From contig DATKOR010000045.1 in the NCBI GenBank assembly GCA_035524495.1, positions 2,862 through 66,861 of the forward strand: 64,000 bases of DNA, written 5' to 3'. The translations under genes were made by a program, and so were the position numbers. Below are positions 1 to 64,000 of the stretch, one piece after another. The stretch is from Steroidobacteraceae bacterium. GTDB taxonomy: Bacteria; Pseudomonadota; Gammaproteobacteria; Steroidobacterales; Steroidobacteraceae. Each line of letters begins with the position of its first letter. Position 1 is the stretch's first letter. The notes under the pieces were generated by a model. That model was not told where the DNA came from. It saw only the letters and a list, made by a program, of their open reading frames with translations, and did no database searches.

Positions 1-21
1 GGCGGCTCCCGGAGGATCTAC

Positions 22-996
22 ATGCGCACCGTCGTCGCCCTCGGAGCCCTGGCACTGTCGCTGATTGCAGTCAGTTCGGCGCGCGCCGACTGGATGCACC
101 GTGAAGAATCGATCATGGGCACGCGCATCTACGTCGAGCTGTGGCACGACGACCGCATCCAGGGCGACGCCGCCATCGATGCCGTCATGGACAACATGCG
201 GCGCATCGACGAGCTGATGAGCCACTACAAGCCCGAAAGTCAGTTGTCGCAGATCAACATGCACGCCGCGGTCGAGCCGGTTGCGGTGGATCCAGAGCTC
301 TTCGACCTCATCAAGACGTCGATTCACTACTCCGAGATCACCGAGGGCGCGTTTGATATCACGTACGCGAGCGTCGGCTACCTGTACGACTACCCGCGGC
401 ACGTGCACCCCACCGATGCCGAGATCAAGGCAGCGCTGCCCGGCATCAATTACCGCAACCTCATTCTCGACGCCGAGCACCATACGGTGCGCTTCGCCCG
501 CGAGGGCATGCGCATCGACCTCGGCGGCATCGCCAAAGGCTACGCGTGCGACCAGGCGATAGAGATCGTCAAGCGCTTCGGCGTCAAGAACGCGATGGTG
601 ATGGCGGGCGGCGATACCCGGCTGCTCGGCGACCGCCGCGGCCGGCCGTGGATGGTCGGCATCCGCAATCCCGACAACAAGAACAAGGTTGTGCTCAGCA
701 TGCCGCTGTCGGACGTCGGCATCTCAACATCGGGTGATTACGAGCGCTACTTTGACGAGGGCGGGGTCCGCTATCACCACATCATCGACCCGAAGACCGG
801 CAAGAGCCCGACGGGCGTGCGCAGCGTGACGATCATCGGGCCGACCGCGACCGACACCGAAGGCTGGTCGAAAGGCGTGTTCATCAAGGGTCCGGCGGAG
901 GGCATCCGCCTGATCGAGCAATACCCGCAGATGGATGCCGTCGTCGTCGACAAGGACGGCAAGGTCTGGTACTCGAAGGGCCTCGCGCCGCCGTAA
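22..996 (+). CDS. apbE: FAD:protein FMN transferase (ApbE family), periplasmic
   Basis: 324-aa ORF with N-terminal signal peptide (ALGALALSLIAVSSARA). ApbE-like blocks: MGT..., DLGGIAKGY, SGDYERYF, HHIIDPKTG. GGAGGA ribosome-binding site upstream of the ATG. Confidence 0.9.
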   Translation: MRTVVALGALALSLIAVSSARADWMHREESIMGTRIYVELWHDDRIQGDAAIDAVMDNMRRIDELMSHYKPESQLSQINMHAAVEPVAVDPELFDLIKTSIHYSEITEGAFDITYASVGYLYDYPRHVHPTDAEIKAALPGINYRNLILDAEHHTVRFAREGMRIDLGGIAKGYACDQAIEIVKRFGVKNAMVMAGGDTRLLGDRRGRPWMVGIRNPDNKNKVVLSMPLSDVGISTSGDYERYFDEGGVRYHHIIDPKTGKSPTGVRSVTIIGPTATDTEGWSKGVFIKGPAEGIRLIEQYPQMDAVVVDKDGKVWYSKGLAPP

Positions 997-1014
997 GTGG
1001 CGCAACCTGCGGGC

Positions 1015-2202
1015 CTAGAAGAAGATCGACAGGAAGGCCTGCACGACGTTCGCATTGTAGTGGTAGAGCGGCTCGGTTCCGGCCGGCAGTTGGCGCTGCG
1101 TCGCGTCCCGGAAGTCCTTGAACTTGTACATGATGTAGTCGTAATGCAGCGAGCCCGACGCCTTCTTCACGAGCCAGTGCTGTGACTTGAGGAAGTCGTA
1201 GGTCACCGCAGCGCCGACCGCGTTGTTGTCCTGCGCCGCCAGTTCCTTGTCGCGCGCCATGTAGTTCTGCTGGTTCGCGAACTGGAACAGATCGGAGTAG
1301 AACGACGCGGAGTTCTGCTTGTAGTACCGGTAGGTGAGGTCCGCGATCAGCCGATCGTTCAGGAAGGGCTCGGTGTAGTCGACCTCGACCGTGTGCGCGT
1401 GGATGTCCCAGGTGTCGAAGAAGTAGCGGTACTTGCCGGTCACCGAGGCGTGCCAGGGCAGGAAGTACTTCAGGCGGCCGGCGACCGCGTTGCTGGTGCG
1501 CGTGCCCGGATAGACCTCGGGACCGGTCAGGTAGATCGCCGACCCGGGCCCGGCGAGGTAGCGGATCGCGCGGTAAGGGTTCTGAAGGTAACCCTGCTCG
1601 GTGATTGCCTCGTAGTCGAAGCCCGAGATCAGGTTGCGCGTCAGGATCTGCGAGACGCCGAGCGACCAGGTCTTGCGGTCGACGCGCTTGCGGAAGTTGG
1701 GGTCCTTCTGGTGCGCGGCGTTGATGACCCGCGTCACGATGTCCCAGCCGCGGCTCGCGCCGATCGATATCGTCGTCAGGTCGCCGAACATGCTCTGCGA
1801 GATGCCGAAGCTCGCGGTGCTCGAATCGTAGTCGTTCTCGATGCTGCTCTGGACGCCGGCGCTATAGGTCGTCTTGCCGTACAGGTAGTCGACACCGAGC
1901 TGCTTTTGCTTGCGCACCTCGTGCAGCGGGCTCGCCCCGAGCACGATCATGTCGATCGACGCCCCGGTAACCTGGTCAACTTGGTAGCCGGCGGTGACCG
2001 AGATGTTGTCGGAGAAGTTCTTGCGCACGAGCACGGCTGGGCCCTGTGCCTTCAGGCCGCCGCCGTCGTACACCCGCCAGCTGGCGTCGGCGCGCTCCTC
2101 TGGCAGCACGTCGGCCACGGCGCTCGCGGCGACCAGGCACGCGAGCGCCGCCGCGCACAGCGGACGGCGCAGGGGACGCGGCTTGGACACGATCCGATCC
2201 AT
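1015..2202 (-). CDS. DUF3570-family outer-membrane beta-barrel protein, predicted ApbE flavinylation substrate
   Basis: 395 aa with signal peptide and alternating beta-strand pattern. C-terminal aromatic residue (…AFLSIFF). Contains D-Q-V-T-G-A-S (nt 1957-1977), matching the ApbE target motif. Sits beside apbE, DUF4266 and a thioredoxin, as is typical for DUF3570 loci. Confidence 0.8.
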   Translation of the reverse strand: MDRIVSKPRPLRRPLCAAALACLVAASAVADVLPEERADASWRVYDGGGLKAQGPAVLVRKNFSDNISVTAGYQVDQVTGASIDMIVLGASPLHEVRKQKQLGVDYLYGKTTYSAGVQSSIENDYDSSTASFGISQSMFGDLTTISIGASRGWDIVTRVINAAHQKDPNFRKRVDRKTWSLGVSQILTRNLISGFDYEAITEQGYLQNPYRAIRYLAGPGSAIYLTGPEVYPGTRTSNAVAGRLKYFLPWHASVTGKYRYFFDTWDIHAHTVEVDYTEPFLNDRLIADLTYRYYKQNSASFYSDLFQFANQQNYMARDKELAAQDNNAVGAAVTYDFLKSQHWLVKKASGSLHYDYIMYKFKDFRDATQRQLPAGTEPLYHYNANVVQAFLSIFF

Positions 2203-2210
2203 GCGCGTCT

Positions 2211-2438
2211 TCAGTTGCAGCCGCAGCCGCCGCCGGCCTCGCCGGTGCCGCCCCGCGCGCCTTCGCGGTTCTCGCGCACGTGCGTGATGTAGGAGGTCGC
2301 GATCGCATCGCGATCCCAGGCCATCACGCGATCCGCGAGCCGCTCGCGCTCATACGGCTTGACCCACGGCTGGATCTGGCCGCAGGCCGAGGTCAGCGCC
2401 ACGCATCCGAGCAGGACGAGCATGCCGAGCCTGTTCAT
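2211..2438 (-). CDS. DUF4266-like small lipoprotein
   Basis: Internal ATG of track ORF 2211..2762 gives 75 aa: MNRLGMLVLLGCVALTSAC (lipobox) … GGCGCN C-terminus. The longer N-terminal extension overlaps the upstream thioredoxin gene and is Arg/Gly-rich. Confidence 0.75.
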   Translation of the reverse strand: MNRLGMLVLLGCVALTSACGQIQPWVKPYERERLADRVMAWDRDAIATSYITHVRENREGARGGTGEAGGGCGCN

Positions 2439-2440
2439 GG

Positions 2441-2950
2441 CTACTTCTCCATCAGCATCGCGCGCACCTGGTTCAGGTACTCGTTCTCGTCGCCCGGCAC
2501 ATAGCTGCGGTGCACCCAGCGCAACGTGCCCTTGCGATCGATCAGCACGGTCGTCGGCATGCCGGAGACGTGGTACAGCTTGCTGACCGCGCTGTCCTTG
2601 TCGAACACGATCGGGAAGGTCACCGGCGTCTTGGCGATGAACCCTTCGGCGTCCTTGGCCTCCGGCTCGACGTTGACGCCGACCAGCGTGAAGCCGGCGC
2701 CCTTGTACTTCTTGTAGATCTGGTCGAGCAGCGGGAATTCCTTGCGGCACGGCTCGCACCACGAGGCCCAGAAGTTGACCATGACGACCTGGCCGCGCAG
2801 CTTCTCGAGGCCGAGCGGGGCGCTGCCGCCGCGCAACGGCAGCGAGAACGCGGGTGCCGGCTGCCCGATCGGGTCGGCGGCGGTTGCCGTCGAGGACACG
2901 CTCGCGGCGGCGGCGAGTGCAAGCGCGGGAAGAAGTGTCTTGATCCTCAT
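2441..2950 (-). CDS. TlpA/ResA-like periplasmic thiol:disulfide oxidoreductase
   Basis: 169 aa with signal peptide. Thioredoxin active site WASWCEPC. GMPTTVLIDRKG block typical of the TlpA/redoxin family. Confidence 0.9.
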   Translation of the reverse strand: MRIKTLLPALALAAAASVSSTATAADPIGQPAPAFSLPLRGGSAPLGLEKLRGQVVMVNFWASWCEPCRKEFPLLDQIYKKYKGAGFTLVGVNVEPEAKDAEGFIAKTPVTFPIVFDKDSAVSKLYHVSGMPTTVLIDRKGTLRWVHRSYVPGDENEYLNQVRAMLMEK

Positions 2951-2975
2951 GAATGGTCTCCGTGCTATTGCCTGT

Positions 2976-3665
2976 TCAGAAGAACACCGTTACGCCGAGG
3001 CCGGTCTCGAGGTTGTGGGTGGTCTTGGTCGAGCCGAGCAGGTCCATGTCGAAGATGCTGTCGCGTATATCGAAGTGCGCGGCCAGCCAGTCGTTGAGCA
3101 GCAGTCGGTAGCCGGCGCCGACGGCCACCGTGAAGCGGTTGTCGCCGGCGAAGTGGGTCGCGCCGACGCCGCCGACCACGTACAGCGCCGAGTTGAACGC
3201 GCGCCGGTTGCCGACGAAGACCTCGCCCGGGAACAGGTTGTACCCGAAGTCGAGGCTGTAATATGTGAGCCTGCGCTGACTATCGGTCAGCAGCTGTGCG
3301 CCGCCCGAGAGGCGCTCGTAGCTGGTGCGCCCCACGGTGGTGCGGCCGATCAGCGTCTGCGCGAAGAAGTCCTCGCTGATGTGATAGACGAGTCGCGCGC
3401 CCATCACCGGGTTGACCTCGAAATCCTCGGCGCTGTAGGTGCCGATGTAGGGCCCGATCTCGAAGTTCGAATTCTTGATCTTCGGGGTCTTGACCTTGCG
3501 GCGCACGACCTCCGGCTCGACGACCGCCGGAGCCGCGCCCTCGGCCGAGGTCGCCTCGACCGGCAGCTCCTCGGGGCGCTGCTTCTTGTGGAACGGCCAC
3601 ATCGAGCAGCCACCCAGCGCGAGCGCGCAGGCAATCAGAAAAAGAACGCGAAGCCTGCTTTCCAT
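2976..3665 (-). CDS. Small outer-membrane beta-barrel lipoprotein
   Basis: Trimmed to MESRLRVLFLIACALALGGC (lipobox). 229 aa with alternating hydrophobic strands and terminal …GLGVTVFF. The upstream 128 aa of the track ORF are Arg/Pro-rich shadow. Confidence 0.75.
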   Translation of the reverse strand: MESRLRVLFLIACALALGGCSMWPFHKKQRPEELPVEATSAEGAAPAVVEPEVVRRKVKTPKIKNSNFEIGPYIGTYSAEDFEVNPVMGARLVYHISEDFFAQTLIGRTTVGRTSYERLSGGAQLLTDSQRRLTYYSLDFGYNLFPGEVFVGNRRAFNSALYVVGGVGATHFAGDNRFTVAVGAGYRLLLNDWLAAHFDIRDSIFDMDLLGSTKTTHNLETGLGVTVFF

Positions 3666-4408
3666 TCGTTCCGATCCTCGTTTTGGTCGCGCTTCGTGAA
3701 CAGCACGTAGCTGCGGTAGTCGCCGCGCAGGATGAAGCGCCGGGACAGGTACCACTTGACGCCCAGGCCGTAGTAAGCGATCTGTTCGGTTCTCTCGGGC
3801 GGCGAGATGATCGTCGCCTTCGGCTGGATCCGGACGACGCCGGTGCCGAGGTCCAGGAACGGCGCGACGCGCCAGTCCGGCCGCGGCGAATGCGCAAGGC
3901 CGAGCAGCGCGATCAGGCCGTTCGAGGCGTGCCCGATCGTCTGCGCCACCTGCAGCTCGGTTGCGAGGTTCGCGTTCAGCGAATAGCCGACGTACAGGCT
4001 GTTGACGTTGCCGCCGCCGAAGTTTCCGGTCTGCGCGCCGGCCTCCCAAGGCCAGACGTCGAAGTCGCGGTGCGACAGGTCCTCGAGCGGCAGCTTCTCG
4101 CCGCTCGCGAGCAGCGTCTCGCGCATGTTGTCGCGGAACGCCCAGCCTTCGTGGTCGTACTCGTCGCGGACCTTGAACCAGTCGGTGCGACGGAACAGGA
4201 TCTCGACGCGCTCGCCGCGCGGAATCACTCTGAACACCGGGTAGCCGCCGCCGGGGCCCGTGTGCAGCTCGAGGTACGGATCCGCGACCGCGACTTCCGC
4301 GTAGCGGCCGGCATCGCGGTCGAATTGCCGCGCCGCGTCCCCCGAGTGTGCGAGTCCCGCTGCCGTGGCCAGAATAAGTAAGGTCGCGAGCTTCAGGACT
4401 TTACGCAT
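3635..4408 (-). CDS. Secreted SH3-like domain + outer-membrane beta-barrel protein
   Basis: 257 aa with signal peptide (ATLLILATAAGLAHS). N-terminal bacterial-SH3-like segment (YPVFRVIPRGERVEILFRRTDWFKVRD). C-terminal barrel ending …KAGFAFFF. Its 3' end overlaps the next gene start by 31 nt. Confidence 0.75.
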   Translation of the reverse strand: MRKVLKLATLLILATAAGLAHSGDAARQFDRDAGRYAEVAVADPYLELHTGPGGGYPVFRVIPRGERVEILFRRTDWFKVRDEYDHEGWAFRDNMRETLLASGEKLPLEDLSHRDFDVWPWEAGAQTGNFGGGNVNSLYVGYSLNANLATELQVAQTIGHASNGLIALLGLAHSPRPDWRVAPFLDLGTGVVRIQPKATIISPPERTEQIAYYGLGVKWYLSRRFILRGDYRSYVLFTKRDQNEDRNEWKAGFAFFF

Positions 4409-4412
4409 TCGC

Positions 4413-7235
4413 TCAGTTGGCCGGTGGTGGGATCGCGAACGGATCGTTGTAGTACTGACCGCCGATGTCGAGCCACTCGGAGATCAGCTTCAGCTCGGCC
4501 CCGGTCAGCCAGCCGGCGTGCGTACCGCCAGTGGCGAACTCATTGAAGAAGGCCGCCGAAGCATTCGCTCCCGCGCCGCTCATTGGCGGAGTGACCTGCA
4601 CGATGACCTGCGTGGGCAGGCCCGTCACCGGGTCCGGCGGTCCGGGCACGACGACGGGCTGCATAGTAACAGGGTCGAGCTCGGGGTGCGGGAACAGCAG
4701 CTGGCAGAACGAGGTGAACTCGTTCTGGTCGCAGGGGTTGGTCTGGGCCGGGCTGCTTGAGAGGTCGAGCTGACCCGCCGACACGCGCTTGACTCCGGCC
4801 GTGTCCAGCGGGCTGTGGCAGCCGGTGCAGGTCGTGTACGGCATCGTCGTGTTGGGATCGACGGCCGTGATCGTCGACCGCGGGCTGGTCCACAGCGGCG
4901 CGATGTGCAGCGGGTAGTGGATCGTGATGCGGCAGTTGTTCTGCCAGTTCGTCTCGCAGTCGGCCCGGACCGGTGCCGGCGTGCCGAGCTGCGCGTACGT
5001 CCAGGAGAACGAGGGGTCGGGCGTGCCGACACCGGTCGTCGTCCAGACGTCGGTGAACACGATGTCGACCGCCGGGTCGCTGGCGCAGGCCGCATCGACG
5101 CACGTCACCTGCATCGCGGCCCGGTAGTCGGCCATCGTCTCGCCGGCATTGGGCTGGCGCGGCGGGGGGACGATGTTGCCGGTGCGGTCGGTGACCTGCA
5201 GCGCCGTGTTCGGGAAGGCCTGGCCGGACACCGGGGCGCCGGTGTTCACGAGCGGGAACAGGCCGACCCGTCCGTGCGAGTTCGACGGCGGCATCTGCTG
5301 TTGCACGTGGCAGCCGTTGCAGACGACGGTCTCGCCGGTGCGGATCTGCATCCACGCGCGGTGGCGAGGGAACGTCCCGTCGAGCCGCCGGCCGTTGGCG
5401 TCGAGCAGGCTGATCTGGAAGGCGATGTTGGCCGGCACCTTGATGCGCACCGAGCCGTCCGGCTCGACCGGCGCGTAGCCGATGATCTCGCGCATGAAGC
5501 CGCCGGCTACGCCGAAGGCATAGTTCGGGAAGTTGTTGTTCGACAGCACTTCCTTGTCGGGCAGGCTGACCGCCTTCTCGACGCGCACGAAGCGCGGCCG
5601 GGTCGCGCTCGGCTGGCGCAGCGCCGGGTCGCGGACGGTCGCGATGCCCCCCGGAGCCGTATCGACGCCGTCGAAGTCGTAGACACTCTTTATATCCAGG
5701 ATGCCGACACCCTCGGCCGCCAGGGCGAAGGTGTAGGAGCCGGTGGTGCTCGGCTGGGCGTCCGGGATCACGGTCGGCGTCGGCAGCCGGGGCTGCAGCG
5801 CGACGACGTCGGTGAACATCATGCCCTCGACCGGCGTCACGATCGGCATCTGCGTGTTGTTGGCCGGATCGTAGATCCAGATGCTGTAGATCGTAGGTGC
5901 CGGCGTCACGCCGGTGATCGCGAGATTCTGCGAGGTGCACGGCACGACCAGCGTCTGGTTGAGCAGCCGGCACTGGCTCCAGCTGACGAGCAGCCGGTTG
6001 GTGCCGTCCCACAGCGGGAACACACTCGAGAAGCGGCCGCCGGGTGAGGGCGGCGCGACCGGCGGCGTCGCGTTGGGATCGGCGGCCGTGGTCACGACGT
6101 CGTTGACAACCATGCGCACCTGGCCGGTCGCGCCGGCCGCGACGGTCGCACCCAGGACCGTCTGCAGGTTCTCGACGAAGTTGGCCTGGTCAACGAGCGC
6201 GATGTCGCCGCCGAACTCGGTGCCCTGGAACGGCAGCAGGAGCGCAACGATCTTGCCGTCCGGACGGGAGCGCGCCTGGGTGAACTGCACCAGCGAGCCG
6301 CCCTGTGCGGTCGTCGGGTTGCCGGTGTCGTGGCTGTTGCGCCCGTACAGCAACTGCATGTCGCCGCCGTCCGGGTCGATCGCGTACAGGTGCATGCCGG
6401 CACCCGAGTTCTGGTCCCAGCGCGTGAACACGACGCGACCGTCGTTGAGCACCGACGGGTCGAGGTCGTGTCCGGTGTTGAACGAGACTTGGTGGATGCC
6501 GGTGCCGTCCGCGTTCATCACGTGGACGACGAACGCCGGCAGGTTGCGGTTGCCCTCGATGCCGGCCGCGAACTGCTGCTTGCCCTCGTCGATCAGCACC
6601 GCCTTGGCGTCGTGCTGGCGCGTCGAGGAGAACACGATGCGCCCGTCCGGCAGGTAGTGCGGACCGACGTCGTGACCGAGCGCCGCGGCGATCGGGTCGC
6701 TGATGACCTGGCGTACCGTGCCCTTGGTCGCGTCGTATTCGAAGATCGTCCAGCGCGGCTGCTGCGACTCCTTGGCGTTCTTAATCGTGTGGCAGCGGAA
6801 CGAGAAGATCAGCTTGGTGCCGTCGAAGGACGAGTCGAGATCGCGCACGTCGTGATCGGGGCCGGAGTTCCGGTTCGGATCCGAGGCCAGCGGGCAGGCA
6901 ATCGAGGAGGTGATGTTCTTCTCGTTCGCCGTCGGGCTCGCGCGCTCGCGCACCCACACGTCGGCCGGCCCGTTCCAGACGCGCTGCACGCGCAGGTCGT
7001 CCTCGAGCGTGATCGCGTTCGGGTCGGTGGGGTCGGGCAACGTCCGCTTGATGTAGGCGATCGCGAAGTCGGGCGATACCGGGTCGTTCGACGAGGTGCC
7101 GCTGCCCAGACCGATGCCGCTGTTGCTGCTGGCGGTGCCGTCGCTGCTCGAGCAGGCGGCGGCGAGCGCCGCGAGCAACGTCACAACGAGCAAGCGCTGT
7201 ACGCGGCTCAGCAGTGTTGCGTTCACAGTGTCCAT
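4413..7235 (-). CDS. Large lipoprotein: TolB/PD40-like beta-propeller with two c-type heme-binding (CxxCH) motifs
   Basis: Trimmed to MDTVNATLLSRVQRLLVVTLLAALAAAC (lipobox), 940 aa. PD40-like repeats: HYLPDGRIVFSSTR, LNDGRVVFTRWD, RPDGKIVALL. CNGCH at nt 5307-5321 and CTGCH at nt 4815-4829. The overall architecture is reminiscent of proteins carrying the hydrazine-synthase-alpha middle domain (inference). Confidence 0.8.
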   Translation of the reverse strand: MDTVNATLLSRVQRLLVVTLLAALAAACSSSDGTASSNSGIGLGSGTSSNDPVSPDFAIAYIKRTLPDPTDPNAITLEDDLRVQRVWNGPADVWVRERASPTANEKNITSSIACPLASDPNRNSGPDHDVRDLDSSFDGTKLIFSFRCHTIKNAKESQQPRWTIFEYDATKGTVRQVISDPIAAALGHDVGPHYLPDGRIVFSSTRQHDAKAVLIDEGKQQFAAGIEGNRNLPAFVVHVMNADGTGIHQVSFNTGHDLDPSVLNDGRVVFTRWDQNSGAGMHLYAIDPDGGDMQLLYGRNSHDTGNPTTAQGGSLVQFTQARSRPDGKIVALLLPFQGTEFGGDIALVDQANFVENLQTVLGATVAAGATGQVRMVVNDVVTTAADPNATPPVAPPSPGGRFSSVFPLWDGTNRLLVSWSQCRLLNQTLVVPCTSQNLAITGVTPAPTIYSIWIYDPANNTQMPIVTPVEGMMFTDVVALQPRLPTPTVIPDAQPSTTGSYTFALAAEGVGILDIKSVYDFDGVDTAPGGIATVRDPALRQPSATRPRFVRVEKAVSLPDKEVLSNNNFPNYAFGVAGGFMREIIGYAPVEPDGSVRIKVPANIAFQISLLDANGRRLDGTFPRHRAWMQIRTGETVVCNGCHVQQQMPPSNSHGRVGLFPLVNTGAPVSGQAFPNTALQVTDRTGNIVPPPRQPNAGETMADYRAAMQVTCVDAACASDPAVDIVFTDVWTTTGVGTPDPSFSWTYAQLGTPAPVRADCETNWQNNCRITIHYPLHIAPLWTSPRSTITAVDPNTTMPYTTCTGCHSPLDTAGVKRVSAGQLDLSSSPAQTNPCDQNEFTSFCQLLFPHPELDPVTMQPVVVPGPPDPVTGLPTQVIVQVTPPMSGAGANASAAFFNEFATGGTHAGWLTGAELKLISEWLDIGGQYYNDPFAIPPPAN

Positions 7236-7578
7236 CCCAGTCCTCGCTTCGGTCGCGCCGCACGCGCCGCGCGTGTGACGCGCGACACGAGAGAAGCGGA
7301 CCGCATCATGTCTTTCGCCAGCAGTGCATTCTGTTAACACGCTCACAGCCTCAGCCAAGTCATTTCACGTATTCATGCTTCGCGCAAAAGGGAGTCGCCA
7401 GCAACGCGAGACTAACCTGCCAAGCACTCTGCTCGTAATGTCGCAGCGCTGCGACTTCGGCGTGGTCTGGGAGGCCTGTCACAACTACGCCAATGTCGCT
7501 CCCCTGAGACATTACGGCTGCGAATGGCTCTCGATATAGTCGCGGCGAGTCTCAATTTTTGTCCGCGAGTGAATCGCC

Positions 7579-8799
7579 ATGAAAGCAGCGATGCAGGTTA
7601 GGCAGATCAACGCAGCCGCTCCGCAGCGAGCTCTCGGCGCCGCGATCGTCGCGTCGGCGCTCGTGATGCTCTCGGCACTCGCGGCGCCGGCCCTCGCCGG
7701 GTCGCGCGAGCAGGCGATGCGCATGCACGACCGCCTGAACGGTTCGCCACCGACGCAGGCCGTGCTCGACTCGATGCAGGCGCAGATCGACGGCGGCAAC
7801 GCCAAGGGTGCCGCGCTGCTCGCGATCGACGACCCGAACGGCAACTTCTACTCGGTCGTGCTGAAGAACTTCGCGATGCCGTGGACGAACCGCGACCAGA
7901 CCGCGTTCGCCCCGCTCAACGACTACGTCGCGACCGTCGTCGGCATGGTGCGCGACGAGGTGCCGTTCAACACGCTGCTGTCGGCCGACCTTATCTATGT
8001 GGGCAAGAGCGGGCTCGGACTGCCGGCCTACTCGAACACCGACAACAACCACTATGTGCAGATGGAGGCGCAGGCGCTGAATCTGCGCGACGTGCTGGTG
8101 GCGGCGCCGCAATCGGCGACGACCGGACTTCCGGCGGCAGCAACCGCCGGCGTGATCACGACCCGCGCCGCGGCTCGTGCCTTCTTCATCCTCGGCACCA
8201 ACCGCGCGATGTTCCGCTTCACGATGATCAATCACATGTGCACGGACCTGCAGCTCGTGATGGACATCACGCGTCCGACCGACCGCATCCGCCAGGACGT
8301 CAGCCGCAGCCCGGGCGGCGACAGCCGCGTGTTCCTGAACAACTGCGTCGGTTGCCACTCCGGCATGGACCCGATGGTGCAGGCGTTCGCCTTCTACGAC
8401 TACGTCGATAATACGACGACCGACAACGGCTCGCTGCAGTACACGCCGGGCACGGTCGTCGGCAAGTACTTCCACAACAACACGACGTTCGCCCCGGGCT
8501 ACATCACGCCCGACGATCACTGGGACAACCGCTGGCGGACGGGACAGAACTCGCTGATGGGCTGGGACTCGACGCAGCCCGGCTCCGGCAACGGCGCGAA
8601 GTCACTCGGGGCCGAGATCGGCGCCAGCGGCCAGTTTGCGCAGTGCCAGGTGACGAAAGTGTTTCAGGCGGTGTGCCTGCGCGCGCCTTCGGACGCGGCA
8701 GACCGCTCGCAGGTGGCCACGATGGTCGCGGACTTCAAGCAGGGCTACTCCTTGAAGAACGCGTTCGCTGAGGCCGCTGTGTACTGCATGGGCAATTGA
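7579..8799 (+). CDS. Secreted DUF1588-like protein with CxxCH motif
   Basis: 406 aa with signal peptide (…LSALAAPALAGS). CVGCHSGMDPM (nt 8344-8358 for CVGCH) matches the C-x-x-C-H-x-x-x-D-P signature I associate with DUF1588/PSD-type planctomycete domains. Confidence 0.75.
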   Translation: MKAAMQVRQINAAAPQRALGAAIVASALVMLSALAAPALAGSREQAMRMHDRLNGSPPTQAVLDSMQAQIDGGNAKGAALLAIDDPNGNFYSVVLKNFAMPWTNRDQTAFAPLNDYVATVVGMVRDEVPFNTLLSADLIYVGKSGLGLPAYSNTDNNHYVQMEAQALNLRDVLVAAPQSATTGLPAAATAGVITTRAAARAFFILGTNRAMFRFTMINHMCTDLQLVMDITRPTDRIRQDVSRSPGGDSRVFLNNCVGCHSGMDPMVQAFAFYDYVDNTTTDNGSLQYTPGTVVGKYFHNNTTFAPGYITPDDHWDNRWRTGQNSLMGWDSTQPGSGNGAKSLGAEIGASGQFAQCQVTKVFQAVCLRAPSDAADRSQVATMVADFKQGYSLKNAFAEAAVYCMGN

Positions 8800-8812
8800 G
8801 GGAGTATCGACC

Positions 8813-11341
8813 ATGAACGCGTCAGGTTTGATCGATACTCTTCGGACTCAGTCGCTGCGCGTGACGCGCGGCCGGGTGACGGCGCTCGCGGTCCTCGCGG
8901 CCAGCGTGCTGCTCGCCGGCTGCGGCGCCGGCAGCGTCCAGACGGCCGCCAACCCGGTGGCACCGCCGACGACCAACGGTCAGAGCTACAACGGCCCGGC
9001 ACCGGCGAGCGCCGACGTCCAGGCCTTCGTCGTCAACTTCTGGAACAACGTCAAGGCAACCGACCGCTGCGGCGCGTGCCACATCCAGGGCAACCAGAGC
9101 CCGATGTTCGCCCGCAACGACGACGTCAACCTCGCCTACCAGGCGGCGCAGACCGTCGTTGACCTGACGAATCCGGCCAACTCGATCATCGTCGGCAAGG
9201 TCGGCGGCGGCCACCACTGCTGGCTCGCCAGCAACCAGGCGTGCGCCGACACGATGACGACCTGGATCAAGAACTGGGCCGGCGTCACGATGGGCAGCTC
9301 GAAGGCGACGATCCAGCTCGTCGCGCCGACGCTGATGGACGCCGGCGGCTCGCGCACGTTCCCGGCGAGCTCGACGCTCTTCGCGCAGACCGTCTATCCG
9401 CTGCTGACGCAGTACTGCTCGCGCTGCCATTCGCCGAGCGCCGCGACGGCCCAGTCGCCGTACTTCGCGCAGGCCGACGTCGACGCCGCCTACGCGGCCG
9501 CGCAGCCGAAGATGAACCTCGACACGCCGACGCTGTCGCGCTTCTACGTCCGGCTGCACGACGAGTTTCACAACTGCTGGGGCGGCGACTGTGCCGCGGC
9601 CTCGGCGCAGATGCTGGCCGCGATCCAGGCCTTCGCGAACCAGGTGCCGGTCACGCAGGTCGACCCGAACTGGTTGCTGTCGAAGGCGCTGACGATGTAC
9701 GACGGCGTCGTCGACAACGGCGGCACGCGTGTCGAGACCGGCCTGATCGCCAAGTTCGAGTTCAAGACCGGCACCGGCACGATCGCCTACGACACGAGCG
9801 GCGTCGAGCCAGCGCTGAACCTCGACATGTCCGGCGACGTGACCTGGGTCGGTGGCTGGGGCGTGCAGGTGCAGAACAAGGGCAAGCTGCAGGGCACGAC
9901 TACCGGCAGCGCCAAGCTGCACGACATGATCCTGACCACCGGCGAGTACAGCGTCGAGGCGTGGGTCGCGCCGGCCAACGTGACGCAGACGATGGCCTAC
10001 ATCGTCTCGTACTCGGGCGGCACGACGCAGCGTAACTTCACGCTCGGCCAGACGATGTACAACTACGACGCGTTCCTGCGCAGCACCACGACCAATGCCA
10101 ACGGCCAGCCGGAATTCTCGACTCCGTCGGCGCAGCAGGTCCTGCAGGCGACGCTGCAGCACGTCGTGATGACCTACGACCCGGTCAACGGTCGCCAGAT
10201 CTACGTCAACGGCCAGCTGGTCGCGACCGGTGACCCGCAGAAGGGCGGCTCGCTGTCGCAGTGGGACAACACCTTCGCGCTGGTGCTCGGCAACGAGGTC
10301 TCGTCCGACCGGCCGTTCTCTGGCCTGCTGAAGATGGTCGCGATCTACAACCGCGCGATGCCGGCTGCCGACGTGCAGTCGAACTTCGCCGCCGGCGTCG
10401 GCGAGCGGTACTACCTGCTCTTCAACGTGGACAAGTTCACCGGCCTCAACCAGACCTACGTGATGTTCGAGGTGTCCGAGTACGACAGCTACTCGTACCT
10501 CTTCAACAAGCCGGTGTTCCTGAGCCTCGATCCGACCGTCAACTACAGCGGCCTCGTGGTCAAGGGCATGCGCATCGGCATCAACGGCATGGAAGCGCCG
10601 GTCGGCCAGGCGTACGCACCGCTGAACACGACGGTCAGCGGCCAGGGCTTCGACCCGACCACGAGTCCGCTCTCGGCCGTGGCGCTGTCGAGCGTCGGCA
10701 CGACGATCGCGCTGCAGAAGGGTCCGTCCTACGACCAGTTCTTCCTGACCTTCGAGCAGCTCGGCACGGCGACCAACGTGCACACCGACGCCACGCCGAT
10801 CGCGCCGATCCCGACGGACTCGCCGCGGCCGGCCGATGTCGGCGTGCGCACCTTCGAGCAGATCAACACGTCGCTGTCGACGATGACGACGGTGCCGAAG
10901 ACCAACGCGGCGGCCAGCGCGCTCTACCATAGCCTGCAGCAGTCGCTGCCGGCCACGCCGTCCTTCGTCGGCTTCGTGTCCTCGCACCAGACGGCGATCG
11001 CCCAGCTGTCGATCCAGTACTGCGACGCGCTGGTGCGGGATCCGAACCTGAGCGCGGCGTACTTCCCAGGCTTGAACTTCGGTGCGGCGCCGGCTGCGGC
11101 CTACGACACCAACGGGCGCAACGCACTGATCACGCCGCTGATCGACCACATGCTCAGCGCCAACTCGGCGGCGGGCAAGTTCCTCGCCAGCCAGCCGACC
11201 GCGGCTTCAGTGAGGACGGAGCTCAATGCGCTGATCGACAAGCTGTCGGCATCGGTGTCCGCGGATACGACCGGTACCGCGACCATTGCCAAGGCGGCCT
11301 GTGCGGCCGTCGCCGGCAGCTCCGCGATGCTGGTGCAGTAA
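8813..11341 (+). CDS. Lipoprotein with two tandem CxxCH modules, a LamG/concanavalin-like domain and a long C-terminal domain
   Basis: 842 aa. GAGGGAG ribosome-binding site and lipobox LLAGC. CGACH (nt 9068-9082) and CSRCH (nt 9416-9430). LamG-type blocks: HVVMTYDPVNGRQIYVNGQLV and FALVLGNE…FSGLLKMVAIYNRAMPAADV. Confidence 0.8.
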   Translation: MNASGLIDTLRTQSLRVTRGRVTALAVLAASVLLAGCGAGSVQTAANPVAPPTTNGQSYNGPAPASADVQAFVVNFWNNVKATDRCGACHIQGNQSPMFARNDDVNLAYQAAQTVVDLTNPANSIIVGKVGGGHHCWLASNQACADTMTTWIKNWAGVTMGSSKATIQLVAPTLMDAGGSRTFPASSTLFAQTVYPLLTQYCSRCHSPSAATAQSPYFAQADVDAAYAAAQPKMNLDTPTLSRFYVRLHDEFHNCWGGDCAAASAQMLAAIQAFANQVPVTQVDPNWLLSKALTMYDGVVDNGGTRVETGLIAKFEFKTGTGTIAYDTSGVEPALNLDMSGDVTWVGGWGVQVQNKGKLQGTTTGSAKLHDMILTTGEYSVEAWVAPANVTQTMAYIVSYSGGTTQRNFTLGQTMYNYDAFLRSTTTNANGQPEFSTPSAQQVLQATLQHVVMTYDPVNGRQIYVNGQLVATGDPQKGGSLSQWDNTFALVLGNEVSSDRPFSGLLKMVAIYNRAMPAADVQSNFAAGVGERYYLLFNVDKFTGLNQTYVMFEVSEYDSYSYLFNKPVFLSLDPTVNYSGLVVKGMRIGINGMEAPVGQAYAPLNTTVSGQGFDPTTSPLSAVALSSVGTTIALQKGPSYDQFFLTFEQLGTATNVHTDATPIAPIPTDSPRPADVGVRTFEQINTSLSTMTTVPKTNAAASALYHSLQQSLPATPSFVGFVSSHQTAIAQLSIQYCDALVRDPNLSAAYFPGLNFGAAPAAAYDTNGRNALITPLIDHMLSANSAAGKFLASQPTAASVRTELNALIDKLSASVSADTTGTATIAKAACAAVAGSSAMLVQ

Positions 11342-11363
11342 CGGAACCATCGAGGCAACTATC

Positions 11364-12977
11364 ATGATCATCCGGAACAAACCGCCGCGGACTCTGAAGC
11401 TCGACGAGCCGATCCTTCACCGCGAGGCGCACAAGCGGCCGGTCACCCGGCGCGACTTCATCGCCCAGGGCCTGATGACCGGCTCGGCGACCGTGATCGC
11501 GCCGGCCGCGCTCGGTCTGCTGCTCAACCCGCGTCGCGCGATGGCGCTCGACTCGGACATCCTGGCGCAGAAGATCGCGTGCGGCATCACCGGCGGCGCC
11601 GGCAAGATCCCGTTCATCTGCTTCGACCTCAACGGCGGCGGCAACATCGCCGGCTCGAACGTGCTGGTCGGGGGTACCGGTGGTCAGCAGGACTTCCTGA
11701 CGACCGCGGCCTACGCCAAGATGGGCTTGCCGGGCAGCATGGTCCCGAACGCGTCGGCGACGGGCAACTTCATCGAGAACCGCCTCGGCCTCCTGTTCCA
11801 CTCCGACAGCGCGCACGTGCGCGGCATTCTCGAGCGCACCGCGCCGTCGACACAGGCGTTCACGAACGGCGTCGTGCTGCCGGCCCTGTCGAACAACGAT
11901 ACCAACACCAACCCGCACAACCCGATGTACGGCATCGCCAAGGTCGGTGCCAAGGGTGAACTGCTGACGCTGATCGGCTCGCAGGCCTCGACCTCGGGCG
12001 GCAATTCGATGGCGCCGCTATCGATGGTCGACCCGACGCTGACGCCGACGGTCGTCAATCAGGCGAGCAACGTCACCGGCCTCGTCGATACGGGCGTCCT
12101 CGGGCAGCTGTTCTCGAACCCGGCCGACGCGGTCTCGGTGCTCGAGTCGATGTCGCGGATCAGCGGCCAGAAGTTCGGCAACGTCTCGACGCAGCTCGCC
12201 ACCGACGCGTCGGTCAAGGCGGCAGCCAACTGCAACTACGTGAAGTCCGCCTACCTCGCCGAGAACTTCTCGAGCCCGGCGGCGTTGAACCCGGACCTCG
12301 ATCCGGTGATCGTCGACCAGAGCTCGACCCGCGGCACTGGCATCTTCAGCCAGGCCGAGTACCAGGGCGACAACGAGTTCCAGAAGACGGCGGCGATCAT
12401 GAAGATGGTCGTCAACGGCTATGCCGGCGCTGGCACGATCTCGATGGGCGGCTTCGACTACCACGGCCAGGGCCGCTCCACCGGCGAGCTGCGCGACCTG
12501 CGCGCGGGCCGCTGCATCGGTGCGTGCCTCGAGTACGCGGCGCGGATGCAGAAGCCGCTGATGATCTACGTGTTCAGCGACGGCGGCATCTCGGCCAACG
12601 GCCAGGTCGACACCTCGGTCGACGGCCGCAACAAGTTCATGTGGAGCAGCGACAACGAGTCGGTCGCCTCGACCTACTTCCTCGTCTACAACCCGACCGG
12701 GCGCCCGCAGCTGCTCGACGGCGCCGGCGGCCTGCCGGCGGCCCGCCACCAGCAGATCGGCGCCTTCACGCCGGACGGCTCGGTGAACGCGGCCTCGAGC
12801 CCGGCGGCCAGCAACGTGCTGCTGCTCGTTCAGACGGTGCTGCTCAACTACATGGCGCTGCACGGCCAGCAGGCGCAGTTCCCGCAGCTGTTCCCGGACC
12901 AGGCGCTCGGCAGCGGGTCGGCGCTCGATGCGCTGACGGCGTTCGCGCCGATCGTCAACGGCAAGATCGGCGGCTAA
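11364..12977 (+). CDS. Tat-exported DUF1501/DUF1552-like protein (alkaline-phosphatase/sulfatase-fold-like)
   Basis: Trimmed to MIIRNKPP…, 537 aa. Twin-arginine motif TRRDFIAQGL. Motifs FICFDLNGGGNIAGSNV and ISMGGFDYHGQG resemble the DUF1501 signatures (…GG.DG.N…, GGWDTH). Confidence 0.75.
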   Translation: MIIRNKPPRTLKLDEPILHREAHKRPVTRRDFIAQGLMTGSATVIAPAALGLLLNPRRAMALDSDILAQKIACGITGGAGKIPFICFDLNGGGNIAGSNVLVGGTGGQQDFLTTAAYAKMGLPGSMVPNASATGNFIENRLGLLFHSDSAHVRGILERTAPSTQAFTNGVVLPALSNNDTNTNPHNPMYGIAKVGAKGELLTLIGSQASTSGGNSMAPLSMVDPTLTPTVVNQASNVTGLVDTGVLGQLFSNPADAVSVLESMSRISGQKFGNVSTQLATDASVKAAANCNYVKSAYLAENFSSPAALNPDLDPVIVDQSSTRGTGIFSQAEYQGDNEFQKTAAIMKMVVNGYAGAGTISMGGFDYHGQGRSTGELRDLRAGRCIGACLEYAARMQKPLMIYVFSDGGISANGQVDTSVDGRNKFMWSSDNESVASTYFLVYNPTGRPQLLDGAGGLPAARHQQIGAFTPDGSVNAASSPAASNVLLLVQTVLLNYMALHGQQAQFPQLFPDQALGSGSALDALTAFAPIVNGKIGG

Positions 12978-13051
12978 CCCCGCGCGGCCCGGGCCGGCAC
13001 CGGATGGCCGGCACGGCTGCGCGCTTTCGCCGCTTCCGGCATGCTGTGCCC

Positions 13052-14416
13052 ATGCCAGGCCCGGGCCTCCTGGAGCTTCTGCAATGCCCGCGCTGCCGTC
13101 GCGCGGCGCTCGCCGCCACCGGTGCGCGCCTCGCGTGCGGCACCTGCAGGCTCGAGTTCCCGACGCTCGGGTCGATCCCCTGGCTGTTCGCGCAGCCTGA
13201 CGCGACGCTCGGCGAGTGGCGCAACCGCCTGACGCTCTACCTCGAAGAATTCTCCGCCGCCGAGCGCGCGGCCGCGGCCGACCTCGCGAGCGCGACGCGG
13301 CCCGCGACCCGCGCGCGGCTGCAGCGGCTCGGCGCGGCGTATCGCGAGCAGGGCGAGCGCGTGCGTGCGCTGCTCGCGCCGCTGCGCGTCGCGCCCGGCC
13401 CGCTCGCGCAGGCCACGCAGGTCGCGCTCGGTACGCATGTGCCGCTGACCCAGGACCTGCACTCCTACTATGCGAACCTGCATCGCGACTGGTGCTGGGG
13501 CGAGGAGGAGAACGCCGCGGCACTCGCCGAGGTCGGGACGGCACTCGGGGACGGCCGGGAGCGCGTCCTCGTGCTGGGTGCCGGCGGCGGCCGCCTCGCC
13601 TACGACCTGCACCAGGCGAGCCGCCGGCCGCTCACGGTCGCGCTCGACATCAACCCGCTGCTGCTGCTGGTCGCCGAGCGGGTCAGCCGGGGCGAGCGCG
13701 TCACGCTGTTTGAGTTCCCGATCGCACCGCGCACCGAGGCCGACGTCGCGCTGCCCCGCGAGCTCGCGGCGCCGGCGCCCGCACGTGCGGGCCTCGAGTT
13801 CGTGTTCGCCGACGCGTGGCGGGCGCCATTCGCGCCGCAGAGCTTCGATGCGGTGGTCACGCCGTGGCTCATCGACATCGTCGACCTGGACTTCGAATCG
13901 GTGGCGCTCGCGGTGAACCGGCTGCTGGTTCCGGGCGGGCGCTGGGTCAACTTCGGCTCGCTCGCGTTCCCGTGGCGCCGTCCGGAACGCCGCTACGGAC
14001 CGGACGAGGTGCGCGCGATCGTCACCGACGCGGGGTTTGAAGTCGGCCTGCAGCGCGATGCGACGCTGCCCTACATGCGCTCGCCCGCGAGCCGCCACGG
14101 ACGGCTCGAGACCGTGGCGCTGTTCGCCGCCGACAAGCGCCGCCGTGGCCCGCGCGATCCAGCCGAGGACGCTGGCCCACCCTGGCTCGCCGACACGACG
14201 CTCGCCGTGCCAAGGACCGAGGCGCTCGCGCTCGCCGCCGATGCCAGCCGCATACAGGCGGTGCTGCTCGCGCTGGTCGACGGGCAGCGCTCCGTCGACG
14301 ACCTGGTTCGCATCGTGAGCGAGCAGGGCTTGCTGCCGGCACCGCAAGCGCTGAGCGCGGTGCGCGGCCTGCTCGAGCGCCTGCATCGCACCGGCGCGAG
14401 GCTCGATCACACGTGA
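13052..14416 (+). CDS. Zn-ribbon (Trm112-like) / class I SAM-dependent methyltransferase / C-terminal PqqD-like domain fusion
   Basis: Trimmed to MPGPGLLELLQCPRCRR…CGTC (4-Cys ribbon), 454 aa. SAM motif I: VLVLGAGGGRLAYDL. Post-I/II motifs: ALDINP…, VVTPWLIDIV, LLVPGGRWVNFG (N2227-like layout). C-terminus AVLLALVDGQRSVDDLVRIVSEQG…LLERL resembles PqqD/RRE winged helix. Confidence 0.75.
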   Translation: MPGPGLLELLQCPRCRRAALAATGARLACGTCRLEFPTLGSIPWLFAQPDATLGEWRNRLTLYLEEFSAAERAAAADLASATRPATRARLQRLGAAYREQGERVRALLAPLRVAPGPLAQATQVALGTHVPLTQDLHSYYANLHRDWCWGEEENAAALAEVGTALGDGRERVLVLGAGGGRLAYDLHQASRRPLTVALDINPLLLLVAERVSRGERVTLFEFPIAPRTEADVALPRELAAPAPARAGLEFVFADAWRAPFAPQSFDAVVTPWLIDIVDLDFESVALAVNRLLVPGGRWVNFGSLAFPWRRPERRYGPDEVRAIVTDAGFEVGLQRDATLPYMRSPASRHGRLETVALFAADKRRRGPRDPAEDAGPPWLADTTLAVPRTEALALAADASRIQAVLLALVDGQRSVDDLVRIVSEQGLLPAPQALSAVRGLLERLHRTGARLDHT

Positions 14417-14741
14417 CGCGCCTCACGCCGCAAGCCGCGCGGTGCGCCGCGGCCTGTCGCTATCCGGCGACTCGATTTGGGCCCAAACCGCGGTCCAGCG
14501 TTTTTGTGAAGCGTCCAACACTCTGCGTCGAAGCTGCGCGTTGACACTGTGGGGCCTGCGTGCGAGCTTTACAGAATCTGCCAAGGGCAAACTCGTCGCG
14601 AGGCGAGGACGCAAAGCTACCGGTCCGTGACAACGCGGATAGCGGGGTTGCCGCGGGTGGCCGTGTCCGTTTTGCGGCGGCCTGCGCGACGCTCGCCAAC
14701 GGTCGCTCGCGACGCGGGCGCGCTGCCCTCGGCTCGGTGAC

Positions 14742-15317
14742 ATGGAGTTCGTGGCGACGGTGGTGCGGCGGCTCGCTCTATTGAACGTCCGGGTGCGGCG
14801 CAGTGCGGCGAGTGCCGCGCTGGCGATCGTGCTCGCCGGCGTTTCATCGTCGGCGCCGGCCGCCGACGCCGGTGCGCGCCACCCGTTGATCGGCAAGCCG
14901 GCACCGGAGATCGTGCAGCGCCTGTTCGCGGGACCGGGCCGGAACTTCCGCCTGTCCGAGCGCCGTGGTGAGGTCGTCGCGATCGGTTTCTGGACCAGCT
15001 GGTGCGGGTCGTGCCGCACGTATCTTGAGCGGCTCGCCAAGCTCGATGCGACCTACGGCCAGGCCGGTCTCGTCGTCGTCGGGATCAGCCTCGATGACGA
15101 TGCTGCAAGGGCCACGGCGCTCGCCCGCGCGGTCGGCACCAAGTTTCGCACCGGCGTCGACACGGAAAAGTCCGCCGGCAAGCGCTTCGCGGTGCCGGAC
15201 GTGCCGCTGACGCTTTTGATTGACCGCAGCGGCGTCGTGCGCTACGCGCATGGCGAGCTCGACGCCGCGTCCGATGCCGATCTCGTCAAAGAGATTCGGC
15301 AGCTGCTCGACGAATAG
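14742..15317 (+). CDS. TlpA-like periplasmic thioredoxin (second copy)
   Basis: 191 aa with active site WTSWCGSCR and the VPLTLLIDRSG block. An alternative GTG start at 14793 gives a cleaner signal peptide (VRRSAASAALAIVLAGVSSSAPA). Confidence 0.85.
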   Translation: MEFVATVVRRLALLNVRVRRSAASAALAIVLAGVSSSAPAADAGARHPLIGKPAPEIVQRLFAGPGRNFRLSERRGEVVAIGFWTSWCGSCRTYLERLAKLDATYGQAGLVVVGISLDDDAARATALARAVGTKFRTGVDTEKSAGKRFAVPDVPLTLLIDRSGVVRYAHGELDAASDADLVKEIRQLLDE

Positions 15318-15463
15318 GAACACCCGGAGTACGCGATGGACAGTCCACGTATAGCGCTCGCGATGCTCGACTGCGGCAGGGGTTCGCGACGCCGTGGTGC
15401 CCGGCGCAAGGCCTTGGCACTGCCGCGCTGGCTGTTGTGGATCACCGGAGCGCGCTCGCGCGC

Positions 15464-16096
15464 ATGACCAGAAAGGCCCGGACGATGCTCACCTACACCC
15501 GATTCTCCCAGTGGCTGCGTGCCCTCGCGGCCTGCAGCGTGCTCGCGCTCGGTGCGCCGGCGTACGCCGCCGACTCCGCGCCAGCGGCGGCGCCGGCGGC
15601 CGCTGCCGCGACGGAGCCCGCGGCCGCGCCGGCGACGACCGGCGGCGACTTCAAGAGCCTCGATGGCGAGGTGCAGGGTCTCAAGAAGGAGGTGCTGGAC
15701 CTCAACCGCGACCTCTTCATGCTCGAGGAAGAGCTGCTGTTCCCGGCAAACACCCAGGTCGCGGTGTTCCTGTCGCTCGACGTCGGCACGTTCTTCGAGC
15801 TCGACTCGGTGCAGATCAAGCTCGACAACAAGGAGGTCGCGAACTACCTGTACACGGATCGCGAGGTCGAGGCGCTCAACCGCGGCGGCGTGCACCGGGT
15901 ATTCATCGGCAACCTCAAGACCGGCAAGCACGAGCTCGTGGCGTTCTTCACCGGCAAGGGACCGCACGAGCGCGACTACAAGCGCGGCGCCAACATGACC
16001 TTCGAGAAGGGCGTGGGCGCGAAGTACCTCGAGCTCAAGATCTCCGACCGCCAGAGCGCCCAGCAGCCCGAGTTCAAGGTCAAGGAGTGGGAGTGA
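15464..16096 (+). CDS. Secreted coiled-coil protein of unknown function (first gene of the TPR/ExbBD/TonB operon)
   Basis: About 210 aa from MTRKARTMLTYTRF…. Signal peptide …VLALGAPAYA, Ala/Pro-rich linker, heptad-like segment LDGEVQGLKKEVLDLNRDLFMLEEEL, then a beta-rich C-terminal domain. Its stop overlaps the next gene's GTG. Confidence 0.7.
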   Translation: MTRKARTMLTYTRFSQWLRALAACSVLALGAPAYAADSAPAAAPAAAAATEPAAAPATTGGDFKSLDGEVQGLKKEVLDLNRDLFMLEEELLFPANTQVAVFLSLDVGTFFELDSVQIKLDNKEVANYLYTDREVEALNRGGVHRVFIGNLKTGKHELVAFFTGKGPHERDYKRGANMTFEKGVGAKYLELKISDRQSAQQPEFKVKEWE

Positions 16097-18033
16097 GCCG
16101 AGGCGGCATCACGAGCGGCGCGCGCGCGTGTGCGTGCCTGCTGGCGCTGGCGTTCAGCGCCGGCGTGGCCGCGCCGAAGGCGACGCCGACACCGGGGGCG
16201 CTGCCTCCGGTCAAGGTCCGTGACCTCTATTACGGCGATGTGCTCTATTACTTCTACCAGGACGACTATTTCACGGCGCTGACCCACCTGACCGCCGCGC
16301 AGCAGCTCGGGCGCGTGTCGCACCACGAGGGTGATGCGCAGCTGCTTCTCGGGGGCCTGTACCTCTCGCTCGGGCAGCATCGCGAGGCCGGCCAGATCTT
16401 CGCCGAGGTGTTGGACCGCAAGAACGTGCCGCAGCCGGTGCGCGACCGCGCGCGGTTCTTCCTCGGCAAGGTGTGGTACCAGCGCGGCTACTTCGACAAG
16501 GCCGCCGACACGCTCGCGGCGGCGGGCAGGGCGGGCCTGTCGCCGGCGATGGAGGCCGAGCGCCGGATGCTGCTCGCCCAGGCGCTGCTGTACCAGGGCA
16601 AGTATCCCGAGGCGATTGCCGCGCTCGAGAACTGGAAGGGCCCGGTGATGTGGCAGGCCTACGCCAAGTTCAACCTGGGCGTCGCGTTCGTGCGCAACGG
16701 CCAGCTCGACCAGGGCGCGCACCTGCTCGACGAGATCGGCCGGCTCGAGCGCACCAACCGCGAGCTCGACGCGCTGCGTGACAAAGCGAACCTGGCGCTC
16801 GGCTACGCGCTGCTGCAGGCCAAGAAGCCCGTCGAGGCGCGCCCGGTGCTCGAGCGCGTGCGGCTGGACGGACCGCTGTCGACCAAGGCGCTGCTCGGCG
16901 TCGGCTGGGCCTCGAGCGATGCGCAGCAGTACCGCGACGCGCTGGTGCCGTGGCTCGAACTGCACGGGCGCGGCATGCTCGATTCGGCAGTCCAGGAGAG
17001 CTACCTCGCGGTCCCGTACGCCTACGGCAAGCTCAACGCCAACCGCCAGGCCGCCGAGTACTACGAGACGGCGATCCGCGAATTCGGAGCCGAGACCGGG
17101 CGCCTCGACGAATCGATCGCGGCGATCCGGCGCGGCGGCATGCTCGAGACGATCGTCAAGAACGAGTCGCGCAGCCAGCTTGGCTGGTTCTGGCAGCTCT
17201 CGACGCTGCCGGATGCGCCCGAGTCACGCTACCTCTATCACCTGCTCGCCCAGAACGACTTCCAGGAAGGCCTGAAGAACTTCCGAATGCTGCGCTACAT
17301 GGAGCGCAACCTCGATGGCTGGTCGACCAGCGTGGAAGCCTTCGACGACATGCTCGCCACACGCCGCGAGCGCTACGATACGCGCCTGCCGGCGGTCCTC
17401 GCCAAGCTCAACGGCGTCGACCTCGAGGAGCTGCAGCGCCGGCGCACGGAGATCGAGTCGCAGGTCGTCAGCGCCGAGAACACCGGAGACGTTGCGGCGC
17501 TCGGCACGCCGCACGAGCGCGAGCTGTGGGCGCAGGTCGAGCAGATGGAGTCGGTGCTCGCGAACGCCGGCAATGACCCCGACCTCGACGATGCCCGCGA
17601 CAAGCTGCGGCTGGCGCGCGGCGTCCTCTACTGGGAGATGAACGACGGCTTCAAGGCCCGCGCCTGGGCCGTGAGGAAGGGCGTGCGCGAGGTCTCGCAG
17701 GCGCTGCGCGAGACCGAGAAGCGCTGGTCGCTGGTTCAGGAGGCGAAGCAGGCCGTTCCGGACCGCAACGGCGAGTTCGGCGCGCGGATCGCCTCGCTGC
17801 GCCCGCGCATCGAAGGGGCGCGCGACCGGCTCGCGGCGCTTGAGCGCGCGCAGGCCGACTACCTGGCCGACATCGCGGTGCGCGAGCTCGAGTCGCAGAA
17901 GGAGCGCATCGCGACCTACATGCTGCAGGCGCGTTACTCGCTCGCGACGATCTATGACCGCGCGACGCAGGACCTCGATGCCAAGCGCGGCCCGGCGCCG
18001 CAAGCGCCGACGCCGCCCCAGGGCACGCAATGA
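16093..18033 (+). CDS. Tetratricopeptide-repeat (TPR) protein with coiled-coil C-terminal half
   Basis: GTG start in a GTGA overlap with the upstream stop, about 646 aa. Signal-like N-terminus (ACACLLALAFSAGVAAP). Repeated TPR-like A/Y/L patterns, then long charged helices. The upstream part of track ORF 15394.. is out of frame with the real upstream gene and Arg-rich. Confidence 0.75.
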   Translation: MSRGGITSGARACACLLALAFSAGVAAPKATPTPGALPPVKVRDLYYGDVLYYFYQDDYFTALTHLTAAQQLGRVSHHEGDAQLLLGGLYLSLGQHREAGQIFAEVLDRKNVPQPVRDRARFFLGKVWYQRGYFDKAADTLAAAGRAGLSPAMEAERRMLLAQALLYQGKYPEAIAALENWKGPVMWQAYAKFNLGVAFVRNGQLDQGAHLLDEIGRLERTNRELDALRDKANLALGYALLQAKKPVEARPVLERVRLDGPLSTKALLGVGWASSDAQQYRDALVPWLELHGRGMLDSAVQESYLAVPYAYGKLNANRQAAEYYETAIREFGAETGRLDESIAAIRRGGMLETIVKNESRSQLGWFWQLSTLPDAPESRYLYHLLAQNDFQEGLKNFRMLRYMERNLDGWSTSVEAFDDMLATRRERYDTRLPAVLAKLNGVDLEELQRRRTEIESQVVSAENTGDVAALGTPHERELWAQVEQMESVLANAGNDPDLDDARDKLRLARGVLYWEMNDGFKARAWAVRKGVREVSQALRETEKRWSLVQEAKQAVPDRNGEFGARIASLRPRIEGARDRLAALERAQADYLADIAVRELESQKERIATYMLQARYSLATIYDRATQDLDAKRGPAPQAPTPPQGTQ

Positions 18034-21000
18034 GACGCGCGGCCCCCGCAATCATCCTGTGGCTCTGCACCGGCCTGCTGGCCGCGGGCGTCGCCGTGGC
18101 TGCGGCGCCGAAGAAACAGCCGACGATTGCCGACCTCAAGGGCAAGACGGTCGACGTCACGCCCGACGAGCCGACCGACGCCAACTCCGACAAGGCGCGG
18201 CAGAACTACCAGGAATTCCTCAACCTCGAGCGCGGCGACGCGGCGCTGCGCGCCGAGGCGATGCGCCGGCTCGGCGACCTCAAGCTCGAGGCCGGCGAGC
18301 TGAACCGCATCGAGAAGGAGCTGGTGTCGGGCTCGCCGCTCGACACGTCGGACGCGATCGTCCTGTACACGAAGCTGCTCGCCGCGTACCCGAACTACGA
18401 GCGCAACGACGCGGTGCTCTACCAGCTGGCGCGCGCCTACGAGGCCGACCAGCAGAGCGACAAGGCGCTCGGCACGCTCGATCAGCTGGTGCGCCGCTAC
18501 CCCTCGAGTCGCTACATCGACGAGGCGCAGTTCCGCCGCGGCGAGATCATGTTCGTCGACAAGCGCTGGGCGGACGCCGAGGCGGCCTATGCGCACGTGA
18601 TGAAGTTCGGTTCCAAGTCCGAGTTCTACGAGCAAAGCCTGTACAAGCATGGCTGGTCGCTGTTCAAGCGCGGCGAGTCCGAGGGGGCGCTCGACTCGTT
18701 CGCGAAGCTGCTCGACATCAAGCTCATCGACCCGCAGGGCAAGGAGCGCGACCTCGAGGGCTTCACGCGGCCGCAGCGCGAGCTCGTCGAGGACACGCTG
18801 CGGGTGTGCGCGATCACCTTCTCCTTCGACGAGGACGCGAAGGGCGTCGATGCTTTCCTGAAGCGCCACGGGTCCAAGCCCTACGCCTATTTGCTGTACG
18901 GGACGCTCGGCGACCTGTACGTCAGCAAGGAGCGCTGGACCGACGCGGCGGACGCCTACCGCGCGTTCGCCAAGCGCGAGCCGGATCACGAGCACGCGCC
19001 GCTCCTGCAGATGCAGGCGATCGACGCCTACAAGCGCGGAGGATTTGCGAGCCTGGTGCTCGACGGCAAGCGCGAGTACGTCGAGCGCTACCAGCTCGGC
19101 TCCCCGTTCTGGGCGCATCGCCAGCCGGCCGATGCGCCGCTGGTCGTGCGCGAGCTCAAGACCAACGTCAAGGACCTCGCCGCCTACTATCACTCGCAGG
19201 CCCAGACCTCGAAGCAGACGGCGGACTACCAGGAGGCGGCGCACTGGTACCGCGTGTACCTGCAGTCGTTCCCGGACGACAAGGACGCCGCGAACACCAA
19301 CTACCTGCTGGCCGACACGCTGTTCGAGAGCCACCAGTTCCACGACGCCGCGCTCGAGTACGAGCACAGCGCCTACGGCTACCCGCCGAACGACAAGTCG
19401 GCGACCGCCGGCTACGCGGCGCTCGTGTCCTACGAGAAGCACGAGCCGACGCTGCAGGGCGAGGCGCGCAGCGCCTGGCACCGCCAGGGCCTCGAGAGCG
19501 GGCTGCGGTTCGCGACGACGTTCCAGAGCCATCCGGAGAGCGCGCCGGTGCTGGTGCGCACCGCGCGCGAGTACTACGACCTCAAGGAATACGCGAAGGC
19601 GATCGATGTCGCCGACATCGCGCTCGCACGCCAGCCGCCGATCGACGTCGAGAAGCAGCGCACCGTGTGGACCGTCATTGCCAACGGCCAGTTCGAGCTC
19701 GGTCAATTCGACAAGGCCGAGGGCGCCTACCTGCAGGTGCAGTCTCTGCTCGCGGCCAACGATCCGCAGCGGCCGGTGATCGACGAGCGCATCGCGGCCT
19801 CCGTGTACAAGCAGGGCGAGGCGCGCAAGGCGGCCGGCGACGAGGCCGGCGCGGTCGGCGATTTCCTACGGATTGCGCAGCTTGCGCCGCACTCGAAGAT
19901 CCGCGCCAGCGCCGACTACGACGCCGCGGCGCTGCTGATCGGGCTCAAGGACTGGCCGAAGGCGATCGAGGTGCTGGAGGGCTACCGGCGGAACTTCCCG
20001 ACGAGCGAGCTGCAGCCCGAAGTGACGCGCAAGCTCGCCGTCGCCTACGTCGAGGCCGGCCGGCCGGGACCGGCTGCGGTCGAGTTCGAGCGCATCGCAT
20101 CGGCGCCCGGCGGCAGCGTCGACGTGCAGCGCGAGGCGCTCGTCCAGGCGGCGACGCTTTACGAGAAGTCCGGCGACACCGCGAAGACCGTCGCGTCCTG
20201 GGAAAGCTACGTCAAGCGCTTCCCGCAACCCTTCGAGCCGGCGATGGAGGCCCGCCAAAAGCTCGCCGACCTGGCGCAGCAGCGCGGCGATGCAGCGCGC
20301 CGCGCGGCGCTGCTCGACGAGATCATCCGCGCCGACCAAGGCGCGGGCGCAGCGCGCACTGACCGCAGCCGCTACCTCGCCGCCAAGGCCTCGCTCGAGC
20401 TTGCGATGCCGACGCGCGAGGCGTTCAATGCGGTGCGACTGGTGCTGCCGCTCAAGAAGTCCCTTGAGGCCAAGCGCGCTGCGCTGCAGCGTGCGCTGAA
20501 GTCCTTCGAGGCGGCGGACGCCTACGCGATCGCCGAGGTCTCTACCGCCGCGACCTTCGAGATGGCCGAGCTCTACCGTCAGCTCAGCGTCGACCTCCTG
20601 AAGTCGGAGCGCCCGAAGAGCCTGACCGACGAGGCGCTCGAGCAGTACAACCTGCTGCTCGAGGAGCAGGCCTACCCGTTCGAAGAGAAGGCCATCGAGA
20701 TCCACCTCGTGAACACCGCGCGCGCAGCGCAGGGCCTGTACAACGAGCCGGTGCGCGCGAGCTTCGCGGCGCTCGCCAAGCTCAAGCCCGCGCGCTTCGC
20801 CAAGACCGAACAGAACGAGGATCTCGTGATCGACGCCGCGGCGGGTGCCCCGCCGCCCGAGCCGCCGGCGCCCGCCGTGCCGGCCAAGGCGCCGGCCAGC
20901 AATGCGAAGAGTGCGCCGCCGCCGGCCAACGCGGTGCCGCTGCAGCTCGCGGTTCGCTTCCAGGAGGCGGTCGCCGCAGCCGATCGCGGCGGCGAGGCGC

Positions 21001-21440
21001 AGGCGGATGCCGAGTTCGTCGCGTTGACGAGCGGCGCCCCGACGCTCGCCGGGCCGCCGCTCAACCACGGCATCCTGCTGAGCCGCGCCCAGCACTGGCC
21101 CGAGGCGGCGGACGCGCTCGGCGAGGCGCTCAGGCGCCATCCGGGCTGCGCGACCGCGGCGGCGCAGCTCGGCGTCGTCTACCGCCAGCTCGGCAAGTTC
21201 AGCGACGCCGAGCAGTCGTACCGCAAGGCCCTCGAGTCCGACGCGAACGACGCGCGCACACACCGCAATTTCGGCGTGCTGCTCGACCTGTACGTGCAGA
21301 AGCCTGCCGAAGCGCTTGCCGAGTACGAGCGCTCGCTGGCGCTGGCCGGCGGCGAGGACAAGCAGATGTCGGCCTGGATCGCCGAGCTGCGCCAGCGGCT
21401 CGGGGCGGGCCAGAAGAGCGCCCGCGCGGAGGCCCAATGA
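18030..21440 (+). CDS. Giant TPR-repeat protein (1136 aa), exported
   Basis: ATGA overlap with the upstream gene. Signal peptide (IILWLCTGLLAAGVAVAAAP). Many TPR/BamD/CpoB-like repeats along the entire length. Confidence 0.85.
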   Translation: MRRAAPAIILWLCTGLLAAGVAVAAAPKKQPTIADLKGKTVDVTPDEPTDANSDKARQNYQEFLNLERGDAALRAEAMRRLGDLKLEAGELNRIEKELVSGSPLDTSDAIVLYTKLLAAYPNYERNDAVLYQLARAYEADQQSDKALGTLDQLVRRYPSSRYIDEAQFRRGEIMFVDKRWADAEAAYAHVMKFGSKSEFYEQSLYKHGWSLFKRGESEGALDSFAKLLDIKLIDPQGKERDLEGFTRPQRELVEDTLRVCAITFSFDEDAKGVDAFLKRHGSKPYAYLLYGTLGDLYVSKERWTDAADAYRAFAKREPDHEHAPLLQMQAIDAYKRGGFASLVLDGKREYVERYQLGSPFWAHRQPADAPLVVRELKTNVKDLAAYYHSQAQTSKQTADYQEAAHWYRVYLQSFPDDKDAANTNYLLADTLFESHQFHDAALEYEHSAYGYPPNDKSATAGYAALVSYEKHEPTLQGEARSAWHRQGLESGLRFATTFQSHPESAPVLVRTAREYYDLKEYAKAIDVADIALARQPPIDVEKQRTVWTVIANGQFELGQFDKAEGAYLQVQSLLAANDPQRPVIDERIAASVYKQGEARKAAGDEAGAVGDFLRIAQLAPHSKIRASADYDAAALLIGLKDWPKAIEVLEGYRRNFPTSELQPEVTRKLAVAYVEAGRPGPAAVEFERIASAPGGSVDVQREALVQAATLYEKSGDTAKTVASWESYVKRFPQPFEPAMEARQKLADLAQQRGDAARRAALLDEIIRADQGAGAARTDRSRYLAAKASLELAMPTREAFNAVRLVLPLKKSLEAKRAALQRALKSFEAADAYAIAEVSTAATFEMAELYRQLSVDLLKSERPKSLTDEALEQYNLLLEEQAYPFEEKAIEIHLVNTARAAQGLYNEPVRASFAALAKLKPARFAKTEQNEDLVIDAAAGAPPPEPPAPAVPAKAPASNAKSAPPPANAVPLQLAVRFQEAVAAADRGGEAQADAEFVALTSGAPTLAGPPLNHGILLSRAQHWPEAADALGEALRRHPGCATAAAQLGVVYRQLGKFSDAEQSYRKALESDANDARTHRNFGVLLDLYVQKPAEALAEYERSLALAGGEDKQMSAWIAELRQRLGAGQKSARAEAQ

Positions 21441-21922
21441 GCAAGAGATGGCTGACGATGTTCGCCGCGCTCGGCACCACCGCCGTATTGGGGGTCGCCT
21501 CGGCCGAGGATCCGCCGAGCGCCGGGCGCGCCGCCCGCGCGGCCTCGCCCGAGGTCCAGCAGGCTGAGCCGGCGGTCAAGGCGCCGCCCGCCACCCCGAA
21601 GCCGCGCAAGGCGTCCGCGAAGGCCGATGCCGCGCCCGGCGAAAAGACCGCGAAGGCCATCGACCGCCTCGAGCTCGAGACGACCCAGATCACCGGCAAC
21701 CGCGAGCTGCCGAAGGTCATGGTGATCGTTCCCTGGAAGCGCTCGGATATCGGCGACCTCGTCGGCCGCCCGGTGAACAGCCTGGTCGACGAGGCGCTGC
21801 AGCCGGTCGACCGGGAGGTGTTCCGGCGCGAGATCGACTACTTCGACGCGCTGGCCCCGGACCGGGCCCGAAGCGAGACGCGCGTCACAGGCGGGACTCC
21901 GGGATCCCGGCCTGAGAAGTGA
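21437..21922 (+). CDS. Small secreted protein of unknown function
   Basis: 161 aa with ATGA overlap with the upstream TPR gene. Signal peptide (MFAALGTTAVLGVASA), Ala/Pro/Lys-rich linker, and a conserved-looking C-terminal half (LPKVMVIVPWKR…). Confidence 0.65.
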   Translation: MSKRWLTMFAALGTTAVLGVASAEDPPSAGRAARAASPEVQQAEPAVKAPPATPKPRKASAKADAAPGEKTAKAIDRLELETTQITGNRELPKVMVIVPWKRSDIGDLVGRPVNSLVDEALQPVDREVFRREIDYFDALAPDRARSETRVTGGTPGSRPEK

Positions 21923-22003
21923 ACCACGGTATTCGTAACATAAGTTGAGTGAAATGGACCGGCCAAGCCGGCAAACCTCGTCGAATCGAACGGAGCAGCG
22001 GAG

Positions 22004-22708
22004 ATGCATGCCTACGACGTGATCGTGAACTTCTTCAAGCAGGGAGGCTTCTTCCTGTACCCGATCGCCCTGATCTGGGCGATCGGCCTGGTGATCGCCA
22101 TCGAGCGGTTCGCCTACCTCATGAAGGTCGGGACCGGCAACAAGCGCCTGTGGGACCAGCTGCAGCCGCTGTTCGAGGCCGGCAACTTCAAGCAGGCGAC
22201 CAACGCCGTCTCCGACTCGGACACCGCGCTCGCACAGGTCATGCGCTACGGCATGAGCCGCATCACGACCGCGCGGCGCCGCGAGGACATCGAGAAGGCA
22301 ATGGAGGAGAGCCTGGTCGAGGTGATCCCGCACCTCGAGCGGCGCACCCACTACCTCGCCGCGCTCGCCAACATCGGCATGCTGATGGGCCTGTTCGGTA
22401 CCGTGCTCGGCCTGATCAACGCCTTCGCCGCGGTCGCCCAGGCGAACCCGGCCGAGAAGGCGAGCCTGCTGTCGGCGAGCATCTCGGTGGCGATGAACAA
22501 CACGGCACTCGGCCTGCTGGTCGCGATCACGCTGCTGCTGTCGCACCTGTATCTCGAGACCAAGACGACCAACATCGTCGACAGCCTCGAGGTCGCGAGC
22601 GTGAAGTTCTTGAACGCCCTGTCCGAGCGCCAGCAGCGCGCCGAGGCGCCCGCGACTGCCGCGAGCGCGGCACCGCGCGGCGGTGAGGTGCGCGGGGCGA
22701 GGGCATGA
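22004..22708 (+). CDS. exbB: MotA/TolQ/ExbB-family proton channel
   Basis: 234 aa with three TM segments and the signature LANIGMLMGLFGTVLGLINAF … MNNTALGLLVAI. Confidence 0.9.
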   Translation: MHAYDVIVNFFKQGGFFLYPIALIWAIGLVIAIERFAYLMKVGTGNKRLWDQLQPLFEAGNFKQATNAVSDSDTALAQVMRYGMSRITTARRREDIEKAMEESLVEVIPHLERRTHYLAALANIGMLMGLFGTVLGLINAFAAVAQANPAEKASLLSASISVAMNNTALGLLVAITLLLSHLYLETKTTNIVDSLEVASVKFLNALSERQQRAEAPATAASAAPRGGEVRGARA

Positions 22709-23214
22709 GCGGATCCTCGATAGCCCGCCGCCAGGCGCGCAACCATGCGCGCTACAAGGGTCGGAACGATATCAACATCGTTCCGATGCTCGACATTTTC
22801 ACGATCCTCGTGTTCTTCCTGATCTTCACGGCCGTGTTCTCGAAGACCCACATCGTCGAGATGAATCTGCCGGCCCAGAGTTCCGAGCCCCTGTCGCTGC
22901 CCGAGGGGCTCGTGCTCGAGATCGTGGTGCGCAAGGACGGTCTGGTGGTGCAGGACAAGAACTCGGGGCCCCTGCAGCCGTTCCCGAACAACGAGCAGGG
23001 CTACGACTTCGACGGCCTCAACTCGTACCTGACCCGCGTCAAGGCCCGCTTCCCGGAGCTCAAGTCCGCGACGGTGCTGCTCGAGCAGAACATCCCGTAT
23101 GACACGATCATCGCGACGATGGACGCGGTGAAGTCCTACGAGGGCACGCTCGACGGCCAGCCGGCGCGCGGCGAACTGTTCCCGCAGATCTCGCTCGGAG
23201 ATGCGCCGACATGA
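22705..23214 (+). CDS. exbD: ExbD/TolR-family protein (copy 1)
   Basis: 169 aa with ATGA overlap with exbB. INIVPMLDIFTILVFFLI contains the conserved TM Asp. Confidence 0.9.
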   Translation: MSGSSIARRQARNHARYKGRNDINIVPMLDIFTILVFFLIFTAVFSKTHIVEMNLPAQSSEPLSLPEGLVLEIVVRKDGLVVQDKNSGPLQPFPNNEQGYDFDGLNSYLTRVKARFPELKSATVLLEQNIPYDTIIATMDAVKSYEGTLDGQPARGELFPQISLGDAPT

Positions 23215-23726
23215 TTGCCTCGCGCCTGAAGCGCTACCGCAAGTCCGGCGGCCACCACAGTGGTCACGGCATGCCGGCGCTCATCCCGATGATCGACATG
23301 CTCGTGATCCTGGTCGTGTACATGCTGATTCACACGGCCGACTACGAGATCCTGCCGAACACCAAGAACATCTCGATCCCGCAGTCGATCTCCGAGTCGC
23401 GCCCGCGGGAGTCGACGGTGCTGATGGTCACGCGCGACATGATCTTCGTAAACGGCAACGCGACCGCCTCGGTCGCGGACATCGACGCCGACGTGCCGGC
23501 GGCGCGCGATTCACTGCAGGCGAGCCTGAAGGCGGAGACGCAGAAGCGCACGCAGTTGCGGCCCGACGACCCGACCGCCCGTGAGGTCACGGTGATGGCC
23601 GACAAGGGCCTGCCGTACAGCCTGCTGAAGAAGATCATGTTGGCGGCGACCGCGGCGGACATCGGCAAGATGTCGCTGGCGGTCATCGAGAAAGAGCGGG
23701 CCTACCACGGCCCGAACCCTGGCTGA
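23211..23726 (+). CDS. exbD: ExbD/TolR-family protein (copy 2)
   Basis: 171 aa with ATGA overlap with copy 1. ALIPMIDMLVILVVYML contains the conserved TM Asp. Confidence 0.9.
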   Translation: MIASRLKRYRKSGGHHSGHGMPALIPMIDMLVILVVYMLIHTADYEILPNTKNISIPQSISESRPRESTVLMVTRDMIFVNGNATASVADIDADVPAARDSLQASLKAETQKRTQLRPDDPTAREVTVMADKGLPYSLLKKIMLAATAADIGKMSLAVIEKERAYHGPNPG

Positions 23727-23747
23727 GTTTCGCCGAGCGAGCCCACG

Positions 23748-24662
23748 ATGACCGCGCTTTCGACCAATTATCGGATCTTCGAGCTTCCCTGGACGCCGAA
23801 CGACGACGAGGAGCGGCATTTTAAACGGCTGCTCACGATCGGCATCGTCATCTGGCTGATCATCGTCTTCGGCACGCAGCTGCTGCCGACGCCGGAGCGT
23901 CCGGCCGCACAGCCGCTGCCCGAGGAGGTCGTCAAGCTCGTGCTGCAGCCGCCGTTGCCGAAGCCGAAGCCCGTCGAGGAGAAGAAGCCGGAGCCCAAGC
24001 CGATCCCGAAGACGGTCGTGCCGCCTCCGCAGGTCGACAAGACCGAGCAGGCGCGCAAGAAGGCGCAGAAGGCGATGAACGCCGTCAAAGACGAGCTCGC
24101 CGACCTGCGCGCGGCGCTCAACACCGAGCAGCTCGCGAGCGCCAAGCCGCTCAAGGACAAGGTCGACGGCCCGGCGCGCGCCGAGCGCTCGCTGATCACG
24201 TCGAACCTGACGGGCGGCAGCGGCGGCATCAACACCGCGGCGCTCAGTTCCGGCTTCGGTGGCGGACCGGGCTCGCTGCACGGCCACTCGACGATGCAGG
24301 GCGTCCAGTCCTTCGCCGACGGCATCCGCAAGGACCACGCCGAGGCCAAGCGCACCGGCTCGAGCGGCAAGGCCTCGCGCAGCCGCGAAGAGATCGAAAT
24401 GGTGTTCGACCGCAACAAGGCGGCGATCTACGCGCTCTACAATCGCGCGCTGCGCGACAATCCGCAGCTGCAGGGCAAGGTCGTCGTGCAGCTGACGATC
24501 GCCCCGACCGGCGAGGTCACCGACTGCAAAGTGCTGTCGTCGGAGCTCAAGGACGAAGAGCTCGAGCGCAAGCTCGTGGCGCGGATCAAGATGTTCAAGT
24601 TCGACGACAAGGACGTCGAGCTGATCACGACGACGAAGCCGATCGACTTCTTCCCGGCCTGA
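23748..24662 (+). CDS. TonB-like energy transducer
   Basis: 304 aa with N-terminal TM anchor (LLTIGIVIWLIIVFG). Pro/Lys/Glu-rich spacer (PPLPKPKPVEEKKPEPKPIPK). C-terminal TonB/AgmX-type domain (GKVVVQLTIAPTGEVTDCKVLSS…). Confidence 0.85.
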   Translation: MTALSTNYRIFELPWTPNDDEERHFKRLLTIGIVIWLIIVFGTQLLPTPERPAAQPLPEEVVKLVLQPPLPKPKPVEEKKPEPKPIPKTVVPPPQVDKTEQARKKAQKAMNAVKDELADLRAALNTEQLASAKPLKDKVDGPARAERSLITSNLTGGSGGINTAALSSGFGGGPGSLHGHSTMQGVQSFADGIRKDHAEAKRTGSSGKASRSREEIEMVFDRNKAAIYALYNRALRDNPQLQGKVVVQLTIAPTGEVTDCKVLSSELKDEELERKLVARIKMFKFDDKDVELITTTKPIDFFPA

Positions 24663-24672
24663 ACGCCGCGAC

Positions 24673-25065
24673 GTGCTGGCGCGCTACTACGTCGCGCTGA
24701 AGACGCTGCACGTCGCGTCGGTCGCGCTCTCGATCGGGCTGTTCCTGTTCCGGGCCGGCCTCAGGATCGCGGGCTCGAGCCTGCTCGGCACGCGCGTGCT
24801 GCGCATCGCGCCGCATGTCATCGACACGGTGCTGCTCGCGAGCGCCGTGCTGCTGACGCTGATCCTGCACCAGTATCCGTTCGTCAACGACTGGCTGACC
24901 GCGAAGCTCGTCGCGCTCATTGCCTACGTCGTCCTCGGCTCGATCGCGCTGCGCCGCGGACGCACGCCGGCGGTCCGCGCAGTCGCGCTCGTCGCGGCGC
25001 TGCTGGCGGTCGGCTACATCCTCGGTACCGCGCTCCACCACGACGCCAACCCGCTGCGCTGGTGA
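24673..25065 (+). CDS. SirB2/YchQ-family small inner-membrane protein
   Basis: 130 aa with GTG start and four TM helices. The sequence pattern (YVALKTLHV…IDTVLL…LIAYVVLG) is typical of the SirB family. Confidence 0.7.
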   Translation: MLARYYVALKTLHVASVALSIGLFLFRAGLRIAGSSLLGTRVLRIAPHVIDTVLLASAVLLTLILHQYPFVNDWLTAKLVALIAYVVLGSIALRRGRTPAVRAVALVAALLAVGYILGTALHHDANPLRW

Positions 25066-25081
25066 GCGGCGGGCCTGCCCC

Positions 25082-26020
25082 TCAGTCGTCCGGGCCGCCC
25101 GCAGCGCCCGGGCGCCGCGCGAACTCCAGCGAGAGGATCCCGGCGACGATCAGCGCGACGCCGGCCCATTGCGCGGTGCGCAGGCGCTCACCGAGCAGCC
25201 ACGCGCCGAGCAGGATCGTGGTCGGCGGCCCGACGGTCGCGATCACCGATGCCCGTGGCGCGCCGAGGCGCTGAACGCCCTCGGCCATGGCCCACAGCGG
25301 CACGACCGTGGCACCGATCACCAGCGCGAGCATCAGCCACAGGTCGCGCGCGTTCCAGGCGCCGGCGCTCACCCGGCCGCTGAGCGCCTGCTGCACCACG
25401 AGGCACAGCGCCGCGGCGGCGAGCGCATAGAAGCTGAACGCCAGGCTCCCGATCGTCGGCGTCAGGCGCTCGCCGGCAAGATAGTAGAGGGCCGACGTCA
25501 GCGCGCAGATGAGCACCAGCCCGGCGCCGGTGAGGTTGCCGTGCAGCACGCCGAGGTCGAGCGCGGTGACCACCATCACGATGCCCGCGTAGGTGATCAC
25601 GAGCGCGGCGAGCACCCGTCCCTCCGGCCGGCGGCGGTACAGCACCGCGTGCAGCACGACGATGACCGACGGGTACGAGAACAGCAGCACCCGCTCGACG
25701 CTCGCATCGATCATCGCGAGCGCCCTGAAGTCGAGCAGGGCGCCGACGTAGTAGCAGATGGCGCCCGCGAGCACCGAGCCGAGGAGCGCGCGCGGCGGCG
25801 GGCGAAACAGGCGCTCGGCGCCGATCGCCCACCAGGCCCAGGCGCCCAGCACCGGAAGCGCCAGCAACGCGCGCACCGTCAGGACCGTGTCCGGGTCCCA
25901 GCCGTCGGCGTACAGGAACTTCGCGATGACGCCCTTGGCCGCGAAGCCGACCGAGCCGACGATCGAGAGGCCGATGCCGAGCCACGGGACACCGGGATTG
26001 TCACGCAGCGCGCGCGTCAC
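25082..26020 (-). CDS. EamA/DMT-family transporter
   Basis: Trimmed to GTG (VTRALRDNPGVPWLGIGLS…) in a GTGA overlap with the upstream nitroreductase stop. 312 aa with about 10 TM helices and two EamA-like halves. Confidence 0.8.
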   Translation of the reverse strand: MTRALRDNPGVPWLGIGLSIVGSVGFAAKGVIAKFLYADGWDPDTVLTVRALLALPVLGAWAWWAIGAERLFRPPPRALLGSVLAGAICYYVGALLDFRALAMIDASVERVLLFSYPSVIVVLHAVLYRRRPEGRVLAALVITYAGIVMVVTALDLGVLHGNLTGAGLVLICALTSALYYLAGERLTPTIGSLAFSFYALAAAALCLVVQQALSGRVSAGAWNARDLWLMLALVIGATVVPLWAMAEGVQRLGAPRASVIATVGPPTTILLGAWLLGERLRTAQWAGVALIVAGILSLEFARRPGAAGGPDD

Positions 26021-26697
26021 GCGGCCTCCTCGGGTCCATGCCAGGTCGTGAACTCGTCGACCGCGAGGCGGCTCGGCCGAAAGCCGTTGACCGGGGCGGT
26101 GCGGTCGGCATAGCCGAGCGCCATGCCGCAGATCAGGACCGGCGCATCCGCGACCCGCAGGTGCGCCCGGATGATCGCGTGAAACGGCGCCCACGCGGCC
26201 TGCGGGCACGTCGCGAGCCCTTGACCGACGGCGGCGACCATCAGCGCCTCGAGGAACATCCCGTAGTCGAGCCAGCTGCCGGGACCGAGGTCGGGGTCGA
26301 TGAAGAAGAACAGCCCGACGGGCGCCCCGAAGAAGTCGTAGTTGCGAAGCTCCTGCGCGAGCCCGGCCGCGCGGTCGCCGCGCGCGATCCCGAGCAGCGA
26401 GTAAAGGCCCCAGCCGCAGGCGCGGCGCCGCGCGAGGTACGGCTCGCGCCACACGGACGGATAGTAGTCATAGGGCCATGCCGGCGGCGCGGCGGCGGCG
26501 GCCCGTTCGCGGACCGCGCCGCAGATCGCGTCGCGCACCGCGCCGCTCACGACGTGCACCTGCCACGGCTGGATGTTCGAGCCGCTGGGCGCGAAGCGCG
26601 CCTGTTCGAGTATCGATGCGATTATCGCGCGGGAGACGGGCTCGCGGCGAAAGGCGCGGGTGGAACCGCGGCCGCGCAAGGCGGTGGCAACGTCCAT
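26017..26697 (-). CDS. Nitroreductase-family flavoprotein
   Basis: Trimmed to MDVATALRGRGSTRAFRREPV…APSGSNIQPW…, 226 aa, with a canonical nitroreductase N-terminal motif. The upstream 335 aa of the track ORF are Arg-rich shadow. Confidence 0.85.
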   Translation of the reverse strand: MDVATALRGRGSTRAFRREPVSRAIIASILEQARFAPSGSNIQPWQVHVVSGAVRDAICGAVRERAAAAAPPAWPYDYYPSVWREPYLARRRACGWGLYSLLGIARGDRAAGLAQELRNYDFFGAPVGLFFFIDPDLGPGSWLDYGMFLEALMVAAVGQGLATCPQAAWAPFHAIIRAHLRVADAPVLICGMALGYADRTAPVNGFRPSRLAVDEFTTWHGPEEAA

Positions 26698-26771
26698 GAG
26701 GGATCCGTTCGGCGGGACCCGGGCCACTGTATGCGATTCGGTGGCGCCTCGCACGCGGCGCCGGATACGGG

Positions 26772-27683
26772 CTACTCGGCGGCGGCGAGCCGCTTGTCGC
26801 GCAGGCTCGCGTGCGCGCGCTCGAGCCGTGCCGCGAGCTCGGGACCGAGCCTGAGCGCGACGCCGATCGACAGCACGTCGATCAGCGTCAGCTGCGCGAG
26901 CCGGGTCGTCATCGGCGTGTACACGTCGGTGTCCTCGTCGACCGCGATCCCGAGTGGCACCGTCGCGCGCAGCGCGAGCGGCGAGCCGGGCGGGGCGATC
27001 GCGATCACGCGGGCGCCGGCCTCGAGGGCGAGCTCGACGCTCGCGATCAGGTCGATGGTGCGCCCGGTGCTCGAGATCGCGACCACGACGTCCGCGCCGC
27101 TCAGCATCGTCGCCGCCATGCCGTGCACGTGGGCGTCGGCGTAAGACGCCGCCTGCAGTCCGAGGCGGAAGAACTTGTGGCGCGCGTCGGCGGCGACGAT
27201 ACCGGAGCTGCCGAGGCCGTAGAACTCGATGCGCCGCGCCGCGGCGAGCAGCCGGATCGCCTCCTCGAGGTGCGCCGGCGCGATCTGGCCCGACACGTCG
27301 CGCAGCGTGCGCGCGGCGCGCTCGAACACCTTCGCGGCGAGTTCGGCCGGGGTATCGTCGCGGTCGATGTCGCGGTGCAGGACCGAGGCGCCGCTGCCGA
27401 GGCTGTGGGCGAGACGCAGGCGGAACGACTGGTAGCCGTCGAGACCCAGCGAGCGGCAGAAGCGGATCACGGTCGGGTCGCTGACGCCGGCGCGGACCGC
27501 GACGGCCGAGAGCGTGTTCTGCAGCACCCACGCGGGCGAAGCGAGCACGGTCTGCGCGACGCGCGCCTCGGCCGGCGGCAGCTCGGGCTTCAGTGCCGCG
27601 ACGGTCCTCAGAAGCTGAGCCTCGCTCGCGGGCTCGTCGTGTCCGGCCCGAGGCTCGCGCGCGCCTACATTTCGTCGTGCCAT
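26772..27683 (-). CDS. hexR: RpiR/HexR-family transcriptional regulator (HTH + SIS domain)
   Basis: 303 aa from MARRNVG…. HTH segment ([19 protein letters not shown]) and SIS domain ([20 protein letters not shown]). Lies immediately downstream of zwf and overlaps it by 19 nt. Confidence 0.85.
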
Positions 27684-29167
27684 GCAAATCCGTCCCGTGC
27701 AATCAGCGCGCTCGAGGCCGCCGGGCCCCAGCTGCCCGCGGCGTAGGGGCGCGGGGCGTCGTCGTCGGCGTCCCAGGCGCTGCGGATCGGGTCGATCCAG
27801 TCCCAGGCGGCCTCGATCTCGTCCCGACGCATGAACAGCGTCAGGTTGCCCTGGATCGCGTCGCCGAGCAGCCGCTCGTAGGCCTCGAGCGGCCGGCCCT
27901 TGAACGACTCGCCGAGGTCGAGCGCGAGGTCCACCGGCTTGAGGCGCATCGCCTCGCCCGGGCTTTTCGCGAGGATCCTGAGCGTGATGCATTCGTCCGG
28001 CTGCAGCCGGATCACGAGCCGGTTCGGCGGCTGCGAGCTGAACGGCCCCGCGAAGATCGAGTGCGGCACCTGGTCGAACGTGACCACGATCTCGGCGACC
28101 TGGTCATGCAGCCGCTTGCCGGTGCGCAGGTAGAAGGGCACGCCGGCCCAGCGCCAGGTGTCGATCTCGGCCTTGATCGCGACGAACGTCTCGGTGCGGC
28201 TCGCCGGCTCGACGCCGGACTCCTCGAGGTAGCCGGCCGCCCTGCTGGTACCGACGACCCCGCCGCGGTACTGGCCCCGCACGGTCTTGATCAGCGCCTC
28301 GGCATCGCCGATCGGGCGCAGCGCGCGCAGCACCTTCAGCTTCTCGTCGCGCACCGCGTCGGCGGCACTGCTGGCGGGCGGCTCCATCGCGAGGATGCAC
28401 AGCAGCTGCAGCAGGTGGTTCTGCACCATGTCGCGCAGCGCCCCGGTGCGGTCGTAGAACGTGCCACGGGCCTCCACGCCGAGCTGCTCGGCGACCGTGA
28501 TCTGCACGTGGCGGATCTGTCCGCGGCGCCACAGCGGCTCGAACAGCGCGTTGCCGAAGCGCAACGCGAGCAGGTTCTGGACCGTCTCCTTGCCGAGGTA
28601 GTGGTCGATCCGGTAGATCTGCCGCTCGCCGACCATCGCGCCGACGGTGTCGTTGATGCGTCGCGCCGACGCGCCGTCCTCGCCGAGCGGCTTCTCGAGC
28701 ATGATGCGCGAGTCCGGTGTCACGATGCCGGCGGCGGCGAGCTCGCGGCAGATCGCCGCGAAGAGATCGGGCGCCGTGGACAGCGAGAAGATGCGTGCGA
28801 CGCCCGGGCGCTGGCCGAGCTTGGCCGCGAGCACGCCGTAGTCGGCGGCGACGGTCGCATCGACGCGCAGGTAGCTCAGCACCGCGGCGAATTGCGGCCA
28901 CGCGTCGGCCCGATAATCGGCACCGAGGTGCGCGCGCAGTGCCTTCTCGGCCTGCGCGCGGTACTCGTCGTCGTCGTGCGGGCTGCGCGCGAGGCCGATG
29001 ATCCGCGAACCCGGCGCGATCGCGCCCGCGCAGTGCCGCCGAAAGAGCGCCGGCAGCAGCTTGCGCATCGCAAGGTCTCCGGTGCCCCCGAACAGCACGA
29101 GGTCGAATGGGAGCGGCGCCGGGTGGTGGCCCGTGCCCGCGGCGGCGGTGCGCGCGTCGGTACTCAT
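27665..29167 (-). CDS. zwf: Glucose-6-phosphate 1-dehydrogenase
   Basis: 500 aa with [29 protein letters not shown] and other hallmark Zwf motifs. Confidence 0.95.
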
Positions 29168-29174
29168 ACGGTTT

Positions 29175-29189
29175 TGTAGTTTATATACT
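29175..29189. promoter_or_regulatory. Candidate HexR operator (TGTA-N7-TACT) proximal to zwf
   Basis: TGTAGTTTATATACT lies in the AT-rich zwf/edd divergent intergenic region. It shares 12 of 16 positions with the second site at 29292. Confidence 0.4.
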
Positions 29190-29291
29190 CATCGTCCACC
29201 AGTGAAGCGGTCTAACGTTATGTGAAGTAGAATGTAACACATTGTTAATAAAGGAGTAAGAGAGGCGTGCTTCTGGTATTTCGATCGATAA

Positions 29292-29306
29292 TGTAGCTAA
29301 ACTACT
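29292..29306. promoter_or_regulatory. Candidate HexR operator (TGTA-N7-TACT) proximal to edd
   Basis: TGTAGCTAAACTACT contains the inverted repeat GTAG-N5-CTAC, just upstream of the edd ribosome-binding site and start. Confidence 0.4.
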
Positions 29307-29333
29307 CGCCTCGTGACGGGTATTGGAGGCGCG

Positions 29334-31163
29334 GTGGCTTCAGCTTCGGAGGACCGGCTGCATCCGGTGGTGCGCGAGGTGACATCACGCATCGCGATGC
29401 GCAGTGCCGATACGCGCCGCGCCTACCTCGACGACCTCGCGCGCGCGCAGACGCAACGCGCTTCGCGCGGACGCCTCTCGTGCGCGAACCTCGCGCACGT
29501 CTTCGCCGCCGCCGACGGTGCCGACAAGGCGCAGCTGCGCGGTGCGCGCTGGCCGAACCTCGCGATCGTCTCGGCCTACAACGACCTCCTGTCCGCCCAC
29601 CAGCCGCTCGAGCGGTATCCGACGCTGATCAAGCACGCTGCGCGCGCCGCGGGCGCGGTCGCGCAGTTCGCGGGCGGCGTGCCCGCGATGTGCGATGGCA
29701 TCACGCAGGGCCAGCCGGGAATGGAGCTGTCGCTGATGAGTCGCGACGTCATCGCGATGGCGACCGCCGTTGCGCTGACGCACGATGCGTTCGACGGCGT
29801 CGCGGCGCTCGGCGTCTGCGACAAGATCGTGCCGGGACTGCTGCTCGGCGCGCTGTCGTTCGGTCACCTGCCGGCCGTGTTCGTGCCCGCCGGCCCGATG
29901 CCGTCCGGACTCGGCAACGCCGACAAGGCGCGCGTGCGGCGCGAGTACGCCGCCGGCACCGTCAGCCGCGAGGAACTGCTCGAGGCCGAGGCCCGCAGCT
30001 ACCACGCACCTGGCACCTGCACCTTCTACGGCACGGCGAACAGCAACCAGATGCTGATGGAGGCGATGGGGCTGCACCTGCCGGGCAGCGCCTTCGTGCC
30101 GCCCGGGACGGCGCTGCGCGATGCGCTGACCTCGCAGGCCGCGGTGCGGCTCGCGCAGATCACCGCGCTCGGCGGCGATTACCGGCCGCTCGGCCGGCTG
30201 CTTGACGAGCGCGCGCTCGTGAACGGCATTGTGGCCCTGCTCGCGACCGGCGGCTCGACGAATCACACGATCCACCTGGTCGCCATCGCCGCGGCCGCGG
30301 GCCTCAGCGTCAACTGGGACGACTTCGATGCGCTCTCGGCCGTCGTGCCGCTGATCGCGCGGATCTACCCGAACGGCACGGCCGACGTGAACCACTTCCA
30401 CGCGGCGGGCGGCACGGCGTTCGTGATCCGGGAGCTCCTCGACGCGGGCCTGCTGTGGCGCGAGGTCAGGACGATCGCCGGCGACGGGCTCGATGCCTAC
30501 ACCCGCGAGCCGCGGCTCGTCGACGGGACGCTCTGCTGGGGCGAGGTGCCCCGCAAGAGCCCCGACCACAACGTGCTCAGGGGCGTCGCCGATGCCTTCA
30601 GTGCCGAGGGCGGCATCCGCGTGCTGCGCGGCAATCTCGGCCGGGCCGTCATCAAGACCTCGGCGCTCGCGCCGGCCGATCACGTTGTCGAGGCGCCGGC
30701 GCTGGTGTTCGACGGCCAGCAGGCGCTCATGGACGCGTTCAAGGCCGGCGCGCTCGAGCGCGACTTCGTGGCCGTGGTCCGCTTCCAGGGACCGCGCGCC
30801 AACGGCATGCCCGAGCTCCACCAGCTGACGCCGGTGCTCGGCGCGCTGATGAGCCGCGGCCGGCGGATCGCGCTCGTGACCGACGGCCGCATGTCGGGCG
30901 CATCCGGCCCGGTGCCGGCGGCGCTGCACGTCACGCCCGAATGCGCCGCTGCGGGGCCGCTCGGCCGGCTGCGCGACGGGGACCTGATCCGGCTCGATGC
31001 ACGGGCGCGCACGCTCGAGGCGCGCGTGGCGCCAGAGACGCTCGCGGCGCGTGACGCCGCGTGTCCGCCGGCGGCGGACGCCGCAGGCCATGGACGCGAG
31101 CTCTTCGCGACGCTTCGTCGCGCGATCAGCGACGCCGAGCGGGGAGCGCTCGCATGCCACTGA
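29334..31163 (+). CDS. edd: Phosphogluconate dehydratase (Entner-Doudoroff)
   Basis: IlvD/Edd-family motifs along the whole ORF (…CDKIVPG…, …[13 protein letters not shown]…). I prefer the GTG at 29334, preceded by GGAGG at 29325-29329. The track start at 29313 is also possible. Confidence 0.92.
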
Positions 31164-31801
31164 CGCCGATCCGCGCGATCCTCGCGCGCGCGCCGGTCAT
31201 CCCGGTGTTGACGATCACCGAACTCGCAAGCGCCGTGCCGCTGGCGCGCGCGCTGCTCGCCGGGAGCCTGCCGGTGCTCGAGGTGACTTTGCGCTCGGCG
31301 GTCGCGCTCGATGCGATCCGGGCGCTGCGCGCCGCGGTCCCGGAGGCGATCGTCGGTGCCGGAACGGTCATTGATGCGGGCCAGCTCGCGGATGCGCTCG
31401 CGGCCGGCAGCCAGTTCATCGTCTCGCCCGGCTATTCGCCGGCGCTGTGCGCCGAGGCTCGGCGTCGGGGCGCCGTGGTGCTGCCGGGCGTCGCGACCGC
31501 GAGCGAGCTGATGGCGGCCCTCGCGGCGGGCATCGATACGCTGAAGTTCTTCCCGGCCGCGCAGGCCGGCGGCGCCGGGATGCTGAAGGCGCTCGCCGCG
31601 CCGTTCCCGACCGCGCAGTTCTGCCCGACCGGCGGCATCGACGTGAACTCGGCCGGCGAGTACCTGGCGCTGCCGAACGTGCTCTGCGTCGGCATGTCCT
31701 CGCTCGCGCCGCCGGCGCTCGTGGCGGCCGGCGATTTCGCGGCGATCACGGCGCTCGCGCGCCGCGCCGCATTGCTGCGCCCGGCGGCGCCGGCGCGCTG
31801 A
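31154..31801 (+). CDS. eda: KDPG/KHG aldolase
   Basis: Trimmed to [21 protein letters not shown]…, 215 aa. Eda motifs LEVTLRS, GAGTV, KFFPA. Overlaps the edd stop by 10 nt. Confidence 0.92.
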
Positions 31802-31811
31802 GCCGCACGCG

Positions 31812-32489
31812 CTACAGGAAGTTGTAGGTCACGCCGACCGTCGCGAGGCTCGGGTTGCCACCCGCGGCGTTGAAGCGCTCGTACTCGGCGCGCAGCGCCC
31901 AGTGCCCGAGCTTGAACTGCGCGCCGAGGCCTGCCGCGAGGCCGGTCGTGGTCGCGCCATAGCCCTGCGCGAACGTGCAGTTAGGCGCAGCGGTGACGCA
32001 CGTGGCGATCGGTGCTCCGTAGGTCGCCGTGACCGTCGCCGTTTCCTTGAGGCGCGCGACGCCGCCCTTGACGTAGACGTCGACGATCGGGACCGGAAGG
32101 TAGAGCACGCCGTACGCGGCGCTGCCAGAGAGCTTGGCATCGGCAACGACACTGACGCCGCCGATCGTCGGGTTCGTGGGAACGTTCGTGTTGGGATGTC
32201 CGAAGTCCATGTAGTCGACCTCGATCCCGAACAGCGACACGAGGCGCACGCCGGCAATCGCCTTGAATGCCGAGTGGTTCTCCTTGAAGCTCGCGACCGG
32301 CGGGACCGCAATGACGCTGGGGTTCGACAGGTTGCCGACGTCGACGCGTCCCTGTCCGGCGGCGGCGCCCACGTAGAGGTCGAGCACGTCGGCGACGGCG
32401 GCGCGCGCGTCGAGGAGCGTCGCGATGAGGGCGAGCAGGATCAGCGCGTGCCGGCGCCGGCATGCGGTTGCTCGATCGCGCGGTTGCAT
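31812..32489 (-). CDS. Small outer-membrane beta-barrel protein (OmpA-like/porin family 8-strand type)
   Basis: Trimmed to [33 protein letters not shown], 225 aa. C-terminal …[10 protein letters not shown] barrel signature. Confidence 0.7.
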
Positions 32490-32634
32490 CGTGGTGATCC
32501 TCCGTGATCGATGACGTCGGTCAGCCTGCCAAAACGGTGCTGACGGCGCGCGGTTGACGCATGTCGCCGATTGGCGACGTCCGCGCGACGCGCGCCTGTT
32601 ATCATGCCGGCTCCGTCGTCGATCCGCTGGCGCG

Positions 32635-35355
32635 ATGTACCGGCAGAACATTCAGTTTCCGGCCAAGGACGCCCCGCTGCGCGAGGACGTCCACGCGCTC
32701 GGCGCGCTCATCGGCGAGATTCTCCTCGAGCAGTGCGGTCGCGAGCGCTTCGATCTCGTCGAGGGCGATCGCGTCGCCGCGATCCGGCGGCGCGAAGGCG
32801 TCGACGGCGGTGCGACCGAGCTCCTCGACCGCACCCGCGGCCGGGACCCGAAGGAGGCGCGTGACCTCGTGCGTGCGTTCTCGACGTGGTTCCAGGTCGT
32901 CAACCTCGCCGAGAAGGTCCACCGCATCCGGCGCCGCCGCGAGTACCTCAACAATTCCGCGCAGCCGCAGCCCGGCGGCCTCGACGACGCGCTGACCCGG
33001 CTCCAGAAGGAGGGCTGCACGCTCGGTGAAGTGCTCGGCCTGCTGGGCCGCCTGTGCATCTACCCGGTGTTCACCGCCCACCCGACCGAGTCGACGCGGC
33101 GCACGATCCTGCGCAAGCACCAGCGCATCGCGGGGCTATTGCTCGACCGCCTCGATCCGTCGATCACGCCCGCCGAACGGCGCGCGACCTGGGAGCAGAT
33201 CCGCACCGAGCTGATCTCCGGCTGGCAGACCGAGGAGCACCCGCGCGAGCGCCTGACGGTGGCCGACGAGCGCGAGCACGTGCTGTTCTTTCTGTCCGAG
33301 ATCCTCTACCGGATCCTGCCCGGCTTCTACGAGGAGCTCGCGGTCGCGCTGGAGCGCGCCTTCGGCGCGAGCGTGACACCGCGCCAGCTGCCGCGCGTGC
33401 TGCGCTTCGGCTCATGGGTCGGCGGCGACATGGACGGCGCGCCGGACGTGCACGCCAAGACGATCCGCGAGACGCTGCAACGCCAGCAGGCGGTGATCGT
33501 CAACGCCTACTACCTCGACGTGCAGCGCCTCGGCGAGCGGCTCTCGCAGAGCGCGAGCCGGATCAACGTGTCGAAGGCGTTGCAGTCGCGCATCGACGCC
33601 TACGCGGCGCTCTTGCCGGCGGCCCAGCGCGATTCGCCGGCGCGCCACGACCGGATGCCCTACCGGCAGTTCTGCGCCCAGCTTGCGGCCCGGCTGCGCA
33701 ACACCTACGACGGCCGCCCGAACCACTACGAGAGCGCCGAGCAGTTTCTGTCGGACGTGCAGGTGATGGCCGAGAGCCTCGCGGCCAACAAGGGCGCGCG
33801 CGCGGGCCTGTTCGACGTCGAGCGCCTGCTGCGCCGGATCGGCACCTTCGGCTTCCACCTCGCGACGCTCGATGTGCGCCAGCACGCCGACATCCACCGC
33901 ATCGTCGTCGGTCAGGGCCTCGGCGAGGCGGACTTTGCGTCGCGGCCGTCCGCGGAGCGGCTCGAGCGCGTGCGCCTTGCGCTCGAGCGCGACGAGGGTC
34001 CCTCGCACGCGCTCGACGCGGTCGGGCGCCGTACCCTTGCGGTGTTCGAGCAGCTGATGCACTGCCGCCATCGCCATGGCCGCGAGGCGATCGGCGACTA
34101 CGTCGTCAGTGGCGCGACGGGACCCGACGACGTGCTCGCGGTGCTGCTGCTGGCCCGCTGGGCGGAGATGGTCGACAAGCGCATTGGCGAGGTGCCGCTC
34201 GACGTCGCGCCGCTGTTCGAATCGGTCGATACGCTCGATGCGAGCGGCGCGACGCTGAAGGCCCTGTTCGCCGAGCCGATCTATCGGCGCCACGTCCAGG
34301 CCCGTGGCGACCGGCAGGTGGCGATGATCGGCTACGCCGACAGCAACAAGGAAAGCGGCTTCGCGGCCTCGCGCTGGGCGCTGAATCGGGCACAAGCCGC
34401 ACTCGCTGCCGTCGCCGCCGAGTCCGGCATCACGCTGACGGTGTTTCACGGCCGTGGCAGCGCCACCGGGCGCGGCACGAACCGGGTAGAGACGATCCTG
34501 AGGAGCGCGCCGCCGGGCAGCTTCCACGGCACCCTGCGCATCACCGAGCAGGGCGAGGTGATCAACCAGAACTACGCGCTCAGGCCGATCGCGATGCGTA
34601 GCCTCGAGCAGGCCCTCGGCGGGGCCAGCCAGGTGCTGGCGGGCCGGCCCGCGCGCTCCCCGCCGGATCCGGCCTTCGCGCTCGCCTTCGATGCGGTCGC
34701 GGCGGCGAGCCGCGCAACCTACCGGGCGCTCGTGTACGACGCGCCGGGTTTCTACGAGTACTTTCGCGACGCGACGCCGATCGACGTCATCGAGCGCATG
34801 CAAATCGGCTCGCGGCCGGCGACGCGACCCGGGCGCGCAGGTCCCGAGTCGCTGCGTGCCGTGCCGTGGGGATTCGCGCTGAGCCAGAGTCGCCATCTGC
34901 TGCCGGGTTGGTTCGGCGTCGGCAGCGGGCTGGATGCGGCGGCCGAGCGGCACGGCGCGCCGGTGCTCGAGCGGATGCTCGCCCAGTGGCCGTTCTTCGG
35001 GCTGCTGCTCGACGAGGTCGAGTTCGGGCTTGCCGTTGCCGACATGGACATCGCATCCTGGTACGCAGAGCTCGCGGCGCCTGCCCACCGGCGCCATTTC
35101 GCGACCGTGCGCACCGAGTACGAGCGCACGCGCGACTGGGTGCTGAGGCTGCGTGGCGAGCGGCGCCTGCTCGACGGCGAGCCCTCGATCCAGCGCGCGA
35201 TGAAGCTGCGAAATCCGTACGTCGACCCGATGCACCTGATGCAGATTGACCTGCTGCGACGCTGGCGGGCCACGGAACGCCAGGACTTCGACCTGCTCGA
35301 CGCGCTGATCGCGAGTATTGCGGGAATTGCGCAGGGGCTTCAGGCCACCGGCTGA
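32635..35355 (+). CDS. ppc: Phosphoenolpyruvate carboxylase
   Basis: 906 aa from MYRQNIQFPAKDAPLREDVHALG…. Motifs VFTAHPTE and FHGRGSATGRG, with a C-terminal …GIAQGLQATG. Confidence 0.95.
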   Translation: MYRQNIQFPAKDAPLREDVHALGALIGEILLEQCGRERFDLVEGDRVAAIRRREGVDGGATELLDRTRGRDPKEARDLVRAFSTWFQVVNLAEKVHRIRRRREYLNNSAQPQPGGLDDALTRLQKEGCTLGEVLGLLGRLCIYPVFTAHPTESTRRTILRKHQRIAGLLLDRLDPSITPAERRATWEQIRTELISGWQTEEHPRERLTVADEREHVLFFLSEILYRILPGFYEELAVALERAFGASVTPRQLPRVLRFGSWVGGDMDGAPDVHAKTIRETLQRQQAVIVNAYYLDVQRLGERLSQSASRINVSKALQSRIDAYAALLPAAQRDSPARHDRMPYRQFCAQLAARLRNTYDGRPNHYESAEQFLSDVQVMAESLAANKGARAGLFDVERLLRRIGTFGFHLATLDVRQHADIHRIVVGQGLGEADFASRPSAERLERVRLALERDEGPSHALDAVGRRTLAVFEQLMHCRHRHGREAIGDYVVSGATGPDDVLAVLLLARWAEMVDKRIGEVPLDVAPLFESVDTLDASGATLKALFAEPIYRRHVQARGDRQVAMIGYADSNKESGFAASRWALNRAQAALAAVAAESGITLTVFHGRGSATGRGTNRVETILRSAPPGSFHGTLRITEQGEVINQNYALRPIAMRSLEQALGGASQVLAGRPARSPPDPAFALAFDAVAAASRATYRALVYDAPGFYEYFRDATPIDVIERMQIGSRPATRPGRAGPESLRAVPWGFALSQSRHLLPGWFGVGSGLDAAAERHGAPVLERMLAQWPFFGLLLDEVEFGLAVADMDIASWYAELAAPAHRRHFATVRTEYERTRDWVLRLRGERRLLDGEPSIQRAMKLRNPYVDPMHLMQIDLLRRWRATERQDFDLLDALIASIAGIAQGLQATG

Positions 35356-35394
35356 GGCGCGCTGCAGCAAAGTCAGGGCGTGCTTCACGGTTCT

Positions 35395-35415
35395 GCGGCC
35401 GCGGCGCGCGGCCGC
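35395..35415 (+). terminator. GC-only hairpin downstream of ppc (possible terminator)
   Basis: GCGGCCGCG-GCG-CGCGGCCGC forms a 9-bp perfect stem with a 3-nt loop, 40 nt after the ppc stop. No U-tract follows. Confidence 0.3.
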
Positions 35416-35671
35416 TCAAGGCGCCGGCCGGCCGGCCGATGAAGGGACTGTGCCCCGGAGGTTCCCGTGAAGCGCGCCAGCCGTCCCGAACCGGATTCCG
35501 CGATCTCCCCTGAAACTGCCGTGTGGCTGCTGTATGCCGGCCTCGTACAGGGCATGCGCTGGAGACGCCACCTGGCTCACGCGCCGCGCCCCGACCTGCC
35601 GGCCATTGCGCCGCCCCGCACCCGAAGCTTCGCGCGCGTGAGCCGCTAAGCGTAGGGCGCGCGGCCCCCGA

Positions 35672-37042
35672 TCAGCACTCGGGCACGTTCACCGCAAGTC
35701 CGCCCTGCGAGGTCTCCTTGTAGACCGCGGACATGTCTTCGCCCGTCTGGCGCATCGTCGCGATCACCTGGTCGAGCGTTACCTTGTGAGTGCCGTCGCC
35801 GCGCATCGCGAGCCGCGCGGCGTTGATCGCCTTGACCGCGCCCATCGCGTTGCGCTCGATGCACGGGATCTGGACGAGGCCCGCGATCGGATCGCAGGTG
35901 AGGCCGAGGTTGTGTTCCATGCCGATCTCGGCCGCGTTCTCGATCTGCTCGTTGGTGCCATTGAGGGCCGCGACGAGCCCGCCGGCCGCCATCGAGCACG
36001 CGACGCCGACCTCGCCCTGGCAGCCCATCTCGGCACCCGAGATCGAGGCGTTCTTCTTGTAGAGCATCCCGATCGCGCCGCCGACCAGCAGGAAGCGCAG
36101 CACGCCCTCGTCGGAGGCTCCGGGCTCGAAGCGCCGGTAATAGGTGAGGACGGCGGGCACGATGCCGGCGGCGCCATTGGTCGGCGCGGTGACGATGCGG
36201 CCACCGGCGGCGTTCTCTTCATTGACGGCGAGCGCGAACGCGTTGACCCAGTCCATGGCCTGCATCGGCGAGGCGCTGCCGGCCTCGGTCAGCTGCCGGT
36301 AGAGCTTGGGCGCTCGCCGGCGGACCTTGAGGACTCCGGGCAGCAGGCCCTGTGACTGAAATCCCCGCTCGATGCATGCCTGCATCACGCTCCAGATCGC
36401 ATGCAGCGCCGTGCGCGTCGCGGCCGGTTCGCGGAACGCGCCTTCGTTGGCCATCACGAGTTCGTGCAGTTCGAGCCCGCTGCCGCGGGCCATCTCGAGC
36501 AGCTGGTCCGCGGACTCGAACGGGTGCGGCACGCGGATCGCCGCCGCCGCCGCCGCCGGCGCGTCGAGCTCGTCGGCGCGCGCGACGAAGCCGCCGCCGG
36601 TGGAGTAATACTCCTCGCGGCACAACAGCTCGCCGCCGGCACCGAGCGCCGTGAAACGCATGCCGTTGGAGTGTCCGGGCAGGGTCTGGTCGCGGTGCCA
36701 CAGCACGTCCATCGGCTCGTCGAAGTTGATCTCCTTCGCGCCGGCGAGATGCAGCCGGCCGCTGCCGCGGATCCGCGCGAGCGCGGGCTCGACGATCGCG
36801 GGGTCGAGCCCCTCCGGGGCGTGGCCTTCGAGCCCGAGCAGGATCGCCCGGTCGGTGCAGTGCCCGCGGCCGGTCAGCGCCAGCGAGCCGTACAGCTGCA
36901 CGCCGACCTGGGTCGTGCGCCCGACGAGGTCCCTGGCCACCAGGTCCAGCACGAAGCGGCGCGCCGCGTTCATCGGGCCCATCGTGTGGGAACTCGAGGG
37001 TCCGATGCCGATCTTGAAGATGTCGAGAACGCTTAAGGTCAT
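35672..37042 (-). CDS. sdaA: L-serine ammonia-lyase (iron-sulfur dependent, single chain)
   Basis: Trimmed to [24 protein letters not shown]…, 456 aa, a canonical SdaA N-terminus. Confidence 0.93.
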
Positions 37043-37088
37043 GGTGGCAGTGTGACGTGATCGCAAGAGCGCCGCAAATGGCAGCTGC

Positions 37089-38150
37089 TCAATTCCCGGC
37101 CGCGCGCGCTGCGCGCTCGGCGCGCAGGCGCGCGAGCGACGCGTCGCGGCCCGCCTCGCGTGCCGCCGCCTCCAGCGCGTCGCGGTCGCGATAGTCGGGC
37201 AGGTTCACGGTGCCACCGCGCGCCCAGCAGGCCTCGACCTCAGCGAGCGCCTCGCCGCGCCGGCCGAGCGCGACGAGGCGCGCGACGAGGTCGTCGCCGA
37301 CCCGGTCCGCGAACCGCGCCTCGCCCCATTCGAGCGCGCGCGCCCGCAGCCAGCGCAAGTCGCCGGGGTCGCGCCCGTGCTGCGCGAGCCAGGCGCTCGC
37401 CTGCGTCCAGGCGTCCGCCGGCCGGCGCGCGCGCAACAGGCCATAGATCGCGTCGGCCCACGCTGCACGCTCGCAGTCGGCGCTGCGCTGCGCGCGCTCC
37501 CGATCGTGCTCCGGCGCCTGCCAGGCCTCGAGACCGAGCTCGTGGCGGCGCGCATACAACGCGCTGCCGAGCGTGGTCGCGAGCGAATAGAGGAGAAACT
37601 GCGCGAGCGCGAACAGCGCGGCCGGCGGCAGGCGCGGCGCCACCGCCGCGAGCGCCGCGCAGTAGAGGGCGCCGAGGGCGAGCAGGAGGGCGTAGTGCGC
37701 GCCGAGCCCTGCGGCGATGCGCAGCAGAGCCGGCGGCCACACCGCCCGCGCAGTGCTCCCTTCCACCGCCAGCAGCGCCAGCGAGGCCGGCAACGTCAGC
37801 AGCGCGAACGCGCCGACGCCGATCGCCGCCCAGGCGCCGAGGTGCGTGCCGAGAAAGCCGGCGAGGCTCGCGGCGCCGGCGAGCAGCAGCAGCTGCAGCA
37901 AGGGGCGCGGCTCGTGCCACGGGTTGGCCGACTCGATCGACAGGACCGGCAGCGGCAGCCCGTGCGCGACCGCGCTCACCAGCAGGAACGCATAGGTCCA
38001 GACCCATGACAGCGCGAGCAGCAGCAGCGGCAGGCCGATGAGCCCGGCCGCGACGGCGAGCGCGAACAGCACGGTCGTCACCGCAACCAGCGCGAGTGGC
38101 GGGCCGGCGAGGGGACGCAACGCGCCGCGCGCAATCAGGTCGTGCCACAT
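37089..38150 (-). CDS. Integral membrane protein with cytoplasmic helical C-terminal domain, unknown function
   Basis: 353 aa. About 6 hydrophobic helices in the first 200 aa, then an Arg/Ala/Trp-rich helical region. The frame is supported by hydrophobic periodicity. Confidence 0.55.
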
Positions 38151-38203
38151 CCGATAATTATGCGCCGCGCCCTCGGCGTGGCATCCGATAGAATGCGGCT
38201 GTC

Positions 38204-38821
38204 ATGGCGGATCCTGCGAGCGAGGTGGTGAGCGGGCGGCTGGCGCGCGCGGTGTGCGTGTACTGCGCCTCGAGCAGCCGTTGCGATCCCGAATACCATG
38301 CCGCGGCGCGCGAACTCGGCACGCGCCTGGCGGCCGACGGCCGCACGATCGTCTACGGCGGCAGCCGCATCGGCTCGATGGGTGCGCTCGCCGACGGGGC
38401 GCTCGCCGGTGGCGGCCGGGTCATCGGCGTGCTGCCGCGGTTCCTCAAGGATCTCGAGGTCTCTCACGACGGACTCAGCGAGCTGCACATTGTCGAGGAC
38501 ATGCGCGCGCGCAAGCACCTGATGCTGTCGCGCAGCGAGGCGGTCGTGGCACTGCCGGGCGGCTGCGGTACCTTCGAGGAGCTGCTCGAGGCGATGACGC
38601 TCAAGCGCCTCGGCGTCTACGTCGGGCCGATCGTCATCGTCAACACGCGCGGCTACTTCGCGCCGCTGCTCGCGCTGCTCGAGTCGGCCGTGCGCGAGCG
38701 ATTCATGGACGAGCGCCACCTCGCGATGTGGCAGGTCGTCGCGACGCCCGTCGAGGTCATCGCGGCGCTCGCGAGCGCGCCGCCCTGGAGCGTCGAGGCG
38801 CGCCGCTTCGCGACGCTGTAG
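38204..38821 (+). CDS. LOG-family (TIGR00730-type) nucleotide phosphoribohydrolase
   Basis: 205 aa with VCVYCASS…, GGSRIGSMG, and the PGGCGTFEELLE motif (PGGxGTxxE). Confidence 0.88.
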   Translation: MADPASEVVSGRLARAVCVYCASSSRCDPEYHAAARELGTRLAADGRTIVYGGSRIGSMGALADGALAGGGRVIGVLPRFLKDLEVSHDGLSELHIVEDMRARKHLMLSRSEAVVALPGGCGTFEELLEAMTLKRLGVYVGPIVIVNTRGYFAPLLALLESAVRERFMDERHLAMWQVVATPVEVIAALASAPPWSVEARRFATL

Positions 38822-38996
38822 CCTGCGGTACGCCGCGCGCAAGCGGTTGATTACGCAGGCGCGCGAATCGCGCGCGGCGAAACATCTGTATCCACTGTGC
38901 CAATGGCGCTGCGCGCCGCGCGGGCGCACCCTTGCGCTGTCCACCCAGGACAACGCGGCGAACCCGGCCGCAGTGGGTGGGAGGAAGGAGGATGCC

Positions 38997-39449
38997 ATGC
39001 TTGCCCGTGATCTCTTCCCAGTAAAGGCCTTCGAAGGCTATTTCGATCGGTTTGAACCGTTCTTCAGCGGCGATTTCATGCCACGCATCGCATGGCCGCG
39101 GAAGCTCGACATTACGGCCGAATGGCGTCCGAGTGCCGACATCATCGAGAAGAAGGACGAATACCTCGTCAAGGCGGAGCTGCCTGAAGTCAAGAAGGAA
39201 GACGTCAAGATCGACGTCGTCGATGGTCTTTTGAAGCTGCGCGGCGAGCGCAAGCTGGAAGTCGACGAGAAGAAGGACACCGTGCATCGCGTCGAGACGT
39301 TCTATGGCAAGTTCGTACGTACCTTTGAGCTGCCCGAGAACGTAGACGTCACGAAGATCCGTGCCGAGTGTGCGGATGGCGTGCTGACGGTCCACATTCC
39401 GAAAGTGGTTGCGGCAATGCCGAAGCCGATCGAGATCGCGGTCCAGTAA
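38997..39449 (+). CDS. Hsp20/alpha-crystallin small heat-shock protein
   Basis: Trimmed to MLARDLFP…, preceded by GGAGGAAGGAGG. 150 aa with the alpha-crystallin core (DIIEKKDEYLVKAELPEVKKEDVKIDV…GVLTVHIPK). Confidence 0.9.
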   Translation: MLARDLFPVKAFEGYFDRFEPFFSGDFMPRIAWPRKLDITAEWRPSADIIEKKDEYLVKAELPEVKKEDVKIDVVDGLLKLRGERKLEVDEKKDTVHRVETFYGKFVRTFELPENVDVTKIRAECADGVLTVHIPKVVAAMPKPIEIAVQ

Positions 39450-39475
39450 CGAACCCCGAATCGAGCGAGGTCTGA

Positions 39476-39513
39476 GCGGGGCGGGCGCCGACGGGGCCCG
39501 CCCCGCGCTTTAT
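39476..39513 (+). terminator. Rho-independent-type terminator after the hsp20 gene
   Basis: GCGGGGCGGGC (39476-39486) and GCCCGCCCCGC (39496-39506) form an 11-bp perfect stem with a 9-nt loop, followed by GCTTTAT. Confidence 0.6.
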
Positions 39514-39581
39514 GCGCGGTCCGCGCTCCAGCCGGATCACGTAGAATCGAACCGAACAACGGGATATTCGCGGGGGCCGGC

Positions 39582-39830
39582 ATGTCCAGCGACGATATCA
39601 ACGCCTTACTGAAGCGCCTGCACGAGGAACTCGCCCGGGCGACGACCCTGGACGCCGAGTCGCGCCGGCTGGTCGGCGTCGTGGTCGCCGACATCCAGAA
39701 GCTCGGCGGCGCCTCGCCCTCGACGCCCGGGGGAGCCGAGGCCCTGGCGGTGCGCTTCGAGGCCGACCATCCGGGGGTCGCTGCGGCGCTGCGCCAGCTC
39801 GGCGACCTGCTCGGCAAGGCCGGGATCTGA
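39582..39830 (+). CDS. DUF4404-like small protein
   Basis: 82 aa. The LLKRLHEEL…FEADHPGVAAALRQLGDLLGKAGI pattern is typical of DUF4404. Confidence 0.65.
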   Translation: MSSDDINALLKRLHEELARATTLDAESRRLVGVVVADIQKLGGASPSTPGGAEALAVRFEADHPGVAAALRQLGDLLGKAGI

Positions 39831-39833
39831 CCG

Positions 39834-40343
39834 ATGGCGCCGGCCGCGGCCGCGCGCGCGGTCGACCTGCGTACCGCAACCGCGGCCGACGTCGAGTTCG
39901 TATTCGCGACCGAGCGCCTGCCCGGCTACGAGTGGCTGACCGCGCGTTGGACGCGCGAGGAGCATCTCGCGGCGCTCGCGCGCGCCGATACGCGCTACCT
40001 CGTCGGCGGCTGGGCGGGCGAGCCCCTGCAGGGCTTCTCGATCCTGCAGCCGCTCGCCGACCCGCACGAAGGGGCCAAGCTCAAGCGGATCTGCGTGACG
40101 CAGCCGGGCGAAGGCTTCGGGGGGCCGTTCCTCGAAGCGACGATCCGCTGGGTGTTCACGGCGACCGCGAACGATCGCCTGTGGCTCGACGTCTTCTGCC
40201 ACAACGAGCGCGCCCGCCGGGCCTACCGGCGCGCGGGAATGCGCGAGGACGGCCTGCTGAGGCAGGCCTACCGGATGCCCGACGGCAGCCGCGCCGACCG
40301 CATGATCATGTCGATCCTCAGTAGCGAATGGCGCGCCGCGTGA
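39834..40343 (+). CDS. GNAT-family N-acetyltransferase
   Basis: 169 aa with acetyl-CoA motif-A-like QPGEGFGGPFLEATI and NERARRAYRRAGMRE. Confidence 0.8.
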   Translation: MAPAAAARAVDLRTATAADVEFVFATERLPGYEWLTARWTREEHLAALARADTRYLVGGWAGEPLQGFSILQPLADPHEGAKLKRICVTQPGEGFGGPFLEATIRWVFTATANDRLWLDVFCHNERARRAYRRAGMREDGLLRQAYRMPDGSRADRMIMSILSSEWRAA

Positions 40344-41077
40344 CTCGCGCGTGGCCGGGGGCTGCGCTCGCGCTCGCGGCGGGGCTCGCGCACGCGGCGC
40401 CCGAGACCCCGGTCGCGCCGGCCGCCGCCCCGGAAGGCGTCGTGACGCGGCTGCCGACCCGCGAGAAGGTCGTTGCGCTGACCTTCGACGCCTGCCAGGC
40501 GGGCGAGCGCATGCACCTCGACCACGGCATCACCGACTTCCTGGTGGGGCGGCGGATTCCGTTCACCGTGTTCATGGGTGGGCGCTTCGCCCGCGACAAC
40601 GCGGATGAGGTGCGCGCGCTCGCGCGCAATGACTTCGTCTCGATCCAGAACCACTCGTGGAGCCACCCGGCCGACATGCGCCTCGTCGACGACGAGCGCG
40701 TACGGACGGAAGTGCGGCGTGCCGAGGCGATGCTGACGCAGGTGACCGGCCAGCGCCCGACGCTGTTCCGCTTTCCCGGCGGCAACGCCGACGAGCGCAC
40801 CGTCGCACTGGTGCGCGCGCTCGGGTATCAGGTCGTGCACTGGCGCTGGGCCGAGGGTGATCCGTCGCCGACCGTCGATGCCGAGCGGCTCGTTCAGCAG
40901 ACGCTCTCGCGCACGCGCCCCGGCGACATCCTGATCTTCCACGTCAATGGTCGCGGCTGGCACACGGCCGAGGCCCTGCCGCGGATCGTCGAGGGTCTCG
41001 CGGCGCGCGGATATCGCTTCGTGACGGTCCCGCAGGGGCTGGCCGCGGCCGGTCAGACCTTGCCGCCGGTGCGGTAG
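40328..41077 (+). CDS. Polysaccharide deacetylase (NodB-homology) family protein, secreted
   Basis: 249 aa with signal peptide. NodB motifs TFDAC…, HSWSHP, FRFPGG. Overlaps the GNAT gene by 16 nt. Confidence 0.85.
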   Translation: MARRVTRAWPGAALALAAGLAHAAPETPVAPAAAPEGVVTRLPTREKVVALTFDACQAGERMHLDHGITDFLVGRRIPFTVFMGGRFARDNADEVRALARNDFVSIQNHSWSHPADMRLVDDERVRTEVRRAEAMLTQVTGQRPTLFRFPGGNADERTVALVRALGYQVVHWRWAEGDPSPTVDAERLVQQTLSRTRPGDILIFHVNGRGWHTAEALPRIVEGLAARGYRFVTVPQGLAAAGQTLPPVR

Positions 41078-41529
41078 AGGTAGTTCTCGAGGTCGCGCAT
41101 CTGCAGCGCGAGGCGCCGCTGCACCTTGTGCGCGGCGCGCATGATGGCGCGCATCACCTTGTAAACGACGCGCGGCTCGGTCTCGACGAGCGTCTCGAAG
41201 TCGCGGCGGTCGAGCACCAGCACCTCGGTCGCGCCGGAGGCGACCAGCGCCGCGTAGCGGGGCTCATCGTCCATGAACGACAGTTCGCCCACGAGATCGC
41301 CGGGCTCGAGCGTGTGCAGCAGCGAGCGGCCGTGCGGCGAATCCTTCAGCACGTCGATGCGGCCGTGGATCACGACGTGCAGGTGTCCGTCGCGCCGGCC
41401 CTCGGGGATCAGCACCTCGCCATCGCCGAGCGCCTTGATGCGCACCAAGGCGCCGAGCACCTGCGTCTCGGCGGGCGTCAGTTCGGTCGCGAGCGGGCTC
41501 GCGCGCAGGGCGTCGATGATGCTGGTCAT
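41053..41529 (-). CDS. Stand-alone cyclic-nucleotide-binding domain protein
   Basis: Trimmed to MTSIIDALRASPLA…, 158 aa. cNMP-binding signature GDLVGELSFMDDEPRYAALVA. Its 3' end overlaps the convergent deacetylase gene by 25 nt. Confidence 0.8.
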   Translation of the reverse strand: MTSIIDALRASPLATELTPAETQVLGALVRIKALGDGEVLIPEGRRDGHLHVVIHGRIDVLKDSPHGRSLLHTLEPGDLVGELSFMDDEPRYAALVASGATEVLVLDRRDFETLVETEPRVVYKVMRAIMRAAHKVQRRLALQMRDLENYLYRTGGKV

Positions 41530-41612
41530 GGGCCGACTCCGGGGCCGCTGGGGACGGCTCACTATCGCCAATCCCAGCCCGGCGATCGTCCGGGGTTGCC
41601 GCAACGCCCGGG

Positions 41613-42545
41613 CTAAGGCGGGGCGGCGAGGAACCGCAGGTAGGCCCGTGCCGTGGCGCGCGGCCGCTCGATCATCGGCACGTGGCCGGTTGCCGCCATC
41701 AGGTCGACCTCGGCGCGTGCGATCCGCGCCTGCAGCGCCCCCGCTGCGGCGGGGTTCAGGATGCGGTCGTCCTGGCCCCAGACGACCAGCGTCGGCGCGC
41801 GGATCAGCGACAGGCGGTCCTCAAGCGTCGGTGACTCGAGGCCGATTTCGCGGAAGATGCGCGCATGCAGTGCGAGATCGCCGACCGCGCGCAGTGCCAG
41901 GGTGTGCCTGAGTGAGTAGGGCAGCGGCGGCGGACGGTGCATCACCGCATGGAGCAGCGCACCGTAGTCCTCGACCCGATGGAGGAGGAGCGGCAGTTCG
42001 CCGGTCGCGAGGTAGTGCTTGATGACCGCGGTCTCGTGCGCAAGCGCGGTGCCCGCGGCATCGAGCAGCCAGAGGCTCCGTACCGCGTCGGGGTAGGTTG
42101 CGGCGTACTGCGCGGCGATGAAGCCGCCCATCGAGTTGCCGCCGAGGTGCACTGCGTCAAGCCCGAGCCCGACGATGAAGGCCCGCAGCCGCTCGACCTG
42201 CGCATCGATGTGGTAGCTGGCCGTCGGGTCGCGGCCGGCGTCACCGAAACCCGGCAGGTCCGGAATGATCAGCCGCAGATGCGAACCGAGGTGCGCGGCG
42301 AGGCGCGTGAAGTTGTCCTTGTCGCCGCCAAAGCCGTGCACGAGCACGAGCGGCTCGCCGCGCCCGCCGTCGAGATAGGGCATCTCGAATCCCGCGACGC
42401 GGGCGCGCCGCAGCGACAGCCCGGCGCGCCGCCGCTCGAGCGCGAGCCAGCCGCGGGCGGCAACCGCCGGCGCCAGCCGGTCCACGATGACGATCGCGGC
42501 TGCGACGCCAGCGAGCCCGACCGCGATGGCGACGATGGTCGGCAT
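41613..42545 (-). CDS. Alpha/beta-fold hydrolase (esterase/lipase type), membrane-anchored
   Basis: 310 aa with N-terminal TM helix. HGFGG oxyanion region, nucleophile elbow GNSMGG, and a C-terminal …GHVPMIE His. Confidence 0.85.
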   Translation of the reverse strand: MPTIVAIAVGLAGVAAAIVIVDRLAPAVAARGWLALERRRAGLSLRRARVAGFEMPYLDGGRGEPLVLVHGFGGDKDNFTRLAAHLGSHLRLIIPDLPGFGDAGRDPTASYHIDAQVERLRAFIVGLGLDAVHLGGNSMGGFIAAQYAATYPDAVRSLWLLDAAGTALAHETAVIKHYLATGELPLLLHRVEDYGALLHAVMHRPPPLPYSLRHTLALRAVGDLALHARIFREIGLESPTLEDRLSLIRAPTLVVWGQDDRILNPAAAGALQARIARAEVDLMAATGHVPMIERPRATARAYLRFLAAPP

Positions 42546-44089
42546 CAGCGCGCATCCTCGCCGGCGAGCGCGGCACGGCCAGGCGCGCTCGCCGGCCCTT
42601 GCTCGAAGTCATAGTCATCGAACCGCGGACGCCTGAGCTCGAGCACGTAGCGGGTGATGTAGCCGGGATAGGCCGCGAACACCTTGCCGGACGCATTCTT
42701 GTACCAGCTCGAGCAGGCGGGCGAGGCCCAGACGGTCGCCGCCATCCGCCGCTGCAGCTCGACGTTGTGTCGCGCCATGACCTCGGCCCGCACCTCGAGC
42801 GACTGCGCCCGGCGTCGCTCGGTCTCGCGTATGCAGGCGAGCGTGTAGCGCGCCTGCGCCTCGATCGGAATCAGCACCGAGATGTGGCCGGTGCCGGTAT
42901 TGGGGCCGAGCAGCAGGAACAGGTTGGGGAAGCCCGCGACCGTCACGCCGTGGTACGCCTCGGGCCCTTCGCGCCAGGCCGCGGCGAGCGTGCGGCCGCC
43001 ACGGCCCGCGATCGGCAGTTTCGCGAGCGGATCGAGAGTCTCGAAGCCGGTCGCGCAGACGATTGCGTCGACCTCGTGGTGGCGGCCGTCCGCACCAGTG
43101 ACGCCGCTCGCCGTGAAGCCCGCCGCGGCCTGCGCGACGAGCTCGACGTTCGGTCGCGTCAGTGCCGGGTAGAAGTCGCTCGCGACCAGGATGCGCTTGC
43201 AGCCCATCGGGTAGTCGGGCCTGAGCTTCGCGCGCAGCGCGGGATCCGCGACCTGCTTCTCGAGGTGCGTGCGCGCCATGTGCGTCAGCAGCCGGTACAT
43301 CGGCCCGCGGCCCTTGAACGCCGCGAAGTTCGCCTCGAACCGCCAGTAGAGCCAGCCGCGGTAGGCGCGCGCGATCAGCCGGTTGCGGAACAGCCGCTTC
43401 GCGAGCGCGCCGAACGGATGGTCCGGGCGCGCGACGATCCAGGAGGGCGAGCGCTGGAACACCGTCAGCTTCGCGGCACGCGCGGCGAGCGGCGGCACGA
43501 CCTGCACGGCGCTCGCGGCACTGCCGATCACCGCGACGCGCTTGCCCCCGAAGTCGTAGGCGTGGTCCCAGCGCGCGGTGTGCATGACCGTGCCGCGGAA
43601 CGCCTCGACCCCGGGCGGCAGCCGCGGGTGGTTCAGCGGGCCGAGGCTGAGCACGAAGTGGCGCGGCCGGTAGCTGCGGCCGGTCGAGGTCTTCAGCTGC
43701 CAGCGGCCGGCGCGCTCATCGAACGCGGCGCTCGTGACGGTCGTTGCCAGCTCGATGTGCGGGCCGATCGCGTAGCGGCGCACGCAGTGCTCGACGTAGG
43801 CCTGGATCTCGGCGCTCGGCGCGAACGCCCGCGTCCAGTCGGGCTTGAGTTCGAACGAGAAGCTGTAGAGGTGCGAGGGCACGTCGCACTGCGCGCCCGG
43901 ATAGCTGTTGTCCCACCAGGTGCCGCCGACGCCTCGCGACTGCTCGAGCACGACGAACGAGTCGAGACCGGCGCGTTTGAGCGTAATGGCCATCGCGATC
44001 CCGGACATGCCGGCACCGACGATGACGATCTCAGGATCTGCGCCGTCGCGGCGGCGCAAGGCGCCGGACGAGGCGTCGCGTTCTGTCAT
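42545..44089 (-). CDS. Baeyer-Villiger-type flavin monooxygenase
   Basis: 514 aa with FAD fold GAGMSG. BVMO fingerprint FRGTVMHTARWD (FxGxxxHxxxW[D/P], nt 43565-43600). Second dinucleotide fold VIGSAASAVQ. Its stop shares 1 nt with the downstream hydrolase start. Confidence 0.88.
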   Translation of the reverse strand: MTERDASSGALRRRDGADPEIVIVGAGMSGIAMAITLKRAGLDSFVVLEQSRGVGGTWWDNSYPGAQCDVPSHLYSFSFELKPDWTRAFAPSAEIQAYVEHCVRRYAIGPHIELATTVTSAAFDERAGRWQLKTSTGRSYRPRHFVLSLGPLNHPRLPPGVEAFRGTVMHTARWDHAYDFGGKRVAVIGSAASAVQVVPPLAARAAKLTVFQRSPSWIVARPDHPFGALAKRLFRNRLIARAYRGWLYWRFEANFAAFKGRGPMYRLLTHMARTHLEKQVADPALRAKLRPDYPMGCKRILVASDFYPALTRPNVELVAQAAAGFTASGVTGADGRHHEVDAIVCATGFETLDPLAKLPIAGRGGRTLAAAWREGPEAYHGVTVAGFPNLFLLLGPNTGTGHISVLIPIEAQARYTLACIRETERRRAQSLEVRAEVMARHNVELQRRMAATVWASPACSSWYKNASGKVFAAYPGYITRYVLELRRPRFDDYDFEQGPASAPGRAALAGEDAR

Positions 44090-44131
44090 CGAGGGGCTCC
44101 GGATGCGACTCGGGCGCCGAGTATGACGCGC

Positions 44132-46216
44132 TTAGGCCTCGTGCGTCGCGGTCGCGTGCGGGTGGCCGGCGAACGGTCGGCCGGTCGCCGTCGAGCGCAG
44201 CACGGCCTCGGCCAGATAGTCGACCGAGCCACCCACTTGTGCACGCTTTTCGGTCAGCGTGGTCTCGACGTGCGGATCGATCGCGCCGGCGCGCAGCGCC
44301 GCGGCCAGCGCGAGCTCGCGCGACAGCCGTCGCGCGTGCTCGATCGCGGGCTCGGCGTCGGCGTAGTCGCGGGTGCCGGCCGGGTCGTGCACCCGGAACA
44401 CCTTGAACGTCGGCTGGTTCACCAGCACCTCGACCGTCTGCGACACGACGCCCGCCACGGCGCCGACGGCGTTGCAGACCGCCGCGTGCTCCGGAATCGA
44501 CAGAGGCGCGCCGAGGCGCCGCGCGACCTCCGGGTAGTAGGCGCCGACCGGCGCACCGATCGCGACGAGCGGCGTCGCGAGCGCGAGCGAAGCGCGCAGC
44601 AGGGCGGAGAACGGCCGGCCGCCGACGGCGTCGGCGACGAGGCGGTCGCCGAGCAGCCCCCAGTGGCCGCCGCGCGCCTCGAGCCCCGGATCGTGGGCGA
44701 GCGCAGTCGCGAGCACGATGCGGCCGGTGTCGGCGATCACGTGCTCGAGCGTGCGCTCGCAGATCGCCTGCGCGCTCGCCGCGGACTTCGCGCCGCGCGC
44801 ATTGCGCTCCTCGACCGCGAGCAGCCGGGCGCCGAGTTCCGCGGCCTCGACGCTCCAGCCGTGCTGGCGGCCGAGCACGTGCATCGCATCGCTCGGCGTG
44901 AACGAGGCGAGCGTGGCGAGCCCGGCGTCGGCGAGGCGGCGCAGCGCCTGCAGCCCGGCGGCGTTGCGCACCAGCACCGAGGCGCGCCGCGGCTCGGTGC
45001 CGAGCGCCTCGTATACGCGCCGCTCGAGGCTCGTCAGGTGCGCCGGCGCCTCGCGGCCCGGCGTCCGCAGCGCGAACTGCGTCGGGAAGTCCGGCAGCCG
45101 CTCGAGCGTCGCCAGCGCGCGCAGGTCCGCGAGCAGCTCGGGGACCTGGTGCGCGAGCAGGCTGAGCGGCATCGCCTTGCGCGGCCCGACACGCAGCACG
45201 AGGTCGCGGTCGAAGTGCACCTCGCTGTCGCCGCCGAGGCCGATCGTGCGCATGTCGACGGCCTCGACCATCGTCCGCCAGCCGCCGACCAGCGCGCCCT
45301 CGGCGTTGATGACCGGCCGCCCGCCGGTGACGACCGCGACGTCGGTCGTCGTTCCGCCCATGTCGGACACGATGAAGTCGCTGAGGCCGGTCAGGAAACC
45401 CGCGCCGACGACGCTGGCCGCCGGCCCCGACAGGATCGTCTCCACCGGGTACTCGAGTGCGACGTCCGAGCGCATCAGCGAGCCGTCGCCCTTGACGATC
45501 ATCAGCGGCGCATCGACCGACTCGGCCTCGAGCACGCGCGACAGCGCCTCGATCAGATGGCGGATCTGCGGTGTCAGGCGCGCATTAAGCGCCGCCGTCA
45601 GCGCGCGCCGCGGCGCATCGAGCTTGGAGCTGAGCTCGTGGGCGCAGGTGACGGGCTTCCTCGACAGCGCGCGGATCAGTTGCCGCGCGCGCAGCTCGTG
45701 GGCGGGGTTGCGCACCGAGAAGCGCGCCGCCACCGCGAAGCCCTCGACGCGCTCGCCGTGCTCGCGTACCGCGGCCTCGACGGCCACCTCATCGAGCGGC
45801 TCGAGCTCATCGCCGGTCGCGTCGTGGCCCCCCGGCACCTGAACGACGAAGCCGGCACCTTCGCGCCGCAGTCCCGAGCGCTCGAGCATCGGCTCGTCAA
45901 ATCCGATCAGCAGCGAGCACACGGGGCTGAAGCGGTTCTCGACGACCGCGTTGGTGGCGAGCGTCGTCGACACCGACACGAGCGTCACGTCCTCGCGGCG
46001 CGCGCCGCCCGGCAGCGCCGCGAGCACCGCGCGGATCGCACCGCCGATGCCGAGCGACAGGTCCCAGTGCGTCGTCAGCGACTTGGCGCTCGCGACGACG
46101 CGCCGGCCCCCGTCGAGCAGCACCGCGTCGGTGAAGGTGCCGCCCGTGTCGAGTCCGAGCCAGAGACCGTCGCCGCGGACCCGCTCGCCGCGGGACGCTG
46201 CGCCTTGCTGATCCAT
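44132..46216 (-). CDS. Hydantoinase/oxoprolinase A-family (HyuA-like) ATP-dependent hydrolase
   Basis: 694 aa. GLDTGGTFTDAV N-terminus and the DMGGTTTDV block are typical of hydantoinase_A. No HyuB partner is in the window. Confidence 0.85.
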   Translation of the reverse strand: MDQQGAASRGERVRGDGLWLGLDTGGTFTDAVLLDGGRRVVASAKSLTTHWDLSLGIGGAIRAVLAALPGGARREDVTLVSVSTTLATNAVVENRFSPVCSLLIGFDEPMLERSGLRREGAGFVVQVPGGHDATGDELEPLDEVAVEAAVREHGERVEGFAVAARFSVRNPAHELRARQLIRALSRKPVTCAHELSSKLDAPRRALTAALNARLTPQIRHLIEALSRVLEAESVDAPLMIVKGDGSLMRSDVALEYPVETILSGPAASVVGAGFLTGLSDFIVSDMGGTTTDVAVVTGGRPVINAEGALVGGWRTMVEAVDMRTIGLGGDSEVHFDRDLVLRVGPRKAMPLSLLAHQVPELLADLRALATLERLPDFPTQFALRTPGREAPAHLTSLERRVYEALGTEPRRASVLVRNAAGLQALRRLADAGLATLASFTPSDAMHVLGRQHGWSVEAAELGARLLAVEERNARGAKSAASAQAICERTLEHVIADTGRIVLATALAHDPGLEARGGHWGLLGDRLVADAVGGRPFSALLRASLALATPLVAIGAPVGAYYPEVARRLGAPLSIPEHAAVCNAVGAVAGVVSQTVEVLVNQPTFKVFRVHDPAGTRDYADAEPAIEHARRLSRELALAAALRAGAIDPHVETTLTEKRAQVGGSVDYLAEAVLRSTATGRPFAGHPHATATHEA

Positions 46217-46343
46217 GATGCCTGCCGGCCCCGCACGGGGCTAAAGGGTCGGTCGGGCGCGCGCCGGGCGGCCGGCCACGACCGGCGGCGAGGTTACCAC
46301 AGGGATCTGGCGGTGCCGCGGCCCGCGCCGGCCGGCGCGACCG

Positions 46344-48848
46344 TCAGCGGCGGCGCTTCGGAGCGGCGACGGCGGTCGCCGCCGCCGCGCGCTCGGGATC
46401 CTGCGCCCGCTCGAACGGCGAGTGGTCGCCGACCGGGCACCGGTCGACGGCGCGGGCGCTGATCGTGCCCTGGGCGGCCGGTCGCGCGGTCGCGGCGCGC
46501 TCGACGGGGGCGGTGCGGCCACGCACCCAGGCATCGAACTCCGTGGCCGGCATCGGCTTCGCGACGAAGTAGCCCTGGACGAGGTCGCAGCCGAGGCGCG
46601 CCAGCGTGTCCCAGCTTAACGGGACCTCGACGCCCTCGGCGACCACCTTGAGCCCGAGCGCGTGGCCGAGGTTGATCGTCGAGCGCACGATCACGTCGTC
46701 CGATCCGCGCGCCTCGAGCTCCTGCACGAACGACCGGTCGATCTTGATCTCGTTGACGGGCAGGCGCCGCAGGTGCGCGAGCGAGGAGTAGCCGGTGCCG
46801 AAGTCGTCGATCGAGAAGCGCACGCCGAGCACACGCAGCTGCTCCATCATCCGCAGCGTGACCGCGAGGTCCTTCATCGCGCCGCTCTCGGTGACCTCGA
46901 GGACGATGCGGCCCGCGTCGGCGCCGGTCTGCGCGAGCTGCACCGCGAGCGCGTCAGCGAATCCGGCGTCGGCGAGATCGGCCGGCGAGACGTTGATCGC
47001 GACGTCGAGATTGAGCCCGTCGGCCTGCCAGCGCCGCTGCTGTCGGAGCGCCGTGCCGATGACCCAGCCGGTCAGCGCGCGGATGAGCCCGGTGCGTTCG
47101 GCGTGCGGGATGAAATCATTCGGCGGGATGAAGCCCTTCTGCGGATGGCGCCAGCGGATCAGCGCCTCGCAGCCGACGACGTGCCCGCTCGGCAGGGCGA
47201 CCTTCGGCTGGTAGTAGAGCTCAAGCTCGTCGGCCTCGATCGCGCGTCGCAGGTCACCCAGCACCGCGAGGCGGTGACGGTGCGCCTCGTCGTCGCCGCG
47301 CACGAAGCTGCCGACGGCCGCCCCCGACTCCTTGGCCCGGTAGAGGCCGAGGTCGGCACGCTGCAGGAGCTCCGCCGCCCGGGCGCCGTCGTCGGGGAAC
47401 ACCGCGACGCCGATGCGCGTCTCGAACTGCAGCGAGACGCTCGAGTACTCGAACGGCCGGCGCAGCAGCTCGGCCAGCTCGCCGGCGCGGCGCACCGCCT
47501 GCAGCCGCTCGGTGTTCTCGAGCACGACGACGAACTGGTCGGTGCCGATGCGCGCGACGCGGTTCTCGCGCGCCTCGCCCTCCGACAGGCGGCGGCCGAG
47601 CTCGCGCAGCACTTCGTCGCCGGCGGCGTGGCCGAGCGAGCCGACGATGCTCTTGAACTGCTGCAGCTCGACGATGCAGACCGTCAGCGCGCGCCCGGCG
47701 CGACGCATGGCGACGAGCGCCTCCTCCAGGAGTTCCGTCAGTCGTGCGCGGTTCGGAAGGCCGGTGACCGCGTCGTGGCGCGCCTGGTGCAGGATGCGAA
47801 GCTCGCGGTCGGCGACCGCGGCGCGCATCGCATTGAAGGCCCCGGCGAGGCGCGTCATCTCGATCGTGCCGGTTGCGGCGACCGGTGCGCTGTGGTCACC
47901 CGCCTCGAGCCGCTCGGCGGCGCGCGTCAGCTCGTCGACCGGGCGCGTGGCGCTGCGCGCGAGCCAGGCGGCGAGAGCGAGCGCAGCGGCGAGCACCGCG
48001 GCGCCGATGCCGAGGATCGAGCCGCGCAGCTGCTGGTAGGGGCGCAGCGCCCCGGACAGCGAACGCTGCAGCACGAGCGTCAGCGGACCGTTGGCCGACC
48101 GGATCGGGTTCGTCAGCGTCAGCCACTCGTCCGACTCACTGCCGTCCGTGAATGGCTCCGACTCCGCATGCGCGGCGGCCGCGAGCAGCGCCGCGCGCGC
48201 GCTCGCGGGTCGCGAGCTCGCGACGAACGCCGCGGCGCCCTCGGCGGTCGTGACGAACGACACCTCGACTCCGAGGAGGCGCGCCATGTCGCGCGCGACC
48301 CGATCGTCGAGCGCGAAGCCGGTCGCGGTCCACGCGATCGGATCCGGCGCCAGCACCGGGGAGATCACGAGCTGGTAGGGGCGACCGTCGATCAGCCGGT
48401 AGAGGCGCACGAGCTGCGCGTCGCGGTCGGTGGCGACAAGGTCCCTGAGGTCCGCCCGGGTGCGCGCCGACAGCGGCGCGAGGGTGCTCGAGGTCACGCC
48501 GCCGTCCGGGTCGAGCACGATCACGAGGTCGGCGCCGATGCGGCTGCGCAGGTTGTTGATCGCCGACATCAGCGTCGGCGTGTCGCCGGAAGCGACCGCT
48601 TCTTTGAATCCGAAGTCGGCGGCCAAGACCTCGGCGGCGCTGGTCAGCTGATTGCCCCGAAAGCGCAACACCTCGCGGCCGGTGTCGGCGGCGGAGTGCA
48701 GCTGCTCGGTCGCCTCCCTGCCGACCTCGGCACGCGCCTTGAGCACGACCGCGACCACGGTTGCGCTCAGTGCCACGGTGACGAGCCCCAGAACTAACGC
48801 TAGGATGCGGCTGCGGAAGCTGCGCAGGATCATTCGAGGCGCATGCAT
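46344..48848 (-). CDS. Membrane sensor with periplasmic domain, HAMP, degenerate GGDEF (GTDQF) and intact EAL domain
   Basis: 834 aa with two TM helices flanking an approximately 240-aa periplasmic domain. GGDEF position reads GTDQF (nt 47532-47546). EAL motifs are intact: EALIRW, DDFGTGYSSL, IKIDRSF, EGVE. Confidence 0.88.
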   Translation of the reverse strand: MHAPRMILRSFRSRILALVLGLVTVALSATVVAVVLKARAEVGREATEQLHSAADTGREVLRFRGNQLTSAAEVLAADFGFKEAVASGDTPTLMSAINNLRSRIGADLVIVLDPDGGVTSSTLAPLSARTRADLRDLVATDRDAQLVRLYRLIDGRPYQLVISPVLAPDPIAWTATGFALDDRVARDMARLLGVEVSFVTTAEGAAAFVASSRPASARAALLAAAAHAESEPFTDGSESDEWLTLTNPIRSANGPLTLVLQRSLSGALRPYQQLRGSILGIGAAVLAAALALAAWLARSATRPVDELTRAAERLEAGDHSAPVAATGTIEMTRLAGAFNAMRAAVADRELRILHQARHDAVTGLPNRARLTELLEEALVAMRRAGRALTVCIVELQQFKSIVGSLGHAAGDEVLRELGRRLSEGEARENRVARIGTDQFVVVLENTERLQAVRRAGELAELLRRPFEYSSVSLQFETRIGVAVFPDDGARAAELLQRADLGLYRAKESGAAVGSFVRGDDEAHRHRLAVLGDLRRAIEADELELYYQPKVALPSGHVVGCEALIRWRHPQKGFIPPNDFIPHAERTGLIRALTGWVIGTALRQQRRWQADGLNLDVAINVSPADLADAGFADALAVQLAQTGADAGRIVLEVTESGAMKDLAVTLRMMEQLRVLGVRFSIDDFGTGYSSLAHLRRLPVNEIKIDRSFVQELEARGSDDVIVRSTINLGHALGLKVVAEGVEVPLSWDTLARLGCDLVQGYFVAKPMPATEFDAWVRGRTAPVERAATARPAAQGTISARAVDRCPVGDHSPFERAQDPERAAAATAVAAPKRRR

Positions 48849-49584
48849 GTCCCATCATAGGTCTGGTGCTCGCGGCGCCTCCGGTTGGCGGGGGGGATCT
48901 GCGACCCGCTTCGCGCGGCAATTCCTTCGATCTGCAAAGTACGTCACGTTCTGCCTCGCGCTCGTCGGCGCAATCCGGCCGTGCGCGGCCGCGGAGCTCG
49001 CCGTCAGCGTCGTCGAGGCGTCCGGCCGGGCGCTCGGCGACGTCGTCGTCACGATCGCACCCGCGTCGGGGGCTGCGGTGCTGCCAACGTCCGGGCCGCG
49101 CAGCGCGGTCATGGACCAGCGCCACCGCGCGTTCGTGCCGCGCGTGCTCGCGATCGCGACCGGCGCCAGCGTCGAGTTCCCCAACAACGACGATGTCAAC
49201 CACCAGGTCTACTCGTTCTCGCCCGCCAAGCGCTTCCAGCTGCCGCTCTACAAGGGTGCGCACCACCCGCCCGTCAGCTTCGATCAGCAGGGCCTCGTCG
49301 TCCTCGGCTGCAACATCCACGACGAGATGGTCGGCTACATCTACGTCACCGACGCGCCCTGGTTCGGTACCACCGGGCCCGACGGCACGCTCAGGATCAC
49401 GGCTCCGCCGGCTGGCGACTACCGCATCAGCATCTGGAGCCCGCTGATCGCCGACCCGCCGAGCGCACTCACGCGCATCGTGCATGTCGATGCGGCCGAG
49501 GGCGCGACGAGCCGCGTGCAGCTGACGCGCGCGCTGCGCGCGCGCCCGGAGCCGCGGCCGCGGCGCGGCGACTGGGAGTACTGA
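48847..49584 (+). CDS. Periplasmic cupredoxin-like protein (family often annotated methylamine utilization protein)
   Basis: About 245 aa. Carboxypeptidase-regulatory-like N-terminal strand (LAVSVVEASGRALGDVVVTI). FPNNDDVNHQVYSFS and GCNIHDEMVGYIYV motifs. The start is uncertain: the only in-frame ATG before the signal peptide overlaps the divergent gene's ATG. Confidence 0.7.
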   Translation: MSHHRSGARGASGWRGGSATRFARQFLRSAKYVTFCLALVGAIRPCAAAELAVSVVEASGRALGDVVVTIAPASGAAVLPTSGPRSAVMDQRHRAFVPRVLAIATGASVEFPNNDDVNHQVYSFSPAKRFQLPLYKGAHHPPVSFDQQGLVVLGCNIHDEMVGYIYVTDAPWFGTTGPDGTLRITAPPAGDYRISIWSPLIADPPSALTRIVHVDAAEGATSRVQLTRALRARPEPRPRRGDWEY

Positions 49585-50801
49585 TGGGGCGCCGCACGTG
49601 CCTGGCGCTGTCGCTGCTGTGCGTGGCGGCGGCCGGTGCGCGCGCCGACGAGCGCGTGTCCGCGGTCGGCGTGATCGATCTGCGCCTCGTGCATTCGGAC
49701 GGCGCGACCTCGTATCTGGAGGGTGGGCCGGGGCTGCTGCGATTCGACTCGAGCGACGACGGACTGCACCTCGGCCGCGCGTTCGTCGCGCTCAAGGCGC
49801 GCGTGACCGACATCGCGAGCGTGCACGCGGTCATCGACACCTACGGCGATCACGACCGCAATCCGGTCGACCTGAGCGAGCTGTGGCTCGAGCTCAGGCC
49901 CTACCCGGTAAGCGCGCTGCGCTGGCGCGCCCGCATCGGCGCGTTCTACATGCCGGTGTCGCTCGAAAACCGCGGGCCCGGCTGGAGCAGCGTCTATGCG
50001 TTGACGCCCTCGGCGATCAACACGTGGTTCGGCGAGGAGTTTCGCACCATCGGCGCCGAGGTCGAAGCCCGCTGGCTCGGCGCGCCGAGCGGCTACCTCG
50101 GCGACCTCGCGCTGGTCGCGGCCGCCTACGGCTGGAACGATCCGGCGGGCGTGCTGATCGCCGACCGCGGCTTCGCGCTCAGCGACCGCCCGTCGACGCT
50201 GTTCGGAGGCCTCGGACGGCCGCCGATGACGTTCTATCACGAGATTGACCGCCGTCCCGGCTACTACGCCGGCCTCAGCTGGCGGGCGTACGACCGGCTC
50301 GAGCTGCGCGCGCTGCGCTACGACAATCGCGCCGATCCGGGCGCCTCGACCTTGTCCGGGAACTACGCGTGGCTGACGCGCTTCTCGACCGCCGGGGTGC
50401 GCTTCGAGCCGACCGCGCGCTGGACGTTCATCACCCAGTACGTCGACGGCAGCACGTGGATCGGGCCCGACTCGGCCGGCGACTTCCAGTTCCGGATGAC
50501 CTATCACTCGGCGTTCGCGCTGACGAGCTTCGAGCGCGGACCGGACCGCCTGACTGCCCGTTACGACGGATTCGGGACGCACCAGTCGCAGGGTTTTTAC
50601 GGGCCGCCGCCCGCCGACCAGTCCGGTCACGCCTGGACGCTCGCGTGGACGCACGAACTCGGCGATGACTGGCAGCTCGCCGCCGAGTGGCTGCGCGTGA
50701 CGAGCAACTTCCCGCCGCGCCTCGAGTACGGCGGGCCGCCGGGGCTCGTCGAGTCGCAGTACCAGATCGCGATCCGCTATCGCTTCCGCTTCGGCTTCTG
50801 A
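49584..50801 (+). CDS. Outer-membrane beta-barrel protein of unknown function
   Basis: Trimmed to MGRRTCLALSLLCVAAAGARA (ATGA overlap with the upstream stop), 405 aa. Ends …IAIRYRFRFGF. Confidence 0.75.
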   Translation: MGRRTCLALSLLCVAAAGARADERVSAVGVIDLRLVHSDGATSYLEGGPGLLRFDSSDDGLHLGRAFVALKARVTDIASVHAVIDTYGDHDRNPVDLSELWLELRPYPVSALRWRARIGAFYMPVSLENRGPGWSSVYALTPSAINTWFGEEFRTIGAEVEARWLGAPSGYLGDLALVAAAYGWNDPAGVLIADRGFALSDRPSTLFGGLGRPPMTFYHEIDRRPGYYAGLSWRAYDRLELRALRYDNRADPGASTLSGNYAWLTRFSTAGVRFEPTARWTFITQYVDGSTWIGPDSAGDFQFRMTYHSAFALTSFERGPDRLTARYDGFGTHQSQGFYGPPPADQSGHAWTLAWTHELGDDWQLAAEWLRVTSNFPPRLEYGGPPGLVESQYQIAIRYRFRFGF

Positions 50802-50805
50802 GCGC

Positions 50806-52353
50806 TCAGCGGGCGTACAGGCGCGCGTAGGTCGCCCGCAGCGTGGCCTTCTGCACCTTGCCCATCGTGTTGCGCGGCAGTTCGCTGACGAACACGATGC
50901 GCCGCGGCACCTTGTAGCGCGCAAGCCGCGTGCCGAGCGCCGCGAGGGCCTCGGCCTCGGCGAGCGCGGCGCCGGGCCGCAGCGCGACGATCGCGGTGAC
51001 GACCTCGCCGAGATCCGCATGCGGCAGGCCGATGACCGCGCTCTCGATCACCCCCGGCAGGGCATCGAGCTCGCTCTCGACTTCCTTCGGGTATACGTTG
51101 TAGCCGCCGCTGATCACGAGATCCTTGGCGCGGCCGACGATCTGCACGTAGCCGGCGGCGTCGATGGCGCCGAGATCGCCGGTGACGAAGAAGCCGTCGC
51201 GCGTGAAGGAGGCCGCGGTCTTCTCGGGGTCGTTCCAGTAACCGCGGAAGACGTTCGGGCCCCGCACTTCGAGCATGCCGATCGCCCCGGGCCGCGAGGC
51301 GACGGCACCGGTCGCCGGGTCGGTGACGCGGATCGCGACGCCGGGCAACGCGGGCCCGACCGAGCCGGGGCGGCGCTCGCGATCGTAGGGGTTCGAGGCG
51401 TTGACCAGCGTCTCGGTCATGCCGTAGCGCTCGAGAATCTTGTGGCCGGTTCGCGCCTCGAAATCGCGATGCGTGTCCGGCAGGAGCGGCGCGGATCCCG
51501 ACACGAACAGGCGCATGCCCGCGGTCGCGCGCCGGTCGAGGCCCGCCTCCTCGAGCAGGCGCGTGTAGTAGGTCGGGACGCCCATCAGTACCGAGGCCGA
51601 CGGCAGCAGCCGCAGCACCTCGGCTGCGTCGAACTTCGGCACCAGCAGCAGGCTCGCGCCGGCGGCGAGCACGGTGTTGATCGAGATGAAGAGCCCGTGC
51701 ACGTGAAAGAGCGGCAACGCGTGCAGCAGCACGTCGTCGGCGCTGAACCGCCAGGCGGCCGCGAGCGCGGCACCGTTGGAGGCGAGGTTGCCACGCGTCA
51801 GCATCGCGCCCTTGGAACGGCCGGTCGTTCCGGACGTGTAGAGAAGCGCGGCGAGCGCATCGGCCGGGAGCCGCTCACGTTCCGCGGACGGCGCGCGCAT
51901 CGCGCGCGCGCGCTCAAGCAGCGAGCCCGTGCCGTCGACGCCGAGCGTCTCGACGCACGGACAGCCGGCGTCGCGCGCGAGCGGCCCGAGGCGCGCTCGC
52001 TCGCTCGGCCGGACGACCGCGATTCGCGGCCGCGCATCGGCGAGGAAGTACTCGAGCTCGGCCGGCGTGTAGGCCGTATTGAGCGGCAACAGCACGGCTC
52101 CGAGGCGCAGGCACGCCACGTACAGCACGACCGCGTCCGGGGACTTGTCGACCTGCAGCGCGACGCGGTCGGCGGGAGCGACCCCCATGTCGGCAAGCAC
52201 GGCGGCGAGGAGCGCGCTCTCGCGGTCCAGTTCGCGATAGCTGAGGCGACGGCCACCCGGGGTCGTCAGAAAGGGCCGGTCGGCATCGCGCGTGAGCGCG
52301 GCGTCGAGCCAGGCGCTTGGGTCGGTCTCGGAGGCGGATTCGGGTGTGGCCAT
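50806..52353 (-). CDS. matB: Malonyl-CoA synthetase-like AMP-forming acyl-CoA ligase
   Basis: Trimmed to MATPESASE…, 515 aa. AMP-binding motifs (LYTSGTTGRSKG; GDLG…; GRAKD). The LPLNTAYTPAELEYFLADARP block is characteristic of MatB-type enzymes. Confidence 0.8.
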   Translation of the reverse strand: MATPESASETDPSAWLDAALTRDADRPFLTTPGGRRLSYRELDRESALLAAVLADMGVAPADRVALQVDKSPDAVVLYVACLRLGAVLLPLNTAYTPAELEYFLADARPRIAVVRPSERARLGPLARDAGCPCVETLGVDGTGSLLERARAMRAPSAERERLPADALAALLYTSGTTGRSKGAMLTRGNLASNGAALAAAWRFSADDVLLHALPLFHVHGLFISINTVLAAGASLLLVPKFDAAEVLRLLPSASVLMGVPTYYTRLLEEAGLDRRATAGMRLFVSGSAPLLPDTHRDFEARTGHKILERYGMTETLVNASNPYDRERRPGSVGPALPGVAIRVTDPATGAVASRPGAIGMLEVRGPNVFRGYWNDPEKTAASFTRDGFFVTGDLGAIDAAGYVQIVGRAKDLVISGGYNVYPKEVESELDALPGVIESAVIGLPHADLGEVVTAIVALRPGAALAEAEALAALGTRLARYKVPRRIVFVSELPRNTMGKVQKATLRATYARLYAR

Positions 52354-52769
52354 CGGCAGGGTTGCTCGGCAGCGGGGCGAACGTGTCGTCAGTGCGGCGC
52401 ACCCGCCTCGCACAGCGTAACCGAAGCAATCGACTCGGGCCGCAGCGACTGGGGAGCGCTCGCACGCGGCCGCGGTGGCGGAACTCTGGTGTGACGCGCA
52501 GATAACGCGGCCAAATCCCGTTGCGTTACCAGCACTTACGGGCTCGCGATGATTGTCGCCGCCGCCGGGAAGATCCGGCGATGTCTGGGTCTTTGGGCGC
52601 GCTTCGTCGAGCGCACCGACGACGTGTGCCGGCTCGGAGTGACCCCGAACGCTGCGAACCGACGCGTGAAACGCGGGCTCGTCCCTGTGCGTTGACTGTG
52701 CAGCAGATGCGATGCTCTCAAGGACGTCATTGCGACAGAGCGCAGGCGGCGCTTGGCGGACGTGACGGA

Positions 52770-53438
52770 ATGAGAATGGCGTCGTTGTCGAGTCGCGGCT
52801 GTCTGCTGCTGGCGCTGGGCGCCGTCGTCCGCGCGACGGGCGTCGGCGCCGGCATCGAGTGGTGGGGCATTAGGTACGCGCGCAGCGTCATCGCCGGCTT
52901 CCAGCACGCCGACATGGCGCTGGCCGAAGTGGTCGGCAATCTGCACGATAATGTCCTGCAACTGCGCCGCTACAAGAAGGATCTGTTCATCAACGTCGGC
53001 TCCGCGCAAGAACGCGACAGCTATCGCGCGCAATGGGACGAGGTATTCCTGGTGAAGCGCTACGACCTCATGCGCATCCGGGCGCCGGCACGGCAGTCCG
53101 CGAGCGCCGATCCGCAGCAGTTCGTCGATTCGGTGGCGGTCTTTCGCGCGGCATTCATGCGCACCTACGATCAGATTCGAGCCGGAAGCGTCGTCACCGC
53201 GCAGCAGGCGAACGAGCGGATGGGCGAGGCGAAGGAAGCCGTGCATCAGGCGGAGCAGCAACTCGTCGAACTGGAGCGGCAGACGCAGTTGCGCATGGCA
53301 GGGCTCGCCGATCCGGTGACCACGGCGGGCTGGACCGGATTGATCGCGAATCTGGCATTGCTGGTGATGATCGATGTCCCGCTCGCATGGACGGCGTGGC
53401 AGCGTCCGGCGGTCGCGTCGCCGCTCAGCAGCCGTTGA
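52770..53438 (+). CDS. Stand-alone four-helix-bundle (MCP/Tar ligand-binding-like) membrane protein
   Basis: About 222 aa from MRMASLSSRGCLLLALGAVV…. N-terminal TM, helical segment (LRRYKKDLFINVGS…), and a second TM (WTGLIANLALLVMIDVPLAW). No HAMP or signalling domain follows. Lower third-position GC than the neighbours. Confidence 0.55.
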   Translation: MRMASLSSRGCLLLALGAVVRATGVGAGIEWWGIRYARSVIAGFQHADMALAEVVGNLHDNVLQLRRYKKDLFINVGSAQERDSYRAQWDEVFLVKRYDLMRIRAPARQSASADPQQFVDSVAVFRAAFMRTYDQIRAGSVVTAQQANERMGEAKEAVHQAEQQLVELERQTQLRMAGLADPVTTAGWTGLIANLALLVMIDVPLAWTAWQRPAVASPLSSR

Positions 53439-53785
53439 GGGCAGCGGGCCGCGGGACGAACTGAGCCGCTTGATCGCCGGCGAGACGCGTGAACTGGCGG
53501 ACCAGGATACGAGGCTTCGACGCCCTGATGCGTGGGCGGATATCGACCCGAAAGGCCGGATGCGAACTAGCCGCTTGCGCCGGCTGCGCAGCCGCGTTCC
53601 AATCTCAAGGAGACAGACGGCGCTTATACCCCACTTGCCGACAGGATGAGCGTGTCCTGCTCCGCCCAATCAAGCGACCAGTGTGCACCCGAAACCGCCG
53701 CCGGACGGCACCTGCGGGAGCGGGTCACGGCAGCCCGCGCAGCGGCCCGATCGCGCGCGGTGAGCGGGGCACGCGCGAGCGAACG

Positions 53786-54673
53786 GTGACGGTTCGTCAG
53801 CTCAACGCGCTGCTTGCGGCAGGGGCATTGATCATCGCCCAGGCGGTCCGTGCCGAGGCACCGGTCGGCCTGCTCGAGTTTCACGACCTCGCCCTCGCCC
53901 GGGCCGTCGCTGGCGCGCCTGAGAAGGAGCTGTCGGTCGTCTGCGCGGAGAAGCTGCATGGCGGCGGCGTGCCCACGGGCTATGCGGGTCTGTGGCTGTC
54001 GTTCCTGACTACGGAGCGGGGCCGCGTGCAGATTGCGGCGCTGACGAAGTCATCGATTACTCGGCCCGCGGACACGATCGCACTCAAGCCGCTCTTCAAC
54101 CCGCTACCGACCGCCAGGGTAGGGTCGGCCGGGACACTGGACTGGGCCTATGTGTACGACCGCAACGGCGACGGCCGCATCGACTATCTCGTCTACCTGC
54201 AAAACGCCCACGCGGTGCTCCCCGACCCGCTGCCGCCCGGCTTCCCGAAGCCCGAAGTGCTGCCGAACGGCCAGGTACGCGGCTCGATGGAGCTGATCCG
54301 AGCGATGATCAGTAACGCGCAGCTGGTGTTCAGCCACTACGCGGACGACCGCTTTGACGGCCGCGTCGACGCGGTGGTGGTCCCGGAGTTCGATGCCGAA
54401 CGCCCGATGTTCGTTGGCGGCTACATTGCCTACCTGCGCGCGCGCGACGGACGCGCCGAGGAGGCGTGGGCGTTTCGCGCGTCGATCGGCGAGCGCACTC
54501 GCACGCTGACGCGCGATCCCGCCAAAGGTTACCTGCTGCCCACTCCTGTACCCGGCGAGACCGAGCCGGCCTCCGCGCGAATTGAACGCGGCACGCGGCT
54601 GCTCGAGCTATTCAACGCCGCGCTGGCGCGCTGTCCGGCCGGCACCGCCACCGTGGAACAAGGACCGCGCTGA
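53786..54673 (+). CDS. Secreted orphan protein with a D-x-N-x-D-G-x-I-D calcium-loop-like motif
   Basis: GTG start, 295 aa, with signal peptide (LLAAGALIIAQAVRA). YDRNGDGRIDYL lies at nt 54158-54193. The upstream part of track ORF 53489.. is Arg/Cys-rich and non-coding-like. Confidence 0.55.
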   Translation: MTVRQLNALLAAGALIIAQAVRAEAPVGLLEFHDLALARAVAGAPEKELSVVCAEKLHGGGVPTGYAGLWLSFLTTERGRVQIAALTKSSITRPADTIALKPLFNPLPTARVGSAGTLDWAYVYDRNGDGRIDYLVYLQNAHAVLPDPLPPGFPKPEVLPNGQVRGSMELIRAMISNAQLVFSHYADDRFDGRVDAVVVPEFDAERPMFVGGYIAYLRARDGRAEEAWAFRASIGERTRTLTRDPAKGYLLPTPVPGETEPASARIERGTRLLELFNAALARCPAGTATVEQGPR

Positions 54674-54942
54674 CGGCGCCGAGCGACGCGCCCGTGGAGC
54701 AGCGGGCTCGCGAGGACGTCTCCAAGAGCATCGCGCCACGCGACGACGGCCCGTTCTCGATGCAGCGGGATCACTCGTCACGGCCTCGGGTTCCGGTCCG
54801 CAGCGGCCTGCCCCGTCCGACGACCAAGCATGGGGCTGCCGACGGTCAGCGTCGGCCGCGTGAGCTTTCGGGCTCATCGGTTACAGGTCATTCCGGCCGG
54901 AATAATCTGTTACCCATGTGTCCGGAACAGACCGAGTAAGAT

Positions 54943-55019
<77 letters not shown>

Positions 55020-55045
55020 TCGCGTGCCGCGATCCGCGGGCGCCG

Positions 55046-56035
55046 TCAGTACGAGCGACTGATCGCAAACCCCGCGAGCTGCCTGAGCGCTTCGCAATGA
55101 ACCGACTTGGGAAGTGGTTCGAGCGCCGCAAGAGCCTGATCGGCCTCGCCTTGAGCGAGTCGCGCAGTGTACTCAAGGCCCCCCGACGATTCAATCGCCT
55201 TGATGACCGCCGGAAGCTCCTCGAGGCCGCCGGTCTCGATCGCCCGGCGCAGGAGCGCCTGCTGGTCTGCGGTGCCGTGGCGCAGGGTGTGGATCACGGG
55301 CAGCGTCGGCTTGCCCTCGGCGAGGTCGTCGCCGATGTTCTTGCCGCGCTCGGCGGTGCTGCCGCGGTAGTCGAGCGCATCGTCGACCAGCTGAAACGCG
55401 TTACCGAGGTGACGCCCGTAAGCAGCGAGCGCGCGTTCGACCGCGGGCTCGGCACCGGCGAGCACCGCGGCGATCGCGGCCCCGGACTCGAAGAGCCGCG
55501 CCGTCTTGCGGTAGATCACATCGAGGTAGCGGCGCTCGGTCGTGTCGGGGTCGTGCGCATTCATCAACTGCAGCACTTCGCCCTCGGCGATGATGTTGGT
55601 GGCATCGGCCATGATTTCCATGACGCGCGGGCTCTTCAGCCGCACCATCATCTGGAAGGCCCGGGAATACAGGAAGTCGCCGACCAGCACGCTCGCGGCG
55701 TTGCCCCAGACTTCGTTCGCGGTGTCGCGGCCGCGGCGCTGGTGGGAGCCGTCGACGACGTCGTCGTGCAGCAGCGTCGCCGTGTGGATGAACTCGATGA
55801 CGACCGCGGCGAGCACCTGCGGTCCGAGCGGCGGGGCCCCGGCCGCGCGCGCGGCGATCAGGACCAGCAGCGGCCGCAGGCGCTTGCCGCCGGCGCCAAT
55901 GATGTACTCGGAGACCTGGTTGACGAGCGCGACGTCGCTGGCGAGCTCCTTGCGGATCGTCGCGTCCACGGCCGCGAGGTCCGCGGTCACCGTGCCGCGG
56001 ATGCCCTCGAGCAGCGTTGGTTGTTCGGCGGCCAT
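55046..56035 (-). CDS. ispB: Octaprenyl-diphosphate synthase
   Basis: Trimmed to [14 protein letters not shown]…, 329 aa. Both polyprenyl synthase Asp-rich motifs are present ([17 protein letters not shown]). Confidence 0.92.
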
Positions 56036-56105
56036 AGCGCTCGGGATCCTACCGGCATTCCCGAACCGGGCCAAACGGCCCGGACGCCCCGGGTGTCGTC
56101 CGGGT

Positions 56106-56134
56106 TTGACGCAACCCCGCGCCCTCATTAGAAT
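56106..56134 (+). promoter_or_regulatory. Sigma70-type promoter for rplU-rpmA
   Basis: TTGACG (56106-56111), a 17-nt spacer, then TAGAAT (56129-56134), about 74 nt upstream of the rplU ATG. Confidence 0.6.
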
Positions 56135-56207
56135 TCGCGGTTCCGTCGACCCGCCCGGGCGCAGGGTGCCCGGGATCCGGCGGGTCCCGTTTCGAGGTGA
56201 GTGCCAC

Positions 56208-56519
56208 ATGTTCGCGGTCATCCAAACCGGCGGTAAGCAGTACCGCGTCAGCGAGGGCAGCGTCCTTCGCGTGGAGAAGCTCCCGGCCGACGCCGGCGCC
56301 ACGGTCGAGTTCAGCGACGTGCTGCTGGTCGGGCAGGGCGACAGCGTCAAGCTCGGCAAGCCGTACCTCGCAGGCGCCAAGGTCACGGCGACGGTCCAGT
56401 CGCACGGCCGCGCGGCGAAGGTTGCGATCGTGAAATTCCGGCGCCGCAAGCATTACCTGCGCCAGGGCACGCACCGCCAGCCGTACACCGAGGTCAAGGT
56501 CACCGGGATCAGCGGCTAG
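56208..56519 (+). CDS. rplU: 50S ribosomal protein L21
   Basis: [17 protein letters not shown]…, 103 aa. Confidence 0.97.
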
Positions 56520-56551
56520 GGCCGAGTCCCCCGCATCGGAGTTCATCCCCC

Positions 56552-56809
56552 ATGGCACACAAAAAGGCAGGCGGCAGTACCAAGAACGGCCGCGATTCCC
56601 AGTCGAAGCGGCTTGGCGTCAAGCGCTTCGGCGGCGAGCAGGTCCTGGCCGGCAACATCCTGGTCCGCCAGCGCGGCACGCAGTACAAGGCCGGCCGCAA
56701 CGTCGGCGTCGGCACCGACCACACGCTGTTCGCGCTCGTCACCGGCAAGGTGGCGTTTGCGAAGAAGGGCGCCGAACAGCGCACCTTCGTCAGCGTCGTC
56801 GCCGACTGA
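56552..56809 (+). CDS. rpmA: 50S ribosomal protein L27
   Basis: [24 protein letters not shown]…, 85 aa. Confidence 0.97.
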
Positions 56810-56834
56810 GGCGGCTGCAGCGCCCATCGAGGAA

Positions 56835-56862
56835 CCCCGGCCCGCGCCGGGGTTTTTCGTTT
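56835..56862 (+). terminator. Rho-independent terminator/attenuator between rpmA and obg
   Basis: CCCCGGC-CCGC-GCCGGGG forms a 7-bp stem, followed by TTTTTCGTTT. Confidence 0.75.
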
Positions 56863-56897
56863 GGGGGCCGCTTGCCCCACTTGGCTAGACTCCGGCC

Positions 56898-57938
56898 ATG
56901 AAATTCGTCGACGAAGCGCTGCTGCGGGTCCAGGCCGGCCACGGCGGGCGCGGGTGCGTGAGCTTTCGCCGCGAGAAATTCGTGCCCTTCGGGGGGCCGG
57001 ACGGCGGGGACGGGGGCCTCGGCGGCAGCGTCTACCTGCGCGCGCAGCCCGGCATCAACACGCTCGCCGACTTTCGGATCCAGCGCACCTACAAGGCCGA
57101 GTCGGGCACCGCCGGCAGCGGCAACGACTGCACCGGTGCCGGCGGCGCGGACCTCACCGTACCCGTGCCGGTCGGCACGACCGTCATCGACGATGAGACC
57201 GAGGAGCAGCTCGGCGACCTCACGAGGGCCGGCGACACCGTGATCGTCGCGCGCGGCGGCAAGGGCGGGTGGGGCAACACGCGCTTCAAGTCGAGCACCA
57301 ATCGTGCGCCGCGCAAGGCGATGCCGGGGCTTCCGGGCGAGAAGCGGCGGCTCAGGCTCGAAATGCGGGTCATCGCCGACGTCGGGCTCCTCGGCCTCCC
57401 CAACGCCGGCAAGTCGACGCTGATCCGCGCGGTGTCGGCCGCACGACCCAAGGTCGCGGACTACCCGTTCACGACGCTCTTCCCGAACCTCGGCGTCGTC
57501 AGCGTCGGCCTCGGCCGCAGCTTCGTGATGGCGGACATCCCGGGACTCATCGAGGGCGCGGCCGAGGGCGCCGGTCTCGGCATCCGCTTCCTCAAGCACC
57601 TGCAGCGCACGCGCGTGCTGCTGCACATCGTCGACATCCTGCCGCCGGATCCGGCGGCCGACCCGGTCGCCGATGCGCGCGCGATCGTCGCGGAGCTCAA
57701 GAAGTTCAGCGCCGAGCTCGGCAAGCGCGAGCGCTGGCTGGTGCTGAACAAGATCGACCTGCTGCCGGCCGCGGAGGCGGAGGCGAGGTGCCGCGAGATC
57801 GTGCGGCGGCTGCGCTTCAAGGGGCCGACGTTTCGGATCTCGGCGGCGACCGGGGCCGGGACCCGGGAGCTTTGCGAGGCGCTGATGCGCCGGATCGAGG
57901 GCGAGGCCCCGGCCGGCGATGACGCGGGCGCCCCTTAG
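56898..57938 (+). CDS. obg: GTPase Obg/CgtA
   Basis: [28 protein letters not shown]…, with G motifs [18 protein letters not shown] and NKID. 346 aa. Confidence 0.96.
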
Positions 57939-57947
57939 AAACGCAAC

Positions 57948-57967
57948 GGGCCGGTCAGTGCCGGCCC
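57948..57967. terminator. Hairpin between convergent obg and rpsT (possible bidirectional terminator)
   Basis: GGGCCGG-TCAGTG-CCGGCCC forms a 7-bp stem. No clear U-tract on either side. Confidence 0.4.
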
Positions 57968-57997
57968 GCGTGCCAGACGCGCCTCAGCGCGATCGGG

Positions 57998-58261
57998 TCA
58001 CTTCAGCGCCTTAACGAGCGCCGACAGGCGGCTCTTGTGGCGCGCCGCGGTGCTGCGGTGAATGATGCCCTTGTTGACCATCGAGTCGATGACCGGAACC
58101 GCGGCCTTCAGCGCCGCCTGGGCACCGGCCTTCTCGCCGGTCGCGATCGCGGCGCGCGCCTTCTTGATCGCGGAGCGCATCTTCGAGCGCAGCGTCATGT
58201 TGTGGGCGCGGCGCACCACGGCCTGGCGGGAGCGCTTCTCGGCGGACTTGATGTTGGCCAA
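57998..58261 (-). CDS. rpsT: 30S ribosomal protein S20
   Basis: (M)ANIKSAEKRSRQAVVRRAHN…, 87 aa. Initiates at TTG (complement of 58259-58261). The track ORF extension upstream has no homology-like sequence. Confidence 0.93.
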   Translation of the reverse strand: MANIKSAEKRSRQAVVRRAHNMTLRSKMRSAIKKARAAIATGEKAGAQAALKAAVPVIDSMVNKGIIHRSTAARHKSRLSALVKALK

Positions 58262-58401
58262 AGGACCGGACCTCGGAAAGCAGTCGAATACGGAGCCCGC
58301 TATTTTGCTGACCCGCGCATACCGTGTCAATTTCGAGGCCCGGCCGACGGCCTGCGAGCCCGGTATAGTGCCCGGCCGATGAACCCCGCGACCGCGATCG
58401 A

Positions 58402-59958
58402 ATGAAAGGCGGCTTCCTGAGGAGCACGACGATCGTCGGCGCGATGACGCTCGTCTCGCGGGTGACCGGCGTTGTGCGCGAGACGGTCTACGCCGCGATG
58501 CTGGGCGCGAGCCCGGCGATGGACGCGTTCCTGGTCGCGTTCAAGATCCCGAACTTCCTGAGGCGCATCACCGCCGAAGGCGCGTTCTCGCAGGCCTTCG
58601 TGCCGGTCGTCTCGGAATACCGCCAGAAGCGCTCGCCGCAGGAGGTCGAGCGGCTCGTCGCGGGCGTCACCGGCACGCTCGGGCTCCTGCTGCTCGGCGT
58701 GACGGCCCTGGGCATCATCGGGGCACCGGTCGTGATTTACCTGTTCGCGCCGGGCTTCGACCAGGCGGGCAGCCGACACGAGCTCGCGGTCGAGATGCTG
58801 CGCTGGACGTTTCCGTACATCTTCTTCATCTCGCTGACGGCGCTCGGCGCCGGCGTCCTGAACAGCTACGGCAAGTTCGGCACCGCGGCGTTCAACCCGG
58901 TGATCCTGAACGTCGTGATGATCGTGTTCGCGGCCTTCGTCGCGCCGCACTTCGCAAAGCCCGGGCTCGCGCTCGCGATCGGCGTGTTCGTCGCCGGCGT
59001 CGTGCAGCTGGTCGCGCAGTTCCGCGGGCTCGCCAAGCTCGGCATGCTCGGCCGGCCGCGCTGGGCGTGGTCGGACGAGGGCGTGCGGCGCGTCGGCCGG
59101 CTGATGCTGCCCGGCATCTTCGGCTCCTCGGTCGCGCAGGTCTCGATCCTGCTCGACACCTGGATCGCGACCTTTCTCGTGACCGGGAGCATCTCTTGGA
59201 ACTACTACGCCGACCGGCTCGTTGAGTTTCCGATGGGCGTGTTCTCGATCGCGCTCGCGACCGTGATCCTGCCCCGGCTCTCGGCCCACCACGCTCAGGA
59301 GTCGCCGGAGCACTTCAATGCAACGCTCGACTGGGGCCTGAAGCTCACCTGCCTCGTGTCGCTGCCGGCGGCGGTCGGGCTCTTCATGCTGGCGGGGCCG
59401 CTGAACGCAACGCTGTACGGCTACGGGCGCTTCAACACACACGACATCTGGATGACCAGCATCGCGCTGATGGCTTACGCGCTCGGCCTGCTGGCCTTCA
59501 GCCTCGTCAAGGTGCTCGCGCCCGGTTACTTCGCGCGCCAGGTGGTCGGGCCCGCGGTGCGGGCCGGCGTGATCTCGCTGATCGTCACGATGGCCTTCAA
59601 CGTGGGGGTCGCATTCCCGGCGAGTCGGCTCGGCGTGCCGGCGCCGCACGCGCTGCTCGCGCTCGCGACCGGCATCGGCGCGTACGTCAACACCTGGCTC
59701 CTGTACCGCGGGCTCAGGCGCGCCGGGGTCTACACGCCCTCGCCGGCGTGGCGGCGCCTCGCGGGTCAGATCGTGCTCGCGAATCTCGCGATGGCGCTGT
59801 TCCTGTGGTGGGCGGCGGGCAGCTGGGCCGACTGGCCTGAGTGGCGGGCGATGGCGCGCATCGTGCGGCTCGGTCTGTGCGTCGCGGGCGGCGGTGCGGT
59901 GTACGGCGCGACGCTGTGGCTCGCGGGCCTGCGGTACCGCGATCTGCGGGCCGTATAA
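58402..59958 (+). CDS. murJ: Lipid II flippase MurJ (MviN)
   Basis: 518 aa and multi-TM. SRVTGVVRETVYAAMLGASPAMDAFLVAFKIPNFLRRI is the canonical MurJ N-terminus. Confidence 0.93.
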   Translation: MKGGFLRSTTIVGAMTLVSRVTGVVRETVYAAMLGASPAMDAFLVAFKIPNFLRRITAEGAFSQAFVPVVSEYRQKRSPQEVERLVAGVTGTLGLLLLGVTALGIIGAPVVIYLFAPGFDQAGSRHELAVEMLRWTFPYIFFISLTALGAGVLNSYGKFGTAAFNPVILNVVMIVFAAFVAPHFAKPGLALAIGVFVAGVVQLVAQFRGLAKLGMLGRPRWAWSDEGVRRVGRLMLPGIFGSSVAQVSILLDTWIATFLVTGSISWNYYADRLVEFPMGVFSIALATVILPRLSAHHAQESPEHFNATLDWGLKLTCLVSLPAAVGLFMLAGPLNATLYGYGRFNTHDIWMTSIALMAYALGLLAFSLVKVLAPGYFARQVVGPAVRAGVISLIVTMAFNVGVAFPASRLGVPAPHALLALATGIGAYVNTWLLYRGLRRAGVYTPSPAWRRLAGQIVLANLAMALFLWWAAGSWADWPEWRAMARIVRLGLCVAGGGAVYGATLWLAGLRYRDLRAV

Positions 59959-59980
59959 TCCCGCGAACGACCTCGCCCTC

Positions 59981-60919
59981 ATGCACCTCTATCGCGGGCT
60001 CAACAACTGCAGGGTCGACGGCCGCGGCGCTGCGGTCGCGATCGGCAACTTCGACGGCGTGCACCTCGGCCATCAGGCGCTGGTGCGCGCCGCGCGCGAG
60101 CGGGCGCAGGCGACCGGCGCGGCGCTCGCGGTGCTGACCTTCGAGCCGCATCCGCGCGAGTACCTCGATCCCGGCGCCGCGCCGCCGCGGCTGATGCGGG
60201 TCGGCGAGAAGTGCGCCGCGCTCGCGGCGGCGGGCGTCGAGCGCCTGATCGTGCTCCGGTTCGATTCGCGCCTGCAGCACCTCTCGCCCGAGTCCTTCAT
60301 CGACACGGTGCTGCGCGACGGGCTCGGCGCGCGCCACGTCGTCGTCGGCGAGGGCTTTCGCTTCGGCTGCCGGCGCGCCGGCACGATCGAGTCGCTTCGC
60401 GCGGCCGGCGCGGCCGCGGGCTTCGAGGTCGTGGCCGTGCCGAGTGTCACGCTCGACGGGCAGCGCGTCTCGAGTACGCGGGTCCGGACGGCGCTCGCGG
60501 CCGGCGACCTCGACGGCGCCGCCCGGCTGCTCGGCAGGCCCTATACGCTGACCGGACGCGTGATCGCCGGCGAGCGACTCGGCCGCCAGCTCGGCTACGC
60601 AACCGCGAACCTGCGCCTGCACCGGCGCATCGCGCCGCTCGGCGGGGTGTTCGCGGTCGACGTGCGCGGCATCGACGGCCGGGGCGCGGCGGCCGCCGTG
60701 GCCTCGCTCGGCACGCGCCCGACGGTCGGCGGCGGCGAGACGCTGCTCGAGGTCCACGTCTTTGATTTCGACGGCGACCTGTACGGCCGGCGGCTGGCGG
60801 TCGATTTCGTCGCCAAGCTGCGCGACGAGGAGAAGTTCGCGTCGCTCGATGCGCTGGTCGCGCAGATGCACGCCGATGCGGCCCGCGCCCGTGAGATCCT
60901 AGCGGCTCGTGCCGCCTGA
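59981..60919 (+). CDS. ribF: Bifunctional riboflavin kinase / FMN adenylyltransferase
   Basis: Trimmed to MHLYRGLNN…[16 protein letters not shown]…, 312 aa. C-terminal riboflavin kinase blocks ([21 protein letters not shown]). Confidence 0.93.
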
Positions 60920-60930
60920 CGAGAGAGGCT

Positions 60931-63753
60931 GTGGACTACAAGCAAACGATCAACCTGCCGCAAACCGACTTCCCGATGAAGGCGGACCTCGCCAACCGCG
61001 AGCCGCGCTGGCTCGGGTTCTGGTCGGGCCGCGACATCTACGCGAAGCTGCGCGCGGTGGCGCGCGGCCGCCCGGTGTTCATCCTCGCCGACGGCCCGCC
61101 GTACGCCAACGGCGCGATCCACATCGGGCACGCCGTCAACAAGGTGCTGAAGGACGTCGTCGTCAAGTCGCGCACGCTCGACGGCTACGACGCACCGTAC
61201 GTGCCGGGCTGGGACTGCCACGGGCTGCCGATCGAGCACCAGGTCGAGAAGTCGCACGGCCGCGTCGGCACGAAGCTCGACGCCAAGGCCTTTCGCGCCG
61301 CGTGCCGCGAGTACGCGGGAAAGCAGATCGATGCGCAGCGCACCGACTTCGTCCGGCTGGGCGTGCTCGGCGACTGGGGGCGCCCGTACCTGACGATGGC
61401 GCCGGCCTACGAGGCGGCCCAGCTGCGCGCCTTCGCGCGCATCTACGAGCGCGGCCACATCTACAAGGGCTACAAGCCGGTCCACTGGTGCCTCGACTGC
61501 CGTTCGTCGCTCGCCGAGGCCGAGGTCGAGTACGAGGAACGCACGAGCCCGAGCATTGACGTGCGTTACGCCGTCGTCGACGTCGTTGACCTCGCGCGGC
61601 GCAGCGGGCTCGATCCCAGCGACCTCGCGAGCCCGAGCGTCGTGATCTGGACCACGACGCCGTGGACGCTGCCGGCGAGCCAGGCGGTCGCCGTGCACCC
61701 GGAATTCGACTACCTCGTGCTGCGCGCCGAGGGCGGGCGGGGTGCGGAGACACTGATCGTGGCCGCCGACCTGGCGGCGGCGGTCGCGACGCGCGCCGGC
61801 TTCGACACCCAGGCGCCGCTCGCGCGCTTCAAGGGAGCCGTGCTCGAGGGCCTGAAGCTCAGGCACCCGTTCTACGACCGCGAGGTGCCGGTGATCCTCG
61901 GCGGGCACGTGACGCTCGATGTGGGCACGGGCGCCGTGCACACGGCCCCGGGCCACGGTCTCGACGACTACATCGTCGGCCAGCGCTACGGTCTCCCGGT
62001 CGACAACCCGGTCGGCGGCGACGGCCGCTTCCTCGCCTCGACGCCGCTGTTCGCCGGGCTGCAGGTGTTCGAGGCCAACCCCAGGATCATCGAGGTGCTC
62101 GCCGAGCGCGGGCGGCTGCTGTCGCACGCGCCGTACCGGCACAGCTACCCGCACTGCTGGCGGCACAAGACCCCGGTGATCTTCCGCGCGACGCCGCAGT
62201 GGTTCATCGGCATGGAGCAGGAGGGACTGCGCGCGCAGGCGCTGTCCGAGATCCGGCGCGTCGCCTTCACGCCCGGCTGGGGCGAGAACCGCATCTACAG
62301 CATGATCGAGAGCCGCCCCGACTGGTGCGTATCGCGGCAGCGGACCTGGGGCGTGCCGATCCCGTTCTTCGTGCACCGCGAGACCGGCGCGCTGCACCCG
62401 CGCACGATCGAGCTGATCGACGCGGTCGCGGCCCGCGTCGAGCAGGGCGGCATCGACGCCTGGTTCGACTTGAAGCCCGAGGAGCTGCTCGGTGCCGAGG
62501 CCTCCGCGTACGAGAAGTCGACCGACGTGATGGACGTGTGGGTCGACTCCGGACTCTCGCACTGGTGCACGCCGCACGAGCGTCCCGAACTGCGCTTCCC
62601 GGCGGACCTCTACCTCGAGGGCTCCGACCAGCATCGCGGCTGGTTCCACTCCTCGCTGCTGACCTCGGTCGCGATGCACGGCCACGCGCCCTACCGCGGC
62701 GTCCTGACGCACGGGTTCACCGTGGACGAGAAGGGCCGCAAGATGTCGAAGTCGCTCGGCAACACGGTGGTGCCGCAGAAGGTCATCGCCTCGCTCGGCG
62801 CCGACGTGCTCCGGCTCTGGGTCGCGGCCACCGACTACGCCAACGAGATCGCGGTCTCCGACGAGATCCTGAAGCGGATGGCGGACTCGTACCGGCGGAT
62901 GCGCAACACCGTGCGCTTCCTGCTCGGCAACCTCGCCGGCTTCGCGCCGCAGCAGCACGCGCTGCCGGTCGATCGGCTCGTCGAGCTCGACCGCTGGGCG
63001 ATCGGGCGCGCGCACGCGCTGCAGCAGGAGGTGATCGCCGCCTACCGCAGTTACGAGTTCCACCTGATCTACCAGAAGGTCCACAACTTCTGCGTCGTCG
63101 ACCTCGGGGCGTTTTACCTGGACGTGCTCAAGGACCGGCTTTACACGACGCCGGCCGCCGGCGCCGCGCGGCGTTCGGCGCAGACGGCGCTCTGGCACAT
63201 TGCCGAGGCGATGGTGCGCTGGCTCGCGCCGCTGCTGTCGTTCACGGCCGAGGAAATCTGGCAGGCGCTGCCGCCGCTCGAAGGCCGCCCCGAGTCGGTG
63301 TTCCTGTCCGAGTGGTACGCGCTGCCGGCCGTGGTCCCGGGCGCCGGCATCGACTGGGACGCGGTGATTGCGCTCAAGGCCGACGTCAGTCGCGAGCTCG
63401 AGGCGCTGCGCGCCAAGGGCCTGATCGGCGGCACGCTCGACGCGGTCGTCGACGTCTGGGCCGAGCCCGCGGTTCACGCGCGCCTCGCACCGCTCGGCGA
63501 TGAGCTGCGCTTCGCGCTGATCACCTCCGAGGCGCGCCTGCACGACGCCGCGACCCGCCCGGTCGAGGCGGCGCCGGCGCCGAGCGTGGCCAAGGCCGGC
63601 GTCTACATCGCGGTGCAGCCGAGCGGCGAGCGCAAGTGCGCGCGCTGCTGGCACCTGCGCCCGGACGTCGGCCAGGATCCGCGCCACCCGGAAATCTGCG
63701 CGCGCTGCGCGAGCAACGTCGAGGGCCCGGGCGAGACGCGGAGGTTCGCATGA
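60931..63753 (+). CDS. ileS: Isoleucine--tRNA ligase
   Basis: 940 aa with HIGH-type motif ([12 protein letters not shown]), KMSKS, and a C-terminal Zn-binding CxxC…CxxC. Confidence 0.97.
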
Positions 63754-64000
63754 GCACGCCGCTGCCGCCGGGGAGCGCGCTGCGCTGGCTGTGGCTGAGC
63801 GCGCTCGTGGTCGCCGTCGACCAGGCGACCAAGGCGCTGATCGTCGCGCGCTTCGAGCTGTTCGAGCGCAAGGCGCTGCTGCCGGTGCTCGAGCTCACGC
63901 GGCTGCACAACAAGGGCGCGGCATTCAGCTTCCTCAGCGACGCCTCGGGCTGGCAGCACTACCTGTTCCTCGTGCTCGCGGCGCTCGTCAGCGTCGGCAT
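63750..64000 (+). CDS. lspA: Lipoprotein signal peptidase II (5' part, runs off the window)
   Basis: ATGA overlap with the ileS stop. [32 protein letters not shown]…[10 protein letters not shown] is typical LspA. The ribF-ileS-lspA order is conserved. Confidence 0.9.

Follow-up and report, generated by a model that had tools for sequence, protein, structure and literature searches.

A probable Agl-Glt core complex of Steroidobacteraceae, with a thioredoxin gene and a GEMM-I-type riboswitch at its head

Background

The Agl-Glt gliding machine and the Nfs sporulation machine of Myxococcus have been traced to an ancestral "core complex" (Luciano et al. 2011, PMC3169522), which consists of the products of gltC, D, E and G, aglR, Q and S and one extra gene, and is encoded in a single cluster in gamma- and betaproteobacteria, Geobacter and Fibrobacter. 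Examples of such clusters are Mpe_A1224-A1231 of Methylibium, Maqu_1595-1602 of Marinobacter and CJA_3313-3319 of Cellvibrio; the protein sizes listed in Table S3 of that study are 550-692, 933-1016 and 162-263 aa before a skipped locus tag and 205-272, 168-188, 162-185 and 321-334 aa after it (PMC3169522).

Here we analyze a gene block at positions 14742-24662 of a 64,000-nucleotide stretch of a Steroidobacteraceae genome (the window), which an earlier reading of the sequence, hereafter the original prediction, described as an orphan TonB-ExbB-ExbD-ExbD machine joined to two giant TPR proteins. That reading knew of no functional description for such a system; the literature indeed assigns no function to the core, but the cluster type was delineated in 2011 (PMC3169522). 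We conclude that the block of this soil bacterium very probably encodes the form that the Agl-Glt core complex takes in Steroidobacteraceae, as opposed to an orphan motor for iron uptake, and for it we propose a stator and TPR mechanism and control by a riboswitch.

Results

The block is one operon-like unit. An ORF check of the window recovered all nine consecutive plus-strand genes of the original prediction at the expected coordinates, and the five 4-nt overlaps stand exactly as listed, with GTGA at 16093 and with ATGA at 18030, 21437, 22705 and 23211. The second ORF, proposed to begin at 15437 and to encode 219 aa, is real, but its most likely start is ATG 15485, yielding the 203-aa form that the protein collection contains (P0402). 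The complete set of nine, collinear and on a single strand, was found in 63 of 80 related genome loci from Steroidobacteraceae, Woeseiaceae and relatives; the other loci are mostly contigs that end inside or just 5' of the block. Only the thioredoxin gene is missing from the block in L026 and L027, and another contig with an independent gene call (L082) has the identical gene order. With start codons picked heuristically, the 4-nt overlap between the ExbB and first ExbD genes is found in 55% of the loci and that between the two ExbD genes in 86%. The motor and TPR genes are co-conserved, and so are the genes for the small secreted proteins.

The sizes of the window proteins, in matching order with the published core clusters, are 646, 1136 (about 940 and about 190 residues, fused), 161, 234, 169, 171 and 304 aa. 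Apart from the thioredoxin, which is missing from L084 and L085, every window component is matched in two Piscinibacter-type betaproteobacterial clusters (L083 and L084), and most are matched in a deltaproteobacterial cluster (L085), in which blastp gave no match for the 646-aa and 161-aa proteins. Piscinibacter is close to Methylibium, a genus in the 2011 list of core complexes. In the delta cluster, the ExbB protein is 42% identical to an AglR-like protein of Anaeromyxobacteraceae, and the GltG-like protein starts with a stretch that is FHA-like by eye, FHA being the annotation of myxobacterial GltG.

The 234-aa channel protein (22004..22708, plus strand, as are all features described here) contains the MotA_ExbB domain (PF01618, 91.9 bits) and is an AglR-like proton-channel subunit. 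Its comparison with an AglR-like protein of an Anaeromyxobacteraceae genome, the gene of which opens a stand-alone MotA-ExbD-ExbD trio, gave 132.6 bits and 36% identity in phmmer and 128 bits and 35% in blastp, as opposed to only 33-36 bits against solved ExbB/TolQ structures; the AglR-like clade is among the best 106 of 11,475 homologs, and identity to the beta clusters is 44-45%. It is followed by two proteins of the ExbD/TolR family (PF02472), of 169 aa (22705..23214, 56.6 bits) and 171 aa (23211..23726, 51.5 bits), the former always finding the first and the latter the second ExbD of other clusters as its best match. What the original prediction singled out as a doubled ExbD is better described as the AglQ/AglS pair, each copy matching its positional counterpart. 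Both retain the transmembrane Asp, as had been claimed (D30 and D29). This residue is Asp in all 76 orthologs of the second protein; in the first, 63 of 75 orthologs have Asp and 11 have Asn; the replacement is seen in 11 gammaproteobacterial loci as well as in the clusters of the beta and delta groups.

The last protein, a GltG-like force transducer of the TonB family with 304 aa (23748..24662), consists of a short cytoplasmic N-terminus, one transmembrane helix, a Pro/Lys-rich spacer, a Gly/Ser-rich segment and a C-terminal domain of the AgmX/PglI type (NF033768, 69.4 bits against a cutoff of 40), which is 47% identical to that of the 503- and 507-aa proteins of the beta clusters. The C-terminus also matches the GltG equivalog, in part and weakly, far under the cutoff (E 1.7e-12). 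The transmembrane helix contains no conserved His, and the label "TonB" is better replaced by that of a GltG-type protein which lacks the conserved transmembrane His of TonB and TolA.

These properties bear on the possibility that the block is an additional ordinary TonB-ExbB-ExbD energizer for receptors encoded elsewhere, with the TPR proteins as accessories in the manner of TtpD in the Vibrio TonB2 system. MotA_ExbB, ExbD and a TonB-family C-terminal domain (TIGR01352, 32.7 against a cutoff of 27.1) are all present, Steroidobacteraceae-type genomes do encode TonB-dependent receptors, and tonB genes can lie away from receptor genes. However, besides the missing His, the C-terminal domain fits AgmX/PglI far better than Pfam TonB_C, for which its score stays under the cutoff (23.7 against 24.6), the channel protein is much nearer to the AglR type than to ExbB, and two distinct ExbD paralogs are co-conserved with about 1800 TPR residues in gamma, beta and delta clusters. 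Neither is the motor tied to a receptor: none was found among the larger ORFs scanned in the window, in agreement with the original prediction, and of about 65 loci only about 15 have a receptor gene in their flanks (within 10 kb), at a distance that varies from locus to locus, mostly in the opposite orientation and with unrelated genes in between. We consider such an energizer quite improbable. Taken together, the observation on which the original prediction was built is confirmed, and its interpretation is partly supported.

The 646-aa protein (16093..18033) matches TPR families in Pfam and is 33% identical over 633 aa (E 3e-99) to the 628-aa protein in the same position of L084; its size and position fit the homologs of MXAN_2541 (550-692 aa; Table S3 of PMC3169522), which suggests a GltC-like periplasmic protein. 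The 1136-aa protein, originally seen as a plain TPR protein, appears from homology and gene layout to be a GltD-GltE fusion, the parts of which are separate ORFs in many relatives. Its GltD-like part (residues ~1-935, followed by a Pro/Ala-rich linker; 18030..20925) is 43% identical over 837 aa (631-638 bits) to the GltD-position proteins of both beta clusters and 22% identical over 967 aa (E 1.6e-34) to a protein of the delta cluster; in about half of the related loci it is a separate ORF of ~945 aa followed by a lipoprotein of ~220 aa. A lipobox was found by pattern search in 16 of 18 of the latter proteins and one more has a Gly-Cys by eye. The C-terminal TPR module (residues ~996-1136; 21015..21440) weakly matches the NCBIfam GltE model (NF033758, E 3e-7, far under cutoff) and is 33-36% identical (E ~1e-15) to the separate 199- and 225-aa proteins of the beta clusters, both with the lipobox LQGC. 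Since GltE is fused to GltD here, its lipid anchor would be lost. Homology of these proteins to the myxobacterial GltC, D and E is supported by the published analysis, by architecture and by the beta and delta clusters as intermediates, that is, by a route other than direct comparison. TPR proteins cross-match many families.

The GltD-like part contains TPR units of the YbgF/CpoB type (TIGR02795, 108-110 bits against a cutoff of 90.1; CpoB, 63 bits), which raises the possibility that the block is another Tol-Pal-like system, one that tethers the outer membrane or serves division, with these units in the role of CpoB. The best NCBIfam matches of the motor proteins are indeed the TolQ and TolR models, and the GltE-like proteins of the split clusters are lipoproteins. 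Against this, the TolQ and TolR equivalog scores are far under cutoff (60.9 against 221 and 41 against 127), TolB (a beta-propeller), a Pal/OmpA-like peptidoglycan-binding protein and YbgC are all lacking from the block, and none of them is conserved in its flanks, and published phylogenies group such clusters with AglRQS rather than with TolQR (PMC3169522). A Tol-Pal-like role therefore seems unlikely, and the core complex remains our preferred reading.

Two small proteins have no family match in Pfam or NCBIfam. The first, p161 (21437..21922, 161 aa), is predicted to be periplasmic and comprises a signal peptide, a disordered linker and a conserved core of ~65 aa (DRL.LD.T.ITGNRELPKVM.IVPWK...), the motif of which is found in 71 of 81 orthologs. 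It is 33-36% identical over 58 aa (E 2e-10) to the 101- and 102-aa proteins in the same position of the beta clusters, and this position is that of the skipped locus tag between the gltE and aglR homologs in the published clusters (Table S3, PMC3169522). The second, p203 (15485..16096), likewise predicted to be periplasmic, contains a signal peptide, an Ala/Pro linker, a single long helix and a beta-rich domain, its AlphaFold model being poor (pLDDT 52). It has at least 8000 homologs, the C-terminal ~150 aa being 85-99% identical in the best matches, and its median identity (68%) is the highest among the nine genes. The homolog in the betaproteobacterial cluster is 40% identical over 136 aa (E 1e-32), and the match in the delta cluster is weak (E 6e-7). 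By homology, p203 is a newly recognized core member in gamma and beta clusters.

The first gene (14742..15317) encodes a predicted periplasmic thioredoxin of 191 aa with a WCGSC motif, which matches Redoxin (59.9 bits), AhpC-TSA (59.1 bits) and the DsbE/ResA/TlpA models in Pfam and NCBIfam. The CxxC is kept in 94% of the orthologs, and the gene lies directly 5' of that for p203 in 61-63 loci, Lentisalinibacter included. Judging from this distribution, the TlpA-like thioredoxin is a clade-specific addition. A functional requirement for the neighboring heme proteins, at which the original prediction hinted, is not supported: the heme genes are only partly syntenic with the block, and in Lentisalinibacter the thioredoxin gene and the rest of the block follow other upstream genes.

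The region 5' of the thioredoxin gene, which the original prediction overlooked, contains a predicted riboswitch aptamer of the GEMM-I / c-di-GMP-I clan (14577..14656) that ends 86 nt upstream of the first gene. The best Rfam model is RF03167 (c-di-GMP-I-GGC; E 2.6e-14, 67.1 bits with a gathering threshold of 59). The alignment of 33 homologs yields 21 predicted pairs, and compensatory changes occur in 5 of these. With our own covariance model, 38 of 80 loci and also L082 were found to carry the riboswitch at the operon's 5' end; it lies before the p203-like first gene in the loci that lack the thioredoxin (L026, L027), and also heads a second, tandem paralogous core cluster in L046 and L048. 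It is missing from ~40% of the loci, from Woeseiaceae, from Lentisalinibacter and from the beta cluster, and is therefore no general feature of the system. Rfam places most copies in the variant class, for which we know of no established ligand. We found no report of core-cluster genes downstream of a GEMM-I riboswitch, in literature that was not searched specifically on this point.

Discussion

None of the core complexes has a known outer-membrane component, cargo or phenotype, so the mechanism proposed for this one is inferred. The motor would be a proton-driven stator of the 5:2 type, as in ExbBD, TolQR and AglRQS, and would energize the GltG-like protein, whose C-terminal domain may span the periplasm on the Pro-rich spacer and act on the TPR scaffold, which in the split versions the GltE-like lipoprotein would anchor at the outer membrane. 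The output would be mechanical work in some process of the envelope or cell surface, most likely the handling of a surface polymer or protein, as opposed to the opening of TonB-dependent receptors. Expression may be tuned by a cyclic dinucleotide, probably c-di-GMP, in which case the machine would belong to a surface-lifestyle regulon. The type of cluster was already known; new here are p203 as a core member in gamma and beta clusters, the thioredoxin as first gene and the predicted GEMM-I riboswitch leader. The riboswitch and the thioredoxin offer a first handle on the purpose of a widespread and little-studied machine.

Comparison with known systems

The closest likeness is to the core complex itself (PMC3169522), with GltC-, GltD- and GltE-like proteins, a small extra gene, AglR, AglQ, AglS and a GltG-like protein in identical order, very similar protein sizes and a single co-directional cluster. 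The block differs in the apparent GltD/GltE fusion, in the thioredoxin as first gene, seen in this clade only, and in the GEMM-I riboswitch that heads the operon. Furthermore, the published complex names just one additional gene, whereas p203, upstream of GltC, is a further conserved member in gamma and beta clusters, and the GltG-like protein is short (304 aa) compared with the 503-507 aa of its beta-cluster counterparts.

With the Myxococcus xanthus Agl-Glt and Agl-Nfs machines the block shares an AglRQS-type motor with two different TolR-like subunits, a TonB-like GltG with the AgmX/PglI C-terminal domain and large periplasmic TPR proteins; unlike them, it has all its genes in one operon rather than three loci, and its GltG-like protein has no counterpart of the cytoplasmic domain for which FHA is the annotation in GltG of myxobacteria. 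The relationship to the Agl-Glt core by homology, together with the frequent control of motility genes by c-di-GMP-type riboswitches (PMC7266159), could suggest a complete gliding machine, the carriers of which would glide like Myxococcus. However, the block lacks the outer-membrane proteins GltA, B, H and K, GltI, J and F and the adhesin CglB, and there is no motility evidence for its system; Pfam and NCBIfam detected neither outer-membrane barrels nor a giant GltI-like protein in the block. The "Group A" genes (gltA, B, F, H, I, J, K), which Myxococcus requires for gliding, are described as confined to Myxococcales and Bdellovibrionales, and by the same account the core does not suffice for motility by itself (PMC3169522). 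Gliding is thus extremely unlikely, and we retain the core complex reading.

The leader resembles GEMM-I / c-di-GMP-I riboswitches (RF01051 and its variant RF03167) in its full-length match, its two-hairpin architecture with a tetraloop, the conserved GGCAAAC and ACGCAAAGC motifs and covariation in the first hairpin. The window fits the GGC variant best, whereas some orthologous leaders fit canonical c-di-GMP-I best; at one site, where the RF03167 consensus has G (CGCGAA), the window and all aligned homologs have A (CGCAAA).

The ExbB-ExbD-TonB and TolQ-TolR-TolA-TolB-Pal-CpoB systems belong to the same proton-driven motor superfamily and share the single-pass Pro-rich transducer with a TonB-family C-terminal domain and, in the case of Tol, the CpoB/YbgF-type TPR units; they differ from the block in its two non-identical ExbD/TolR paralogs, its transducer without the conserved His, its lack of a linked receptor, TolB and Pal, and its low equivalog scores. 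The Vibrio TonB2-type clusters (TtpB-TtpC-ExbB2-ExbD2-TonB2-TtpD) serve TonB-dependent receptors. They presumably resemble the block in that a Ton-like motor is accompanied by one TPR protein and by a periplasmic protein with a coiled coil. We take the differences to be that the block has no large MotA/TolQ/ExbB protein of the TtpC type, that it encodes two ExbD proteins instead of one, and that its TPR proteins are encoded upstream and are far larger.

A conserved nine-gene block with the arrangement of the Agl-Glt core

Nine consecutive plus-strand genes had been claimed by the original prediction, and ORF listing and translation agree with this for 14742-24662 (+), with all five start/stop overlaps exact (GTGA at 16093; ATGA at 18030, 21437, 22705 and 23211). 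Pfam and NCBIfam searches identified a TlpA/ResA/DsbE-like thioredoxin (WCGSC motif), two TPR proteins (646 and 1136 aa), a MotA_ExbB protein, two ExbD proteins and a TonB-family C-terminal domain; the 219-aa and 161-aa proteins matched no Pfam or NCBIfam family. The 219-aa ORF probably starts at ATG 15485, which yields the 203-aa form present in the protein collection (hereinafter p203; the 161-aa protein is denoted p161). A single co-directional block, here with five 4-nt overlaps, is the arrangement expected of the Agl-Glt core complex, the gene set described by Luciano et al. in 2011 (PMC3169522).

The window has a G + C content of ~70%, and its closest relatives are metagenome-assembled genomes of Steroidobacteraceae. 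A one-genome-per-species scan for close relatives of the ExbB-like protein yielded 80 loci from Steroidobacteraceae, Woeseiaceae, Nevskiaceae, Lentisalinibacter, Povalibacter and unclassified Gammaproteobacteria. The complete nine-gene set, collinear and on a single strand, is present in 63 of these loci, so that the TPR genes are co-conserved with the motor genes, as the original prediction required; the other loci are mostly cut short by a contig end inside the block or immediately upstream of it, and the thioredoxin alone is missing from two. An identical gene order was found in a further contig with an independent gene call (L082). Median identity is highest for p203 (68%) and the ExbB-like protein (62%), the latter having more than 8000 close relatives in public data. 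A tblastn search of 72,556 plasmids with p203 and the GltD-like part of the 1136-aa protein detected no plasmid copies.

Motor proteins related to AglR, AglQ and AglS

An exhaustive HMMER search with the ExbB-like protein retrieved 11,475 homologues, 106 of them at E-values up to 1e-30. Among these best 106 is a representative (132.6 bits) of a cluster that holds an Anaeromyxobacteraceae protein encoded in a stand-alone MotA-ExbD-ExbD trio (L081; 230, 165 and 190 aa); the Anaeromyxobacter aglR, aglQ and aglS products are 224-226, 162-164 and 194 aa long (Table S3 of PMC3169522). The scores of the ExbB-like protein against solved ExbB and TolQ are 33-36 bits. The first ExbD protein of the window (ExbD1) has its best match in the first ExbD of the trio and the second (ExbD2) in the second, so that, by pairwise scores and positional matches, the three proteins group with AglR, AglQ and AglS and not with ExbBD or TolQR.

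The original prediction that both ExbD copies carry the transmembrane Asp is borne out for the window. Among the orthologues, this residue is kept in 76 of 76 ExbD2 proteins, and ExbD1 has Asn instead of Asp in 11 gammaproteobacterial loci as well as in the betaproteobacterial and deltaproteobacterial clusters discussed below. This pattern points to an asymmetric ExbD heterodimer that needs a protonatable Asp in only one of its two subunits.

A GltG-like transducer

The C-terminus of the 304-aa protein belongs to the AgmX/PglI C-terminal domain (NCBIfam NF033768; 69.4 against a cutoff of 40). Together with the topology read from the sequence, a single-pass TonB-like protein with a Pro-rich spacer, this domain identifies the protein as a GltG homologue. 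The GltG and GltJ gliding equivalog models match partially, at the C-terminus only. The orthologues share a conserved Gly/Ser-rich motif in the middle of the protein, and their C-terminal domain, which ends in TKPIDFFPA, is strongly conserved; no sequence match was found in the PDB.

An ordinary role in TonB-dependent uptake would require a TonB-type energy transducer. The broader model TIGR01352 does recognize the protein (32.7 against a cutoff of 27.1), and Pfam TonB_C falls short of its cutoff (23.7 against 24.6 bits). A transmembrane His in an SHLS-type motif combined with TonB_C, the signature of TonB, was not found. The orthologues have no conserved His in the transmembrane helix, and the helix is preceded by the consensus E.RFRR, with H24 of the window protein replaced by Arg in most orthologues; thus, the motor-contact motif of TonB and TolA is not kept.

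The original prediction also held that no TonB-dependent receptor is encoded in the window, and none was found among the other large ORFs scanned. In the related loci, receptors occur within the 10-kb flanks in about 15 of about 65 cases, at distances from 17 nt to 5.8 kb and in no fixed position, mostly on the opposite strand and behind genes for sulfite or nitrite reductase (four representatives were checked with Pfam, and the other calls come from BLAST clustering). Hence a receptor is not consistently adjacent to the block, and neither the scanned window ORFs nor the approximately 65 related loci reveal a linkage to one. We consider the uptake role less likely than a function in handling a surface polymer or protein.

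TPR proteins and the beta- and deltaproteobacterial clusters

About half of the related loci have, in place of the 1136-aa protein, two separate ORFs of ~945 and ~220 aa. A pattern search detects a lipobox in 16 of 18 of the smaller ORFs, and one more shows Gly-Cys by eye. The existence of these split forms with a lipoprotein implies that the window protein is probably a GltD-GltE fusion from which the lipid anchor has been lost. The GltE-like C-terminal module matches the NCBIfam GltE model at an E-value of 3e-7, below the cutoff, and neither TPR protein matched a GltC or GltD model in NCBIfam at E-values up to 10. The GltD-like part includes a number of TPR units of the YbgF/CpoB type (108-110 bits; cutoff, 90.1), a feature that would suit a Tol-Pal-like role in the envelope. 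No PD40/TolB, OmpA/Pal or thioesterase domain was detected in the nine proteins or in the immediate flanks, and we regard the Tol-Pal-like role, too, as less likely.

A 44%-identical ExbB-like representative belongs to Piscinibacter, which we take to be close to Methylibium. Methylibium is the betaproteobacterium on the 2011 core-complex list (PMC3169522). The Piscinibacter cluster (L083) and a longer betaproteobacterial one (L084) share the gene order 173-aa protein, 628-aa TPR, 1096-aa TPR, 199/225-aa lipoprotein, 101/102-aa protein, ExbB, ExbD, ExbD and 503/507-aa protein, and each window protein except the thioredoxin matches its positional counterpart. Identity is 43% over 837 aa for the GltD-like part and 33-36% (E ~1e-15) for the GltE-like module against the lipoprotein (both against L083 and L084), 33% over 633 aa (E 3e-99) for the GltC-like protein against L084, 40% over 136 aa (E 1e-32) for p203, 33-36% over 58 aa (E 2e-10) for p161, and 47% over 108 aa for the C-terminal domain of the transducer. 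In L084, the GltG-like gene is followed on the same strand by a gene for a 224-aa PEP-CTERM (exosortase-sorted) protein (13301-13975); this single case could reflect a link to the cell surface or a coincidence.

The same architecture, likewise with a fused 1136-aa TPR protein, is found in a deltaproteobacterial metagenome-assembled genome of 42% G + C (L085). The GltD-like part matches its counterpart there at an E-value of 1.6e-34 and p203 weakly (E 6e-7); blastp found no match in this cluster for the GltC-like protein or p161. The ExbB of L085 is closer to the Anaeromyxobacteraceae AglR-like protein (42%, 172 bits), and the N-terminus of its GltG-like protein appears FHA-like by eye, as annotated for myxobacterial GltG. 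The link to Myxococcus GltC, GltD and GltE rests on the published assignment (PMC3169522) and on this chain of beta- and deltaproteobacterial intermediates.

Conserved periplasmic proteins p203 and p161 and the thioredoxin

In p203, a signal peptide and a variable Ala/Pro linker precede one long helix and a β-rich domain; across the best 120 homologues, the C-terminal ~150 residues are 85-99% identical. No relatives were found in Pfam, NCBIfam or the PDB; a profile search against PDB sequences returned only coiled-coil noise (haemagglutinin HA2, E at least 0.05). An AlphaFold2 model built from 41 homologues was too poor to interpret (pLDDT 52), and Foldseek comparison of this model with the PDB gave only generic β-sandwich matches at E-values above 2e-3.

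The p161 protein contains a signal peptide, a disordered linker and a conserved core of ~65 aa; AlphaFold2 without an alignment was uninformative (pLDDT 48). The start of the core, (D/E)xTxITGNRELPKV, visually resembles the TonB boxes of receptors encoded in the same loci (LEEIVVTATRR, LETVTVVGKLP). Comparison of the core with the N-termini of 11 such receptors by hhalign gave a probability of 0.1% and hence no support, so that the putative TonB-box-like segment is a visual likeness.

The CxxC motif of the thioredoxin is conserved, and a search for a disulfide substrate revealed no conserved Cys pair in the other proteins of the block; outside the thioredoxin, the only conserved Cys is C260 of the transducer, along with a partly conserved position in ExbD2. 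The absence of the thioredoxin from the beta- and deltaproteobacterial clusters indicates that it is a clade-specific addition.

A GEMM-I riboswitch in front of the operon

The original prediction made no mention of a riboswitch; a search of Rfam finds a full-length GEMM-I-clan aptamer before the block, at 14577-14656 (+), 86 nt 5' of the thioredoxin ATG. The best model, RF03167 (c-di-GMP-I-GGC), scores 67.1 bits against a gathering score of 59, and membership in clan CL00126 is further supported by covariation: in an alignment of 33 homologous leaders, 5 of the 21 consensus pairs show compensatory changes. A covariance model built from these leaders detects the aptamer at the start of the operon in 38 of the 80 loci and in L082; in L026 and L027, where the thioredoxin is missing, it lies directly before the p203-like gene. 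The aptamer is absent in L003, L004, L008, L024, Lentisalinibacter, Woeseia or the betaproteobacterial cluster.

To our knowledge, the c-di-GMP-I-GGC variant has no established ligand. Some leader copies score best as canonical c-di-GMP-I (RF01051), and all copies carry CGCAAA, as against CGCGAA in the variant consensus, and keep GGCAAAC. Read as the canonical ligand-contact nucleotides, these motifs would make c-di-GMP the likeliest ligand. In about 17 loci, the predicted thioredoxin ATG is 0-10 nt from the 3' strand of the aptamer (..GCCAGGATG), which suggests translational control; in the window, the spacer contains a weak terminator-like hairpin. A dCache-HAMP-GGDEF-EAL protein, an enzyme of c-di-GMP turnover, is encoded 22 kb downstream (46344-48848, -), indicating that the organism uses c-di-GMP signalling.

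In two of the related loci, a second, complete-looking core cluster follows the first in tandem (12921-13007 in L046 and 12928-13015 in L048, together with the subsequent genes up to the end of each locus). It is nearer to the betaproteobacterial type (45-57% identity to the L084 proteins) and has a canonical c-di-GMP-I riboswitch of its own (RF01051, ~80 bits) ahead of its p203-like gene; its apparent frameshifts suggest assembly errors. These tandem clusters tie the riboswitch to the core-complex operon in two paralogous lineages and not just to the thioredoxin.

Flanking genes

Synteny of the flanks is partial. Upstream of the block, at 7579-12977 (+), are three co-directional genes: the first encodes a 406-aa secreted protein with a CVGCH heme-c motif, and the others an 842-aa lipoprotein that carries CGACH and CSRCH motifs together with a LamG domain, and a 563-aa protein that has a twin-arginine signal and lacks any Pfam match. 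The Tat protein is syntenic with the block in 37 loci and the LamG lipoprotein in at least 14, and both are absent in others; these genes look like a separate redox module. We considered and rejected the assignment of the thioredoxin to this heme/LamG set: it accompanies the block even in loci that lack those genes, and the riboswitch precedes it. In Lentisalinibacter, the upstream genes are quite different, and the thioredoxin and the remaining block are kept.

Between the heme genes and the riboswitch lies a methyltransferase-like ORF (CARME/Methyltransf_11; ~13216-14416, +), which is also present in L082 and, upstream of the block, in about 25 loci; the first ~150 residues of the 630-aa ORF call at 12524-14416 are an artefact of overlap with the preceding gene in another frame. 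Downstream, a PEP carboxylase gene is found in 27 loci. In the window, a gene for a SirB-family membrane protein (PF04247, 129.5 bits; 24673-25065, +) starts 10 nt after the stop codon of the GltG-like gene; it occupies this position only in the closest relatives (L001, L002 and L005) and hence is probably outside the system. The 81-nt gap between the p161 and AglR-like genes (21923-22003) contains a small GC-rich hairpin (CCGGC CAA GCCGG); this spacer is not conserved, given the 4-nt overlap at the same junction in 29% of the related loci. Farther upstream are genes for a 981-aa protein whose middle domain is hydrazine-synthase-alpha-like (PF18582, 52.9 bits; 4413-7358, -) and a DUF3570 protein (143 bits; 1015-2202, -), for which no link to the block was found.

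A tentative model of the machine

The analysis establishes the parts list, the homologies, the predicted locations of the proteins and the leader RNA. By analogy with ExbBD, TolQR and AglRQS, the AglR-like protein and the ExbD1/ExbD2 heterodimer would form a proton-driven stator that energises the GltG-like transducer, the C-terminal domain of which may act on the TPR proteins, or via them, within the periplasm. In the split versions, the TPR proteins would reach the outer membrane via the GltE-like lipoprotein, and p203 and p161 are predicted to be obligatory partners. True gliding would fit the homology to the Agl-Glt core. According to PMC3169522, the Group A genes that Myxococcus needs for gliding are confined to Myxococcales and Bdellovibrionales and the core by itself does not suffice for motility; we consider this output less likely. 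We favor a role in the handling of a surface polymer or protein, in part on the basis of the predicted riboswitch control: the GEMM-I riboswitch leads two paralogous lineages of the cluster, an arrangement that predicts cyclic-dinucleotide regulation and points to the biology of a surface lifestyle.

A more specific scheme, which we consider rather improbable, is that the nine genes encode a proton-driven periplasmic machine of a previously uncharacterised kind that is gated by a cyclic dinucleotide. Here, the GltG-like protein would pull on p161, with its invariant TonB-box-like segment, the TPR scaffold and p203 would transmit this force so that a surface polymer or protein is exported or organised, and the TlpA-like reductase would act on C260, the single conserved periplasmic Cys of the transducer. 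If true, the scheme would supply the ancestral function that has long been sought for the gliding motor.

The core complex is widespread and appears to be the origin from which the gliding and spore-coat machines of Myxococcus evolved. The parts list is now fuller, with p203 and p161 as conserved core members and the thioredoxin added in one clade, and natural variants constrain the possible models: the GltD-like and GltE-like parts are either fused without a lipid anchor or split with a lipoprotein, and ExbD1 has Asp or Asn next to the invariant Asp of ExbD2. Given that cultured carriers exist (Lentisalinibacter and relatives of Steroidobacter and Povalibacter), the predictions are testable. 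The riboswitch and the fuller parts list make the function of the core, a question dating from 2011, more directly accessible to experiment.

Comparison with the published core complex

The core complex was described as gltC, gltD, gltE, gltG, aglR, aglQ and aglS plus one additional gene, grouped in a single region in one betaproteobacterium, several gammaproteobacteria, Geobacter and Fibrobacter, and was proposed, without an assigned function, as the ancestor of the Myxococcus gliding and Nfs machines (PMC3169522). The protein sizes in Table S3 of that study compare with those of the window as follows: GltC, 550-692 and 646 aa; GltD, 933-1016 aa, and GltE, 162-263 aa, as against the fused 1136-aa protein; AglR, 205-272 and 234 aa; AglQ, 168-188 and 169 aa; AglS, 162-185 and 171 aa; GltG, 321-334 and 304 aa. 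The position of p161 (161 aa) corresponds to a locus tag that is skipped in Table S3, with no size listed.

The literature searched by the published gamma- and betaproteobacterial locus tags, along with follow-up work, contains no functional study of the core complex. The original prediction knew of no functional description of such a cluster; the cluster type is in fact already known and named, and the prediction stands in that it is functionally uncharacterised. Compared with the core-complex literature that we found, the new features are the inclusion of p203 in the conserved core, the probable fusion of GltD with GltE, the Asp/Asn asymmetry between the two ExbD proteins, the clade-specific thioredoxin and the GEMM-I riboswitch.
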